DNA of 52,423 nucleotides from a virus. Of the stretch, positions 1 to 52,423 are shown piece by piece. The position numbers and the translations under genes are program-made. Each line of letters opens with the position of its first letter. Within the stretch, counting starts at the first letter, position 1. The notes under the pieces were generated by a model that was given only the letters and a program-made list of their open reading frames with translations, was not told the DNA's origin and did no database searches. The stretch covers positions 1 through 52,423 of IMG/VR virus record IMGVR_UViG_3300045988_112931. One strand, written 5' to 3'.

Positions 1-55
1 CCCCTAATTTTCTTTTTTTACAGCCTCCAATCTGTGATAGCCTGGAGGCTGTTTT
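1..55. repeat. 55-bp terminal direct repeat, copy 1 (identical to 52369-52423)
   Basis: Read directly. The string cccctaattttctttttttacagcctccaatctgtgatagcctggaggctgtttt occurs at both ends, and each copy ends exactly at the window edge. Confidence 0.95.
21..51 (+). terminator. Hairpin with a 9-bp stem (CAGCCTCCA/TGGAGGCTG) and 13-nt loop, followed by TTTT on the + strand only
   Basis: The inverted repeat was read directly. T-runs flank it on the + strand, so on the minus (coding) strand it lacks a U-tract. Confidence 0.4.
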
Positions 56-203
56 ATTATTCTTTCGCCACCGAACATTTTATATCTCCATTTGTTTTAA
101 AAGAAAATACCCAACCTGGGGTTGGCGATTATCAATAATTTTTTCTGAATATACATTTGCTGTCTTTCTGCTGTGACAGCCCAAAGACAGTGTCACTAAT
201 TTA

Positions 204-839
204 TTAATACGGCCTTGCAGGCGGAGTGAAGTTTGATGTCCAACGGGCAATATTACTGATGCGAAACTCGTCAATCATACCGTTCAGATACAATCCATAA
301 TCTCGATATTTTCCGATCATTAAAGAACTATAGTACCCTGAAACCATCGTTGATGTGAAACCAGACGCATACACTCCATTTACATACACTTTCCAATATC
401 GAGATTGTGACCTGACGATCGCAAGATGAACCCACTGATCCCGTGGCATCGTAAAATAGCATATTGCATCCCCTCGGGTTCCACCATACTGCAATCCAAA
501 GAAAATGCGTCCGTCTGATTCCTCCATTATATCAAAGCTGTAACTTCCATAAGCAACGCCTTTTGACATTATACCGTTTTTCACACCACTTTTCAGTTTA
601 ATCCAAAAATCGACGGTATAGTTTGGATATAGGGACTCGTTTATGGCATTCGTTCCACTTATCTTTACATACCCGTTTCCTGAAAACGAAACGCAATTCT
701 TGAATTTTCCCACTACATAGGACATATTACTACCAACATAAGGCTTGCCTGAGGCTTCATCTTTCAATGATCCATCAAAATGTAGCAACAGCAAAGTATT
801 CCTGTCTACTTTCTTCCGTCCCATCATCGATCTTATCAT
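204..839 (-). CDS. LamG / concanavalin-A-like lectin-fold protein, candidate receptor-binding fibre tip
   Basis: 211-aa ORF with a pattern typical of LamG jelly-roll domains: LLLHFDG, GKFKNCVSFSG, WVHLAIV, YVNG, IDEFRISN-ARW-FTPP. The N-terminus RSMMGRKK is shared with 992..1762. Strong SD GGAAAGGAGG upstream. Confidence 0.8.
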   Translation of the reverse strand: MIRSMMGRKKVDRNTLLLLHFDGSLKDEASGKPYVGSNMSYVVGKFKNCVSFSGNGYVKISGTNAINESLYPNYTVDFWIKLKSGVKNGIMSKGVAYGSYSFDIMEESDGRIFFGLQYGGTRGDAICYFTMPRDQWVHLAIVRSQSRYWKVYVNGVYASGFTSTMVSGYYSSLMIGKYRDYGLYLNGMIDEFRISNIARWTSNFTPPARPY

Positions 840-879
840 ACCAACCTCCTTTCCGCCGAAAGTCGGTCAGATACTTTAG

Positions 880-933
880 TTAAGAGGTGTTTACCCCCCC
901 CCCCGTTAACATTTGTAAACAATTATTTCTCAT
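880..933 (-). promoter_or_regulatory. Leader mini-ORF A (MRNNCLQMLTGGGVNTS*) containing the G11 tract, upstream of the LamG gene
   Basis: Translated by hand. The sequence ATG..ACG GGG GGG GGG GTA AAC ACC TCT TAA stops inside the ACCTCTT segment, which is complementary to the downstream SD AAGGAGG. Confidence 0.35.
894..904 (-). repeat. Homopolymeric G11 tract (C11 on the + strand)
   Basis: Counted directly. It lies 55-65 nt upstream of the ATG at 839. Confidence 0.95.
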
Positions 934-991
934 GACTTTATCTCCTATTTTTTAGTCGTTAATATCTTGTTTCATCTTTTTCAACGGCAGA

Positions 992-1762
992 TCATTCTTC
1001 GTAAGCCCAATAGCGGATCAGGACAGTGCCATCACCGCCGTTACCGTAAGTACCACAACCGCCACCACCGTAACCGCCACTTTTTCTATTGCCATTTCCA
1101 GTTCCGCATCCTTTGTCGTAATCGGATTCTCCCCCCATGCCCTCATTTATATTTCTGTCTGAACCACCACCTCCGGCATTTCGTTTCCCAGTAGGTTCGC
1201 CAAAATCGCGGGTTGTATGCCTTTGACCCTTTCCTCCGCCATATAGGGAACCAGCTGGATAGAGAGAGCCATTTTCATTGCGGCTGCCGATTCCGTTAGA
1301 TCCATCAGAACCCGCTTTAGCCGTATCTGAATCATCTCCTGCTCCGCCACTTCCGCCGTTGCCACCAGTATATGCTCCGGCATTACTTCCGCCTGGATAA
1401 CCATTACCCGCACCATTTCCGCCATTAGCTCTATAACTTGAATTTAAGAATTGAGAGTATCCACCGTTGGGGGCAACTTCAGAATACCCTCCAATTCCTC
1501 CTTTCCCAACTGTTATCGGAATTGACTGACCCGGTGCAACAGAGATAGCATCACCGTCTCTCCATCCGGATGTATCTTTTTTGAAGGTTTTAGTATAGCC
1601 GCCACCTCCACCGCTTCCATTATGTCCTGCACCCCCTCCTCCGACAAGAAACACATCAACCTCCCTACATCCTTTAGGTACGATCCAGATATAATTCCCG
1701 GCAGGATAGAACCTCTTGGTGAACAACTGCAACTTCTTCCGTCCCATCATCGATCGTCTCAT
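992..1762 (-). CDS. Glycine-rich domain tail fibre protein (paralog of 2883..3635)
   Basis: 256-aa ORF. It contains W-IVPKGC-EVDVFLVGGGGAG followed by long Gly/Asn/Ser-rich stretches, the same architecture as 2883..3635. SD GAAAGGAGGG upstream. Confidence 0.7.
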   Translation of the reverse strand: MRRSMMGRKKLQLFTKRFYPAGNYIWIVPKGCREVDVFLVGGGGAGHNGSGGGGGYTKTFKKDTSGWRDGDAISVAPGQSIPITVGKGGIGGYSEVAPNGGYSQFLNSSYRANGGNGAGNGYPGGSNAGAYTGGNGGSGGAGDDSDTAKAGSDGSNGIGSRNENGSLYPAGSLYGGGKGQRHTTRDFGEPTGKRNAGGGGSDRNINEGMGGESDYDKGCGTGNGNRKSGGYGGGGCGTYGNGGDGTVLIRYWAYEE

Positions 1763-1848
1763 CTACGCCCTCCTTTCTTACGATAAGAGGTCGTAACTTC
1801 TTTATTTAGAGAGCATTTTACCCCCCCCCGTTTAACTTTTAATAACAT
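1759..1848 (-). promoter_or_regulatory. Leader mini-ORF B (29 codons) reading through the G9 tract; its TGA stop overlaps the ATG of 992..1762 (ATGA)
   Basis: Translated by hand as MLLKVKRGGVKCSLNKEVTTSYRKKGGRR*. The stop is at 1759-1761 and the downstream ATG at 1760-1762. The ORF crosses the ACCTCTT anti-SD-like segment. Confidence 0.4.
1821..1829 (-). repeat. Homopolymeric G9 tract (C9 on the + strand)
   Basis: Counted directly. It is flanked by the same GTT(T)AAC / TAAA context as the G11 tract. Confidence 0.95.
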
Positions 1849-1856
1849 AACCTGTT

Positions 1857-2876
1857 TCATTGCTTTACCTCCTGTACAATTGTGGGCAAGTCTTTCAAGT
1901 CGTTCGGATAACCTGTAACGGTTGTCAGAATGCAGAGATAGATCACACCGTATTGTTCATAATATTTGTCTTTCTCGAATGCCATACCCTGCACGTATGG
2001 AATAGGATCATCAAGCGTGCCTGCGTGCTCAGCTTTAACGATCTTATACAGTGAAGCAGTTTCTATGCCCGGTTTCCAGTCGGCTTGCAGCTTGTGCTTT
2101 TGTATCACTTCAAACAAAGTGTCACTTTCTCCTTCCACTACTCGAAGCCGGAAGCCTATTTCAACTTCTTTGCCAAACTCTGCATCTTTCTCACCCCAAA
2201 TGGGGAATAAGACCTGCATCTCCAACGCTTGGCTGGCTGTGAGAGACACGCTGTTCATCATCGCACGGGCAAAGGTCACTGCCTGCGCTTCCGGGGATTT
2301 AGCGATTGCCTTATCTGCTTTAGTTTGCAAGGCTGCCGTTGTTGTATGGATCATTTCAGGATAGCCTTCCACTACGATAGCTTCGACCTCCCCGGCTGTT
2401 TGGGCGGCATCGATACGGGATAGCAAGCCGTCTGTCACCTTGCCGCATTGCTCCGAATAGTCCGCTATTTCGTCAAGAGCAACCGTTAAGATATTCGAGG
2501 CGTACAGATGACCGCCTACTTCGACTTCTTCCTGCCGGCTACACTTATCCTTCACTTGCAGGGTGTTCGAGACGTATGCGTCCTGTTCATCAATATAATA
2601 ATGATGGATGTCTTTATCGTAGATTTCCTGCCGTTTGGCATCACGGGCACGCCAGAGCAATTCTTCCGGTGTCGGCTGTGGTTCCGGTGTCAGTGCCATA
2701 TACCAACACTCGAGCGGTGATGCCTCCGGATAGTCGTTATGATACTGTTCCTGTTCTTCACTAAGCAGGAGATAAGCGCCATCTTCGTAATTTTCGATAT
2801 TGTCGCCAACAAGATAGGAATCAGGCAATTCTTGTTCCAATTCCAAAAACTGAATGTTTTTTTGAATATACAGCAT
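1857..2876 (-). CDS. Hypothetical protein within the tail fibre cluster
   Basis: 339-aa ORF tightly packed between the two Gly-rich genes. No motif recognised. Confidence 0.6.
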   Translation of the reverse strand: MLYIQKNIQFLELEQELPDSYLVGDNIENYEDGAYLLLSEEQEQYHNDYPEASPLECWYMALTPEPQPTPEELLWRARDAKRQEIYDKDIHHYYIDEQDAYVSNTLQVKDKCSRQEEVEVGGHLYASNILTVALDEIADYSEQCGKVTDGLLSRIDAAQTAGEVEAIVVEGYPEMIHTTTAALQTKADKAIAKSPEAQAVTFARAMMNSVSLTASQALEMQVLFPIWGEKDAEFGKEVEIGFRLRVVEGESDTLFEVIQKHKLQADWKPGIETASLYKIVKAEHAGTLDDPIPYVQGMAFEKDKYYEQYGVIYLCILTTVTGYPNDLKDLPTIVQEVKQ

Positions 2877-2882
2877 ATTGTC

Positions 2883-3635
2883 TTATTTATATTTCATGTA
2901 ACGAAGTATTATGATACCGGAACCGCCTGCGCCAGAATAGCATCCTCCTGAGACATTGGAACCACTTATATAAAAAGAACCTCCTCCTGAGCCCGTATTG
3001 GGTTCTCCATTAGTAGGTCTTCTCGAAATATCTCCGACATAACCGATACCACCGCCACCTGGTGCTGATCCGGAACTATATTCTCCACCACCTCCACCAC
3101 CTCCGGCGTACAATTTATTATTGAACGGGCATCTGGTAGTACTCCCTTGACCGATTCCAGGCATATCACCTGCTCCATTAGAACCATCACTTCCACCAAT
3201 ATATCCTGCCGTCTTTTCTGCAGGTCTTCCACTACCACCACCTGATCCCCCATCGCCCCCTCTTCCGGAATATCGACCTCCATTTCCGCCAAGAGCTTTT
3301 ATTGAATTAGATTTAAACCAGGACTCTGACCCTGGAAGACCATTCTTCTGATCATCGTAAGCAGACATCGAAACTACACGATCTCCCCCTTTCCCTATTG
3401 AATAGCTAACAACACTTTCTGGAGTAACAGGCACATCAAGATATGTTTTAACATACCCCGATCCGCCCCCTCCACCACCTCTTTCAGGGCCTGACGATGC
3501 ACCAGAGCCACCGCCACCAACAATGAATACATCAACAAATTTACAACCAGCTGGCACCATCCATGTACCGGATGATTTTAACTCTTCCACAACTTCTACC
3601 AATTCTCTCTTTCCTATCATCACCCTTCTCTTCAT
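2883..3635 (-). CDS. Glycine-rich domain tail fibre protein (paralog of 992..1762)
   Basis: 250-aa ORF with WMVPAGCKFVDVFIVGGGGSG followed by Gly-rich repeats. SD GAAAGGAGGTG upstream. Confidence 0.7.
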   Translation of the reverse strand: MKRRVMIGKRELVEVVEELKSSGTWMVPAGCKFVDVFIVGGGGSGASSGPERGGGGGGSGYVKTYLDVPVTPESVVSYSIGKGGDRVVSMSAYDDQKNGLPGSESWFKSNSIKALGGNGGRYSGRGGDGGSGGGSGRPAEKTAGYIGGSDGSNGAGDMPGIGQGSTTRCPFNNKLYAGGGGGGGEYSSGSAPGGGGIGYVGDISRRPTNGEPNTGSGGGSFYISGSNVSGGCYSGAGGSGIIILRYMKYK

Positions 3636-3651
3636 CTCTCACCTCCTTTCA

Positions 3652-4635
3652 TTATACTCTCACGACAATTATCCCATGTTCTTTTTTCAGCGATACCCCT
3701 GTGGCTTTACCAGCTGGCAGTTCAACGCTTGTTTCCTCCGATTGCCAGCCCGAGCCGTTCGGGATCGGTTGGTTAATCGTTGATCCGGTGTTGTTCTTAA
3801 TGGACAGATAAAATTCCTGCATCTCCGGTACACTTCCTATATTCGCAAAGTTGATCGCCTGCACAGATGTACTCGAATAGGTAAAACGCAAGTTATACGG
3901 TGATGAAGGAAGCGACTTTAAGGTACCGACATCGACATACTCTTTCAGCCTCAAAGAGTCCGATACCTTCGTTTTCTCTTCATTGCTGTAGTCATTGGTT
4001 GATAGCCCCTTTCCCGTTACAGCTTCAACGACTTTGACCCATCCACCGGCTTTCCTGCCATACGTAGATGTATCAGATGGAGCATCTACAGTGATTGCCC
4101 CATCCTTGCCGGGCAAGCCTTGTATGCCCTGAAGACCCTGTTCGCCTCGTTCACCCGTTTCGCCTTTCTCGCCCTGTATCCCCTGCGGGCCCTGTTCGCC
4201 TCGATCGCCCTTTGGACCCTGTGCGCCTGTTTCTCCTTGCAAACCTTGTATGCCCTGTTCACCTTGAGGACCAGGGACACCCTGTATGCCCTGTTCACCT
4301 TTTGCCCCGGTTTCTCCTTTAGCGCCTGTTTCTCCTTTGTCCCCTTTATCCCCTTTTGCACCTTTAAGATTCGGTGTATCAAATGTGCCGGCAGCGGTCG
4401 TTATCTGGAGAATATATGTCGTTTCGTTATTGGTTTTGACACTGACCTGTATATCCTGCAAAACAGCCGGAAGATCTGCAAACGTATGCACTCCGTCGGA
4501 TAGCTTCATGCTGAACTTGCCATTCTCCAATCGTTCGAAGAGCCATACCGATGCCGGATAGACCGTCGTATCGCTTGCCCATTCGGCGGTCGTCTGTTCG
4601 ATCTGTTGATAAATAAATGCACCTTTCTTACTCAT
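3652..4635 (-). CDS. Collagen-like (G-X-Y repeat) tail fibre protein
   Basis: 327-aa ORF with about 30 uninterrupted G-X-Y triplets ([37 protein letters not shown]...). Confidence 0.85.
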
Positions 4636-6163
4636 TGCTTAAATATCCTTGTTTTATCGTTCGTACTGATTCATTGTAATAATTGGCTCCTGTCAGATAA
4701 ACATTACCGGGCAAGGCTGTACCGCTGCCGGATTCCTGCCACGAAGCTTTTCCCCCGGCAAGATCATAAAGCCGGTAGAACACATATTCGCCATCTTCCG
4801 CTACACGTACTTCATCGCCGATACGAAAATTGATGGTTGTACCGTCGGTATTGACATAGCTCAATGTATTTTCGTCCGGGATAGCCTCCAACGTCGGGAT
4901 CTCCGGTTTGTTCTTGATGTAGTTCTTATTGACAGGATCGGTAACGTTCCAGTCGGGTTGTAGTCCACTGATGACTCCTTCGGCGGCTTCGGCTGCACGA
5001 TTGGCGCGGTCGGCGGCTGTGTTGGCCTCGCCGGTTGCGACTATGGCATCTTCCTTTGCTGTATTAGCAGCCAAAGCAGCCGTATCCGCCAGTCCTGCCT
5101 TTTCATTGGCCAGAGTAGCGGCAACATTGGCTGTATTTGCCGCCTTGTCTGCATTTTCTTTTGCCGTGTTTGCGGCCAAAGCTGCATCCGTCGCCGATTT
5201 TGTAGCAGTCTCGGCAGAAGCTATGGTATCATCCGCACGCTCTACAGCCGCATTAGCATTTTCGGCGGCAGTTGTAGCCGAGGATGCTGCTTCATTCGCT
5301 TTATCCGTTGCGGTATTGGTATTTAATGTTGCCGTGTCAGCCTTTGCTGCTGCATCATTGGCCTTTCCTGCGGCTATATTGGCTTCAACAGTTGCTTTAT
5401 CTGCTTCTTCCTTTGCCATATTGGCTGAAGCTGCTGCGGTATCGGCATTCTCGGCTGCGGTATTGGCTATACCGGCTTTTTCCTCCGCCAATGCAGCGGC
5501 AGCAACAGCCAATTTGGTCGCTGCATCAGCATCTCCGGCAGATTGAGTTGCTTGACCAGCTGCGGCATTTGCTAAAGCTGCGGCATCATTTGCAGCCTTG
5601 GTTGCCGCCTCTGCGCTCACTTTTGCGATGTTTACATTCGATATAGCAGTATTAGCTTCCTCCTTAATTTGGGACATCTGTTCACGAACCTCTTTTGCCG
5701 CATCCGTTGCCGGCTTCATAAGTTCGGCCTTATCAGTCTCTGTCAGATCAGAAAAATGCAGTTTCAATTGATCCACTTCTGCTGGTGTCAGATCGAAAAA
5801 CTTCATTTTCAATTCTTCACGGTCGAAAATATCCACGTATGCACTATCCGGCTCACCTTCGTATTTCATTTGAAGCGTACCGTTCAACTTTCGAAAAACC
5901 GGCTTCTCTCCTTTCGGCCCACGAATTTTCTCAATTTCCAACAGATTCTGCCAAGCACCATTAGCTCCTTGTTTCCAAAGGATGTATTTATCGTTTATCC
6001 CTAAAAACGCACTAAGGCCGGGATCGCCCTGTTTACCTTTCATTGCAGAGGGCAAAGCACGCTTAGGTCTCCCACCCTGAATGATCAGGATCATATCATT
6101 ATCGGTTATTGTTCCGGCTGCCGGAAGCAAATTAGCCCTGATTATTTCAAATTCTTCTGCCAT
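4628..6163 (-). CDS. Tail fibre/stalk protein with a roughly 240-aa alanine-rich coiled-coil-like repeat region
   Basis: 511-aa ORF. It has short collagen-like triplets near the N-terminus and a long A/N/T/D/K low-complexity stalk (ANTAKENADKAANTANVAATLANEKAG...). Its stop overlaps the next gene's start. Confidence 0.7.
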   Translation of the reverse strand: MAEEFEIIRANLLPAAGTITDNDMILIIQGGRPKRALPSAMKGKQGDPGLSAFLGINDKYILWKQGANGAWQNLLEIEKIRGPKGEKPVFRKLNGTLQMKYEGEPDSAYVDIFDREELKMKFFDLTPAEVDQLKLHFSDLTETDKAELMKPATDAAKEVREQMSQIKEEANTAISNVNIAKVSAEAATKAANDAAALANAAAGQATQSAGDADAATKLAVAAAALAEEKAGIANTAAENADTAAASANMAKEEADKATVEANIAAGKANDAAAKADTATLNTNTATDKANEAASSATTAAENANAAVERADDTIASAETATKSATDAALAANTAKENADKAANTANVAATLANEKAGLADTAALAANTAKEDAIVATGEANTAADRANRAAEAAEGVISGLQPDWNVTDPVNKNYIKNKPEIPTLEAIPDENTLSYVNTDGTTINFRIGDEVRVAEDGEYVFYRLYDLAGGKASWQESGSGTALPGNVYLTGANYYNESVRTIKQGYLSNE

Positions 6164-6164
6164 A

Positions 6165-7088
6165 TCAATTGAAAACTATTATTCTACCTTGCTCGTCTGC
6201 CAATAACCCCAAATCCGGATCTTTCAGCACACGGTAACGAACATCACCGCCGGCATCTATCCAACTCACCACGGGAGCAACAACAGAAATAGTGAATCTT
6301 GCCCCTATCCGGTTCTCCTGCCAGACTTCCACAGAAAAGGACGGGCAATCCGTATAGTACACCTGAATGATACCATCCAATGTCTTAATATATAATTCCT
6401 GATTTCCTACACCGGATATCTGGCTAAAGAATGCCCGATAATTATTCAGAAACTCTTCCACACTGCCGGCCAACATCCAAAGGGACAGTTTTATTTCCCT
6501 ATGCTGGGTTTTGATTGTCGAAAGGTCTACCGTACGGCCATCGGTGAACGGCGCCTTAACCGCAGGATATTTCAAGATGTCCTCCTGGTTATCATCCGAT
6601 CCTATACCGAAGTCTGCAAAGTCTATCCCATTAATCGCATACTGCCCGCGAAGCCCGATACCGCCGGCCGGAGTTGCCGGATAAATGGCATGATTGTCCT
6701 CGACAAAAGAAAGTTCAAACACAGATACGTTCTCCCCTGCATTAAATGGCACAGGCTGTTCGTGAGAAGAGCAGACATTGAAGCGTAAGCGGTTGGTCAT
6801 ACCGGCAATAAGATTGAATTCCCGATAGCCCGGTGCGGACAGATCAGCAACAAACTTTCTATACCCAGACCAGAACTGCTCAAGCGTTTCTGCCTTCATG
6901 AGGAATTTCAACTTGACGGTCTTAGGTTCGAACTCCACAACCGAGAGATCGGGATCGATTCCGTCGGCTTCCGCCCAGTTGTTATATTTGACTGCCTTAC
7001 GTTTGGGGTATTTCAGAAGATCATCAAAAGAACCTTCCAATAATTTACATCCCCATTCAGTATATACGTCTTTTCCGTCTATTGTCAT
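6165..7088 (-). CDS. Distal tail protein (Dit)-like
   Basis: 307-aa ORF shortly downstream of the tape measure. The N-terminus TIDGKDVYTEWGCKLL resembles siphovirus Dit N-termini. Called from position and size. Confidence 0.5.
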   Translation of the reverse strand: MTIDGKDVYTEWGCKLLEGSFDDLLKYPKRKAVKYNNWAEADGIDPDLSVVEFEPKTVKLKFLMKAETLEQFWSGYRKFVADLSAPGYREFNLIAGMTNRLRFNVCSSHEQPVPFNAGENVSVFELSFVEDNHAIYPATPAGGIGLRGQYAINGIDFADFGIGSDDNQEDILKYPAVKAPFTDGRTVDLSTIKTQHREIKLSLWMLAGSVEEFLNNYRAFFSQISGVGNQELYIKTLDGIIQVYYTDCPSFSVEVWQENRIGARFTISVVAPVVSWIDAGGDVRYRVLKDPDLGLLADEQGRIIVFN

Positions 7089-7495
7089 AATACACGTGCT
7101 GTATGGTCTTTATGAGTTATTACCTTACCGCCAGCGTTCTTTACGAACACCACGGCATAGTTACTCGCATGGATCTCGGCTTCCGCCCCGTGCATCAGGA
7201 TCACGTTGTAGCGGCCGATCGTATCAAAATGAAGGATTGCCTTGGAACCGGCCAGGAATACCTTCACCGGATTCGTCAGTTTCACGTCCGTCTCGATATA
7301 GATTCCCATGCTTTCGGCCTTCTTGCCCCGGAACTCTCGTAATTGTTCCATAGACGGGAAATTATTCTTCGTGCAGAACTCCGTACCCTGCGGTGTCAGC
7401 AGAAGGCGCATAAGCTCTTCTTTGTTTTCCGTGCCATGCAACAACCGGCAGGCACCTAACCGGTTTGCTATCTCAAAAAACTCTTTGTCCATCAT
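7085..7495 (-). CDS. Hypothetical tail protein
   Basis: 136-aa ORF between the tape measure and the Dit-like gene, with ATGA overlap to the next gene. Confidence 0.5.
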   Translation of the reverse strand: MMDKEFFEIANRLGACRLLHGTENKEELMRLLLTPQGTEFCTKNNFPSMEQLREFRGKKAESMGIYIETDVKLTNPVKVFLAGSKAILHFDTIGRYNVILMHGAEAEIHASNYAVVFVKNAGGKVITHKDHTARVL

Positions 7496-7496
7496 G

Positions 7497-10400
7497 TTAC
7501 ATTTTTACTTTTACGTTAATAGTACCTTCCAGGGCATCAACCGTGCCTCTAGTGTTTTCCGATATCTTACCGGCAACCTCTTTGATCTCTCTCGTATTCT
7601 CGGCGATCCGATCGGTATTCTTTTCCACTTTATCTGATAGTTCGCGGATGGCCTTCACATCTTCCCAACCTCTGGATTGCATATCATAGATCAGCTTCAT
7701 TTGTTCCCGGATCGGTTGCATACTGCCGCGGATGTCTTCCAACAGGGCACGGACGGCCCCGGTCTGACCGGCCAACAAGTTTATGCTTTCTTGAGAGGCT
7801 TTGGCATATGCGCCTTTCAGGGTATTTTCGGATATATCTTCTTCTTTCTCCGGCTCTTCCACCTTATCTTTCATCAGGCTATCAGCCCAACCGAACTGCC
7901 TGTCAATCTCCTTTTGCAGTTCTTCCGCCATGTTATAGATATAATCCTGTTCCCAGCCGGAAAGGACATTGTCGGCATAGAACTCCTTCAGTTTGTCACG
8001 AATCTTCTTCATCGCACCGGAAGATTCCGTTGCTGCCTTGATGGATTCTGTGACCATCTGCCGCATCATCTTCTTGACGGTATCTTTCGCCGATTCTGCC
8101 CGGTCTTCACCGGAAGCCCATGCTTCGGCTTGTGCGTTAGCGAAGTTGTCAATGGCGGATTTCAAGTCTTCCCCGAAGATGGCATCTTTGGCCTTCTCCT
8201 TGTTGTCCGCTATGGCTTCGTTTATCTCGTCAATTTGGCTTTGCCATTCTTTTATCCTATCCTTATCGGTATTCTTTTTATCCTGTTCTTCACGGATTTG
8301 TTGTTGGATTAAAACTTTCTGTTGTTCCAACAGTTTGTTCTGCTGATCGATCAATCGGGAAGCATCATTCGAATAAGCCTTCTGAATGGATTTATCCAAT
8401 TTTTCGTATGATTTATCCAATGTGTCGATCTGATCCTGCAACCGCTGAATACGTTTTTCGTTCTTCTTGTCATGGATTTTGGCGATGGCACCGGCCAAAG
8501 ATGTAACAACGCCAATGGCAGCACCGGCAGACGCACCGATCGGACCGAACATGGAACCGGCTTTCGCACCGTTCATTGCAGAACTTACAGTGTCCATAGC
8601 CACACTGAAACCTTCAGCTATCCCACCGAATACACCACCAAACGAATCTCCGAGCTTCGAAAACGTGTCAGAGAGGAACTGCCCGGTCTGCATAATTTCA
8701 CTCATGCCCTCTTCTATTTCTGCCAAACCTTCTTTTAACTTCCTGGCATCACTTTCAGAGGTAAAGACTTTTTTTAGGCCATTTGAAACTTTATTAAAAG
8801 AGGTTTCCATTTGGTCGGCTTCACGGCGGACATTGGCTATTTCATCCTTGATGGCCTTCAACTGATCCGGTGATTTGCGAAGCACATCAAACTGTTCTTT
8901 GGTAATACCGAATGAATTATCAGATGAATATTCCCCTCTTTCAAGAAAAGACAAGAATTTTTCCGCTTCATCCGCAATGGCACGAATAGAGGTGATATTC
9001 TTTTTACTCATATCATCAAACAGCCGGGTGATAATGGAGGTACTCTTTTGGGCTTCATTATCCACGTCCGCCAGATCTTTCTTCATACCTTCTGCAAGGG
9101 AAAGCCGTTCACCTTCCGTTGTGGCCTTTGCTATCTTCTCATTATAAAGCTCCGTGATAGCCTGACGCTTTTCCAAATATGAACCATATTCTTTCAAGTA
9201 TTCGTTCATGGCGCGTTTCTCTTCCTCCAGTTGTTCCTTATTCACATTGGAGGTCGATTGCTCTCGTTTAACGTATGAATTGACCAAAGCGGTATGAATC
9301 TCGACCGTCTGTTCTTTGCTCAGTTTGCCGCCTTGCGCGTCTTTCCACTCTTTCTCTTTGGCGAGTATGGCTGCAATCTCATTGTCATAATCGAGGTTTA
9401 TCTGGGCGATCTTCTTGTCGGAACCTTCTTTCATCAGGTCTATTTCGGATTGCTGGTTTTGACGACGGAGGGATAAAAGTTCGTTATGAATCGTTTTTTG
9501 CTGTTTGAGTTGCTTATCCGCCTCTTTCTTTTCTTGTTTTTCGCGCTTGGTCGAATCAGAATATTTGTCTATTTGCGTTTGCGCCTCTTGTATCTGTTTT
9601 GTATACTTGCTCCAATCTTCAGAGTTCTTTTTTGATACATCCAAGGCATTACGAGCAGCTTCTGCATCCTGTTTCTGCTTCTCCCAATAGGATTTATTCT
9701 GTACAACAGAGATACTATTCCTCGTTAATGAATTGATCTTTCCTGTTGTCTCATCTATCTGCTTATTCAAAGCATCAAGCCTGATACTACTAATGATATC
9801 AGGAACACCCACCCACACAGAAGCTATATCCTCTGATTCCGTCAAAGTTTTATCAAGTTCATCCCTTTCCTCGATAAGTTTTCTTTTCACATCCTCATAA
9901 TGCTTAACCTTCTCTTCAACAGGAGTGTTAGCCTCCCATTGGGCTTCTTTTATTTTATCTATTTCTTCCTTATGGAGTTTTGCAAGATTATTAGCAGTAT
10001 CAAGTTGCTTATTAAGTCGTTCTACATCATGAATCCATGAATTACCAGATTTATTGTACGGAGAAGATTCTGTCTCTTGTATTTTCTTTTTAAGGTCCTC
10101 TATTCTTTTCAGATCAGCCTCATAAGCCTTAACCGCATTGTCTATTTCTCTCTTCTCATTGACAGATGATAACATCTTATTTTGCTGATCCTGAGGCAAA
10201 TTCTTAAACTCTTCGAGACTCACATTTCCAAGTTCGGGAAACAGTTTTATCAGCTCTTTGTATGCCTTAACCTGCGAATAAACAGATTCAGTCTCACTAT
10301 TTATTTTTGAAATCAGACTGTCTGTTTTAGAGGTAAGTTCCTGTTTCCTGTGCGCGGCTTCTTCTTGTTCTTTATTAAGTTGCTTTTGGGCTTTCTCGAC

Positions 10401-11906
10401 AGCGGTTGTACTATCATGAAGAACCCACATAGTAGCGGTAAAACTGGCTACGATGGTGGCAAGTAAAACATAAGGATTAGCTTTCATTGCCGCATTTAAA
10501 GCCAATTGAGCGACAGTCTGCGCTTTTGTCATAATTGTTTGGATTCCTTTTGCGGCCGCATCTACCCTTGCGGCAACAGCCCAACTACGAGTTAATGTAA
10601 TACTGGCTATCAAAGCAGTCCGATAAACTCCATAAGTAGCAGCCAACCCAGCCAATACCTTACCTATCGTTTCATAGTTTTCTATCAACGAAGTGGTTGT
10701 TTGGATACCCTTAATTATGACACCCTCCGATTTCTGCCCCAATTCATTGAATACTGAATCCATCGCATCTTGCATCATGGATAGCTGACCGTTGATAGTT
10801 TTTGAAGCGTTCTCGGACATATTATAAAATTTACCACTTGCCGAAGTAGCATCTATAAACGCCTGTTGTACCATTTCTGCGGAAATAGCCCCCTTAGACA
10901 TCTCATCTTTGAGCGCAGCAATAGATTTTCCGGTCTTATCTGCCATGATTTGCAACGGATTGAATCCGGCATTAATCATCTGATTAAGATCTTGCCCCAT
11001 CAACTTTCCTGCTGCCGACATTTGAGAGAAAGCCAACGTAAGCGAGTTAAACCTTTGGGTATCTCCCATAGAGACATCGCCAATAGCCTGTAAATAACGT
11101 GGTACTTTCTCGACCTCGATATTAAAGCCTAACATCATCTGCGTAGCTTGGGTTACATCAGAAAACTCAAGAGGAGAAATCTTTGCATATTCACGGACTT
11201 GTGACATAAGTTCATCCGCCTTTTCTTTGCTTCCAAGCAAAGTTTGAATAGCGGTGTCTACTGCTTGAAACTCGCCACGAACACGAACCATGTTTGACAG
11301 AAACTCCTTAATGGAGTATCCTCCCAATAATTTTTTGCCGACATTAGACATCGCTTGTTCTATCTGCTTTGTCACACCGACATTCTCTATACCCTCCTGT
11401 CGATATAAAGTATACTCGTCACGTAGTTTTTTTACCGATAGTCGTGCATTAGCCTGTTCTTGCGTTAATCCAAATAAAGCAGCTTTCTCTCCATCCAAGG
11501 CCTTGCGTGCAGCGTTGTATTCTTCCAATTTCTCATTAGCGGACAATGGATTTCTTTTCAATGCAATACGATAGGCCTCTCCAAGTCGTTTTACATCAGT
11601 CTCTACATCTTTAATAACAGCTTTTTGAGTGATAATTTTTTCTGATAATCCGTTTACAACTTGCGAAGCATCGAATATTTTCTTTTTAAAACCTTGGTTT
11701 ATTTCATTGCCTGCACGTACTGCGGAAGTGACAAGAGAATCCAATTCTTTCGTATTTTTAGCAAGTTGAACTTCCATTGCCCGGAAAGTAGCCGGAGAAG
11801 TATTACTATCCATCCCGGCAATAGTAGATTTTAACTTATCTATCTCTTCCCGTAACTTAATGACTTTTTGATAGTCAGCTTCTATGTGAAACGCTAATTT
11901 AGGCAT
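7497..11906 (-). CDS. Tail tape measure protein
   Basis: 1469-aa ORF, highly coiled-coil (E/K/Q rich) with a central hydrophobic segment. It lies immediately after the G/GT chaperone pair. Confidence 0.9.
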   Translation of the reverse strand: MPKLAFHIEADYQKVIKLREEIDKLKSTIAGMDSNTSPATFRAMEVQLAKNTKELDSLVTSAVRAGNEINQGFKKKIFDASQVVNGLSEKIITQKAVIKDVETDVKRLGEAYRIALKRNPLSANEKLEEYNAARKALDGEKAALFGLTQEQANARLSVKKLRDEYTLYRQEGIENVGVTKQIEQAMSNVGKKLLGGYSIKEFLSNMVRVRGEFQAVDTAIQTLLGSKEKADELMSQVREYAKISPLEFSDVTQATQMMLGFNIEVEKVPRYLQAIGDVSMGDTQRFNSLTLAFSQMSAAGKLMGQDLNQMINAGFNPLQIMADKTGKSIAALKDEMSKGAISAEMVQQAFIDATSASGKFYNMSENASKTINGQLSMMQDAMDSVFNELGQKSEGVIIKGIQTTTSLIENYETIGKVLAGLAATYGVYRTALIASITLTRSWAVAARVDAAAKGIQTIMTKAQTVAQLALNAAMKANPYVLLATIVASFTATMWVLHDSTTAVEKAQKQLNKEQEEAAHRKQELTSKTDSLISKINSETESVYSQVKAYKELIKLFPELGNVSLEEFKNLPQDQQNKMLSSVNEKREIDNAVKAYEADLKRIEDLKKKIQETESSPYNKSGNSWIHDVERLNKQLDTANNLAKLHKEEIDKIKEAQWEANTPVEEKVKHYEDVKRKLIEERDELDKTLTESEDIASVWVGVPDIISSIRLDALNKQIDETTGKINSLTRNSISVVQNKSYWEKQKQDAEAARNALDVSKKNSEDWSKYTKQIQEAQTQIDKYSDSTKREKQEKKEADKQLKQQKTIHNELLSLRRQNQQSEIDLMKEGSDKKIAQINLDYDNEIAAILAKEKEWKDAQGGKLSKEQTVEIHTALVNSYVKREQSTSNVNKEQLEEEKRAMNEYLKEYGSYLEKRQAITELYNEKIAKATTEGERLSLAEGMKKDLADVDNEAQKSTSIITRLFDDMSKKNITSIRAIADEAEKFLSFLERGEYSSDNSFGITKEQFDVLRKSPDQLKAIKDEIANVRREADQMETSFNKVSNGLKKVFTSESDARKLKEGLAEIEEGMSEIMQTGQFLSDTFSKLGDSFGGVFGGIAEGFSVAMDTVSSAMNGAKAGSMFGPIGASAGAAIGVVTSLAGAIAKIHDKKNEKRIQRLQDQIDTLDKSYEKLDKSIQKAYSNDASRLIDQQNKLLEQQKVLIQQQIREEQDKKNTDKDRIKEWQSQIDEINEAIADNKEKAKDAIFGEDLKSAIDNFANAQAEAWASGEDRAESAKDTVKKMMRQMVTESIKAATESSGAMKKIRDKLKEFYADNVLSGWEQDYIYNMAEELQKEIDRQFGWADSLMKDKVEEPEKEEDISENTLKGAYAKASQESINLLAGQTGAVRALLEDIRGSMQPIREQMKLIYDMQSRGWEDVKAIRELSDKVEKNTDRIAENTREIKEVAGKISENTRGTVDALEGTINVKVKM

Positions 11907-11972
11907 ACATCAATGTTTTGGATAAAAGTACATCAGACCAATAAAGTAGTAGAATTTTATGGGAATAGATAC

Positions 11973-11994
11973 ATGACAATGAAAAGATTGTCGT
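11973..11994. promoter_or_regulatory. Palindrome ATGACAAT-N6-ATTGTCGT (copy 1 of 3)
   Basis: Read directly. It lies in the gap between the GT stop (12005) and the tape measure start (11906). Confidence 0.6.
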
Positions 11995-12004
11995 GAATAT
12001 AGAA

Positions 12005-12624
12005 TCATGCTCCTCTTTTTTGTCTCATAAGATCCTTTCCCGACATCTTTTTTACTTCAGTTTTCTCTTTGTCCTCATAGACAGCCCTCGGTTTATCAGC
12101 ACTCATCAAGAGCAAAAGAAGATAAGGAAGATCCTCATACACCTCCCTGTAAGAAAGGTTCAAATTTTCCATGAATAAGGTAATACTTCCTACGATGGTA
12201 TTGCCTCCTACTACTTGGGTTTTACTATCAGATTTGCCAGCTCCATCGCTAACTGGCAGACTACGAAAAAATCACGTCCGGTTATTAACTCAAAAGCGAC
12301 AAAATACGCTTGCAATAATTCTTCTTTAGAACCTGAAAGCATCTGCCGTTCGAGGCTTTCAGCTCTTTTTTGATAATTCGGGACATCACCAACCACCAAG
12401 AATGAAAGTCCCTTGACGATATTCTCCAAATTGGCAGGAGCAACCTTCATTAATTCCCGCACAGTGCCATTTTCCGGTAAATCGACCTTACTTAAATATT
12501 GGGTAGCCCTCATTATCACTTTGATAGAAGGAGCTTTGATTACATATACTGTTCCCCCTACAACAATAGCTTTTCCATAAGTACCGGAAAGTAACTCTGA
12601 TATGTTTTTTGAAACCTCACTCAT
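12005..12624 (-). CDS. Tail assembly chaperone GT, the -1 programmed frameshift product
   Basis: From the heptamer T TTT TTC the -1 frame stays open for about 88 codons (FFRSLPVSDGAGKSDSKTQ...MRQKRGA*) to the TGA at 12005-12007. Translated by hand with no stops. Confidence 0.7.
12211..12624 (-). CDS. Tail assembly chaperone G
   Basis: 137-aa ORF between the major tail protein and the tape measure, with a slippery heptamer near its 3' end. Confidence 0.75.
   Translation of the reverse strand: MSEVSKNISELLSGTYGKAIVVGGTVYVIKAPSIKVIMRATQYLSKVDLPENGTVRELMKVAPANLENIVKGLSFLVVGDVPNYQKRAESLERQMLSGSKEELLQAYFVAFELITGRDFFVVCQLAMELANLIVKPK
12265..12271 (-). promoter_or_regulatory. Slippery heptamer T TTT TTC for the -1 frameshift
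   Basis: GAAAAAA on the + strand. It sits in the X XXY YYZ register of the ORF 12211..12624 frame. Confidence 0.65.
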
Positions 12625-12637
12625 AGTTTAAATATTA

Positions 12638-12657
12638 GAGGGTGATTGCTCACCCTC
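12638..12657 (-). terminator. Hairpin GAGGGTGA-ttgc-TCACCCTC just after the major tail gene (attenuator/terminator candidate)
   Basis: 8-bp GC-rich stem with a 4-nt loop, 10 nt after the stop of 12667..13194. The downstream sequence is only moderately T-rich. Confidence 0.45.
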
Positions 12658-12666
12658 GTCATTAAC

Positions 12667-13194
12667 TTATCCACCCAAAGTTGTATCCTCCCCGTCTTCC
12701 CAGCGCTCAATAGGAACGCCGGCTTTGGTTGGTTTCAACGCCGTAAAAACAAGGGCTAAGCCAATTGCTTTTTCATTCGCTTTACCAGAAGCAGAAACAC
12801 CAGCACGAGGAAAAATAATTTTCACACCATCTTCAGTTGTGGCACGGACGGTAAACTCTTTACTCTCTACATGGTCGGCACGCTCCCATGTGCCCGGCTT
12901 ACTCTCTGACCCCGCTGTAAACTTACCACCTTGGAATTTAGCCTTAGTCTCAAGATCATACATACCAATAGAAGCATTGATCTTAACCGCACCCGGCTTT
13001 TTAGAGGAATAATAGGTATTTCCAGCTACATCTTTGTAATCCTTAACCTCCGGATCTTCATCCTCATAAGTGAAGGTGTCCTCATGAACTACCGGGACTT
13101 CTTCAAAAACAGAACCTTCGGTACCACCAGCCCCGATCGGCGCAACCTCCAGCTTCTGAAGGTTTACCACCACAATTTTTTTATTCTCTGCCAT
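12667..13194 (-). CDS. Major tail protein
   Basis: 175-aa ORF directly upstream of the chaperone pair. Called from position and size only. Confidence 0.6.
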   Translation of the reverse strand: MAENKKIVVVNLQKLEVAPIGAGGTEGSVFEEVPVVHEDTFTYEDEDPEVKDYKDVAGNTYYSSKKPGAVKINASIGMYDLETKAKFQGGKFTAGSESKPGTWERADHVESKEFTVRATTEDGVKIIFPRAGVSASGKANEKAIGLALVFTALKPTKAGVPIERWEDGEDTTLGG

Positions 13195-13196
13195 AA

Positions 13197-13601
13197 CTAT
13201 TTTACATTTAAAACTTCAAACAAAACACTAACATTCACATAATGACACTTTAAAGCAGTGTCCGCTTCCGTTCCTATATTATAGATAGAATAGCGATAAA
13301 AAGAACCATTATAGGAACCTGTACTCCTTAATATCTTCATAGCTTGTCTTTCAAGCTCATTCAGTCGGATAGAGTTGGCTTCATTCTCGCTTAAATTGGG
13401 TACACATAGATTCACTTCTGCGAAAGACTTCTTCCAATACTTTCCCGGCTGTTGTTTCTTCGTGTGGATAACGATTCTTTCAGAGGTCAATTCACCCGTC
13501 AGCGTTTCCCCGTTGGGTACTATGTCTATTCCGAAAGCCTTGCAATCCCGATAGAGAATGTTTCCTATGTCGGTAGTTACTATCATTCCACAATCTCCCA
13601 A
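13197..13601 (-). CDS. Tail completion / tail terminator-like protein
   Basis: 134-aa ORF directly upstream of the major tail gene. Called from position only. Confidence 0.4.
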   Translation of the reverse strand: MGDCGMIVTTDIGNILYRDCKAFGIDIVPNGETLTGELTSERIVIHTKKQQPGKYWKKSFAEVNLCVPNLSENEANSIRLNELERQAMKILRSTGSYNGSFYRYSIYNIGTEADTALKCHYVNVSVLFEVLNVK

Positions 13602-14173
13602 TCTTCTGCAAATACATCACTGATAGACGGAACCCATGAATCAGCGCGTCCAGTATTCTCATTGTAGATAAGACACTGGCTTGTATAGTCAATGAATCCT
13701 TTGCCTTTCAGAATAAGGTCTTTTGCTGATTGCGGAAGAGATTGCATCTTAGGGATAATGTCGCTATCAATATGAGCTGGCACTTGTTTGAATACCATCA
13801 AACCTTTACCGTTCCAACCACTTCTACGAACAGCCCCACCTTGTTTTAACACTTCGATAGCATCACCGAAGCCCATTACGGATGAATCATCGGCTTTATC
13901 GTATGTTTTCTCAAAAATGTCCGGCTTGCAAGGATAAAACTCCCCGTTTACTCCCTTGATGATGTAATCTCCATAATTTGCAAGCATTTTGCCTTCAAGC
14001 GTTTCGATGTACACACCAAGATAAGGCTCATTGGTGTTGCCATTCTCGTCTATACCGAAGTCGGGATTGTGTTTCGGTACGGGAGTTCCGCCCATAAAAT
14101 CACATACAACATCGAAGTTGTCTGTTGTCAACCGAATGGCTTCAATTACTACTGGTTTCTTTCTGTATTTCAT
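13583..14173 (-). CDS. Two-domain protein: small N-terminal phage domain (KKPVVIEA...GDYIIKG..YPCKPDIFEKTY) fused to a DUF2829 (Tad2-like) domain
   Basis: The C-terminal half (FGDAIEVLKQGGAVRRSGWNGKG ... SWVPSISDVFAEDWEIV) matches the DUF2829 signature as I remember it. Confidence 0.6.
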   Translation of the reverse strand: MKYRKKPVVIEAIRLTTDNFDVVCDFMGGTPVPKHNPDFGIDENGNTNEPYLGVYIETLEGKMLANYGDYIIKGVNGEFYPCKPDIFEKTYDKADDSSVMGFGDAIEVLKQGGAVRRSGWNGKGLMVFKQVPAHIDSDIIPKMQSLPQSAKDLILKGKGFIDYTSQCLIYNENTGRADSWVPSISDVFAEDWEIVE

Positions 14174-14469
14174 TTTTCAAATTCTTCTTTTAACCGTTTC
14201 TCCGCATGAAGAGCGGCACCACTTAAAACATCATACCCTTTAGATTCTACGAATGATGCGTATTCCGCTTCGTTTTTCAATGTCAAACCGTCTTTATCGA
14301 CATCGTAATCATTGGACGTTCTCAAAGTGAGTGTATGGTCCTGATAATCGCCATGTTCCTCTGCGTACTTCACAGCTTCATCACCTACATCAATCATCTT
14401 CTTTTCGACCTCCCATTCTCCTTCATCGAAAAAGGAGTCGACATCTGAGAAATCGAAATCTACATCCAT
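14170..14469 (-). CDS. Head-tail joining protein (HK97 gp10-like?)
   Basis: 99-aa acidic ORF in the connector gene block, with overlapping start and stop codons. Weak resemblance (HTLTLRTSN). Confidence 0.4.
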   Translation of the reverse strand: MDVDFDFSDVDSFFDEGEWEVEKKMIDVGDEAVKYAEEHGDYQDHTLTLRTSNDYDVDKDGLTLKNEAEYASFVESKGYDVLSGAALHAEKRLKEEFEK

Positions 14470-14783
14470 AATTCCGAGTAGTTAAAATAGTTTGTACTCT
14501 TTACCGTGTAGACTTCGCCTTGACCTCTTACGCCATCACCATCCATGCAACGTACTTCATCACCAGCCTTGACAGTAATTCTCTTCTCACACACCACATG
14601 ATAATTCGGGCGATACACAAAGCCGTTATCAGATGAAAACTCTTTGGTTGTGTTATCATCACAACGGCACTTACATACATCCTGCCAGTATTCACCACCT
14701 GTTCCGGGAATAGGTCTGCCAAACTCATCCTTATCCATCGGGGTGATAACTTTTACCTGCAATATGTGTGGAGCGAATATCAT
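14460..14783 (-). CDS. Head closure / head-tail adaptor protein
   Basis: 107-aa ORF in the connector block. Called from position only. Confidence 0.4.
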   Translation of the reverse strand: MIFAPHILQVKVITPMDKDEFGRPIPGTGGEYWQDVCKCRCDDNTTKEFSSDNGFVYRPNYHVVCEKRITVKAGDEVRCMDGDGVRGQGEVYTVKSTNYFNYSELWM

Positions 14784-15106
14784 AAGAAAGTCACTTTAGG
14801 TTTGTTACCCAGTTCGTCTTTCAAACCGTACTGTTTACACAGCCATGAGTACAATTTCATTAGGCTATCAACATGATTAGACCAAGACACAGAAAATCCG
14901 CTTTCGCTGACCGAAGATGGATTTTGTATCATCCACGGAATTTGCTTGGCACAAGCGACCTCTAATCTTGCCCTATTTTCCTCGGCAAAAGGTTCTTCGC
15001 CATCCAATCCCGTTCTTGAAAGTATATTTTCAACTACAAGATTAGACGGGGGATTCTTATCAAATACGCTTAATACAAACTCCTTGTTACTCATGACTGT
15101 TATCAA
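14780..15106 (-). CDS. Head-tail connector protein
   Basis: 108-aa ORF in the connector block. Called from position only. Confidence 0.4.
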   Translation of the reverse strand: MITVMSNKEFVLSVFDKNPPSNLVVENILSRTGLDGEEPFAEENRARLEVACAKQIPWMIQNPSSVSESGFSVSWSNHVDSLMKLYSWLCKQYGLKDELGNKPKVTFL

Positions 15107-15472
15107 TCAATATGGTGTAATCAGCTTACTATATGCGGTATAGCTATAATGCGTGCAATACTTTGATTTATAGATATATCTGAACGGACATTTGGGAACA
15201 TTAATTCGTATCCCTTGAATAGCCGCTTCCTCTTTTATCGAACACATCATAGCCGAGTTATTTGCAACCAAGAATATAGTCTGTGTCATGGTCAGTACAA
15301 CACAATCAGCCGGAGCCGTTTCCAAAGTGATAGACTGAATATCCGGCAAACCGGCATTAACCGATGGATTCACATATTCACACTTGGGAGATTCCACACT
15401 TGATGCCTGCACGCTCAACGAAACCAAAGACATCATCAAAAAACCACACATGGCAAAAATAAAATTCTTCAT
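15107..15472 (-). CDS. Secreted Cys-rich protein (moron candidate)
   Basis: The N-terminus MKNFIFAMCGFLMMSLVSLSVQASS looks like a signal peptide. The mature part has 6 Cys. A hairpin lies upstream at 15505-15523. Confidence 0.55.
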   Translation of the reverse strand: MKNFIFAMCGFLMMSLVSLSVQASSVESPKCEYVNPSVNAGLPDIQSITLETAPADCVVLTMTQTIFLVANNSAMMCSIKEEAAIQGIRINVPKCPFRYIYKSKYCTHYSYTAYSKLITPY

Positions 15473-15529
15473 TTCTTTTCTGATTTATAAAATTAGACAA
15501 TGGAAGGGTAGAAGCACTACCCTATCCTT

Positions 15530-15880
15530 TTACTCGATACCTAATGCTTCTTTCAGTTTGGCTGTTGATTCTTCATCCAGTTCTGAAACCTTAGACAAAA
15601 GAGTTTCCTCTTTCATATTGCCGGAAGCCTGTACGCCGATGGACTTCAAAGCATCAACCAAAGTCTTTTTCTCGAACTCTTTCTCAAAGAGGGAGATTTT
15701 CACCTCCTTCTTTTCTTCAGGTGCTTTCACTTCGGGAAGTTTTGCCTCAATCCGTTCAGCAAGTCTGCGGCTTTCCATATCCAGCACACGAGATTCTTCA
15801 GCAACTTCAATCACTTCACCGGGAGTATAATACTTTCCGGTGAACTTGTCGCGGAAAACTGATATAACCTTTACTTTCAT
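15530..15880 (-). CDS. Hypothetical head-associated protein
   Basis: 116-aa ORF. It is preceded by TAAGGAGGTAGGATATG, identical to the junction before the capsid gene. Confidence 0.5.
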   Translation of the reverse strand: MKVKVISVFRDKFTGKYYTPGEVIEVAEESRVLDMESRRLAERIEAKLPEVKAPEEKKEVKISLFEKEFEKKTLVDALKSIGVQASGNMKEETLLSKVSELDEESTAKLKEALGIE

Positions 15881-15891
15881 ATCCTACCTCC

Positions 15892-17013
15892 TTATGCTGA
15901 TTGGATGGATGCAATTTCGCTCAAATCGAAATTAGTAATCAAATCTGGATTGGAAATCTGCGGAATCCACTCTGCCGTATATTCCATGTAGCGACCGTTT
16001 TTGTCACGATAGTTAGAGATAAGCATCTGCCCCTCTGACGGGATATAAGTACGTCCTTGTACTGGGTCTGTCGCTTCATACGGAGTATGATGACGCATAT
16101 AACCAATGTTGTCAGAAGGTAACAGAGTAATACGATTATCCGCGTAAATCTGCACATTCTTTCCCGTCTGGTCTTTCACGTAGTCCTCCTTGATTTCGAT
16201 GCGAGGCAGACCGATGCCGGTGAACACTTCGGAAGCCAAAGAAGAGGAAACCAATCCCGTACTCAACTTCATCTCATTAGAACCAAGAATCATCTTGTAC
16301 TGCTCACCAAATTCAGATGAACCAAGAATAAGTTTGTTGAAAGATGCACGGGTCATTATCATCTTGGCATAAACACCAAAATCCGGAGCTAAAGAATGAA
16401 GTTTCTCTCTCAAATAAGAGATAAACATATTCTTTCCGTCCACAACCACATCTCCACTTTTCGGCTTGATAAAATTGAACGGAAGGGTAATCTCCAGCAG
16501 TTTATTATTGGTCTGACCGGAAGTGATTGCAGCGTCTTTGTTGTAAACGGTAGCTTCACCAAGCATCAACAGCGCACCGACAATAATGTCCATACGCTTG
16601 TGGGCAGCAAGGGTAATCTGACGGTAGTCGTCTGCCAGGAAGTTTACAATCTCTTCCATTGCAGCCTTTTGGTCGGCTGGCTTAGCTGCATTGAACTTGT
16701 CAATCAAATCCTGCAATTCAGAAAGACGGTCAATAGACATCTGATAAGCATCACCCAAATAGGCAATCTCACCATATCCGGAACCGATGTTCCGACGTTC
16801 ACGGATGGGTTTCTCTCCAAAACGTGAATTGATAGAGCCGGCCATAACTCCGGTTACAGAACCGATATAATCCTTGAACACACGAGTAGTTACTCTGCGG
16901 AAAGTAAGATACTGCTGCCAATAGATTGTGTCCTTGCGTGTCTGGTTCACACGTCTGATGATAGCGGAAACGATGTTCGCATCATCGAATAATGTTTGAA
17001 TCGTTAAAAACAT
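15892..17013 (-). CDS. Major capsid protein
   Basis: 373-aa ORF after the scaffold and decoration-like genes. Strong SD TAAGGAGG. The size and N-terminal region are reminiscent of the lambda gpE-type capsid family. Confidence 0.7.
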   Translation of the reverse strand: MFLTIQTLFDDANIVSAIIRRVNQTRKDTIYWQQYLTFRRVTTRVFKDYIGSVTGVMAGSINSRFGEKPIRERRNIGSGYGEIAYLGDAYQMSIDRLSELQDLIDKFNAAKPADQKAAMEEIVNFLADDYRQITLAAHKRMDIIVGALLMLGEATVYNKDAAITSGQTNNKLLEITLPFNFIKPKSGDVVVDGKNMFISYLREKLHSLAPDFGVYAKMIMTRASFNKLILGSSEFGEQYKMILGSNEMKLSTGLVSSSLASEVFTGIGLPRIEIKEDYVKDQTGKNVQIYADNRITLLPSDNIGYMRHHTPYEATDPVQGRTYIPSEGQMLISNYRDKNGRYMEYTAEWIPQISNPDLITNFDLSEIASIQSA

Positions 17014-17024
17014 ATCCTACCTCC

Positions 17025-17621
17025 TTACTCGTTAAATTCAAACCATCCCTTCATGTTGGCTTTATCGTTCTCGGAGAACGGCATAACCAATTTTGAAGGG
17101 TCAATCTCTGCGGCTGTACGAAGCAATGAAACCAATGTAATTCCGTCCTCAACCTTTGTACGGTTGTACAGAGCCGAATTAGCGACATGCTTTTGCTTTA
17201 AACCATCAACTGCAACCGCATTGAATAATACAGCATCTTTGGCAATATTCTCACCAAAAGCAGCCTTAATAGTCAATACATCATAACCGGCATTAGATTT
17301 ATCAATTGCCGTTACTTCTGCGCCTTTCTTGCCGCTTCCGACAAACATACCCACATAAGCCAAAGAGTTCTTGGCTACTTTGATAGACAAAGCCTCTCCA
17401 CCAGTGGTATAGGCTTCCACAACTCTCACATTGATTACCGCATAAGCGAACTTGTTTTTCAAGTCCGCACAAATCGGTGTAAATCCGGGAAGAAAACTTC
17501 CCACTACCAGGTTCTGCGTATTAAGTTTGAACGGACCACGTCTACGAATGCCGGTCTGGACATCGTAGCGTTCCTCTTGCTCAACGGGCGGAACCAAGTC
17601 ATACTTAAATCCTGCTGACAT
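17025..17621 (-). CDS. Capsid-associated protein (decoration-like?)
   Basis: 198-aa ORF between the scaffold and capsid genes. Called from position only. Confidence 0.35.
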   Translation of the reverse strand: MSAGFKYDLVPPVEQEERYDVQTGIRRRGPFKLNTQNLVVGSFLPGFTPICADLKNKFAYAVINVRVVEAYTTGGEALSIKVAKNSLAYVGMFVGSGKKGAEVTAIDKSNAGYDVLTIKAAFGENIAKDAVLFNAVAVDGLKQKHVANSALYNRTKVEDGITLVSLLRTAAEIDPSKLVMPFSENDKANMKGWFEFNE

Positions 17622-17623
17622 AA

Positions 17624-18259
17624 TTAATTCTTGTTTTGTTCAACAATAGTTTTCGTACCCTCATCAATCATTTTAGCGATAGATTCAGATTCTTTCTCAA
17701 TCTTCTCTTCCGCTGATTCGGGAGGGGTTACGCCTTTGAAGCCGTCATTTGCGAACTCCTGCTTCAAGTCCTTGAAGTATGCGTCCAAGTCCTCATCGTC
17801 CTTAATGGCGCATCGTTTGGCGTAGTTTTCGGGAATACCATACTCTTTTGCCTTTGCCAAAATCTGCTGGCTACGTGTTGCTTGAGCCTTTTCCGTTTCA
17901 AACTGTGTTAGCTTATCAGAAAGGTTCTTGTTGGAGTCAATTAAAGCTTGCGCCCATGCAGGCACATCGTCTTTATTCTCTTCCGTTTTGGTGGTTGTGG
18001 TAGTCTCGATTGGCTTACCGTCTTTAAGGTTATGCTTCTTCTCGTAGTTGGAAACTGCGGTCTTGGAAGCATCCCCGGCACGGAAATCACCATAGGAGTT
18101 AAGCACGTCCGAAAAACTGATACCCTCAACAATGGAGTTTACCTTTGTCTCGTCCGTTACACCCTCTGCCTTTTTAGTAGCGATTCGGGTTAAGATAGCA
18201 GTGTCCACCCCTGCGAATTTCTGTTGTAGCCCTGCTAAGATTTGTTCTAAGATTGTCAT
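17624..18259 (-). CDS. Scaffolding protein
   Basis: 211-aa acidic, helical ORF upstream of the capsid genes. Confidence 0.55.
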   Translation of the reverse strand: MTILEQILAGLQQKFAGVDTAILTRIATKKAEGVTDETKVNSIVEGISFSDVLNSYGDFRAGDASKTAVSNYEKKHNLKDGKPIETTTTTKTEENKDDVPAWAQALIDSNKNLSDKLTQFETEKAQATRSQQILAKAKEYGIPENYAKRCAIKDDEDLDAYFKDLKQEFANDGFKGVTPPESAEEKIEKESESIAKMIDEGTKTIVEQNKN

Positions 18260-18341
18260 ACCGTATGAATTTGATTTATAAATTTCTACGGTAAAATTCG
18301 ATCTTAATAAAGAGAATGAGAAATAATCAGGATAGTTATAT

Positions 18342-18375
18342 ACGACAATCAGACTATTGTCATAAATATGACAAA
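18342..18375. promoter_or_regulatory. Palindrome ACGACAAT-N6-ATTGTCAT (copy 2 of 3), overlapping a second palindrome TGTCAT-N4-ATGACA
   Basis: Read directly. It lies between terminator 18372-18405 and the scaffold gene. Confidence 0.6.
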
Positions 18376-18405
18376 AAAAGGCGTGAAACCGAATGAATCA
18401 CGCCT
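18372..18405 (-). terminator. Rho-independent terminator after the hicAB cassette
   Basis: On the minus strand, AGGCGTGA-(11 nt)-TCACGCCT is followed by TTTTTTT. Confidence 0.8.
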
Positions 18406-18427
18406 AAAATATAGTAAGATAGTATGC

Positions 18428-18802
18428 CTAAAGTTTTACTTCTAATTTTTGACCTGTCAAATCAAAATACAGGTTTTGAAGTTGATGGAGGGATTTCACT
18501 TGTATATTGTAATCGACTCCCTTCAAATGGAAATCTGCGTCCAACTCAAACAAGGGACTATAATAAGTGACAACTCCCCATTTATGCTTTTCAAATCCAC
18601 ACTTCAACAACAGTTCTTCTGTAAGAGGAATGGGATTAAGGTTCTCTACATAGGTACGAAATACCGCTTCTGATGATATTCCACTCGCTTCATATTTTGG
18701 ATATTCAATCTCACTATATCCTATTTCTGTTATCTTATATGGAGTTTTGCTATTTTGTAAATAGACATAATTACCAATTTTCAATTCTCTAACATCCACC
18801 AT
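18428..18802 (-). CDS. Hypothetical protein, last gene of the hicAB moron cassette
   Basis: 124-aa ORF between hicB and the terminator. Confidence 0.5.
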   Translation of the reverse strand: MVDVRELKIGNYVYLQNSKTPYKITEIGYSEIEYPKYEASGISSEAVFRTYVENLNPIPLTEELLLKCGFEKHKWGVVTYYSPLFELDADFHLKGVDYNIQVKSLHQLQNLYFDLTGQKLEVKL

Positions 18803-18803
18803 A

Positions 18804-19196
18804 CTATAACAAATTTATAGCCGATAACTCCTTTGTCAATGATTGAATACCCCTCTGAATTTTCTCTAACTGCTGCCTGCGAGGTTTGTGAACTCCGGCA
18901 GCATAATGCCACAACTGGCGTTCATTGATTCCTGTAATACGGCTCAATGCAGCCTTAGTAAAGATATTACTGTAATAGTTGATAAAAGTAGCAGCATCAA
19001 TCTTAAACTTTAACTCAAATTCTCCAGAAAGCACCTCACAAGGATTAGAGTTATCTTCCAAATACAATTCGATAGCCTCCTTCATGTTATCTTCCAACTC
19101 CTTCATGTCGTTACCGACTGTAATGACAGGAGCATCTTCAATATAAGCACTTAAGTTCTTTCCTGCGTGTTCTACAATAACTTCTACTGTTTTCAT
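18804..19196 (-). CDS. hicB: HicB-family antitoxin with C-terminal HTH
   Basis: 130 aa. The N-terminus MKTVEVIVEHAGKNLSAYIEDAPVITVG is HicB-like, and the C-terminus has an HTH (LSRITGINERQLWHYAAG). It lies directly downstream of hicA. Confidence 0.75.
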   Translation of the reverse strand: MKTVEVIVEHAGKNLSAYIEDAPVITVGNDMKELEDNMKEAIELYLEDNSNPCEVLSGEFELKFKIDAATFINYYSNIFTKAALSRITGINERQLWHYAAGVHKPRRQQLEKIQRGIQSLTKELSAINLL

Positions 19197-19230
19197 ATTA
19201 CCTCCTTTTTTAATTAAGAGAACAAGGGGG

Positions 19231-19419
19231 CTACTTTAGCCCCGCTTGTCTCAAAATGCTGTAATAAGTGCCTTTCTCAACGCCTTTGCTGTTATGATTC
19301 GGTACAATAACCACTTTGCCGTCTTTCTCAAACTTCATGTGACTACCTTTCTGACTCTTTAGAACAAAACCGTTTTCTTGCAACATAGTTACAACGTCTT
19401 TAACTGATTTGTAACTCAT
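19231..19419 (-). CDS. hicA: HicA-family mRNA interferase toxin
   Basis: 62 aa. GFVLKSQKGSHMKF...VIVPNH...VEKGTYYSILRQAGL fits the HicA/YcfA pattern. Confidence 0.85.
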   Translation of the reverse strand: MSYKSVKDVVTMLQENGFVLKSQKGSHMKFEKDGKVVIVPNHNSKGVEKGTYYSILRQAGLK

Positions 19420-19443
19420 AACGCTTTGGACTTAATTACCATG

Positions 19444-19451
19444 CAAATATA
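19444..19451 (-). promoter_or_regulatory. Bacteroidetes-type -7 box TATATTTG (TAnnTTTG) for hicAB
   Basis: CAAATATA on the + strand, 25 nt upstream of the hicA ATG. Confidence 0.55.
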
Positions 19452-19500
19452 GTAATAATACGAATATTATCAAAGCATTTATTCGTTATTTTACTATGAA

Positions 19501-19536
19501 TATAAAAATAGCGGTAACTCCGAAGAATTACCGCTA
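19501..19536 (-). terminator. Rho-independent terminator after the portal gene
   Basis: On the minus strand, TAGCGGTAA-(10 nt)-TTACCGCTA is followed by TTTTTAT. Confidence 0.8.
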
Positions 19537-19586
19537 ACCATTCTATTTTTCTTATACTAAAATTATAAACCTCGTAATTTTTCTGA

Positions 19587-21083
19587 CTAAGAAGCATTTT
19601 TCTGTTCTTTATTTCCGATTTGCTCATTCTTTGCTGCTTGTTCTTCTTTTATTTCTGCAATTTCTTCTTCGATGCGGTCAATATTTCCAGCGAACATTAC
19701 CCCATGTCGTTGTGACCATACACCACCCGACACAGCTTTTACAGCTACATTAACTTTATCTTCTAAATTGTCAAGGCGATACGGAACAACTTCTGTACTA
19801 ATATCTATCGTTTCAGATGCTTTGTTAAATTCAGATGGATTTATAGAACCTAAAGCAGAGACTATGAAGTTCACACGCCTTTGCAAGAACTCACCTATCA
19901 CCTCGGCATGATTTTGAACTTGCAAATGTGTCGAAAGAAACACGTAATCGAAAGCCACTCCCGACAAGGCATTTCCAGCACCGCTCAACTTTTCAAAACT
20001 GATTTGCGGTGTATTCGTCATAGAATATGCTTTCTCAAAGAGGGTTTCTACCTCAAATTTTACGGTGTCATTTGCCTGATTCCATGTCAGATACTGAGCA
20101 TCCGCACCCTCACCTGTAAGTTTAACCATTCTATCCTTAACCTTACCCATGAAACCCTCTACATCACCAATTAGCTTCAATAGTGGGAAGAAATGGTAGT
20201 CTATACAATCAGCATAATTGGATAATAGTTTCTCCAACCGGACCCGGAAGGTCTTTATCTTCTTGCAATAAGGTTCAGGACGATAAGCATAGAGAACCGG
20301 TAGTTTTGGGAATCCATGAGCAAAAGGCGTTCTTTCTTCATACCCTTTAGACAAATCCCATTGATAAACCATTTTGTCCGTGATAGTCATAAAGCAGGTG
20401 ACCTCCGAATCATCCATGAGCTTCTTTTTATACTCACGTGAGAAAGCAATCATTTTACCTTCATCGTTAAAGAACGGGTATAGCTTATCACCTCTGAATG
20501 GAGACCATAACACGCTTTTCAGTTTCTTGGTGGGCTTGACCTTGCCACCGAACGTAGTCTTAACTTTCTTCCAAAACTTTGCCCAAAACGAATCATCATC
20601 GGTAACATACCAATATTCTGCCGCTTCTTGTTCGGAGAGCCAGGCACGGACAATCTTCTTGTTTTGGTATTTGATTTTGTTGGATTTAAATACAGCCTTT
20701 ACCGCATCCAGCAGCTTCTTTTCATCATCATCAGTCGGAATGCAATCCATAGACGGTTCTGTGCCGACCGTGAAAGCAGTTTGAATGTTCACTATATCTT
20801 GTTCCAATGGAATAGAAATACGGTTCACCGGTTCAGTCTTATACTTTGCTTCGATTTCATAAGTCTTACCAGTTTTTTCATCGAAAACTTTTTCGGATTC
20901 CTTATCAAGTACTTTTCTGTCCGGATACTTTTCTTTATCCACAATGATTTCGTGGCGTTCCGGATTCCAATCATCCCAAAGTTTGCAACGGTCGGGAAGT
21001 TCAGTCTTCCTACCTTTCTTCAGGTAGTTTATCTTCTGCCCGATGTCAGGCAATGCTAATATTTCTTCTAAATTCAATGGCAT
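19587..21083 (-). CDS. Portal protein
   Basis: 498-aa ORF immediately downstream of TerL. Called from size and position. Confidence 0.7.
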   Translation of the reverse strand: MPLNLEEILALPDIGQKINYLKKGRKTELPDRCKLWDDWNPERHEIIVDKEKYPDRKVLDKESEKVFDEKTGKTYEIEAKYKTEPVNRISIPLEQDIVNIQTAFTVGTEPSMDCIPTDDDEKKLLDAVKAVFKSNKIKYQNKKIVRAWLSEQEAAEYWYVTDDDSFWAKFWKKVKTTFGGKVKPTKKLKSVLWSPFRGDKLYPFFNDEGKMIAFSREYKKKLMDDSEVTCFMTITDKMVYQWDLSKGYEERTPFAHGFPKLPVLYAYRPEPYCKKIKTFRVRLEKLLSNYADCIDYHFFPLLKLIGDVEGFMGKVKDRMVKLTGEGADAQYLTWNQANDTVKFEVETLFEKAYSMTNTPQISFEKLSGAGNALSGVAFDYVFLSTHLQVQNHAEVIGEFLQRRVNFIVSALGSINPSEFNKASETIDISTEVVPYRLDNLEDKVNVAVKAVSGGVWSQRHGVMFAGNIDRIEEEIAEIKEEQAAKNEQIGNKEQKNAS

Positions 21084-21094
21084 AGTTTATATTT

Positions 21095-22363
21095 TTAATG
21101 TGTGAATATTCCTGTTAAATCTTTCGGCTTCTGAATCTGACCAAGAAGCTCACCCAATACATAGTAACGTACAGCATCTATTCCGTGATTGTCATGGTCT
21201 TCCGGTTCGTTGATATAGTTCCCGTCCTTATCCTTTGCCCAAACATACTTTCTGAACTCGCTTTGCAAGTTGTACGAGCGTTTGGTTATATAAATCTCCA
21301 TATCTTTCATTTTGTCAATTCCGGCATTGATAGAGCCTGCACCTTTCTCTACGGCATATATCTTGATTCCTCCGTTGTGTATCTCTTGAATCAAACGTGG
21401 GTCTGCGCTGTCAGCAATGACTTTCAATCCCCACGGGCGAAGAGTCTTGATGATGTCAGAAGAAAGCAATCCAGTACGGTAATCCACTTCATCCAAGTAA
21501 AGGGCGTTATCAACGATACCACAACGAATGGAAGCAGACGGGTCATGCGTATAACCGAAGTCTTGCCCGAAAGCAATTTTCTTTGCCCAAGCCGGGAACT
21601 CGTCAACAATTCCCCACTTCTTGAACACAGCACCTTCTGCAACGTCAGCCCACCGGCCGATAACCACATGAGCATACTTTTCAGGATTACTCACCTTCAT
21701 ATCTTCCACCTCTTTCAGGAACTCAGGAGAAAGGTTATCCAAGTTATCAAAATACGTAGTATGGATATGGAGCACATTCGGATGAGTGGAAATCTGAACC
21801 TGCACACCGTCAATCTCTACCAGCTTGTGAGTTTTCTCAATGTATTTCTTGTAGATGAAGTGATTGGAATCGCATGGGTTCATTATAATGATAATCCGGT
21901 TCTGAATACCCTTCTTGCGAATGGAGAGCATTATCTTGTCGAACTCATCTTCGCTTGTCCACTCTTCCGCTTCATCGCAGACGAAAGTCGTAATGCCTTG
22001 AATGGATTTCAGTTTTGCTGTCTGGTTCCCGGAAGAAGTCTTGATACCCCGAAACATGATACGGCTCTTAGTCATCTTATTGACTATGTCCGTCTTTGTG
22101 GTCTTGAAATATTTCGTGGTACCGTCCAAATCTATCTTCTCCATCATTTCGGGGATGATAGACATACCGGCAGAAACCATCGTGTAACGGGTGTAAAGAA
22201 TCTGATGCACAATCTTCTCTACGGGAGTCATTTCAAAAGTCAACCGTTCAATGAAGGTAGAAGCATTGAAAGACTTTCCCGAACCACGACCTCCGGTGAT
22301 AAGAATTATAAACTTTTCCTTATCCTCGTATAATGGATGGTAAATTTCTTGAGGTACTATCAT
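21095..22363 (-). CDS. terL: Terminase large subunit
   Basis: 422 aa. N-terminal Walker A ILITGGRGSGKS. ATGA overlap with the upstream small subunit. Confidence 0.9.
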   Translation of the reverse strand: MIVPQEIYHPLYEDKEKFIILITGGRGSGKSFNASTFIERLTFEMTPVEKIVHQILYTRYTMVSAGMSIIPEMMEKIDLDGTTKYFKTTKTDIVNKMTKSRIMFRGIKTSSGNQTAKLKSIQGITTFVCDEAEEWTSEDEFDKIMLSIRKKGIQNRIIIIMNPCDSNHFIYKKYIEKTHKLVEIDGVQVQISTHPNVLHIHTTYFDNLDNLSPEFLKEVEDMKVSNPEKYAHVVIGRWADVAEGAVFKKWGIVDEFPAWAKKIAFGQDFGYTHDPSASIRCGIVDNALYLDEVDYRTGLLSSDIIKTLRPWGLKVIADSADPRLIQEIHNGGIKIYAVEKGAGSINAGIDKMKDMEIYITKRSYNLQSEFRKYVWAKDKDGNYINEPEDHDNHGIDAVRYYVLGELLGQIQKPKDLTGIFTH

Positions 22364-22761
22364 TTCAATTTGTCTTTAATCCATGAATCAATAGAAATAC
22401 CGTGGTCAATATCTGTTGGAATATCGGCATCTTCTGATTCTTCCCCAAAACCTTCGCTCTTTCCTAATGTAGAAAGCAAATAACGAATCATATAGCCGTC
22501 TGGACGTTCGCGCCAGCCCACAAAATTTCCACTCTCATCCTTTTCAGGAATACCCAATGCAAGAACACGGGCAGAAACCAAACATTCATCAACCAAAGCT
22601 CCACGCTCATCTGATATGGCATCTTTAAACTCAACATCCTCTTTCGCCCATTGGTATATTGTTTTCCGAGCTACTTTAAACGTAGCCGCAACCTTGGTTA
22701 GATTTCCACCAGATTTGCGGAGAATCTTCCTAAAATCATCTATATTAGGTTTCTTTGACAT
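22360..22761 (-). CDS. terS: Terminase small subunit (HTH)
   Basis: 133 aa. HTH-like TKVAATFKVARKTIYQWAK. It overlaps the terL start. Confidence 0.7.
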   Translation of the reverse strand: MSKKPNIDDFRKILRKSGGNLTKVAATFKVARKTIYQWAKEDVEFKDAISDERGALVDECLVSARVLALGIPEKDESGNFVGWRERPDGYMIRYLLSTLGKSEGFGEESEDADIPTDIDHGISIDSWIKDKLK

Positions 22762-22797
22762 ATCCTTACGTACGGGCGCGCGTATTTGTTACTTTCG

Positions 22798-23514
22798 TCA
22801 CTTAATCAATTTCAACACTTCCTCTCCTTTGACAAACTTATCATCTGTGCTAATGCCAAGTAAGTCACAAAAGTTATCTTTAGCTTCATAGGAAGAAAAA
22901 GATAATGTTATAAAAGCTTCTTCATTCTGTTGTCTTTCTATTGCGGATTCTTTTACCTGCTGTTTGATGAATTTCATGTGTTCTTTTTTAGCTTCGTACG
23001 TCTTTTCATCCATTACAGGATTTTCTATTTCATCGAACGATGATACAGGAGATAATAGATCATCTAAAGAATCTGAGAAAGAAGGAATAGCTGTATTTAT
23101 AGAAAGAATATCGTTGAGCTCCCCAATATCCAATCCCACATCCGTATAATCTATATCAGAGATATAACCAGCTATAAGGTCTATATCCGGTTTCGTGTTC
23201 CCTACTGCCATATATGTAAGCTGTTCCTTCTCAGTTTTATCATCTAAATTCACAACCTCTACCTTTACGTCATAATCAGTGCTTGGAGTACCATCGTATT
23301 TATAATGCAAATCCATTGCTTTTATCCTGCGATGCCCGTCTATAAGATTTCCCGATTTCTCATTCCATACGATACCGCCGAGGAAACCCACTTTTTGCAA
23401 GTTCTTCTTTTGCAGCTTCACCTTTTCATCCGAATGTCTTTTAGGGTTAATCGGATTAAGGTTTATTTGGGAACGTTTTATAACCCTTGTCTCACTTTGC
23501 TTTAGTTCTTTCAT
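22798..23514 (-). CDS. ParB N-terminal (nuclease-like) domain protein
   Basis: NLIDGHRRIKA resembles the ParB-domain DGHHR motif. I moved the start to the ATG at 23514, which carries the recurrent ACGATTATG leader. Confidence 0.65.
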   Translation of the reverse strand: MKELKQSETRVIKRSQINLNPINPKRHSDEKVKLQKKNLQKVGFLGGIVWNEKSGNLIDGHRRIKAMDLHYKYDGTPSTDYDVKVEVVNLDDKTEKEQLTYMAVGNTKPDIDLIAGYISDIDYTDVGLDIGELNDILSINTAIPSFSDSLDDLLSPVSSFDEIENPVMDEKTYEAKKEHMKFIKQQVKESAIERQQNEEAFITLSFSSYEAKDNFCDLLGISTDDKFVKGEEVLKLIK

Positions 23515-24184
23515 AATCGTATTCAAATAGTTTTCGTTCCACCAAAGGGTATTCATTTATAACTTTCTGCAAATCACCCGGAAATCTATTACGAAGAAAA
23601 AGAAGGTAGTTAATATCCGTTATGTCCGTTCCGGATGATTGATGCTTGGAATCGTATGATTCCGGTTTGATTAAACCAGCCCTGCTAATATAATCCATGA
23701 CGTCTTTATTTTTGTATTCAGACAATGGATAACACTTCTTTTGCGCTTCATTAATTCCGTTCATGTCGTATGTACGTAGCATCAAACGCCTGTTCATTGA
23801 ATCGGACTGCTTAAAGCCGAAGAAAGCCCACTCAATATTGTATTTCTCCCTTACTATATCTGTAAGCTGAGCCATGCTGTAAAGTTTCTGTTTCTCATTT
23901 TTCTCGCATCCCATATACCCAATGCGTCTATAGGAATAAACTGCAAAATGAGGAATCTGCACATACTTAACATTTGGATATTTATTACAAGCATAATTTA
24001 TATAACGGTTAATATGAGATAAGTCTTTAACAACGTACATATAAACGCATACAATTTCTTTAAAGTATGGTGAAATAAGGTCTAAAAGGGCTATGCTGTC
24101 TTTACCCGATGCCGAGTGAAACAATATAACCCTGTCAGTCCTTTCGGCGATAGTTTTTATTATATCTATTGCCTTTTTCATCAT
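23492..24184 (-). CDS. PAPS reductase-like / PP-loop ATPase family protein
   Basis: VILFHSASGKDS is a PP-loop-like (SGGKDS) motif. The ATG at 24184 overlaps the upstream stop. Confidence 0.6.
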   Translation of the reverse strand: MMKKAIDIIKTIAERTDRVILFHSASGKDSIALLDLISPYFKEIVCVYMYVVKDLSHINRYINYACNKYPNVKYVQIPHFAVYSYRRIGYMGCEKNEKQKLYSMAQLTDIVREKYNIEWAFFGFKQSDSMNRRLMLRTYDMNGINEAQKKCYPLSEYKNKDVMDYISRAGLIKPESYDSKHQSSGTDITDINYLLFLRNRFPGDLQKVINEYPLVERKLFEYDYERTKAK

Positions 24185-24327
24185 CAAGCAATCCTACCAC
24201 CTACCTTACGATTAATTCTCGCTCTTTGGGCTGCATTTCTACCCATAGATTGAAATCGTCCGGATTCATAATCTTTTCGGGTACGATACTTTCGACCACT
24301 TGCATCTGTTGCATACGTTTCTGGCAT
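24184..24327 (-). CDS. Small basic protein (47 aa)
   Basis: MPETYATDASGRKYRTRKDY... I prefer the ATG at 24327 over the TTG at 24381, because the hairpin at 24371-24388 would otherwise fall inside the ORF. Confidence 0.35.
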   Translation of the reverse strand: MPETYATDASGRKYRTRKDYESGRFQSMGRNAAQRARINRKVGGRIA

Positions 24328-24370
24328 AATCTTTAATTTTAAATTAAACAATCCTTTTACTAAATAAGCA

Positions 24371-24388
24371 AAGCCACCCAAGTGGCTT
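24371..24388 (-). terminator. Hairpin AAGCCAC-ccaa-GTGGCTT after the ASCH gene
   Basis: 7-bp stem followed by TGCTTATTT on the minus strand. The U-tract is weak. Confidence 0.4.
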
Positions 24389-24391
24389 ATA

Positions 24392-24844
24392 TTATTTCAA
24401 ACCTGAATGGCTTATGATTTCACAAATATGCAAATAATAGAATAACGGCAACTCTTTAGGCGGATTCTTTTTAAACGCTTCTAATTGTTTGTCGAAATCG
24501 TGAAAATCAAATTCGTCGTGCATGAACTTTATCCCTTCTTCTGTTATTTCACCTATACCAATTTCATCAATGGCGACATCAAGTGTCCATGGTGCACCAG
24601 TACTATAAAAATGAATAGCTTCTATATCAGTCCTTAAAATAGGTTGACATTCTTGCTCGCGTCCAGCTTTTCTCAATTTCTCATTTTCGTCAACTTGAGC
24701 AAAGTCTGTGAACATCTTCTCATATTTGACGCTAAGCATACGTGTTTCTATGCTCTTTTTGCCATTCAAAATATCTAAAGCGTTTTCTTTTGTCATTATG
24801 AGCGAATACGCTTCTATCTCTTGACCATTATAATCAATCTTCAT
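24392..24844 (-). CDS. ASCH (PUA-like) domain protein
   Basis: 150 aa. ILNGKKSIETR resembles the ASCH G-K-T-E-R motif. Confidence 0.45.
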   Translation of the reverse strand: MKIDYNGQEIEAYSLIMTKENALDILNGKKSIETRMLSVKYEKMFTDFAQVDENEKLRKAGREQECQPILRTDIEAIHFYSTGAPWTLDVAIDEIGIGEITEEGIKFMHDEFDFHDFDKQLEAFKKNPPKELPLFYYLHICEIISHSGLK

Positions 24845-24906
24845 ATCACTATATCGTTATAAAATTTGTACTATAAAAGATAGTACCACTAAGGTACAAC
24901 CACAAC

Positions 24907-24914
24907 CAAAGATA
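24907..24914 (-). promoter_or_regulatory. -7 box TATCTTTG (TAnnTTTG)
   Basis: CAAAGATA on the + strand, about 60 nt upstream of the ASCH gene start. Confidence 0.45.
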
Positions 24915-24938
24915 ACGAAATATCTTCAACCGTTATTT

Positions 24939-24960
24939 ATGACAATAGGCTTATTGTCGT
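24939..24960. promoter_or_regulatory. Palindrome ATGACAAT-N6-ATTGTCGT (copy 3 of 3)
   Basis: Read directly. It is centred about 35-40 bp upstream of the -7 box at 24907-24914 and spans the stop codon of 24951..25157. Confidence 0.6.
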
Positions 24961-25157
24961 AAACTAAGCCATTTATCCCGTTTTTCTCTGCACGCCTCTA
25001 AAGTAGGCGCACAGCAAGAAAACAATTCACCGCTTTCAGTACGGTAGTCGTACTGATACATTCTCACTCTCTTACCTCGCAACTTGGTGTTGTAGGTAGT
25101 ATAATTCTCTTTACCGGGCTGGCATACGCTGCAACCGTTTTCGTTTATTGAGTTCAT
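24951..25157 (-). CDS. Small Cys-rich protein
   Basis: 68 aa from the ATG at 25157 (MNSINENGCSVCQPG...FSCCAPTLEAC). Confidence 0.5.
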   Translation of the reverse strand: MNSINENGCSVCQPGKENYTTYNTKLRGKRVRMYQYDYRTESGELFSCCAPTLEACREKRDKWLSLRQ

Positions 25158-25169
25158 AATCAATCTTAT

Positions 25170-25367
25170 TTAATGTTTCACATTCAACCGTTCTTCACTC
25201 GTATAAGCCACTACAAGCCCGGTTTCATCATGTTGTATCGTGACATACTTTTCGCCTCTTTCTATGGTAGAAAAATCACACATAGAACATAACTTGCCTA
25301 ATACTTTGCCCAATTGTTTCATCAGTGATGTTTCTGGGCTAATAACTAAAACTAAATCTGCTTTCAT
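25170..25367 (-). CDS. Hypothetical small protein
   Basis: 65-aa ORF with the ACGATTATG-type leader. Confidence 0.5.
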   Translation of the reverse strand: MKADLVLVISPETSLMKQLGKVLGKLCSMCDFSTIERGEKYVTIQHDETGLVVAYTSEERLNVKH

Positions 25368-25379
25368 AATCGTATGTAT

Positions 25380-25568
25380 TTAAGCGTTAATACCTATTGC
25401 CTTTCTTACGAAGTCACCAGCCTGTTCTACTGACATATTCAGCTTCTTCTGAATCAAGATAATCATACAGGCTACTTGTTCTTGTGTATCTAAGTTACCT
25501 TGTGCAAATTCTGACATGATGAACTTTTCTATTGTTCTCTGTTTAATTACTGATGTTGCCATAATCAT
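25380..25568 (-). CDS. Hypothetical small protein
   Basis: 62-aa ORF in the early leftward operon. Confidence 0.45.
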   Translation of the reverse strand: MIMATSVIKQRTIEKFIMSEFAQGNLDTQEQVACMIILIQKKLNMSVEQAGDFVRKAIGINA

Positions 25569-25598
25569 ATATCTTTTAATTGTTATTACTATCTGTTC

Positions 25599-25739
25599 TC
25601 AAGCTATGCAAGTCCAATAATCAACTATATACTGAATAGCCTCGTCTTTGTAGTCTACATTGTAGAGCTTACAGGCTTCTGCCTCACTCATGGCGGCTAA
25701 CGCTGCCAGTTCGTTGTTCATGTTATCAATGTTTGTCAT
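25599..25739 (-). CDS. Possible 46-aa first gene of the leftward early operon (not in the ORF track)
   Basis: Hand translation gives MTNIDNMNNELAALAAMSEAEACKLYNVDYKDEAIQYIVDYWTCIA*. It lies about 45 nt downstream of the leftward -7 box. Confidence 0.3.
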   Translation of the reverse strand: MTNIDNMNNELAALAAMSEAEACKLYNVDYKDEAIQYIVDYWTCIA

Positions 25740-25786
25740 AACCTTTATATTTAATTGAATTATCCAAATCGTTTAATTTTACACCG

Positions 25787-25794
25787 CAAATATA
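25787..25794 (-). promoter_or_regulatory. Leftward early promoter -7 box TATATTTG
   Basis: CAAATATA on the + strand, in the divergent intergenic region. Confidence 0.5.
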
Positions 25795-25900
25795 ACAGAT
25801 TGTTTAATTCACAACCAAATCTATTTGTGTAATATATGTTAATAAATAAACTTTCTGTATATTTTTGTCGCATTTCTTATACAGATATGGAAAAATGAGA

Positions 25901-25908
25901 TATTTTTG
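25901..25908 (+). promoter_or_regulatory. Rightward promoter -7 box TATTTTTG for the XRE gene
   Basis: Matches TAnnTTTG, 23 nt upstream of the ATG at 25931. Confidence 0.5.
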
Positions 25909-25930
25909 CACTTAAACAATATGTATAATT

Positions 25931-26206
25931 ATGGATTTAAGAATAAAGGATATTTGTCGAGAGCAAGGTATCATGTTGAAAGACCTTGCAAAGCAACTTG
26001 GATTAACAGAGGTTGGATTGTCTAAGTCTATAAATGGAAATCCGACCATCGGACGTTTAGAAGAAATCGCCAACGCCCTCGGTGTTCCTGTTACAGAGCT
26101 ATTCGATAAGTCTTCTGACGAAGTAGTCGGAGCCGTCCGGATCGGTAAGGATACACATGTGATTAATAGTAAAGATGATATTAAGAAGTTAGCAGATAAA
26201 TTATAA
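25931..26206 (+). CDS. XRE-family HTH transcriptional regulator (CI-like repressor candidate)
   Basis: 91 aa. IKDICREQGIMLKDLAKQLGLTEVGLSKSING is a classic XRE HTH. It is divergent from the early operon. Confidence 0.85.
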   Translation: MDLRIKDICREQGIMLKDLAKQLGLTEVGLSKSINGNPTIGRLEEIANALGVPVTELFDKSSDEVVGAVRIGKDTHVINSKDDIKKLADKL

Positions 26207-26229
26207 ACCTAATAAAATAGGAGGTGATT

Positions 26230-26451
26230 ATGTATAGTGATAGAGGTGAAGGAAAGTGCCCTCATTGTGGCGCGACAATCAAGGTTTCAGAATATAGGAT
26301 GGGAGTTCCTGGAGGTAAAGAACGTGAGGAAGCGGTATGTCCTATATGTAAAACGGTATTGTTTAACGAAGTTACAGATGGTTGGTTTGACGTATCTGTT
26401 ATTTCTACGGAACATTTGGTAGAACCTTATAAAAGCCGATACAATAAATAG
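26230..26451 (+). CDS. Zinc-ribbon protein
   Basis: 73 aa from the ATG at 26230. Two CxxC pairs, CPHCG and CPIC. SD AGGAGG 5 nt upstream. Confidence 0.6.
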   Translation: MYSDRGEGKCPHCGATIKVSEYRMGVPGGKEREEAVCPICKTVLFNEVTDGWFDVSVISTEHLVEPYKSRYNK

Positions 26452-26460
26452 CCATATATT

Positions 26461-26497
26461 AAAGGGGCTGTCCAAAAAGTCGGATAGCCCCTTTTGC
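26461..26497 (+). terminator. Hairpin AAAGGGGCT-(16 nt)-AGCCCCTTT followed by T-rich sequence
   Basis: Read directly. It follows the Zn-ribbon gene. It may also overlap the left end of the IS. Confidence 0.55.
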
Positions 26498-28225
26498 TAT
26501 TGTTTATTTCGGTAAAAAGTATTATCTTACCGTTGCAAAAACCAAACATTATAGCAATGGCTAAGATAGTATTTAAAGAGTTAACATCCAACCAAAATGT
26601 ACTTTTTCCGGTCAGCTTATCGGAAAAGATAGCTCCCAATCATCCCGTTCGTGTTGTAAACAGTGTTGTAGACGCCTTGGATATTAGTTGTCTGCTCTGG
26701 GCATATAAAGGAGGAGGTACCAGCAGCTACCATCCCCGTATGATGCTCAAAGTTCTGTTTTATGCCTACCTGAACAATATCTATTCTTGTCGTAAAATAG
26801 AAAAGGCCTTGCAGGAGAATATTCACTTCATGTGGTTGTCTGGTAATAGTACTCCCGATTTCCGCACGATCAATGATTTCCGTGGTAAACGTTTAAAAGA
26901 ACACATAAAATCGTTGTTTTCAGCCATTGTTCTGCTGTTACAGGAATCCGGCTATGTCAGTTTGGATGTACAGTATATCGATGGTACCAAAGTGGAATCA
27001 GCCTCCAACCGCTACACTTTTGTCTGGCGTGGTAGCGTGGAAAAGAACAAGGTAAAACTGGAGTCGAAAATACAGTCAATCCTTAGTGAAGTTGACAAAC
27101 ATATCGAGCAGGATAAACAGGAAAGGACACCAGATTGCTTACCGGATATGGATTCCTGTGGTTTGCGGGAAAAAGTGAGCGCTTTAAACAAACGGCTCTC
27201 CGGGATGAACAATGCTGAGCAGAAACAAATCAAAAAGTTACAGGAAGAATATCTGCCCCGCCTTGCCAAATACGAATCGCAATTAGAGAAATTAGGGGAT
27301 CGTAATTCTTTCAGTAAGACTGATGAGGATGCGACCTTCATGCGTATGAAAGAGGATCATATGAAAAACGGGCAATTGAAACCCGCCTATAACATACAGA
27401 TTGCCACAGAGAATCAATTTATTACCAATCTGGGAATTTACAGGCGAGCCGGAGATACGGGAACTTTAATTTCTTTTTTGAAAGATTTTCGAGAGACTTA
27501 TCATAGGCAATCCTCTATAGTAGTGGCCGATGCCGGTTATGGAAGTGAACAAAACTACGAGTTTATGGAGAATGCGGGTATAGAGGCTTTTGTCAAGTAC
27601 AATTATTTCCACAAAGAGCAAAAGCGTGCCTGGAAGAAGGATGCTTTTGCCATACAGAACCTTTACTACAACCAGGAAAGGGATTATTACGTATGCCCGA
27701 TGGGACAACATATGGAGTATAAAGGTCAAAAGAAAAGTAAATCCGATTTGGGATATGTATCCATACTGAAGCGTTATCAGGCACAAAATTGTGAGGGGTG
27801 CCCGCTGAAATCTCAATGCCATAAATCAAAGGCCAACCGGATCATAGAAGTTAACTATAACCTTAACAGGTATAAACAAAAAGCACGGGAAAGACTCATG
27901 AGTGAGGAAGGTATTTATCATCGGGGCAGACGATGTATAGAACCGGAAGCTGTCTTTGCACAGATAAAGCATAACTCGGCGTGGAACCGGTTTAGATTAA
28001 GAGGGTTGGAGAAGGTAAAAACAGAATTTACCCTGGTTGCTATTGCACATAATCTCAGGAAACTGGCTAAAAAAGTCAGTTTTCTTTTGTTTTTTACTTA
28101 TTTCTGTAGGATGACTTCTCGAAAAGTAATAATTGAGAAGACCAAAGATATTTTAAATATAAAAATGGATAATAAACGGGCTGCATAACAAAAAAAGAAG
28201 GCTGCCTTTTCAGACACCTTCTTTC
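26466..28225 (+). mobile_element. IS1182-family insertion sequence (boundaries approximate)
   Basis: One long transposase ORF. The hairpin loops at 26470-26485 and 28202-28216 are imperfect reverse complements (about 10/15) and could be the terminal inverted repeats. I could not identify a target-site duplication. Confidence 0.6.
26557..28188 (+). CDS. IS1182-family (IS5-like DDE) transposase
   Basis: 543 aa from MAKIVFKEL. The N-terminus ...HPVRVVNSVVDALD...YHPRMMLKVLFYAYLNNIYSCRKIE is typical of the InsH-N/DUF772 region, and the C-terminal part is DDE-like. Confidence 0.85.
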   Translation: MAKIVFKELTSNQNVLFPVSLSEKIAPNHPVRVVNSVVDALDISCLLWAYKGGGTSSYHPRMMLKVLFYAYLNNIYSCRKIEKALQENIHFMWLSGNSTPDFRTINDFRGKRLKEHIKSLFSAIVLLLQESGYVSLDVQYIDGTKVESASNRYTFVWRGSVEKNKVKLESKIQSILSEVDKHIEQDKQERTPDCLPDMDSCGLREKVSALNKRLSGMNNAEQKQIKKLQEEYLPRLAKYESQLEKLGDRNSFSKTDEDATFMRMKEDHMKNGQLKPAYNIQIATENQFITNLGIYRRAGDTGTLISFLKDFRETYHRQSSIVVADAGYGSEQNYEFMENAGIEAFVKYNYFHKEQKRAWKKDAFAIQNLYYNQERDYYVCPMGQHMEYKGQKKSKSDLGYVSILKRYQAQNCEGCPLKSQCHKSKANRIIEVNYNLNRYKQKARERLMSEEGIYHRGRRCIEPEAVFAQIKHNSAWNRFRLRGLEKVKTEFTLVAIAHNLRKLAKKVSFLLFFTYFCRMTSRKVIIEKTKDILNIKMDNKRAA

Positions 28226-28228
28226 TTT

Positions 28229-28446
28229 GACACAGCTACAACTTTATTCATCAACACTTTACATCATTCACTGACATACCCCAATAAAAAAGCGACACAG
28301 TAAACGACACAGATAAGCACCTGTATTTTAACAATTTACCTTCAATGTTGACACAGCAAACGACACAGAATAGACACAGATAACGCTTTAAAATACAGCC
28401 CATTACACAACAAAGTGACACAAGGTAGACACAGCAAGCGACACAA
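28229..28446 (+). repeat. Iteron-like array of 10 direct copies of GACACA(G/A) with 11-12 bp spacing within clusters
   Basis: Copies start at 28229, 28294, 28306, 28350, 28362, 28373, 28417, 28428 and 28440, plus a degenerate copy at 28273. The array is followed by the AT-only tract aataataataataaatataatata. Confidence 0.85.
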
Positions 28447-28529
28447 ATAATAATAATAAATATAATATACTTCTTTCTTGCGTGTACAAATTTTCAAAGG
28501 ATCTGCTTGGTTGAGTCATACAAAATAAG

Positions 28530-28537
28530 TACTTTTG
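28530..28537 (+). promoter_or_regulatory. -7 box TACTTTTG (TAnnTTTG)
   Basis: It lies 26 nt upstream of the ATG at 28563. Confidence 0.5.
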
Positions 28538-28562
28538 GGAACTTGTTAAACTTATTACTATC

Positions 28563-29648
28563 ATGAGAATATTATTATCACTTTTAATCTTTGTTTTTAC
28601 ACTTGTCTTTTCCATACATGCAGATGTCTCCACCCCATTAGACATTGAATGCTGTATTTCGATCAATAAAAAACTCGACGAACAGACTGACATTCTTAAA
28701 CAGCAATATGAATTAAGTGCAAAAAATAAACAGGTTATAAATAAAATTTATGAGAAAGTAACAGATACTCCAAATGCTGATATGACATATAAAGATTGGC
28801 TTAATATAATAGGCACATTATTTGGATCACTTTTAGGGGCTGGAGTCGCTATATTTGTCTTTAAGAGAGGAATAAAACATGAAAAAGAGAAAGAAGAAGA
28901 GAAAAAAAGATCATTACTTAAAGCCATCGCCCTTACTTTAGATAATATTGAGAAAAAATGTAGAACAAAGGTTCTATATATTAAAGAATATAATGAATCT
29001 GTTCATAAAAGACCGTGGGAACATAGTATTTTAAAAATCAATACCATAGACGAAGCTATTAGGATTAAGAGTTTAAATGTTGATTATGTTTTTGACGCTT
29101 TCTACGAGTTTAAAATCGATGAAAAGTATTACATCAAATTACATCCTCATTTAGATTATATATCTGATCTATTCAAAAGTTTCGATAATGATTACTCAAA
29201 CCATTCACATCAATATATAACCATGCCATCAAATGAAATACTAAAAATAAATGAACAAATACAAAATGAAAGTGTATTTTTAGCAATAGATCTAGAAAAG
29301 AATCAACGATTAACGATATTGGCTAAACCCATTTGGGAAATTATAAACTCCTATAACGAAAAAATCAAGGAAAACAAAACCAATATTGATTTTATAATAA
29401 AAAAATCTATAGATCCCCTTCTTCATTTATATATAAAAAAAGAATATTTAAATATAACATCCATCAGAGATTTTTTGCCCCTTTTGAAGCACTCGAAAGC
29501 TCTATACGATAGTATTTGTGAATACAACATTCTTTTTGCAGATCAAGTACTGTCAAAAAATGAAAGTCTCACAAATTGCGCCAACATATTCCATGAAATA
29601 AAAATGCAAATCAACAAACAGACTGGAAATCAAATTACATTTAATTAA
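28563..29648 (+). CDS. AT-rich membrane-anchored protein of unknown function
   Basis: 361 aa. An N-terminal hydrophobic signal/anchor and a second TM segment (WLNIIGTLFGSLLGAGVAIFVF), then a K/E/N/I-rich domain. Its composition is visibly more AT-rich than the phage core. Confidence 0.65.
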   Translation: MRILLSLLIFVFTLVFSIHADVSTPLDIECCISINKKLDEQTDILKQQYELSAKNKQVINKIYEKVTDTPNADMTYKDWLNIIGTLFGSLLGAGVAIFVFKRGIKHEKEKEEEKKRSLLKAIALTLDNIEKKCRTKVLYIKEYNESVHKRPWEHSILKINTIDEAIRIKSLNVDYVFDAFYEFKIDEKYYIKLHPHLDYISDLFKSFDNDYSNHSHQYITMPSNEILKINEQIQNESVFLAIDLEKNQRLTILAKPIWEIINSYNEKIKENKTNIDFIIKKSIDPLLHLYIKKEYLNITSIRDFLPLLKHSKALYDSICEYNILFADQVLSKNESLTNCANIFHEIKMQINKQTGNQITFN

Positions 29649-29756
29649 AATTAAAACAGGTAGTTCTGATTAACTATTCCCTCATTCTCTATGACTAACC
29701 CTTATTTTACTTGTATATATTTATCCGAAAGCAATACCTTAAACAAACAATAAATA

Positions 29757-29780
29757 AGGCGCACCCAAAACGATGCGCCT
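29757..29780. terminator. Bidirectional terminator hairpin AGGCGCA-(10 nt)-TGCGCCT between convergent genes
   Basis: 7-bp GC-rich stem. There are T-rich runs downstream on both strands (ACTTTTG on +, TATTTATTGTTTG on -). Confidence 0.6.
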
Positions 29781-29831
29781 ACTTTTGTCAATTAGTTCTC
29801 GATTTTATATCAGAGCCTCACGGCTGGAATA

Positions 29832-30236
29832 TCAGAATCTGACAGCTTCCATTCTTTTGAGGATATTATTATACCCCTCTTGGATTATAGCCTTTTGCTT
29901 TTCGGAAGCTGTAACGATCTTTCCTTTGTATTTTCGCATAACGGACTCGTTCAATCCAATTTCCTTTGCAAACTTACTGGCATTTATGAAAGGGAATGCC
30001 TCGAAGAATCCACTCAAATCATAAATATACGAAACAGAATAGCCAGACTTATACCACACAGGAAACTCACCATGTTTCTCTTTGTAATATTCAGCCTGTT
30101 CTTCCAGTACAGACAGGAAATCATCTTTGGCTTCCTGCTCCGTAAGACCGAAACCATACGCGCCGTTCACGTCTTCCGAATAAATAGAAATACCTCCATC
30201 ATTCGCCTTTTCGATAATCGCCTTAATCTTCTTCAT
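29832..30236 (-). CDS. hicB: HicB-family antitoxin (second copy)
   Basis: 134 aa from the ATG at 30236 (MKKIKAIIEKANDGGISIYSED...), with a C-terminal HTH-like region. It is downstream of a hicA-like gene. The leader is GGCACGATTATG. Confidence 0.65.
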   Translation of the reverse strand: MKKIKAIIEKANDGGISIYSEDVNGAYGFGLTEQEAKDDFLSVLEEQAEYYKEKHGEFPVWYKSGYSVSYIYDLSGFFEAFPFINASKFAKEIGLNESVMRKYKGKIVTASEKQKAIIQEGYNNILKRMEAVRF

Positions 30237-30294
30237 AATCGTGCCATTTTTAATTTCGTCAATTAAAGCACCCACCGAAGTGGGTGCAGTCCTT

Positions 30295-30480
30295 TTACTT
30301 CTTTAACCCCGCCTTTTTCATCATACTATCAAGAGTACCGTTTGGAATCTCTTTTGCCGGATGCCTACCGACAGGGATAAAGTAGTCAAAGTCGGGATGA
30401 ACATATTTGTAATGGTTCGTCCCCTTTTTGATTGTCCAGCCTGCTGATTCAATCAATTTGTAAAACTCTGAATACTTCAT
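30295..30480 (-). CDS. hicA: HicA-family toxin (second copy)
   Basis: 61 aa from the ATG at 30480 (MKYSEFYKLIESAGWTIKKGTNHYKYVHP...IPNGTLDSMMKKAGL). The GTG at 30510 in the ORF track overlaps the predicted -7 box. Confidence 0.7.
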   Translation of the reverse strand: MKYSEFYKLIESAGWTIKKGTNHYKYVHPDFDYFIPVGRHPAKEIPNGTLDSMMKKAGLKK

Positions 30481-30509
30481 AAAATCAAAGAACTTTTTAA
30501 TTGACGCCA

Positions 30510-30517
30510 CAAATATA
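30510..30517 (-). promoter_or_regulatory. -7 box TATATTTG for the second hicAB module, preceded by TTTGTGG repeats
   Basis: CAAATATA on the + strand. Three TTTGTGG copies lie at about 30510-30553 on the minus strand. Confidence 0.45.
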
Positions 30518-30597
30518 ACGTTTTTGTTACAACCACAAAAGTAACCACAAAGAAAACAGTAACATATTTGTTGCTTTTAACAATTAACGAAGCCGAC

Positions 30598-31014
30598 CTA
30601 CTTCTCCGGCTTTATCCTTTCCATCATCTCCCCATATATCCAATCCACATCTTGCCGGAAATACTTGTACAGCTGGTAAGAGAAAACCAAGTTATTACGG
30701 TTATTGGATATGGTTGTCTGGGCATTTACACCTAAAACCTCCGCCAGCTTATCTCGAAGGCCATTTTTCATCTTTCCTCCGGCAAGGGTACTCGGAGAAT
30801 ACAAAAACAAGATGATAAAAATGAATTTCTTTCGTTGGGTAACATTCCCTGACCTAAATATCTCCTTTTGAGAAATAATCTCTTGGAACCACCGATATAA
30901 CATTCCTATCATATCAAGGTCCGTCAATATAGGTTCTGTCAGCTCTTTTTCCCTTTCCGATAACTTTGATTTCTGCTCTCTAATTGATTTTATTTCCGCA
31001 ATTTCTGAAAACAT
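30598..31014 (-). CDS. Hypothetical protein
   Basis: 138-aa ORF at the end of the replication operon. Confidence 0.5.
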   Translation of the reverse strand: MFSEIAEIKSIREQKSKLSEREKELTEPILTDLDMIGMLYRWFQEIISQKEIFRSGNVTQRKKFIFIILFLYSPSTLAGGKMKNGLRDKLAEVLGVNAQTTISNNRNNLVFSYQLYKYFRQDVDWIYGEMMERIKPEK

Positions 31015-31110
31015 GGCACAATTATTTAGAAGTAAATAGTATATTTGTACTAAATAATCGTGTGGGGAGGTAACGTTACTGGTGGTTCGGAGCGTTGCCT
31101 CTTGTATTTT

Positions 31111-31515
31111 TTAGAATGGAAGATCTTCTCTTGATTGTTCAGGTTGATAGAGTTTCGATTGTGGACTGGCTTCTTGCTGGGCAAGTCTACTTCCCAATAA
31201 CTCCAGCTTATCAACAAATATTTCTGTCACATACCGCTTTGATCCCGTTCTATCCTCATACTGCCGGGTCTTGATCTTGCCCTCGATATAGATTTGAGAA
31301 CCCTTCCTGACATACTTTTCTACGACCTCGGCCAGACCTTTCCAAAAGATAAGACTATGCCATTCCGTGCGGTCTGGAACCTGGATCCCGTTTTGAAGGG
31401 TATAGCCTTTCTCCGTTGTAGCAAGCGATAGATTGGCGACCTTTGTCCCGGCAACTTCTTTCACTTCAGGGTCCTTTCCAGCATAACCGAGAAGGATTAC
31501 TTTATTTATGCTCAT
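31111..31515 (-). CDS. ssb: Single-stranded DNA-binding protein
   Basis: 134 aa. OB-fold pattern INKVILLGYAGKDPEV...TEWHSLIFWKGLAEVV...IYIEGKIKTRQYED and an acidic C-terminal tip DLPF. Confidence 0.9.
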   Translation of the reverse strand: MSINKVILLGYAGKDPEVKEVAGTKVANLSLATTEKGYTLQNGIQVPDRTEWHSLIFWKGLAEVVEKYVRKGSQIYIEGKIKTRQYEDRTGSKRYVTEIFVDKLELLGSRLAQQEASPQSKLYQPEQSREDLPF

Positions 31516-31772
31516 TCTTCATTCTTTTTTTGTTTTGCAAATTCTATAACATATTCAACGCCGGCATGAAATCCTTTCTTATAGCCATCTTTGTATTGGT
31601 TATTTGAGATTCCATAGTAGTACGCTGATCCGATACACAGGGTAAGCCCTATGGCGGTCAATACAATTCCTAATCCGAAATATGGATAAGTAATGTCTAT
31701 ACGAAATGGTTTGAGCTGAAAGATATTCCAGATGTCATGACAAATAGCATCAAAAGCGATATTATCGCCCAT
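31512..31772 (-). CDS. Small membrane protein (2 TM)
   Basis: 86 aa with the hydrophobic segment FGLGIVLTAIGLTLCIGSAYYY. Confidence 0.5.
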   Translation of the reverse strand: MGDNIAFDAICHDIWNIFQLKPFRIDITYPYFGLGIVLTAIGLTLCIGSAYYYGISNNQYKDGYKKGFHAGVEYVIEFAKQKKNEE

Positions 31773-31785
31773 ATTAAAGCCTTAA

Positions 31786-32262
31786 TCATTTCGTGCCTCC
31801 TTTCAGTAGTTCTGGGTTGTCGTATATGTTACCAACGACTTCATAATCAAAATTATCAATAATACCATTATCTATATCTTTTTGCTTAGGCATCCGAGTT
31901 ATAAACTCCTCCCCAAAGCGTATTTCTGGACACATTTTTATAACTCCCGTTTGAGATTCAACCCATCTTTTTGTCTCATGTTGTTCCTTTATGTGAGGCA
32001 TATATTGTTCAGGATAGAAATCACTTTTTATAATTTTTCTTTTAACAATATCCCCCTCATATACTTCTTGTCCATTTTTGTCATACAAGCCCGTGAACTG
32101 GCCAACGGTTTGTTTATCAACGCACCAATCATCCATCTTAGATGAATTTTCTTTTCGTTGAGAAAGTATGTTGTACTCCCCATCAGGATAAACAATAAGA
32201 GACCCATAAACCCATTCGGTTGATTTAGTTATACGCCCTCTGAATTTGATTTTCCGGTTCAT
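31786..32262 (-). CDS. YopX-family protein
   Basis: IKFRGR...WVYG...VGQFTGLYDKNGQEVYEGDIV...VVGNIYDNPELL matches the YopX pattern. Confidence 0.75.
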   Translation of the reverse strand: MNRKIKFRGRITKSTEWVYGSLIVYPDGEYNILSQRKENSSKMDDWCVDKQTVGQFTGLYDKNGQEVYEGDIVKRKIIKSDFYPEQYMPHIKEQHETKRWVESQTGVIKMCPEIRFGEEFITRMPKQKDIDNGIIDNFDYEVVGNIYDNPELLKGGTK

Positions 32263-32264
32263 AA

Positions 32265-33887
32265 TTATGCTAATTGTTTGATTTTACGATTGTATATTTC
32301 TTCACATAGTGCTTCGCACCACTTCCTGGCAATAGTCACTTCAACTGCGTTGCCGATGAATTTCTTTTGGTCTGCCTGTGTGCCAATAAGTTCGTAGTCT
32401 TTCGGGAAACCCATTATCAGCTTCAGTTCATCAATCTTCAGCATACGCATAGTGATGTCTATGATGTTGTAAAGTGCCATAAATTCTTTGATTTTGACAG
32501 TCATAGGACTGTCTGTTTCATAGACTTCAATAGCGACTTCGCCGGTTTCAGTCGTGACAAGATATGGCGGCATTTTATCCATTCTTGCGATGAGCGTGAA
32601 ACACGGTTTATCGACAGAACCGCCATTTGACGCAAAATGTGGGTTCATCAAGTAGTGCTGCTTCACGGTGACAAGTTTCTGCTTCGGGTTCGTCAGCACA
32701 GCCGGGTTGGGCTGTTCGATGCTTGAAAGCTGACCACCGCCCGAATACTCATTTGCGATGAAACTGCAAGATGCAACACCAATTTGACCTACCGTGCATA
32801 TCGTTTGTGCTGGGTCTTCAATAGAATGACCTGTATTATTGAAGCGATAGTTTACAATAAATTGCGCTTTCACAAATGCGTGGTGGTCAATAGTCGTTAT
32901 TGTTCCTGCCGGTTCTTCGACAGACACGTTCTTGCTGTCAGGCTGACCGCTGAATTGCTTTGACAGAAAAGACACTGATGCAAGTGCAAGACGCTGTTGT
33001 GTCGCGATAGTGGGGCAGGGTTCATCAAGTGACGGCGGCACATACTTTCCGCGTTGGTTCATCGAATTGTATTTCACCATAAAGGCATCTTTGCCACCTG
33101 CGACAAACTTAATCAGTCCGGCATATATGCGTTCAAGCGTTTTTTCTGCAAGCGGTTTCTTTCGGTTGAAGATTGATTTGCCTTCATCTTCAAAGTCAAG
33201 AACTTCACGCACTGGCTTCCACTTCGGCATTGTGCCGAACAAACTTGCTGCACCTGTCTTGCAATGTGTCTGTTTCGGGAACACAACCGGCAGACCATTC
33301 TTCGCAAAGATGCCGAAGAAGCGTTTGCGCGATGTGTATGCGCCGAAGTCTGCTGCGTTCAGTATGCGATGCGTGAAGTTGTAGCCGTATTTCTTCACGT
33401 TGTTCACCCACTTGATATATGACTTGCCACGGTCTTTTGACACCGGCTTTCCGTTTTCATCAAGTTCACCCCACGACATAAATTCTTCGACATTCTCGAT
33501 TTGAATATAATCGGGGTCTATTGCTTCGATGTATCTGAAAAGATGTTCTGCAAGTGTCCGGCTGTCTGCGTCACGTGGCTGACCGCCTTTTGCACGGCTG
33601 AAGTTCGTACATTCAAGCGATGCCCATAGCACAACAAGTGCGTCAGGGTTCTTCGTGCGACACTTCTGAAGATGATGCACAAGTGGTGACAGTTCAAGCG
33701 TTCTGATGTCTTCTGTGAAGTGAAGCGCGTCCGGATGATTTGCAGCGTGTGACGCAATGGCATTCGCATCGTGATTGACACACGCAATGACTTCTGCGCA
33801 CTGTTCGCCATGAAGACGCGCTGTGTTCACGCCGGTAGAAGTTCCACCGGCACCGCAAAAAAGGTCTATGTATAATAACTTTTTCAT
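32265..33887 (-). CDS. dcm: DNA (cytosine-5)-methyltransferase
   Basis: Motif I DLFCGAGG, a catalytic-region variant WASLECTNFSRAKGG, ENV motif IQIENVEEF, and C-terminal FIGNAV. At 540 aa it implies a large target-recognition region. Confidence 0.85.
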   Translation of the reverse strand: MKKLLYIDLFCGAGGTSTGVNTARLHGEQCAEVIACVNHDANAIASHAANHPDALHFTEDIRTLELSPLVHHLQKCRTKNPDALVVLWASLECTNFSRAKGGQPRDADSRTLAEHLFRYIEAIDPDYIQIENVEEFMSWGELDENGKPVSKDRGKSYIKWVNNVKKYGYNFTHRILNAADFGAYTSRKRFFGIFAKNGLPVVFPKQTHCKTGAASLFGTMPKWKPVREVLDFEDEGKSIFNRKKPLAEKTLERIYAGLIKFVAGGKDAFMVKYNSMNQRGKYVPPSLDEPCPTIATQQRLALASVSFLSKQFSGQPDSKNVSVEEPAGTITTIDHHAFVKAQFIVNYRFNNTGHSIEDPAQTICTVGQIGVASCSFIANEYSGGGQLSSIEQPNPAVLTNPKQKLVTVKQHYLMNPHFASNGGSVDKPCFTLIARMDKMPPYLVTTETGEVAIEVYETDSPMTVKIKEFMALYNIIDITMRMLKIDELKLIMGFPKDYELIGTQADQKKFIGNAVEVTIARKWCEALCEEIYNRKIKQLA

Positions 33888-33891
33888 TTCA

Positions 33892-34551
33892 CTATCTTGT
33901 TAGGCATTCATTAAACGCCTTTTCAAACACATCCGGACTTAACATTTTATTGGCAATAGCTTGAAATGCCGTAGATATAGCAGGTATATCGTTCAAATTA
34001 ATGCTTACATCCTTTGGGGTTAGATTATCCGTTATCATTCTTGCGTAAAACATGGCTTTGTCAATAGACAGCCAAGCCAAAGGATTCACAGCTATTGGGA
34101 CCAATTTTCGCATTGATATGTAAAAATCACGTATTGTAATCTTGGATGTTTGGCATAACATATCAATAGTAGAAGCGATTGATATTAGATGGTTCAGTTC
34201 TCCTGAACATCCATTATTTAAAAGCGTCTGACTTATGGCAAACCCGTATTTGTCGATATGAGGTTTAATATCGTCTTCCATGCTTTGCGTTATAACCGCA
34301 AGCGTTTCAACATTGACATTCGCAATCCTGCAAATGTTTGTATTGTACGATTCCATGAATCTTTTCAATTCGTTTATGTTCTTCTTTACTCCACGCCTGT
34401 AGTATGGAGTATTACGGCAACTATCGTAAATATTAAGTGCGTAATTATAAACTTGATCATTTACGAAGAGGACAATGTAAGTCAATGAAGTAACAAGTCC
34501 GTCTGTGTCTTTGTCTATTTCTTCCCAATTATTGTATTGTTTCATAATCAT
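33892..34551 (-). CDS. Hypothetical protein
   Basis: 219-aa ORF between the two methyltransferase genes. Confidence 0.5.
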   Translation of the reverse strand: MIMKQYNNWEEIDKDTDGLVTSLTYIVLFVNDQVYNYALNIYDSCRNTPYYRRGVKKNINELKRFMESYNTNICRIANVNVETLAVITQSMEDDIKPHIDKYGFAISQTLLNNGCSGELNHLISIASTIDMLCQTSKITIRDFYISMRKLVPIAVNPLAWLSIDKAMFYARMITDNLTPKDVSINLNDIPAISTAFQAIANKMLSPDVFEKAFNECLTR

Positions 34552-37055
34552 ATAGCCATTAAATCAAACAATGTAGGAGCACTTACTTCGTTCTCCGCTT
34601 CCCGCAGATAAGAAAGCCCGTCTTTCCAATAATCATAATTGAGTTCTGTTGAAAGTCCCCTACGACCCAACTTGATAGCACAATAAGGGACAGTACCGAT
34701 ACCTCCGAACGGGTCAAATACCAATTCTCCTTTGTTCGAGTACCGTTCAATCAGCCTTTCAACGATATCTAACTGAAGAGGACAAATATGATTTTGTCGT
34801 TTCTTTTGTGATTGCTTTGTGTTAAGCGTTCGCATACGAATTACATCATCCCATATCCAATCTTTTTTACTCACAGGATCAACGGCCATAAATGTTTTGG
34901 GCAACTTTCCGTATGCTTCTAACTCTTCCGCAAAAGACACGTGTTCTTCATAATTGTAGATATGCTCACGTTCGTAGTTACGGAACAAATGCCGAATCTT
35001 ATCTATTCCAGCACCTTTCATATCTTCGTATGACAACAATGAATTGCCGGAAGACTTCCAACTTGCATGGGCATCGATCTGCCAACGGGCCAGCGAGTAT
35101 TCGCTCTTATCCTTCTTAACAGGCCGGTCGGCATAAGCACGTGAGGTATCGGTAGGCAACTTGCGAAATAGCAATACATATTCAGGGCATCCGACTCCCA
35201 TCTTGGAACCATCCTTGCACATCTCGGTATAGCCCAAACGGTAGGTCTGGTTGTTTTCCCTCACCACGTCAGTATCGACCGTAATGCGCCCCATATATCG
35301 GAAGCCATGCTTCATGTAATGAAATACTGTCATTTCGCTGAACGGGTCAATAGTTGGCATACCGTCCCCCGTGGCGTTGCCGAACAAAACACGATCTTTC
35401 ACATGGATGCAGGCCAACCGACCCGGTTTCAAAATGCGCATTAACTCTGGTGTAAGATAATCCATCTGTTCAAAGAACTTATCGTTATCTTCATTGTGCC
35501 CAAAGTCATTGTATGTAGGCGTGTATTCGTAATGATTTGAGAACGGGATACTGGTTACGATCAGATCTACAGAGTTACTTTCCATCTTCTGACATTCCAA
35601 TACATTATCGTTATTGATTGCTTTCCACAACTTTCCGGATTTTTCTTCCCGACTGGCGAACATCCAGCGCATCATCTTTTCCTCGGCCTGCAAACCGAAC
35701 AAACCGTTATGCCGGACAATATCAGTCATATTTGCGACCATTTCCCGGTGTTGTGCCCATTTCTGCATGAAGCTCTTAAATATTTCACCCTCGCTTTCGG
35801 CATAGACCAGATAGAGATCAACGGGATGCTGCTGCATAAAGCGGTATATACGGGCTATCGCTTGGAACTTATCGTTGAAGCGGTAGTCAATGAACATGAT
35901 TGCTTTATGACAATGATACTGGAAGTTCAGACCTTCACCAAGCATCTCCGGTTTAGCTGCAAGGTATTTCAGCCGGCCATCTTTGAAGTCGGATATTACC
36001 TTGTCGGCTTCTTCATCGTCTTGTGAACCATAGACAGCCTTACAACCTGGAATCGCTTTGCATAGTTCCAGCCGTTCAGCTTCCAAGTCATGCCATAAAA
36101 GGAAATGGTCGTCCTTGTTTTCCGGGCGATTGATTATCTCTACCACACGGGCAATCTTTTCCTGCATGTTATCTCGGCGTTCTTTTGCCGCGTCAGCAAG
36201 TCCGAGAGCAGCCTCACGAAACATTTTCACCTGTCCGTCACGATCAGCTCCAGCCGTAGAATTGTCCACATTCACAATCTCTTCATGTACACGGAGTTCA
36301 GGCAACTCATAGCCAGTATCCGGATAACCGAGGTCGGAAGGCTTGGTTAGGAACAACGCCCATGTAGATACCCACAACCAAAATTCTTTTTCCTTATGCG
36401 GATAAAGTGTCAAGTTATTCGCTTTCGTGCTGTCTCGCTGAAAGAATCGAGTAAGAGCCTGTCCGGTGTCCATCACACCAAGATAACCAGCATAATGTAT
36501 AAGTTCCTTGTATCTGTTTGGCGAAGGTGTAGCCGTAGCGACAAACCTGTAAGGGACACCCGAGAACAACGGTAGAAACTCCTGATAGGTCTTGGTGCCG
36601 AATCCGCGCAACACGCTGGCTTCATCCAATGATGTTGCAGTAAAATAGGACGGATCTATTCTCACTCCATCCTCACCATCACGCACACGTTCGTAGTTTG
36701 TTACCATGATGTCGGTAGGACATATCATCACATCTGCCATAGTTCGGACATAGGTTACTTTCATGTGCAAGTGTTGTTCCGCTTGTGTTAGGAACTCGAC
36801 TACCACACGCTTAGGGCAAATGATCAATCCCTTGCCTCCTTTATGGTTCAAGATTACCCGAAGTATTTCCAGCTGGGTGACTGTCTTTTGCATACCGAAG
36901 CTGGAGAATATAGCACGGCATCCACCGGCAACCGCCCAACGAACGGTATCTTTTACATGAGGGTATAATGTCGGGGTAATTTCTTCCGAATTAATATAAA
37001 ACCCCGTTTGATGACTGATAGCCATCTTGTTTCTTAGAAATTCTATATATTCCAT
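34548..37055 (-). CDS. SNF2/DEAD-like helicase fused to an N6/N4 DNA methyltransferase
   Basis: 835 aa. The helicase part has LDEASVL (DEAx box) and ATATPSPN (motif III). The methylase part has TSIPFSN (a DPPY-type motif IV variant) and VFDPFGGIGT (motif I). Confidence 0.8.
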   Translation of the reverse strand: MEYIEFLRNKMAISHQTGFYINSEEITPTLYPHVKDTVRWAVAGGCRAIFSSFGMQKTVTQLEILRVILNHKGGKGLIICPKRVVVEFLTQAEQHLHMKVTYVRTMADVMICPTDIMVTNYERVRDGEDGVRIDPSYFTATSLDEASVLRGFGTKTYQEFLPLFSGVPYRFVATATPSPNRYKELIHYAGYLGVMDTGQALTRFFQRDSTKANNLTLYPHKEKEFWLWVSTWALFLTKPSDLGYPDTGYELPELRVHEEIVNVDNSTAGADRDGQVKMFREAALGLADAAKERRDNMQEKIARVVEIINRPENKDDHFLLWHDLEAERLELCKAIPGCKAVYGSQDDEEADKVISDFKDGRLKYLAAKPEMLGEGLNFQYHCHKAIMFIDYRFNDKFQAIARIYRFMQQHPVDLYLVYAESEGEIFKSFMQKWAQHREMVANMTDIVRHNGLFGLQAEEKMMRWMFASREEKSGKLWKAINNDNVLECQKMESNSVDLIVTSIPFSNHYEYTPTYNDFGHNEDNDKFFEQMDYLTPELMRILKPGRLACIHVKDRVLFGNATGDGMPTIDPFSEMTVFHYMKHGFRYMGRITVDTDVVRENNQTYRLGYTEMCKDGSKMGVGCPEYVLLFRKLPTDTSRAYADRPVKKDKSEYSLARWQIDAHASWKSSGNSLLSYEDMKGAGIDKIRHLFRNYEREHIYNYEEHVSFAEELEAYGKLPKTFMAVDPVSKKDWIWDDVIRMRTLNTKQSQKKRQNHICPLQLDIVERLIERYSNKGELVFDPFGGIGTVPYCAIKLGRRGLSTELNYDYWKDGLSYLREAENEVSAPTLFDLMAI

Positions 37056-37066
37056 GATAATTTTAA

Positions 37067-37309
37067 TTATTTCAATTTTGTATCCACCTCCTCAAACACC
37101 ACACTCTCACTATCCGGCCTATATTTGGCAAAACAAGCCGTCATATACTTGCAACTATTCGCACCACCCTTGCTACGGAAAACGCATTCGCGACAAATTA
37201 CCATTTTACCCTTTACGATAGCTCGGAAACGCTTTATTATCAGTGTCCGATCTGCGAAGTTTACAATGGTGCCAATAGGTGCTATTCTTAACTTTTCTAC
37301 TGTTTTCAT
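37067..37309 (-). CDS. Small Cys-containing protein
   Basis: 80-aa ORF (VICRECVFRSKGGANSCKYMTACF). Confidence 0.45.
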   Translation of the reverse strand: MKTVEKLRIAPIGTIVNFADRTLIIKRFRAIVKGKMVICRECVFRSKGGANSCKYMTACFAKYRPDSESVVFEEVDTKLK

Positions 37310-37322
37310 TTTCTTAGCTTGA

Positions 37323-37880
37323 TTATTCTGATTCCATAATCTTTTTCAGAAACTCCAAATGATCCGGAAATGGTACGGAGTTCTTGTCTTGCTTCTCGTA
37401 TCTTTTTTCTCGTTGTCTTTCCTGTTCTTCCCGGTCGTATTTCTCCAGTTGCCTTTTTCTGTATGCTTTGAACTCAATTAGAGCAGACATGATCACCATA
37501 GGATCCACAACACCGTAAAAGGTGCCATATTCGCCAGTTTTCAACTTGAAGAAAAAAAGCAACAATTCGGAAGCTTTCAGGTAATAGTATTCCACACGTA
37601 TCATCACGGAAAGCTCCAAAACCTGTTGGAATGTAGGCTTCTCTTTTACACCGGCAAACTTGTACAAGTCCATCAGTTGAGCAATTATCCAAGTATTCAC
37701 CTGTTCATCTGGATAGGTTTCTCCGAGCAAAGCCAATGAAGGCGCATTCCCCTTGAACGAACGTTCCACATTTTGAGCACATACAACCTGTAATGAAGGA
37801 TTGAACTTTTTAGCGAAACTTTCACCGTCCCCGTATCTATTTACTACTAACCGTGTCCTTTCCGAAAGCTTTTGCGGCAT
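37323..37880 (-). CDS. Hypothetical replication-module protein (start uncertain)
   Basis: The ORF track start at 37967 would overlap the upstream gene by 131 nt. The internal ATG at 37880 (MPQKLSER...) reduces the overlap to 44 nt. Confidence 0.45.
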   Translation of the reverse strand: MPQKLSERTRLVVNRYGDGESFAKKFNPSLQVVCAQNVERSFKGNAPSLALLGETYPDEQVNTWIIAQLMDLYKFAGVKEKPTFQQVLELSVMIRVEYYYLKASELLLFFFKLKTGEYGTFYGVVDPMVIMSALIEFKAYRKRQLEKYDREEQERQREKRYEKQDKNSVPFPDHLEFLKKIMESE

Positions 37881-38766
37881 ATTCGAGGATTTCACGGTCT
37901 GTTTGTTCCTCTCGTGATTTTGCCCCGTTTGGAATTGCCGGATAGTTTCTGCTATTCTTGTTGTCATAATTACCTGATATTACTTTCTCAAAATTCGTTG
38001 GTTTGATAAGCCAATCGAAAGATGCTGTCCAGCCTTTTTTGTTCTGACCTTTCAAGAAATCGCTTTGATATGCCCTATGAATCATGTCGGCAAACGTCTT
38101 TTTGCCATAAGATTTTATACGTGCGTTAATCATCCCTTTACGGCTATCAGAAAGCGGAGTCCTGACCGTACCAAATACACCTTTTGTTTCCTCATTGAAG
38201 AATTTGACAAGTTCGGAGTAGTCGATATGTTCGGCGTGGGGCTGCGAAGTCCCACATACAAGAGATTCGTTAGAATCTCCTATATTATTTTCTTTTCTTT
38301 TCTTTCCTTTACTTGCTATTGTTTTTTCGACTTTTGCTATAGCATTGCTATCGTTTTCCGTAGCATTTGCTATAAATTCCGTAGCATTTGCTATTTCTGA
38401 CTCTTTTTTCCCCCATCTCTTAGCGACACCTTTCTTTCCAGCCTCGGATCGTTTCTTCGATTTATCGTCTTTGTATCCCATTCTTTTCTTGAAGCTTTCG
38501 GAGTAGAAGTACTTACCATCCTCGGTAAAGACAAATAACCCAAAATCTTCAATCACGGATTTAATTAAGGAAGCATCTTCACGAAGGTCAAAAGCTATCA
38601 TGTTATAATCTTTGACACTCATGTATTCTGGCTCCTCTCTAAGACGTTCTAAAATCATGAAGAACACTCCATATCCGGATGCCTTATGCCTCATTCGTAA
38701 GCGTATCAGCTTGTCTGAGTTCCTAGCGTTGCTGTCGTGGGGGAAATAACTCGTTAGCTCTTTCAT
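37837..38766 (-). CDS. DUF4373 (Lin1244/Lin1753-like) replication initiation/organiser protein
   Basis: YFPHDSNARNSDKLIRLRMRHKASGYGVFFMILERL matches the DUF4373 N-terminal signature common in Bacteroidales phages. I prefer the ATG at 38766. Confidence 0.7.
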   Translation of the reverse strand: MKELTSYFPHDSNARNSDKLIRLRMRHKASGYGVFFMILERLREEPEYMSVKDYNMIAFDLREDASLIKSVIEDFGLFVFTEDGKYFYSESFKKRMGYKDDKSKKRSEAGKKGVAKRWGKKESEIANATEFIANATENDSNAIAKVEKTIASKGKKRKENNIGDSNESLVCGTSQPHAEHIDYSELVKFFNEETKGVFGTVRTPLSDSRKGMINARIKSYGKKTFADMIHRAYQSDFLKGQNKKGWTASFDWLIKPTNFEKVISGNYDNKNSRNYPAIPNGAKSREEQTDREILEYAAKAFGKDTVSSK

Positions 38767-38768
38767 AA

Positions 38769-38936
38769 TCAAATCGCATAATCACAGTTTCGTTTGCTGT
38801 CGGCAACGAAACGCCTGTTGAAAAAACTACATAGAACCACTTTGGGATTCCCCATTGATACCTTGACTGGCTTCCCTCTCTTACATTTTGAGCAGGTATC
38901 CGGACGGATGGCCTGTCGTTCGTTCTTCTTTACCAT
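38769..38936 (-). CDS. Possible 55-aa Cys-rich protein (not in the ORF track)
   Basis: Hand translation gives MVKKNERQAIRPDTCSKCKRGKPVKVSMGNPKVVLCSFFNRRFVADSKRNCDYAI*. It fills the 168-nt gap exactly, and its stop lies 3 nt before the next ATG. Confidence 0.35.
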   Translation of the reverse strand: MVKKNERQAIRPDTCSKCKRGKPVKVSMGNPKVVLCSFFNRRFVADSKRNCDYAI

Positions 38937-38940
38937 ATCT

Positions 38941-40113
38941 TTAGAATCTTACGTTTGTCAATTGTCTTCCTCTTGAAAACACAGCCCACTTTCCGTTACC
39001 CGTGTCTTTCAAATGCAAATCGGAAACTTCACCGAAACGGTTGATGTTACCGCATAAATCCACAAACCATGCGGCTTCCTTATCTTTATGAGGACGGATG
39101 CAACGACCTACAATCTGGTAATACATCGCAAGTGACATGGTAGGTCTGGCCATAACAACTGTGTCAAGTTCTGGGTAATCAAAGCCGGTAGTAAGTACAC
39201 CAACATTGGCTACTACAGGTATTTCCCCGACCTTGAACATTTCGAGTATTCTTTCACGTTCCTTCTTTGGAGTATCACCGGAAACAATGACACATCCGGG
39301 TATGGACATCGTCAATCGTTCCGCTTCTTTCAAAAACCGGGTAAATACCAAAATACCCTTCCTCTTGCCTCCTGCTTTCGGATTCATCAGCCTTTGGACG
39401 ATATGAACGATGTAACTATAAAAGTCTATCCGTTCATATTCCTTTTGGACTGACTTATCGGTATAGTCGGCTCCGGTAGTGTTTATCTTCAAATTGAGTT
39501 CGTTCCATCCGGTAGGATTCATCGGATAGTAGTTCACCTTTGAGAGATAGCCCATATCAAGCAAGGTCGATACCTGTACATGATAAATGACCTCTGAAAA
39601 CACATGGGGCTTTGTCCGGGTTATGAATTTTAGCATAGAGCCGAAGTCACGGCTGGAACTCAAACGATATGGCGTTGCCGTTAATCCAAGAACCTTACAC
39701 TTCACAGCATCGAAGAAATCCTTGTACATTCCCTCTATCGGATTCACAAGGTGACACTCGTCCACGATGATATTCTTGAAGTGGGCAAAAAGTTCCGGAT
39801 GGCTTTTCACGCTACCGATGGTTGCGAATGTTATCCGGCTTATCTCTTTTGAATTGAAGGAGGCGGAATAAATGCTACAATCGAGAATCCCGTAAGAACA
39901 AAGTTTCTTGAAGTTCTGTTCAAGAATTTCCTTGCTCGGCTGGAATACCAATGTATGACCGTCAAGTCTTGAAGCGATGTCAGCTATGATAAGGCTCTTT
40001 CCGCTTCCTGTAGGCAATACCATGATAGCATTTGTTTTCTTCGCCTTGTTATTGAAGAAAGAAACGGCAGCATCAGAGGCTTTCTGTTGGTAATCTCGTA
40101 ATACATAACTCAT
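38941..40113 (-). CDS. Superfamily 2 DEAD/DEAH-box DNA helicase
   Basis: Walker A LPTGSGKS, DECH box (IIVDECHLV), motif III GLTATPYR, motif VI QIVGRCIR. Confidence 0.9.
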   Translation of the reverse strand: MSYVLRDYQQKASDAAVSFFNNKAKKTNAIMVLPTGSGKSLIIADIASRLDGHTLVFQPSKEILEQNFKKLCSYGILDCSIYSASFNSKEISRITFATIGSVKSHPELFAHFKNIIVDECHLVNPIEGMYKDFFDAVKCKVLGLTATPYRLSSSRDFGSMLKFITRTKPHVFSEVIYHVQVSTLLDMGYLSKVNYYPMNPTGWNELNLKINTTGADYTDKSVQKEYERIDFYSYIVHIVQRLMNPKAGGKRKGILVFTRFLKEAERLTMSIPGCVIVSGDTPKKERERILEMFKVGEIPVVANVGVLTTGFDYPELDTVVMARPTMSLAMYYQIVGRCIRPHKDKEAAWFVDLCGNINRFGEVSDLHLKDTGNGKWAVFSRGRQLTNVRF

Positions 40114-40589
40114 AGCCCTTTCTCCTTTCGTAACTTCTTATTAAGTGCTTTGTAATACTTGATTAATTGTTCGTACTCAAAATCAGTCATTTTAGTAGTA
40201 CCAGCAGCTTTCACTTTTAGTAAAGCAAATTTCTGTTGTCCGATTTTAGCAATTAGATTCACCCGATAGCCTTCCAAATGGTCGGCTTTGAACCTGTTGC
40301 AGTGCCGGCATTCGGCATGGCAATTATTCTCATCAAACCGTGTTGCCAAATGTGTACGACTGAAATAGTGCCCGCAGTCCGCTTGTGTAAACGGCTTTAT
40401 CTGTCCGCACGAGATACATCTAAAATACCCGTTTGGCATTGCATCACGAAGCCGGATAAAAAGGGAAAACTCTTTGTCGAGCTTAGCTTTCAAATCCGGC
40501 TTCTTTTTCACTGTTACCCCCGCTTTATCAAACAGAGGTAAAGGCTTGTCTTTCTTCTTAGCCTTTGTTCGTTTTATGTAGTACGGCAT
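40110..40589 (-). CDS. ninG: NinG-like recombination protein
   Basis: FSLFIRLRD...CISCG...CGHYFSR...CHAECRHCN fits the NinG Cys/His pattern. Confidence 0.7.
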   Translation of the reverse strand: MPYYIKRTKAKKKDKPLPLFDKAGVTVKKKPDLKAKLDKEFSLFIRLRDAMPNGYFRCISCGQIKPFTQADCGHYFSRTHLATRFDENNCHAECRHCNRFKADHLEGYRVNLIAKIGQQKFALLKVKAAGTTKMTDFEYEQLIKYYKALNKKLRKEKGL

Positions 40590-40590
40590 A

Positions 40591-40845
40591 TTATTCTTTT
40601 AGTTCAACTCCCAAGCATAATACTTTGTCAGACACACCTACATCATCAAATTCAAGTTCTGAATAACTTGTTTCGTATGGATAAGGATATATCTTACCGT
40701 ACTTTTTATGCAACTTAATTATGTCTTCATCCGTCAATTTGCGTCTGATACGCATCTCGATTTCGTAGTCATCGGAAAGATTCTCAATAACCTTTCTAAG
40801 CTGACCTACTGTCTTAATTTTGTCTATTCTCATAATCTTTCCCAA
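40591..40845 (-). CDS. Hypothetical protein
   Basis: 84-aa ORF. Confidence 0.5.
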   Translation of the reverse strand: MGKIMRIDKIKTVGQLRKVIENLSDDYEIEMRIRRKLTDEDIIKLHKKYGKIYPYPYETSYSELEFDDVGVSDKVLCLGVELKE

Positions 40846-40925
40846 TTAAAAGCCCCGAAGCGTATTCTCCGGGGCACAACCATTATTTACTAACCCTTGC
40901 CATTTATGTGTGGCTCACATTTATG

Positions 40926-41089
40926 TGGAGATGGGGCGATTCGAACACCCAATTAAGGACTTATCCTTTTGCGCTACTTCTAAGGTTAATTACTCCTTAT
41001 ATCTCACGTACCGTACTTTCTACCATGTGCACCTCTCGAAAGTCAAAAGCACTCCACTGCGCACCCCCATTTTCGCCCGCCCCATCTTC
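40926..41089 (-). ncRNA. Candidate structured RNA of about 164 nt with a tRNA-like 3' end
   Basis: It lies in a 270-nt coding gap. The 5' GAAGATGGGGCG pairs with the 3' CGCCCCATCTCC (12 bp, 1 mismatch). The 3' part reads GGGTG-TTCGAAT-CGCCC-CATCTCC-A, which looks like a T-arm plus acceptor. Internal stems: ACTTTC/GAAAGT, TAAGG/CCTTA, AAGGA/TCCTT, TGCGC/GCGCA. Confidence 0.4.
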
Positions 41090-41116
41090 ACAGACCGGAC
41101 AGGCAGGTTAACAAAG

Positions 41117-41977
41117 TTATTCCATATAAGCCATTGAAAACTCTTTCGGAATAAACCGCCCGACCGGGATAGGTTTAGCAGATTCAATGGCTGTATGGAT
41201 TTCCCTCTTTCTGAACTCATGTCCCTTTTCTTTGGCTTGTTTCTCACATTCTTCCTCTTTGTTTTTGAGATAGTGGGTAATAAGCATCATCGCTCTGTCA
41301 ACGTTGAAGGTGTTCACGACAAAAGTCTGAACTCTCTCGTCTTCATTCTCCCCATCCGTGAATGTGATTTTCGTCTCAATCTGATAGAATTTCTTTTCAT
41401 TGGGCTTGGAATCTCCCTCTTCTTCATCTTCTTCCGTTACAGAATCGTTTAAAAGGAATGTATCTTTTAATTCTTCGAGGGTGGCATCATCTACCTTGCG
41501 TTCTTTCAAATTATCAGTAAGAATCACACAAGAATCGAACTCCTTGACCATTGTCAAGGTGAATCCGAACATATAGTTTAGTTCGATGTAATCTTTCAAG
41601 ATACTACAAGAATTTTCCAATCCGGTGGCATACAGCAGGAACTTATGTTTCTTGTCCCCTATTTGTGCCTGTGCAAGATAGGGATATAAGAATTTGTTCT
41701 CGTTCTCGAATGCCAAGCGGTTCTGGTTGCTGACTTCCACTTCCTTAATGCCGTCAGCTTCCATACTGAAACGAATTTTCGCCAAAGTGTCTTGGTCTAT
41801 CAGCGTGCCACGGTCAAAAAGAATTTCATTCCGTTCGATGGTTACTGTTTCACCTGTATCTTCATCAATGAAAGATTCCTCCCATGTTTTGAGGACACGT
41901 TTTGCAAGGTACATGTTGAGCATCTTCTTTGGGTCAGATGTCACATACCGGATTTCTGTTTTTCTTGTTTCTATCAT
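41117..41977 (-). CDS. Hypothetical protein with an acidic central linker
   Basis: 286-aa ORF. There may be two related halves. No firm motif recognised. Confidence 0.55.
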   Translation of the reverse strand: MIETRKTEIRYVTSDPKKMLNMYLAKRVLKTWEESFIDEDTGETVTIERNEILFDRGTLIDQDTLAKIRFSMEADGIKEVEVSNQNRLAFENENKFLYPYLAQAQIGDKKHKFLLYATGLENSCSILKDYIELNYMFGFTLTMVKEFDSCVILTDNLKERKVDDATLEELKDTFLLNDSVTEEDEEEGDSKPNEKKFYQIETKITFTDGENEDERVQTFVVNTFNVDRAMMLITHYLKNKEEECEKQAKEKGHEFRKREIHTAIESAKPIPVGRFIPKEFSMAYME

Positions 41978-41979
41978 AA

Positions 41980-42417
41980 CTAAATAAATTCTTGATTTCT
42001 TTGTATTTCCTGCTGGGCGTATATCAGCATTTGATGTTCATTTGCAGCCGGCAGATAGATACCTGCCACTGATGCACTCCAATTACGGAAACGGTCAATA
42101 CTCAAAGTCATTTCACCTGTTGTCAGTTCGGCAGAACTGCGTAAATAGGTTACTTCATTGCCTTTCTTGTTGACCGTCTTACGTTCAAACAAATCACGGT
42201 TGCAAGTCCTCTTATAAAAATCAATTTTTGCTTCATCGAGGCTGCAACCGTATTCACTACCGAAATACCCTAAAAGAAGATGCAAGTAGCTGTTTTGGGC
42301 AAGCGTGCGGTTAGGAAGCTTCTTTTTTACTTCCACAACGGCCCGCTCCTTGAACAGTTTATTTACATACTCCTTAAACTTGGGTATTTGGTATTCATTT
42401 TTCAAGTCGTATATCAT
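41980..42417 (-). CDS. ninB: NinB-like protein
   Basis: NRTLAQNSYLHLLLGYFG resembles the NinB RSLDQN-KLW motif. It sits in a recombination-gene context. Confidence 0.45.
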   Translation of the reverse strand: MIYDLKNEYQIPKFKEYVNKLFKERAVVEVKKKLPNRTLAQNSYLHLLLGYFGSEYGCSLDEAKIDFYKRTCNRDLFERKTVNKKGNEVTYLRSSAELTTGEMTLSIDRFRNWSASVAGIYLPAANEHQMLIYAQQEIQRNQEFI

Positions 42418-43190
42418 CCATTTCCAAAGATTTTAGTATCGGTTATAAGTGCTCTGTTTTCTTCCAAGAACCGGATAAACTCCTCACAATGATTAGTAAG
42501 AATAGGAATATCACGTTCAGGATTGAAAACGTATGTTTCTGTATAGGTATCTACCACATAGCCGCCTTTGTTGAACTCTACAATGTTATACTCAAATGTC
42601 CGTACATCAGAACCGTTCTTCATTAAAGCGTATGGATATACTAAATGCTGGTGGTGATCTTTGAACTTTCCCACGGTATAACTACCGGTTGTTTTGATGT
42701 CGTGAACACTGGTAGGCATCAGTTCGTCAATCAGACCGCAAACCAATACATTGCCGTATGCAGTCGGAAGGATTGCCTCTACACGTTGCTGCGTCAACGC
42801 CCCTTTGTAGTAATTTGCGAACTCACGACAAAGGGATATAGGAAAGACAAATGAACGATTGTTATAAACGGCTTTCAAGGCTATAACCTTTTGCTCGCCA
42901 TTCCCTATATCAGAATATATCTTTTCTACCTGCACCGTTTCAGATTTCCGGTTCTCAATCATACAGTCAATGACCTCATTAAAAGCCGTACCCTTGTCGG
43001 CAACTTCGCTGTCAAACGGTTTACGGTTAATACGGTCTATCAGTTCTTGGAACTGCTTCTGCTGAAACTCTTCTTCTGTACAAGGCGGATTCTCACTCCA
43101 CCCATAATAACGCTCATATATGACATCGCTATTAAGGTAATTGAAGTAAGAATCCAATAATGTAGCATATATCTTATACTTAGGCTGCAT
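42414..43190 (-). CDS. PD-(D/E)XK-family nuclease (phage exonuclease-like)
   Basis: GLIDELMP...VHDIKTTG fits a D...(D/E)xK arrangement. It is adjacent to the Sak4-like ATPase. Confidence 0.5.
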   Translation of the reverse strand: MQPKYKIYATLLDSYFNYLNSDVIYERYYGWSENPPCTEEEFQQKQFQELIDRINRKPFDSEVADKGTAFNEVIDCMIENRKSETVQVEKIYSDIGNGEQKVIALKAVYNNRSFVFPISLCREFANYYKGALTQQRVEAILPTAYGNVLVCGLIDELMPTSVHDIKTTGSYTVGKFKDHHQHLVYPYALMKNGSDVRTFEYNIVEFNKGGYVVDTYTETYVFNPERDIPILTNHCEEFIRFLEENRALITDTKIFGNG

Positions 43191-44112
43191 CTGAATAAGT
43201 TTTAGTCTCTTTGTTAAAAATCAGTCCTAATTCTTTCGCCTTAGCTGCCAACATCATTGAGGCTTTCATCTTTGAACTTCCCACATGGTTGAAATCATCA
43301 ATATGGGCGATAAAGTCATTCGCTGAAGCTGCGTCGGCAACTAATTCTAAACAACCTGTTATATCAGATAGCACTTTGTTATATGCTTCTTGTTCAGCCT
43401 TTTTTGATTGCAACATAGTAAGATATGGAGCAATAATCCGAGTAGAGATAAAATCATTCTTGGTCGTCGGATTGCCGTTTTTGTCAAGGATGGTAGGTAC
43501 TTCCATCACTGAAGGCAAGTTACAAGTATTCTTTCCGTCATTCCTTGATGTCGGATCGAAAGTAATAGTACGTCTCTGCACTCCTCTCTCACTCTTCATT
43601 TCCAAGTAACCTAACAAATCAAGTTCGGTGACGATGGAGTTGTAGGACTTCTCACGTAAGGCAGGAATAAACACCGTATCATCACCCTCTTTTCTTGTGT
43701 CACGATGGGCAACAAAAATGATATGTTTCTTCAGACTTGATAGCGTTCTTGTCATCCAAGAAAATTCAGCATTGATACCGCCCCAATCTCGAATAGATGG
43801 CTGCCTGGTTCCACATTTATAAGTGATGATAAAATCCATCATCTTACCAATGGTATCAACCACAATAGTCTGATAAACAGACAAATCTTCTTGCAAAACC
43901 AGCTGAACATCATTCCAAGAAGTGACCTGCACAGTGTCAATATTCTCCAAATGAGCCATATTCATACGCTTAACACCATTGTCAAAATCCAACAACAGAG
44001 GCTTTGGTGCACTCAAAGCTACTGTGCTCTTACCCATACCTGCTTGACCGTAAATCATCATCTTTACGTTTGTTGGAATATTCAATTCCGTTGATTTTCT
44101 GATTAAACTCAT
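43180..44112 (-). CDS. AAA_24 / Sak4-like recombination ATPase
   Basis: Walker A IYGQAGMGKST followed by LLLDFDNG, and Walker B-like IVVDTIG. Confidence 0.75.
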   Translation of the reverse strand: MSLIRKSTELNIPTNVKMMIYGQAGMGKSTVALSAPKPLLLDFDNGVKRMNMAHLENIDTVQVTSWNDVQLVLQEDLSVYQTIVVDTIGKMMDFIITYKCGTRQPSIRDWGGINAEFSWMTRTLSSLKKHIIFVAHRDTRKEGDDTVFIPALREKSYNSIVTELDLLGYLEMKSERGVQRRTITFDPTSRNDGKNTCNLPSVMEVPTILDKNGNPTTKNDFISTRIIAPYLTMLQSKKAEQEAYNKVLSDITGCLELVADAASANDFIAHIDDFNHVGSSKMKASMMLAAKAKELGLIFNKETKTYSDAA

Positions 44113-44136
44113 GATTGTTATATTTTTAGTTAGTAA

Positions 44137-44418
44137 TTATATTAGAGACTTCAATAAAGGATCTATACCATCCTTCAATTCTTTAAGTTTCTTCAGCGAA
44201 TAAACTTTAGGACTATTCCTATGTACACCAGCCCTTTTCCAAGTCAATGCTCCCGTAGCGCACTGATGAGCCAACCACCTTCTACCAAATCCAAGTCGTA
44301 TAGCTTGCGTTTCCGTAATCTCATCAATGACCGGATCCTTGGAGATCGCATATTCGCTGACAGCTTCTTTCGCGGCCGCTTTTATTATTTTCTGTAATTG
44401 CCAAACGTCAAGTTCCAT
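44137..44418 (-). CDS. Hypothetical small DNA-binding-like protein
   Basis: 93-aa ORF. Only a weak HTH impression. Confidence 0.4.
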   Translation of the reverse strand: MELDVWQLQKIIKAAAKEAVSEYAISKDPVIDEITETQAIRLGFGRRWLAHQCATGALTWKRAGVHRNSPKVYSLKKLKELKDGIDPLLKSLI

Positions 44419-44806
44419 ATAATAAAGGCATATTACGCCCTCTAATTCTTACACGAACACGGGCGATAAGTTCTACATTGGCATTAGAACGGGTTCGGAT
44501 TTGTTGCCGTTTCATGTCTAAATGACTATCAACACAAAGAATAATCAAAAGTACACAAGCAACAAATGATCTCATGGCCGGCGAAAAGTCCAGCGTCAAC
44601 CGGATACCTGATATCCTCTCGGCTAACTTTAATGCCAACTCCCTCCCATTCCGAACACCCAAAATTAAAAATGCTGTCTGAAGCTGGTTATTTATCGTAC
44701 TTACTGCACGATGCTTCAATACGGCAATCTCCTTTTTTTCATACCCGGCTGCGTACATTTGTGCTGTAATGTCACATTCGGGCGTTAACTCGGTAAATAC
44801 TTTCAT
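44408..44806 (-). CDS. LuxR/GerE-type HTH protein with a C-terminal hydrophobic segment
   Basis: YAAGYEKKEIAVLKHRAVSTINNQLQTAFLILGVRNGRELA is GerE-like. It is followed by FVACVLLIILCV. Confidence 0.5.
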   Translation of the reverse strand: MKVFTELTPECDITAQMYAAGYEKKEIAVLKHRAVSTINNQLQTAFLILGVRNGRELALKLAERISGIRLTLDFSPAMRSFVACVLLIILCVDSHLDMKRQQIRTRSNANVELIARVRVRIRGRNMPLLYGT

Positions 44807-44830
44807 AATCGTGTGTATTTAAAGTTTGAA

Positions 44831-45139
44831 TCAGGAATCTCTAAATACTGTAACTATCCCTTTCGGAACATTAGTTTCCGATCTCCACTTATGTCCATTT
44901 TTGTACCCTTGTGCATTAAGCAATGAAACATTGTTGCGCACTGTGCAGACTTTATCGATAGGAAATTCTACTTTCTTCCCTTTCTTTAAGTCTCTCATAC
45001 GAGGCATAATTTCCACTTTTTTCTCCATAAACTGATTATATTTAATTGAATGTGGACGGAACCGGTAACGATCCGGCATACACACTTCCGGCTGTGTGCA
45101 GAGCATTCCATACGCCCGCCCGTTTGCCGGGGTTTTCAC
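44831..45139 (-). CDS. Hypothetical protein (start uncertain; possibly the ATG at 45028)
   Basis: The ORF track uses a GTG start. The 5' third overlaps a GC-rich, hairpin-rich segment. Confidence 0.4.
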   Translation of the reverse strand: MKTPANGRAYGMLCTQPEVCMPDRYRFRPHSIKYNQFMEKKVEIMPRMRDLKKGKKVEFPIDKVCTVRNNVSLLNAQGYKNGHKWRSETNVPKGIVTVFRDS

Positions 45140-45173
45140 CCGGCTGCTTTTGCTAACCTAAACACAAAACGAA

Positions 45174-45371
45174 TTAAACAACTTCAAGAAAAGCCTTAAT
45201 AGCCAACATTTTCTTTTCAGCTAACACTTTGGCAGCTTCTTCTCGATTTTTCCAATCTTTATAAAGTTCGAGGTCCTTTTTTGTACTTTCGAGGTCTTTA
45301 TTAAGAGACGACACCAATTCAATCAGTTCCTCTCTTGTCATTTCTTCAATACCTTTTGTTTCCATATACAT
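45174..45371 (-). CDS. Small coiled-coil protein
   Basis: 65-aa ORF rich in E/K/L. Confidence 0.45.
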   Translation of the reverse strand: MYMETKGIEEMTREELIELVSSLNKDLESTKKDLELYKDWKNREEAAKVLAEKKMLAIKAFLEVV

Positions 45372-45383
45372 TATTATTAATAG

Positions 45384-45548
45384 TTACCAACTTTTTTCTT
45401 TATAAATGGCGATCATTAGAATAACCGACATCACGAATGTTAATACGTGAAACGGATTAAAGAACATGCCAACAAAACAGGTAGCCGACATCAGTACTGC
45501 GCAGATGAATAAAATTAGCTGCACTCTTGAATAAAAAATTACCTTCAT
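45384..45548 (-). CDS. Possible 54-aa membrane protein with 2 TM segments (not in the ORF track)
   Basis: Hand translation gives MKVIFYSRVQLILFICAVLMSATCFVGMFFNPFHVLTFVMSVILMIAIYKEKSW*. Confidence 0.4.
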   Translation of the reverse strand: MKVIFYSRVQLILFICAVLMSATCFVGMFFNPFHVLTFVMSVILMIAIYKEKSW

Positions 45549-45654
45549 GACTGTTTGATTTGATTTGTGCCCTCCGGCTGATTCGATCAGTAGCTTCGCG
45601 CCTCTTCAGAGGGTTTTCTTAACTTTGTGGTGCAAACTTTAAAAATTAAGAAGT

Positions 45655-45975
45655 ATGAAATCAGAAAAGTACCTGAGCATGGCTAAAGACATTCGTTCTA
45701 AAGTCGAAGATTTACTTGACGAGTATAACACCTTTGAACCATCAATAAGCAAGATGTTTCTTGATGGACAACCGTTATATGAACAAGCTATAAAATTTAC
45801 CCACTTGGTTTATTCATTTGATCCAAATCTGCCTTTAAATAGAGAGTTGGTAGATCTGCCAAATAAATGCAAAGGGTGTATAATTAAAACGTTTCCGCAA
45901 GAAAACGATGTCTTTAAAAATTTCTTGTTCCTTTTGAAATGCTTCACTGATTATCTGGAGACTTTTCATGACTAA
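45655..45975 (+). CDS. Hypothetical protein, the only + strand ORF in the early region
   Basis: 106-aa ORF. It converges with and overlaps 45944..46141 by 32 nt. Confidence 0.45.
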   Translation: MKSEKYLSMAKDIRSKVEDLLDEYNTFEPSISKMFLDGQPLYEQAIKFTHLVYSFDPNLPLNRELVDLPNKCKGCIIKTFPQENDVFKNFLFLLKCFTDYLETFHD

Positions 45976-46141
45976 CTTTCTCTCCACGTAAAAGGTCCAA
46001 GTAAGAAGTAACCGCTTTCTCGGCATCTTCTTTTATGTACTCCAAATTTTTCAGACAATTGATTGGCAAATCTTCAACATGTATGGATATTGTCAATTGA
46101 TTGTCTTTTTCTTGATGTTTTAGTTCAATGTTGTAATTCAT
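45944..46141 (-). CDS. Hypothetical small protein
   Basis: 65-aa ORF starting 17 nt after the upstream stop. Confidence 0.4.
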   Translation of the reverse strand: MNYNIELKHQEKDNQLTISIHVEDLPINCLKNLEYIKEDAEKAVTSYLDLLRGEKVSHEKSPDNQ

Positions 46142-46158
46142 GTGCTATGATATTTTAA

Positions 46159-46509
46159 TTATCTTTTCTTCTTGCTTATTATTTCAAACCTCACAACGCC
46201 AAGTTCTGTATATGCGCCGTATTCAATCCAATATGTCCCACGAGCCGCGTTTATTTTAGGATCATATTTACTATCAAATAATAGCGTCTTTGTGCTACCA
46301 TCAATATAATGCGCACTTACTTTATATTCATAAATAGGCATTTTGGAGTACCTATAAAGGCCTATAGCAAAAACTATAAGACCTGATATAGCGACAGCTA
46401 TTAAAAAGTTTCTTATAATAAGATAAGGTTTGTAACCATCGGCATATTGATGAAAAAAAAGTGCTCCAAAAGCACCACCTGCGAATATAAATACACCTAA
46501 AACTTCCAT
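46159..46509 (-). CDS. Membrane protein (2 TM)
   Basis: I prefer the start at M47 (MEVLGVFIFAGGAFGALFF...). The upstream part of the ORF track entry looks non-coding. Confidence 0.5.
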   Translation of the reverse strand: MEVLGVFIFAGGAFGALFFHQYADGYKPYLIIRNFLIAVAISGLIVFAIGLYRYSKMPIYEYKVSAHYIDGSTKTLLFDSKYDPKINAARGTYWIEYGAYTELGVVRFEIISKKKR

Positions 46510-46780
46510 ATCATTTATTTTATTTGTACCCGGCAGCCCATCCGATAGGCAGCGTCGCGCTTTCAGAACCAGGTTGTATTTTGAAAAGAGGCAACGGTTA
46601 ACCAATGTCTGACACATAACACCGCAAGGAACTTGCCCCTTTGACAATTCTTTTATCTATAATGTATCCCTGTGGGTCATGGCTCAAAGCTCACCACGTT
46701 TATACATTATACTTTGTAATCCTTTCGCTTAAACTCCATTTCTGCGAGTGCTAAGGTTGAAATAAGACAAAGAACTTACT

Positions 46781-46852
46781 GTGGGCATCCGGGAATCGAA
46801 CCCGGTCAGAAACGCCTTTCTTCACCAGCCGAACACTTTCGGCTCATGCCCT
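46781..46852 (-). ncRNA. tRNA-like element (72 nt) with intact acceptor, D-like and T arms but an aberrant anticodon arm
   Basis: AGGGCAT-GA-GCCG-AAAGTGTT-CGGC-T-...-CCGGG-TTCGATT-CCCGG-ATGCCCA-C. No 5-bp stem with a 7-nt U33 anticodon loop can be drawn; AGAAA-GGCG-TTTCT forms instead. Confidence 0.35.
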
Positions 46853-46857
46853 TTGCT

Positions 46858-47175
46858 TTAGTAAATCGTTATGAAGTTTTCTACTTTGAACGATCTGAAT
46901 CCGTTCGCCTCAATATCGAAATAGCGAACCGTCTTGTAGTTTTCAGAACCAGTACCTTTGATAAGATTCTGAATGTCTTTAAGCGTACCTTTGGCTTTGC
47001 GAAGTGAACCATCAGACTTTTCATAGGCGAATGATACGATACCTTTGTGCATTTGTTTTGTCAAACGGTACAATGCCCATGCGCGTGAAAGACATACCGC
47101 GAACGCTTTACCTGTTGCTTTCATAAGTTCGTAAGCCATGCAAAATACTTTGTGTCTAAAATTTGAAGTTTTCAT
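46858..47175 (-). CDS. Hypothetical protein
   Basis: I prefer the start at M10 (ATG 47175, MKTSNFRHK...) because it carries the ACACACGATTATG leader. Confidence 0.5.
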   Translation of the reverse strand: MKTSNFRHKVFCMAYELMKATGKAFAVCLSRAWALYRLTKQMHKGIVSFAYEKSDGSLRKAKGTLKDIQNLIKGTGSENYKTVRYFDIEANGFRSFKVENFITIY

Positions 47176-47205
47176 AATCGTGTGTATATTAAAGTAGTCC
47201 AAAGA

Positions 47206-47490
47206 CTACCGGTTAAAACTTGATACAATGTGGTGAAACTTTGCTTTATCCACCCCTCTAAATGAGGCTTCATTAAGAATGTGATCAGCGACATTATCAT
47301 TAACCTTGATTGCCTTTAGCGTATTAATATCAATATGATAAGGTTCGTCGGTTGGCTTTGCGAGAGGCACGTAGCCTGTAAACGGAAAATTTCGTCTGCC
47401 GATTGGCCAAACTATATAACCATGAGGATATTCATCTACAATCTCGAAAATATCTTTACGATTGTAATTCTCAGTAACTAATATATTCAT
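47206..47490 (-). CDS. Hypothetical early protein
   Basis: 94-aa ORF with the ACACACGATTATG leader. Confidence 0.5.
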   Translation of the reverse strand: MNILVTENYNRKDIFEIVDEYPHGYIVWPIGRRNFPFTGYVPLAKPTDEPYHIDINTLKAIKVNDNVADHILNEASFRGVDKAKFHHIVSSFNR

Positions 47491-47509
47491 AATCGTGTGT
47501 GTTTATGTG

Positions 47510-47767
47510 TTAGTATAAATAGTTGTTCATTGCTTCGTAGCCACCAAATATTTCGGCAACAGGATCGTTAGACCAATCCAGTGGGGTGAGATATTCAACC
47601 TCTCTTTCGAGAGTTTCTATTTCATCAGAGAGGATTTTCACGATCTCTGACTTGCTGTCTACATTATATACATAGCAGACTTCTTCTTCGCTAATCGTGC
47701 TCAACGCTTCTAACTCGCCTCTTTTGTTTTCGAGTTCTGCTAATGCTGTTTCATAAGATCGTGCCAT
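47510..47767 (-). CDS. Hypothetical early protein (acidic, coiled-coil)
   Basis: 85-aa ORF, the first gene after the promoter at 47849-47856. Confidence 0.5.
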   Translation of the reverse strand: MARSYETALAELENKRGELEALSTISEEEVCYVYNVDSKSEIVKILSDEIETLEREVEYLTPLDWSNDPVAEIFGGYEAMNNYLY

Positions 47768-47848
47768 AATCGTGTATTTTAATATGTTCGTACTATTGCT
47801 TTACTCAACACGATCGCTTACCTTTGCTTTCGTGATTGATTGATGATG

Positions 47849-47856
47849 CAAAGATA
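47849..47856 (-). promoter_or_regulatory. -7 box TATCTTTG (TAnnTTTG), early promoter candidate
   Basis: CAAAGATA on the + strand, in a 270-bp AT-rich intergenic region just downstream of a terminator. Confidence 0.5.
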
Positions 47857-47997
47857 TGAACTTAATTATAATCCGCAAAACCAAAAATCAAGATTTCAAA
47901 AACGAAAAATCAAAAAAAACGGCAAACGATTTGTTGATAGCCTTTATAGTCTAATTGATTTGAAGACCATTTGAAAGTCTTTTAAAAGGGAGGGTCT

Positions 47998-48031
47998 ATA
48001 AAGAAGCAAGGCGAACCTTTCCGTTCGCCTT
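47998..48031 (-). terminator. Rho-independent terminator at the end of the late/tail operon
   Basis: On the minus strand, AAGGCGAAC-ggaaag-GTTCGCCTT is followed by GCTTCTTTAT. Confidence 0.7.
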
Positions 48032-48038
48032 GGTAGAG

Positions 48039-48404
48039 TCAGAGTGTATCGGTAGATGCTGAAGCACTCTCTTTCGTTGCTTCATCCAAGATCTTCACGT
48101 ATGTGGGCATAGTGAACTCTGAAAACATACCGTTTCGATCAATAAATTCAACACGGCTTTTGAGATAGGCTAATTCTTCATCCGTCAATGAGATTTCAAC
48201 CGTATCGGTGATAGAAGCCGCATCGGTAAATCCGATGTTGATTTGACCACTCCCCATATCCTTGATAACGATACGCTTCTGATCAACCTCCGAGATCGCT
48301 ATCTTACTGTCTATCGATACTTTCAGTTCCATGTTTTTTCTCGTGTCAAACTGTGGCAACACGGTGTTGAGTATTAATACTCGATCTTTTAATGTTAGTT
48401 CCAT
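48039..48404 (-). CDS. Hypothetical tail-associated protein
   Basis: 121-aa ORF directly after the Tal-like gene. Confidence 0.5.
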   Translation of the reverse strand: MELTLKDRVLILNTVLPQFDTRKNMELKVSIDSKIAISEVDQKRIVIKDMGSGQINIGFTDAASITDTVEISLTDEELAYLKSRVEFIDRNGMFSEFTMPTYVKILDEATKESASASTDTL

Positions 48405-48428
48405 ACTATTATTTTAATGATGTTATTG

Positions 48429-51400
48429 TCAAAAGTTCTTGTTAAACAAGTACCATGTTTGATTAATATATGCGAATGTAGCGCAATCGCCTTTACGCAT
48501 ATCAAGAGTTATCGAGTCTCCGTTTTCATTTACTAACGGAGTATTTGTGTCTTCGGGTCGTACACATATCGCATCAGTTGCGTGTCTCGAAACTATTACA
48601 TGTATGAATATGACAGAATTATAACCGATTTCACTCCAGGAATCTCCATAATCGTTGTAAACAGTTCCCATTTTACTTGAGACAGTATTTCGAGAAGGTA
48701 GATAAACGTTAATATATGACGTTGGTTGAAAGAGATAGGTATCCATATAACCTATATCGTTTATAATCGCATTAGTCTTTGCCCCCGGTCTGACATATCT
48801 TGCGGTCGATATCGCACCATTCAGTCTTAACCCCCCATTGCAGAATAATGCGTAGTTGCGATAGCCACCATTAACATTTATCACAGCCCCATAATTTATA
48901 TCGTTGTGATTAGTTGTATACTCAAGGCGCATCAAAGCACTTGTTCCCCCAAGCGTAGACGGCAAGGTATTTAGACCTAGGCCGGCCCATTTACCGGAAG
49001 ATGAAAATCCCAAAAACGCATTACTTCCTGATGAATAAAGGAAAAATTTAGAAGACGATTCACCGGAATAGCGGTTATCCGAGAATAGTCCTCCAGACTC
49101 CATCCTAAGTCCTCCGATGTAGGCATCCCCATTTTGATAAACTTTAAACGGGGCATTTGCAGGTGTTGCATTTCCAGCCCAGATTCGAACAGAGTTTCCG
49201 GCTGTTCCACCTCCGGAGAGTCCGGCAAGTTTTTCTCCATTTGAATTTGCAATATAGATACTTCCTCTACTTTCCACGTTTCCATTGCTTTCTACCCGGA
49301 ATGTCGGATCAGTGGGTGGTTGCCCTTTCGCCCCGGCTGTTCCTCCCGACCAAATACGGATTGTACCAGACGCCGACATTCCACCTGTGCTTCCAAAAGC
49401 GATCGCACCCGTAGTTATGAGTCCGCCATTGATCTCCGTTATTGTATTGTCATATTTTGAGGCAAGAACCCATTTAGAACCGCTATATCTATAGATATTC
49501 TCCCCATCCACCCATAAGTCATTTGTCCGCATACCCGATGTTGGAGCCGTCGTTTGATAAAATACCCTTGCCTTGTTATTTGCAGTCAATTGGGCGTTGT
49601 TGGCTACATTTGACGCATTCTCTGCATCCGTCAGGGCATCATTTACCCCATCATACAACGGTTGAAGATTAGGACGGTCGGAAATGTTATTATAACCGGA
49701 TGTTCCGGATTTGAATATCACAGGTCCGGTTATAGTCCCATTCACCAGATCAATCACCAACCGGGCTAACTTGTCCTTTATCAACCCTGTCGTAATCGTC
49801 TGACCAGCTATCTCAGTGTATCCATAATTCGGAAGCCAAGAGCGTACGCCATCCTCCGGAGTATTGAGCACCCCTACCCAGAAATGATAGAACCCTGTTT
49901 CATCCTCTAACTTTATCTGCCGTTCACTGACATATATTGAGCCATTTGTTCCTTCTTTTGGACATTTGGCATAAACATAATAGGCAAGCGAATTATTCAG
50001 CCGGAAAGAAGCCGCCGGAATAGCCCATTCACGGATTTCCTCGCTAACGGTAAAGTGTACTAACTTTCCTGTCGTATTCTTGAAATAGTTGGCATCATTG
50101 TCCGCATTCGGAATAAACTTCATTCCTATAAGCTCCATCTGCTGGGAATTGGTACCGACGATAAGTTGCGCCGTATGCACGGCCAACGGCTTGATAAGTT
50201 CGGTAAAATAATCCCCTTCCGGGTCAAACATCATGCCCAAAGTTTCCATCACGTCCCGCCATGAACGTTTCGTATGTTCCCGAACCGGCTTAACCGCATC
50301 CTCAATCTCTTCCGGCACTTTATTCACATCATCCACCAGATCCTTAAAACCATTCGATTCAAGGAAATCGGACAAGGTAAGTTCATACCGGTATGAAGGT
50401 GTACCGTCTTTCTCGATATACCTTTTTATTTTGGTAACACGAATCTCTCGATCGATATCTAACTGTTCGGAATATACGCCAACCATCTGGCCACAGGCGA
50501 TAAAGATGTTTTGCAAACGAAAAACAATTTCATCACATTTTCCTCGTAACTGGATGCGTTTCTCGCACTTGCCATCCAACCATGCTTGCGCCTCTTCCTG
50601 TAGCTGTAATGAAGCGTTATCCCTGTAGCTTTGCGGCATTTTCAGGCCGGTAAGGATAAACTTGTCACCGACAGAAAAATTAATGTCACCGGGGACTTTC
50701 AAGGCGTTTTCCTGGTCATTCTGCTTTAGTTTGAACTGTTTCAAGTCATTGTCCCAACTGTCTTCAACGATTGCAAGGTCATAGCCAGCCAAGCCGCCAT
50801 CCTGGAATGTAACGATCACTTCCACCCCGTCCAACAGGCAATCGGTAAGATTGAAATCCATATCGGCAGCTCTCAGAGTGTAATCGTCGATCTTTTCTGT
50901 TACGGCAAACTCTCCTTTCGGAAAGATATGGTCGAATTGCATGGACTTTTCTATCCGGCCGTACTTCTCTACATTCTTTTCGATAGAAAGCAGACCATCA
51001 GGCAGAAGAAGATAATCCGCGCCATAATCGGGACCGAGATTCTTATCTGAACCGTATGGATAAAGAACCGTTACTGGTGGCGTATCATCAACAGCGGACA
51101 CTTCCAGTTCGGTAAAACCCATTCCTTCGCCCTGTGCCAAGACAAGGCCGTTGCTTGAATACTCCCTCCTGCCGATATTTATTGTCTGGCCGGATATCCA
51201 GTATTCCGTATCCAATTCTTTAATGAGTTCGTCAAGTACCGTCCCGACTTTCTTATCTTTGAAAGAAAGGGTAACCATCCGGGATTCGATACAGGATCCG
51301 GCCACCCAACCAGATCCTGTACGGTTCATGTTTTTGACAAATAGGGTTAGCCAGTCACGGGCGGTACCGGTGTAATAGTCGAAGTTCTTTTTCCGCTCCG

Positions 51401-51689
51401 GTGTACCATGAAGGAAAAACTCTGCATCCAAAAGGTCGTACCGACTTGAATAGAACTGAACGGTATATTCCCAACCAAGAGATGTCTCCCTTTTCGTCAC
51501 CTTCTCATTATGCCGGATCTTGTATTTTGTCCCTTCAAAGTCTATATAGTCGTTGATTTGAAGGTTTACCACATTTCGGGAAAGAAAATTCAGGGTAAGA
51601 GTGTCCTCACCCATGATCTCTTCGACCGTATAACTGTTATCCTTCAAATAAACATCACAAACTACCGTATTTCCGCGCTTTATTTCCAT
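48429..51689 (-). CDS. Tal-like tail-tip / minor structural protein with a C-terminal fibre region
   Basis: 1086 aa. The N-terminal roughly 400 aa resemble the siphovirus minor structural protein / prophage tail endopeptidase N-terminal region. The C-terminus has Gly-rich repeated units (IRIWSGGTAG...FRVESNG and VRIWAGNATP...FKVYQNG). Confidence 0.6.
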   Translation of the reverse strand: MEIKRGNTVVCDVYLKDNSYTVEEIMGEDTLTLNFLSRNVVNLQINDYIDFEGTKYKIRHNEKVTKRETSLGWEYTVQFYSSRYDLLDAEFFLHGTPERKKNFDYYTGTARDWLTLFVKNMNRTGSGWVAGSCIESRMVTLSFKDKKVGTVLDELIKELDTEYWISGQTINIGRREYSSNGLVLAQGEGMGFTELEVSAVDDTPPVTVLYPYGSDKNLGPDYGADYLLLPDGLLSIEKNVEKYGRIEKSMQFDHIFPKGEFAVTEKIDDYTLRAADMDFNLTDCLLDGVEVIVTFQDGGLAGYDLAIVEDSWDNDLKQFKLKQNDQENALKVPGDINFSVGDKFILTGLKMPQSYRDNASLQLQEEAQAWLDGKCEKRIQLRGKCDEIVFRLQNIFIACGQMVGVYSEQLDIDREIRVTKIKRYIEKDGTPSYRYELTLSDFLESNGFKDLVDDVNKVPEEIEDAVKPVREHTKRSWRDVMETLGMMFDPEGDYFTELIKPLAVHTAQLIVGTNSQQMELIGMKFIPNADNDANYFKNTTGKLVHFTVSEEIREWAIPAASFRLNNSLAYYVYAKCPKEGTNGSIYVSERQIKLEDETGFYHFWVGVLNTPEDGVRSWLPNYGYTEIAGQTITTGLIKDKLARLVIDLVNGTITGPVIFKSGTSGYNNISDRPNLQPLYDGVNDALTDAENASNVANNAQLTANNKARVFYQTTAPTSGMRTNDLWVDGENIYRYSGSKWVLASKYDNTITEINGGLITTGAIAFGSTGGMSASGTIRIWSGGTAGAKGQPPTDPTFRVESNGNVESRGSIYIANSNGEKLAGLSGGGTAGNSVRIWAGNATPANAPFKVYQNGDAYIGGLRMESGGLFSDNRYSGESSSKFFLYSSGSNAFLGFSSSGKWAGLGLNTLPSTLGGTSALMRLEYTTNHNDINYGAVINVNGGYRNYALFCNGGLRLNGAISTARYVRPGAKTNAIINDIGYMDTYLFQPTSYINVYLPSRNTVSSKMGTVYNDYGDSWSEIGYNSVIFIHVIVSRHATDAICVRPEDTNTPLVNENGDSITLDMRKGDCATFAYINQTWYLFNKNF

Positions 51690-51718
51690 ACTGCTAAATA
51701 ACCTACTTATTTTTAGGC

Positions 51719-51768
51719 AATAAAAAACACGGCAACCGGATATATGACATTTTACCGGTTGTCGTGTT
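51719..51768 (-). terminator. Rho-independent terminator between the membrane-protein gene and the Tal-like gene
   Basis: On the minus strand, ACACGACAACCGG-(15 nt)-CCGGTTGCCGTGT (13 bp, 1 mismatch) is followed by TTTTTATTG. Confidence 0.75.
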
Positions 51769-51806
51769 TTAATATATAAGGTAGATGTTCTGTTTATGGT
51801 AGATTT

Positions 51807-52331
51807 CTAAAGCGCAAGTCCACACGCGCCAAAAGTCGTAGACAACGCTGCAATCTCACACCAGAACATCGGCTTCGTTGATACAAAGTCCTGCCATATA
51901 TTACCACTCAACCGTTTACTCATGTCTATTACCGTGTAAACGATAAAAGCCAGCCACACCGGAATAAGAACCCACCAGAAAGACGTGCAGCCAACCCATA
52001 GCTGAGAAGAAAGCAACGTCAATGCCGCCGATCCACAATGAATGCGGTTTATCCAAGTGTCTTTGAAATCAGGAGCCAAACCGACACCAATCAAACCGAT
52101 ACAGGCTGCGATCGCCAGCAACCGCATAGTAAAGGTTGTACTCATTTCCCAAATGACCGGGAATAGGAACATAGCCGTCAGTGCCATGCTTGCCCCAAAG
52201 ATCAATTTATGATCAAGAGTATAATACGTCGCACTAATTGAGTACGGTACACCTTTTGCCTTTATACAAACTGCTGCCGTATAAACTGCGATAACCAAAA
52301 AAGAAATAATTAATAATAACATGATTTTCAA
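51807..52331 (-). CDS. Polytopic membrane protein (about 5-6 TM), moron candidate
   Basis: 174-aa ORF, hydrophobic almost throughout. It is flanked by hairpins on both sides. Confidence 0.65.
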   Translation of the reverse strand: MKIMLLLIISFLVIAVYTAAVCIKAKGVPYSISATYYTLDHKLIFGASMALTAMFLFPVIWEMSTTFTMRLLAIAACIGLIGVGLAPDFKDTWINRIHCGSAALTLLSSQLWVGCTSFWWVLIPVWLAFIVYTVIDMSKRLSGNIWQDFVSTKPMFWCEIAALSTTFGACGLAL

Positions 52332-52368
52332 ACTTTATTGTTTAACTTTGTTTCCGGAGACCCTCGGT

Positions 52369-52423
52369 CCCCTAATTTTCTTTTTTTACAGCCTCCAATC
52401 TGTGATAGCCTGGAGGCTGTTTT
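52369..52423. repeat. 55-bp terminal direct repeat, copy 2 (identical to 1-55)
   Basis: Read directly. Confidence 0.95.

What the first reader, a model, noticed from the sequence alone, without database searches (positions are those of the whole stretch)
836..1848. G-tract leader mini-ORFs before two receptor-binding-protein genes: candidate slipped-strand translational switch
The LamG gene (204..839) and the Gly-rich gene (992..1762) are each preceded by a homologous leader. On the minus strand it reads ATGTTA .. GTT(T)AAC-G(n)-TAAA .. ACCTCTTA .. AAAGGAGG .. ATG. The first 10 codons of both genes are also nearly identical at the DNA level (RSMMGRKK). The tracts are G9 (1821-1829) and G11 (894-904).

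In leader B, a 29-codon mini-ORF (1848 to 1759) reads G9 as Gly codons. It then crosses ACCTCTT, which is complementary to the downstream SD AAGGAGG. It stops at a TGA that overlaps the fibre gene's ATG (ATGA).

In leader A, the equivalent mini-ORF is out of register. With G11 it stops at the TAA at 880-882, inside the anti-SD-like segment. With G12 or G9 it would run to a TGA overlapping the LamG ATG in the same ATGA arrangement. I translated both registers by hand.

Tract length modulo 3 would therefore decide whether ribosomes melt the SD-sequestering pairing and terminate on the start codon. That would give reversible ON/OFF expression of alternative host-recognition proteins. I do not know of a described phage RBP switch of this kind.
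Basis: partly seen in the sequence, partly recalled or inferred. Interest (0 to 1): 0.75.

Follow-up and report, generated by a model that had tools for sequence, protein, structure and literature searches.

The report
Hypervariable G-run leaders before tail-fibre genes
A widespread Bacteroides prophage carries, in front of two accessory tail-fibre genes, a tiny upstream reading frame containing a run of 7-13 G's whose length changes far faster than the rest of the genome and probably decides, by reading frame, whether ribosomes reach and unmask the start of the fibre gene - a likely new way for a gut phage to switch host-binding proteins on and off.

Summary
The minus-strand G9 (1821-1829) and G11 (894-904) are the only G runs of 8 or more in 52 kb. 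They sit in two homologous leaders, before a Gly_rich_2 gene and a LamG gene in the tail module of a Bacteroides temperate siphophage.

In more than 90 related contigs the leaders are almost invariant, but the tracts range from G6 to G13. Assemblies with 0-2 substitutions in 6.2 kb carry 9/10, 9/9, 12/10 and 9/9. Shorter control homopolymers do not vary.

Eight diverged leader variants share one design:
- an AGGAG-preceded mini-ORF start;
- the G tract;
- a TAA or TGA stop directly after the tract;
- one frame open to an ATGA stop/start overlap (0 stop triplets in that frame, 36 in the other two);
- a covarying hairpin that buries GGAGG and the spacer up to the start codon.

A neighbouring cassette has neither tract nor hairpin.

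Best reading: a slipped-strand switch read out through translational coupling. This is inferred, not shown. There are no read-level or expression data. The ON frame is not enriched (47/127). The host class is reported SD-blind. The receptor-binding role rests on domain matches and gene position.

It is a new variant of a known kind.

The parts
1857..2876 (-). Upstream 339-aa tail-module gene. Its TGA (1857-1859) overlaps the mini-ORF B start codon (ATGA). Its last codons contain the AGGAGG (1868-1873) that precedes that start.
   Evidence: Homologues at 86-100% identity in 80 IMG/VR loci. The exact protein is listed in 1336 blocks of the assembly collection.
1759..1860 (-). Mini-ORF B (33 codons with G9: MKQVMLLKVKRGGVKCSLNKEVTTSYRKKGGRR). 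It ends in a TGA that overlaps the Gly-rich gene's ATG (ATGA). This is the predicted ON register.
   Evidence: Gene callers annotate it as a 33- or 34-aa gene in near-identical contigs.
1821..1829 (-). Tract B, G9. Followed directly by TAA (1818-1820).
   Evidence: Length is 6-12 in relatives with invariant flanks. It is 9 versus 12 in assemblies that are otherwise identical.
1763..1796 (-). Hairpin B. The 5' arm UUACGACCUCUU pairs with AAGGAGGGCGUAG, burying the GGAGG (1769-1773) and the spacer up to position -1 of ATG 1762.
   Evidence: -14 kcal/mol. The arms covary between leader variants.
992..1762 (-). Cassette 2: Gly_rich_2 protein, 256 aa. The N-terminus MRRSMMGRKK is shared with the other cassettes.
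   Evidence: The ORF is intact in every relative, whatever the leader state.
880..933 (-). Mini-ORF A as it stands with G11 (MRNNCLQMLTGGGVNTS, stop TAA 880-882). This is the predicted OFF register. Its own AGGAG lies at 942-946. With G9 or G12 the frame would run to TGA 836-838, which overlaps ATG 839.
894..904 (-). Tract A, G11. Followed directly by TAA (891-893).
   Evidence: Length is 7-12 (13 in one low-quality contig) in relatives. It is 9, 10 or 11 in near-identical assemblies.
840..867 (-). Hairpin A. ACCGACUUUC (858-867) pairs with GGAGGUUGGU (840-849). An outer helix, UAUC (870-873) with GAUA (834-837), encloses the start codon.
   Evidence: -14.8 to -17.6 kcal/mol; z -2.2.
204..839 (-). 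Cassette 3: LamG / concanavalin-like lectin-fold protein, 211 aa. N-terminus MIRSMMGRKK.
   Evidence: Found behind leader A in 43 relatives and behind leader B in 10.
2883..3635 (-). Cassette 1: second Gly_rich_2 protein, 250 aa, N-terminus MKRRVMIGK. It has GAAAGGAGG but no G tract, no mini-ORF and no hairpin. It serves as an internal control and is presumably constitutive.
   Evidence: MFE -5.9 kcal/mol; GGAGG unpaired.

Best explanation
Each leader is a phase-variable translational coupler.

Proposed mechanism:
1. A short ORF starts behind its own AGGAG. In leader B its start also overlaps the stop codon of the upstream gene.
2. The ORF runs into a hypermutable G tract. Replication slippage changes the tract length, and so sets the frame in which ribosomes leave the tract.
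3. In one frame ribosomes stop at the TAA/TGA that abuts the tract.
4. In a second frame they stop 4-6 codons later, except in variant C, where this frame runs past the start codon.
5. In the third frame they read 17-20 further codons (about 51-60 nt) through the 5' arm of a hairpin that otherwise buries the cassette's start region. They terminate on a TGA that overlaps the cassette ATG (ATGA) and can re-initiate there.

The window as sequenced would therefore be cassette 2 (Gly-rich) ON and cassette 3 (LamG) OFF. The two switches act independently, which gives four virion types.

Shown:
- the anatomy;
- its conservation;
- tract hypervariability between genomes;
- maintenance of the open frame;
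- covariation of the hairpin.

Inferred:
- that slippage occurs within populations;
- that the mini-ORF is translated;
- that cassette translation depends on it;
- that the cassettes bind receptors.
For: 1. Hypervariability.
- The tracts range from 6 to 13 in more than 90 contigs, while the leader flanks are nearly invariant.
- G5, G6, C5, A6 and one A7 run in the same loci never vary.
- Four assemblies that differ by 0-2 substitutions in 6.2 kb carry 9/10, 9/9, 12/10 and 9/9.
- A diverged lineage (type D) varies from G7 to G11.

2. A coding signature in the coupling frame.
- Eight leader variants have 0 stop triplets in the frame that ends at ATGA, against 36 in the other two frames.
- The chance of an open frame is 0.11-0.47 per variant in shuffles.
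- The tract-to-ATG distances are 51, 54, 54, 57, 57 and 60. They are 55 and 58 only where the A-run that abuts the tract has one extra A.
- The post-tract stop alternates between TAA and TGA but is never lost.

3. Occluded start.
- Every variant folds into a hairpin whose 3' arm is GGAGG plus the spacer.
- The spacer positions show compensatory pair changes: +5 U-A/C-G/U-G, +6 C-G/G-C/U-G, +7 G-C/A-U, +8 U-A/A-U/C-G, +9 A-U/U-A/C-G.
- The cassette without a tract lacks the hairpin.

4. ATGA overlaps are common in this phage. At least nine 4-nt stop/start overlaps appear in the coordinates. This is consistent with, but does not show, routine use of coupling.

5. Cassette ORFs are intact in all 77 complete predicted-OFF copies and all 47 predicted-ON copies. 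All four ON/OFF combinations occur at the frequencies expected for independent switches.

6. A related cassette also carries an intragenic G7/G8 tract that truncates or restores its ORF.
Against: - The ON register is not enriched: 47/127, against 1/3 expected by chance. The TAAAT subvariant of leader B keeps the mode at G9, which is OFF there (1/15 ON).
- No reads, transcripts or ribosome profiles were available. Differences between assemblies could partly be homopolymer consensus error, and one A7 run also varies.
- Bacteroidia ribosomes are reported SD-blind (PMC7797042, PMC9976891, PMC10798248). The role of GGAGG as a ribosome-binding signal is therefore doubtful. Re-initiation efficiency in this host is unknown.
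- In variant C a second frame also runs through the hairpin and past the start codon.
- The leader variants are homologous, so the open-frame and stop-count statistics are not independent samples.
Confidence: 0.52

Rival explanations
1. The tracts are real contingency tracts, but tract length is read out in another way. One option is spacing inside a promoter that drives the cassette. Another is a variable G-repeat in the mRNA leader that pairs with a C/U-rich RNA (a small RNA or the adjacent CU-rich box). Output would then depend on absolute length, not on length modulo 3.
For: - A sigma-70-like TTAAAA-16 nt-TAAAAT site spans the G9 of leader B.
- The modal length is about 9-10 in all leader types, whatever the frame.
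- A CU-rich box follows every tract and is predicted to pair with it in variants A, B, D and E.
- There is precedent for a length-variable G-repeat in an mRNA leader targeted by a small RNA: H. pylori tlpB/RepG (PMC8295292).
Against: - The promoter-like match is 9 of 12, in a scan that finds 9 sites against 6.7 expected.
- The '-10' is not conserved in other variants (TAAACA, TAAATC, TGAATT).
- By eye, nothing resembling the Bacteroides -7 TAnnTTTG motif (a motif recalled from my own knowledge) follows the tract in any variant.
- This reading does not explain the 0 versus 36 stop distribution, the retained TAA/TGA, the ATGA overlap or the start-occluding hairpin.
- G-tract to CU-box pairing is not predicted in variant C, and one extra G would hardly change it.
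Confidence: 0.15
2. There is no switch. The mini-ORF and hairpin form a fixed coupling device, or the cassettes initiate on their own. The G runs are slippage-prone but functionally neutral sequence, and their apparent variation is partly assembly noise.
For: - The ON frame is at chance frequency.
- Cassettes are intact in both registers, which also fits expression that ignores the tract.
- Long G runs are error-prone in short-read consensus. One contig (L039) shows obvious errors next to its tract.
- Gene callers sometimes start the LamG gene at Met6, so other start codons exist.
Against: - A neutral run of 9-12 G's would not be expected to persist at the homologous spot in leader variants that have diverged by many substitutions and several indels (8 variants, two slots per genome).
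- Differences of 3 bases (12 versus 9) between otherwise identical 6.2-kb stretches are not typical consensus errors.
- The stops placed in exactly the two non-coupling frames right after the tract serve no purpose unless the frame varies.
Confidence: 0.15
3. The repeated leader plus the conserved first 10 codons is mainly a homologous-recombination linker for swapping or deleting tail-fibre cassettes. The G tract is incidental, or stimulates recombination.
For: - The same LamG cassette sits behind leader A in 43 contigs and behind leader B in 10. In those 10 the Gly-rich cassette and leader A are missing, as expected from recombination between the direct repeats (L332).
- At least three cassette types follow leader A.
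- The Gly-rich cassette is shared at 98.7% identity with a crAss-like phage. The match ends about 90 nt inside the gene, so the first ~30 codons and the leader are not shared.
Against: - Recombination needs only the repeat. It does not explain the tract, the frame-specific stops, the ATGA overlap or the covarying hairpin.
- Cassette 1 shares the N-terminal motif and exchanges its C-terminal part without any G-tract leader.
- This role is compatible with the switch rather than an alternative to it.
Confidence: 0.1

Closest known systems
Hypermutable poly-G tracts in Campylobacter phages (Sorensen et al. 2021, Cell Rep 35:109214; cited in PMC12823448 and PMC10877375)
   Same: Both are phage-encoded poly-G tracts that change length by slippage and create subpopulations differing in host-recognition proteins.
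   Different: By my knowledge of that paper, which I did not read here, its tracts lie inside the coding sequences and switch by frameshifting the protein itself. Here the tracts lie outside the cassette ORFs, whose own frame has a TAG directly before the ATG. They sit in a separate mini-ORF, so the protein is never altered. The host is also different (Bacteroides). One relative does carry the classical intragenic form as well (G7/G8).
Bacterial contingency loci with homopolymer tracts (Neisseria, Haemophilus, Campylobacter, Helicobacter; T. pallidum tpr poly-G)
   Same: All have a long homopolymer that is polymorphic in length between near-identical genomes and controls a surface or host-interaction gene. 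Occasional stabilising interruptions occur here too, e.g. GGGGAGGGGGGG.
   Different: The known readouts, from my own knowledge, are a frameshift of the gene itself or promoter spacing. Two full-text searches of the library turned up no case of a tract in an upstream coupling ORF.
Translational coupling through a structured start site (RNA phage MS2 coat/replicase and lysis gene; erm/cat leader-peptide control). From my own knowledge.
   Same: The downstream start is closed by a hairpin and is opened only by ribosomes translating the upstream frame. In MS2 lysis, where the upstream ribosome terminates (which depends on its frame) decides re-initiation.
   Different: In those systems the frame or stall is set by rare ribosomal events or by an antibiotic. 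Here it would be set heritably and reversibly by DNA tract length.
H. pylori tlpB leader G-repeat regulated by the small RNA RepG (PMC8295292)
   Same: Both involve a length-variable G-repeat in an mRNA leader rather than in the coding sequence, with a post-transcriptional readout.
   Different: The RepG readout is small-RNA pairing and is graded with repeat length. Here no small RNA is known, and the conserved stops and ATGA overlap point to a frame-dependent readout.
Other phage host-range switches: invertible tail-fibre segments (Mu Gin, P1 Cin) and diversity-generating retroelements (BPP-1, Bacteroides hankyphage)
   Same: The biological outcome is the same: one genome yields virions with alternative receptor-binding equipment.
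   Different: There are no inverted repeats and no invertase. No reverse transcriptase turned up among the proteins I scanned, but I did not search the whole window for one. The mechanism here is replication slippage plus translation.

Membership tests
Simple-sequence-repeat contingency (phase-variable) locus | A long uninterrupted homopolymer at a fixed position associated with the regulated gene | tested here: met
   G9 and G11 are the only G runs of 8 or more in the window. The tract is present at the homologous position in 8 leader variants.
Simple-sequence-repeat contingency (phase-variable) locus | Tract length is polymorphic between otherwise near-identical genomes, far above background | tested here: met
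   Tracts of 9/10, 9/9, 12/10 and 9/9 occur in assemblies with 0-2 substitutions in 6.2 kb. Control homopolymers are invariant.
Simple-sequence-repeat contingency (phase-variable) locus | Reversible length heterogeneity within one population or lineage | not testable with these tools
   This needs raw reads or single-plaque lineages. Only consensus assemblies were available.
Simple-sequence-repeat contingency (phase-variable) locus | A change in tract length changes expression of the gene | not testable with these tools
   In silico, the mini-ORF termination site shifts with length modulo 3. No expression data are available.
Translationally coupled gene pair (termination and re-initiation) | The upstream stop overlaps or abuts the downstream start | tested here: met
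   An ATGA overlap is present at both cassette starts and in all 8 leader variants in the coupling frame.
Translationally coupled gene pair (termination and re-initiation) | The downstream start region is closed by RNA structure that upstream translation would melt | tested here: met
   The hairpin is predicted in every variant, with compensatory changes in the spacer positions. It is absent from the cassette that has no tract. This is prediction only.
Translationally coupled gene pair (termination and re-initiation) | Downstream translation depends on upstream translation | not testable with these tools
   This needs mutants of the mini-ORF start codon or early-stop mutants.
Campylobacter-phage-type intragenic poly-G switch | The tract lies inside the coding sequence of the regulated protein | tested here: not met
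   Both tracts lie 54-58 nt upstream of the cassette ATG. The cassette frame has in-frame stops upstream (TAG at 1763-1765), so no N-terminal extension is possible.
Promoter-spacer phase variation | The tract lies between conserved promoter elements at a functional spacing | tested here: inconclusive
   Leader B has a 9-of-12 sigma-70-like match, in a scan that is not enriched over shuffles. The hexamers are not conserved in the other variants. By eye, no Bacteroides-type -7 motif is present. The transcript start is unknown.
Phage receptor-binding / tail-fibre tip protein | Encoded in the tail module and carries a binding-type fold | tested here: met
   The gene order is tape measure, distal tail protein, collagen-like fibre, then the cassettes. 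Domains are Laminin_G_3 and Gly_rich_2. Weak matches to carbohydrate-binding modules were found.
Phage receptor-binding / tail-fibre tip protein | Mediates adsorption to a host receptor | not testable with these tools
   No functional data exist. PHROG matches are mostly 'unknown function', 'minor tail protein' or 'tail fiber assembly'.

The most novel reading that the evidence does not exclude
This would be a previously undescribed class of phase-variation switch. A hypermutable homopolymer is placed in a dedicated coupling mini-ORF, not in the gene or its promoter. It gates termination and re-initiation at a structurally closed start site. Two such switches act independently, so a very common Bacteroides prophage would produce four virion types from one genome without ever altering the proteins. 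It would operate in a host whose ribosomes ignore SD sequences. The conserved GGAGG would then serve as the structural arm of the lock, or as a signal used only by terminating ribosomes.
Probability: 0.45. Interest if true: 0.82.

Novelty: new variant of a known kind. Interest (0 to 1): 0.72.

Why it matters
Bacteroides evade phages by phase-varying their capsules and surface proteins. How their phages keep up is poorly understood, beyond retroelement-driven diversification.

This element would be a phage-side contingency system in one of the most widespread human-gut prophage lineages. The exact neighbouring protein is listed in 1336 blocks of public assemblies.

It suggests a general design: a slippery tract in a coupling mini-ORF in front of a locked start. 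Current gene- and promoter-centred screens for phase variation would miss it.

It also matters for annotation. These homopolymer differences should not be 'polished' away in assemblies.

The proposal is directly testable with amplicon sequencing and three-register reporters.

Tried and rejected
- **Fusion by frameshift.** I considered whether the mini-ORF could fuse to the cassette or to the upstream gene. Rejected: the cassette frame has TAG directly before its ATG and many upstream stops.
- **Promoter-spacer model.** There is one weak sigma-70-like match, it is not conserved, and there is no Bacteroides-type motif.
- **Known RNA family.** No Rfam match at E up to 1 in 600-2100.
- **Terminator or attenuator.** No U-run follows the hairpins.
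- **GenBank phages.** The leader has no DNA match there. The only close match is the Gly-rich gene body in crAss-like cr1_1, which has no leader.
- **Genome collection, 339-aa protein.** This search found nothing. The terminase search then gave the host range.
- **MAFFT/RNAalifold on the hairpins.** The arms were mis-registered for variants A, D and F. I replaced this with a GGAGG-anchored pair table.
- **A first statistics script timed out** and was redone.
- **G-tract pairing with the CU-rich box.** This is not consistent across variants and is left unexplained.
- **PDB sequence searches.** They gave nothing decisive on cassette function.
- **Search for more intragenic G7/G8 examples.** It found only the two loci already known.
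Full report
**What is there**

On the minus strand the window carries the distal end of a siphophage tail module. The gene order is:
- tape measure (7497-11906);
- distal tail protein (6165-7088);
- a 511-aa protein;
- a collagen-like fibre (3652-4635);
- a Gly_rich_2 protein (2883-3635, 'cassette 1');
- a 339-aa protein (1857-2876);
- a second Gly_rich_2 protein (992-1762, 'cassette 2');
- a LamG-fold protein (204-839, 'cassette 3').

The genome is a temperate phage of Bacteroidales.
- Its terminase is 99% identical to one in a Bacteroides MAG. Homologues at 57-92% lie on contigs assigned mostly to Bacteroides, Phocaeicola and Parabacteroides, several of them megabase-sized chromosomes.
- Part of the genome matches Bacteroides phage BS-TP2.
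- The exact 339-aa protein occurs on contigs up to more than 1 Mb, in 1336 blocks of the assembly collection.

- G9 (1821-1829) and G11 (894-904) are the only G runs of 8 or more in 52 kb. Shuffles give a mean of 0.63 hits.
- The two tracts sit in two leaders that align at 78% identity, including the first ten codons of the two cassettes.

There are two corrections.
- Mini-ORF B really starts at ATG 1860, which overlaps the TGA of the 339-aa gene. Mini-ORF A starts at ATG 933, behind its own AGGAG.
- The segment predicted to pair with GGAGG in leader A is ACCGACUUUC, not ACCUCUU.

**Relatives: tract behaviour**

A search with the 339-aa protein returned 80 IMG/VR loci at 86-100% identity. Pattern searches and an exact-protein look-up added more.

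- In these loci the leader flanks are almost invariant, while the tracts run from G6 to G13.
- By flank-anchored counting, tract B is 8:7, 9:32, 10:17, 11:4, 12:2. Tract A is 7:2, 8:12, 9:17, 10:20, 11:7, 12:2.
- Every G5, G6, C5 and A6 run, and one A7 run, in the same region is invariant. One other A7 run, at window 13-19, does vary.
- Four assemblies from different samples differ from each other by 0-2 substitutions over 6.2 kb. They carry tract pairs 9/10, 9/9, 12/10 and 9/9. Two of them have no substitution at all and yet differ by 3 and by 1 G.
- Some tracts are interrupted by a single base, as is seen in bacterial contingency loci.

The tracts therefore change much faster than anything around them. 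I cannot separate true heterogeneity from consensus error without reads. A 3-base difference and a 7-13 range across lineages are, however, hard to ascribe to error alone.

**Relatives: a conserved design**

I found eight leader variants: A, B with TAAAAT, B with TAAAT, C, C', D, E and F. They have diverged by many substitutions and several indels.

All eight keep the following:
- a mini-ORF start, preceded by AGGAG(G/A)TAAAG in seven of the eight (weakened to AGAAGATAAAG in F). In B, C and D it overlaps the stop of the upstream gene;
- 29-31 nt, then the G tract;
- a stop triplet directly after the tract. This is TAA in most. Within type D it alternates between TGA and TAA;
- a GAAAGGAGG-type motif;
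- an ATGA overlap with a cassette that begins M-[RI]-R-[SA]-M-M-G.

In every variant the frame that ends at that ATGA is open all the way from the tract.
- Across the eight variants there are 0 stop triplets in that frame and 36 in the other two.
- For a single variant, shuffles give an open frame with probability 0.11-0.47.
- The variants are related, so these are not independent trials. The frame has nonetheless survived many substitutions and several indels.
- The indels are telling. The tract-to-ATG distances are 51, 54, 54, 57, 57 and 60. They are 55 and 58 only in the two variants with an extra A in the A-run that abuts the tract.

The peptide is not conserved. The nucleotide block before the tract is read in different frames in A and B. 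What seems to matter is ribosome passage, not the product.

**The locked start**

Every variant folds into a hairpin whose 3' arm is GGAGG plus the 3-6 nt spacer that reaches the start codon. Energies are -11 to -20 kcal/mol.

When the variants are anchored on GGAGG, the spacer positions are paired in nearly all of them, through different pairs:

| Position | Pairs seen |
|---|---|
| +5 | U-A, C-G, U-G |
| +6 | C-G, G-C, U-G |
| +7 | G-C, A-U, G-U |
| +8 | U-A, A-U, C-G, G-U |
| +9 | A-U, U-A, C-G |

This is compensatory change.

Cassette 1 has the same GAAAGGAGG and the same N-terminal motif, but no tract and no mini-ORF. It shows no such hairpin: MFE -5.9 kcal/mol, with GGAGG unpaired. The lock and the tract go together.

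**Most likely mechanism**

Tract length modulo 3 sets where the mini-ORF ribosome stops.
- At the abutting stop.
- At a second stop 4-6 codons on, which lies at least 36 nt before the ATG.
- On the ATGA, after melting the hairpin.

Only the last should allow efficient initiation at the cassette ATG. By this rule the window is ON for cassette 2 (G9) and OFF for cassette 3 (G11).

Across 81 contigs the predicted states are:
- ON in 28/59 (B-TAAAAT), 1/15 (B-TAAAT) and 18/53 (A);
- pairs B/A of OFF/OFF 20, ON/OFF 14, OFF/ON 12 and ON/ON 6, which is what independent switches would give.

All complete cassette ORFs are intact in both predicted states, 77 OFF and 47 ON. This fits reversible silencing rather than decay.

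Stop/start overlaps of the ATGA kind occur at nine or more other gene junctions of this phage (coordinates). This is consistent with routine use of coupling, though it does not show it.

**Weaknesses**

- The ON register is not enriched (47/127).
- The B-TAAAT subvariant keeps the mode at G9 although that is OFF there. Consensus lengths may simply reflect mutational equilibrium around 9-10.
- Nothing here shows translation of the mini-ORF or dependence of the cassette on it.
- Ribosomes of the host class, Bacteroidia, are reported to be blind to SD sequences, during initiation and largely during elongation (PMC7797042, PMC9976891, PMC10798248).
  - Only 7 of 69 genes in this phage carry a strong SD-like motif, yet all three cassettes and the mini-ORFs do.
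  - The 'lock' is therefore better described as occlusion of the start region. The role of GGAGG itself stays open.
- In variant C a second frame also traverses the hairpin and overruns the start.
- A conserved CU-rich box just after each tract has no consistent predicted partner.

**Rivals**

- *Promoter-spacer switch.* It has one weak, non-conserved sigma-70-like match. It leaves the frame-specific features unexplained.
- *Neutral or artefactual variation.* It fits the chance-level ON frequency. It does not fit conservation of such long tracts at homologous sites in diverged leaders, nor the stops arranged for exactly the two non-coupling frames.
- *Recombination linker.* The repeated leader and N-terminal block clearly also serve this role.
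  - LamG follows leader B in 10 contigs in which cassette 2 and leader A are deleted.
  - Several cassette types follow leader A.
  - This is an additional role, not an alternative to the switch.
- *Known RNA family.* No Rfam family matches.

**Comparison with what is known**

- The nearest described system is the poly-G tracts of Campylobacter phages (Sorensen 2021, cited in PMC12823448 and PMC10877375). By my knowledge of that work, those tracts lie within coding sequences. Here the defining feature 'tract inside the regulated ORF' is not met.
- One relative does have a classical intragenic G7/G8 tract in its LamG cassette: a 137-aa truncated ORF versus a 209-aa ORF.
- Mechanistically the design combines a bacterial contingency tract with MS2- or erm-type structure-gated coupling (my own knowledge).
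- Two full-text searches found no description of a homopolymer in a coupling mini-ORF.

I rate it a new variant of a known kind, with substantial interest, pending read-level and reporter evidence.

Noticed in passing
window 994-1672 (minus strand); L001 (NC_055873 97205-97883): The body of the Gly_rich_2 cassette is 98.7% identical at the DNA level to a gene of the crAss-like phage cr1_1, whose genome shows no other DNA-level match in the stretches I searched. The match ends about 90 nt inside the gene, so the first 30 codons and the leader are not shared. cr1_1 also has a 37%-identical homologue of the 339-aa protein next to it. This looks like a recent cassette exchange between a siphophage and a Crassvirales phage.
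   Followed up: partly
L133 1673 and L125 (reverse strand) 7243: In C-type relatives the LamG cassette carries a second G tract inside its coding sequence. G7 gives a truncated 137-aa ORF and G8 gives the full 209-aa ORF. This is the classical intragenic form of poly-G switching, in the same phage group. Only these two loci were found in IMG/VR.
   Followed up: partly
window 13-19 (minus strand A7): An A run downstream of the LamG gene varies from A6 to A9 among relatives (6:1, 7:68, 8:35, 9:7). All other control homopolymers are invariant.
   Followed up: no
window 950-974 (minus strand): Just upstream of leader A lies ATGAAACAAGATATTAACGACTAAAAAAT. It resembles the start of mini-ORF B (ATGAAACAGGTTATG...GTTAAAC-G9-TAAAAT) with the tract collapsed to a single G. 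It may be a decayed third leader.
   Followed up: no
window 204-3635; L002-L081: Proteins with unrelated bodies (LamG, Gly-rich, others) all begin with the motif M-[KRI]-R-[RS]-[VM]-M-M-G-[KR]. They swap positions between leader slots. LamG directly follows leader B in 10 contigs that lack cassette 2 and leader A. The conserved 5' block seems to act as a recombination junction, and perhaps as a docking peptide.
   Followed up: partly
window 26494-28188 (+ strand): A DDE transposase gene (DDE_Tnp_1_6, DUF772) lies on the opposite strand to almost all phage genes. An insertion sequence has apparently landed inside the phage genome.
   Followed up: no
whole window: Only 7 of 69 predicted genes have a strong AGGAG/GGAGG motif upstream. 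This fits an SD-blind Bacteroides host. The exceptions include all three tail-fibre cassettes and gene 15892-17013.
   Followed up: partly
window 1-203 and 48429-52423: Relatives place a 171-aa protein and a 1086-aa Prophage_tail-like protein directly after the LamG cassette (L330-L335). In the window these lie at 51807-52322 and 48429-51689. The window is therefore probably a circularly permuted complete phage genome.
   Followed up: no
window 875-890 and 1803-1814 (minus strand), and all leader variants: A CU-rich box (CACCUCUU, GCUCUCU, UUCUCCUU and similar) follows every G tract by 4-6 nt. Its predicted partner differs between variants: the G tract itself, or codons 5-7 (AUGAUGGG). Its role is unexplained.
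   Followed up: partly
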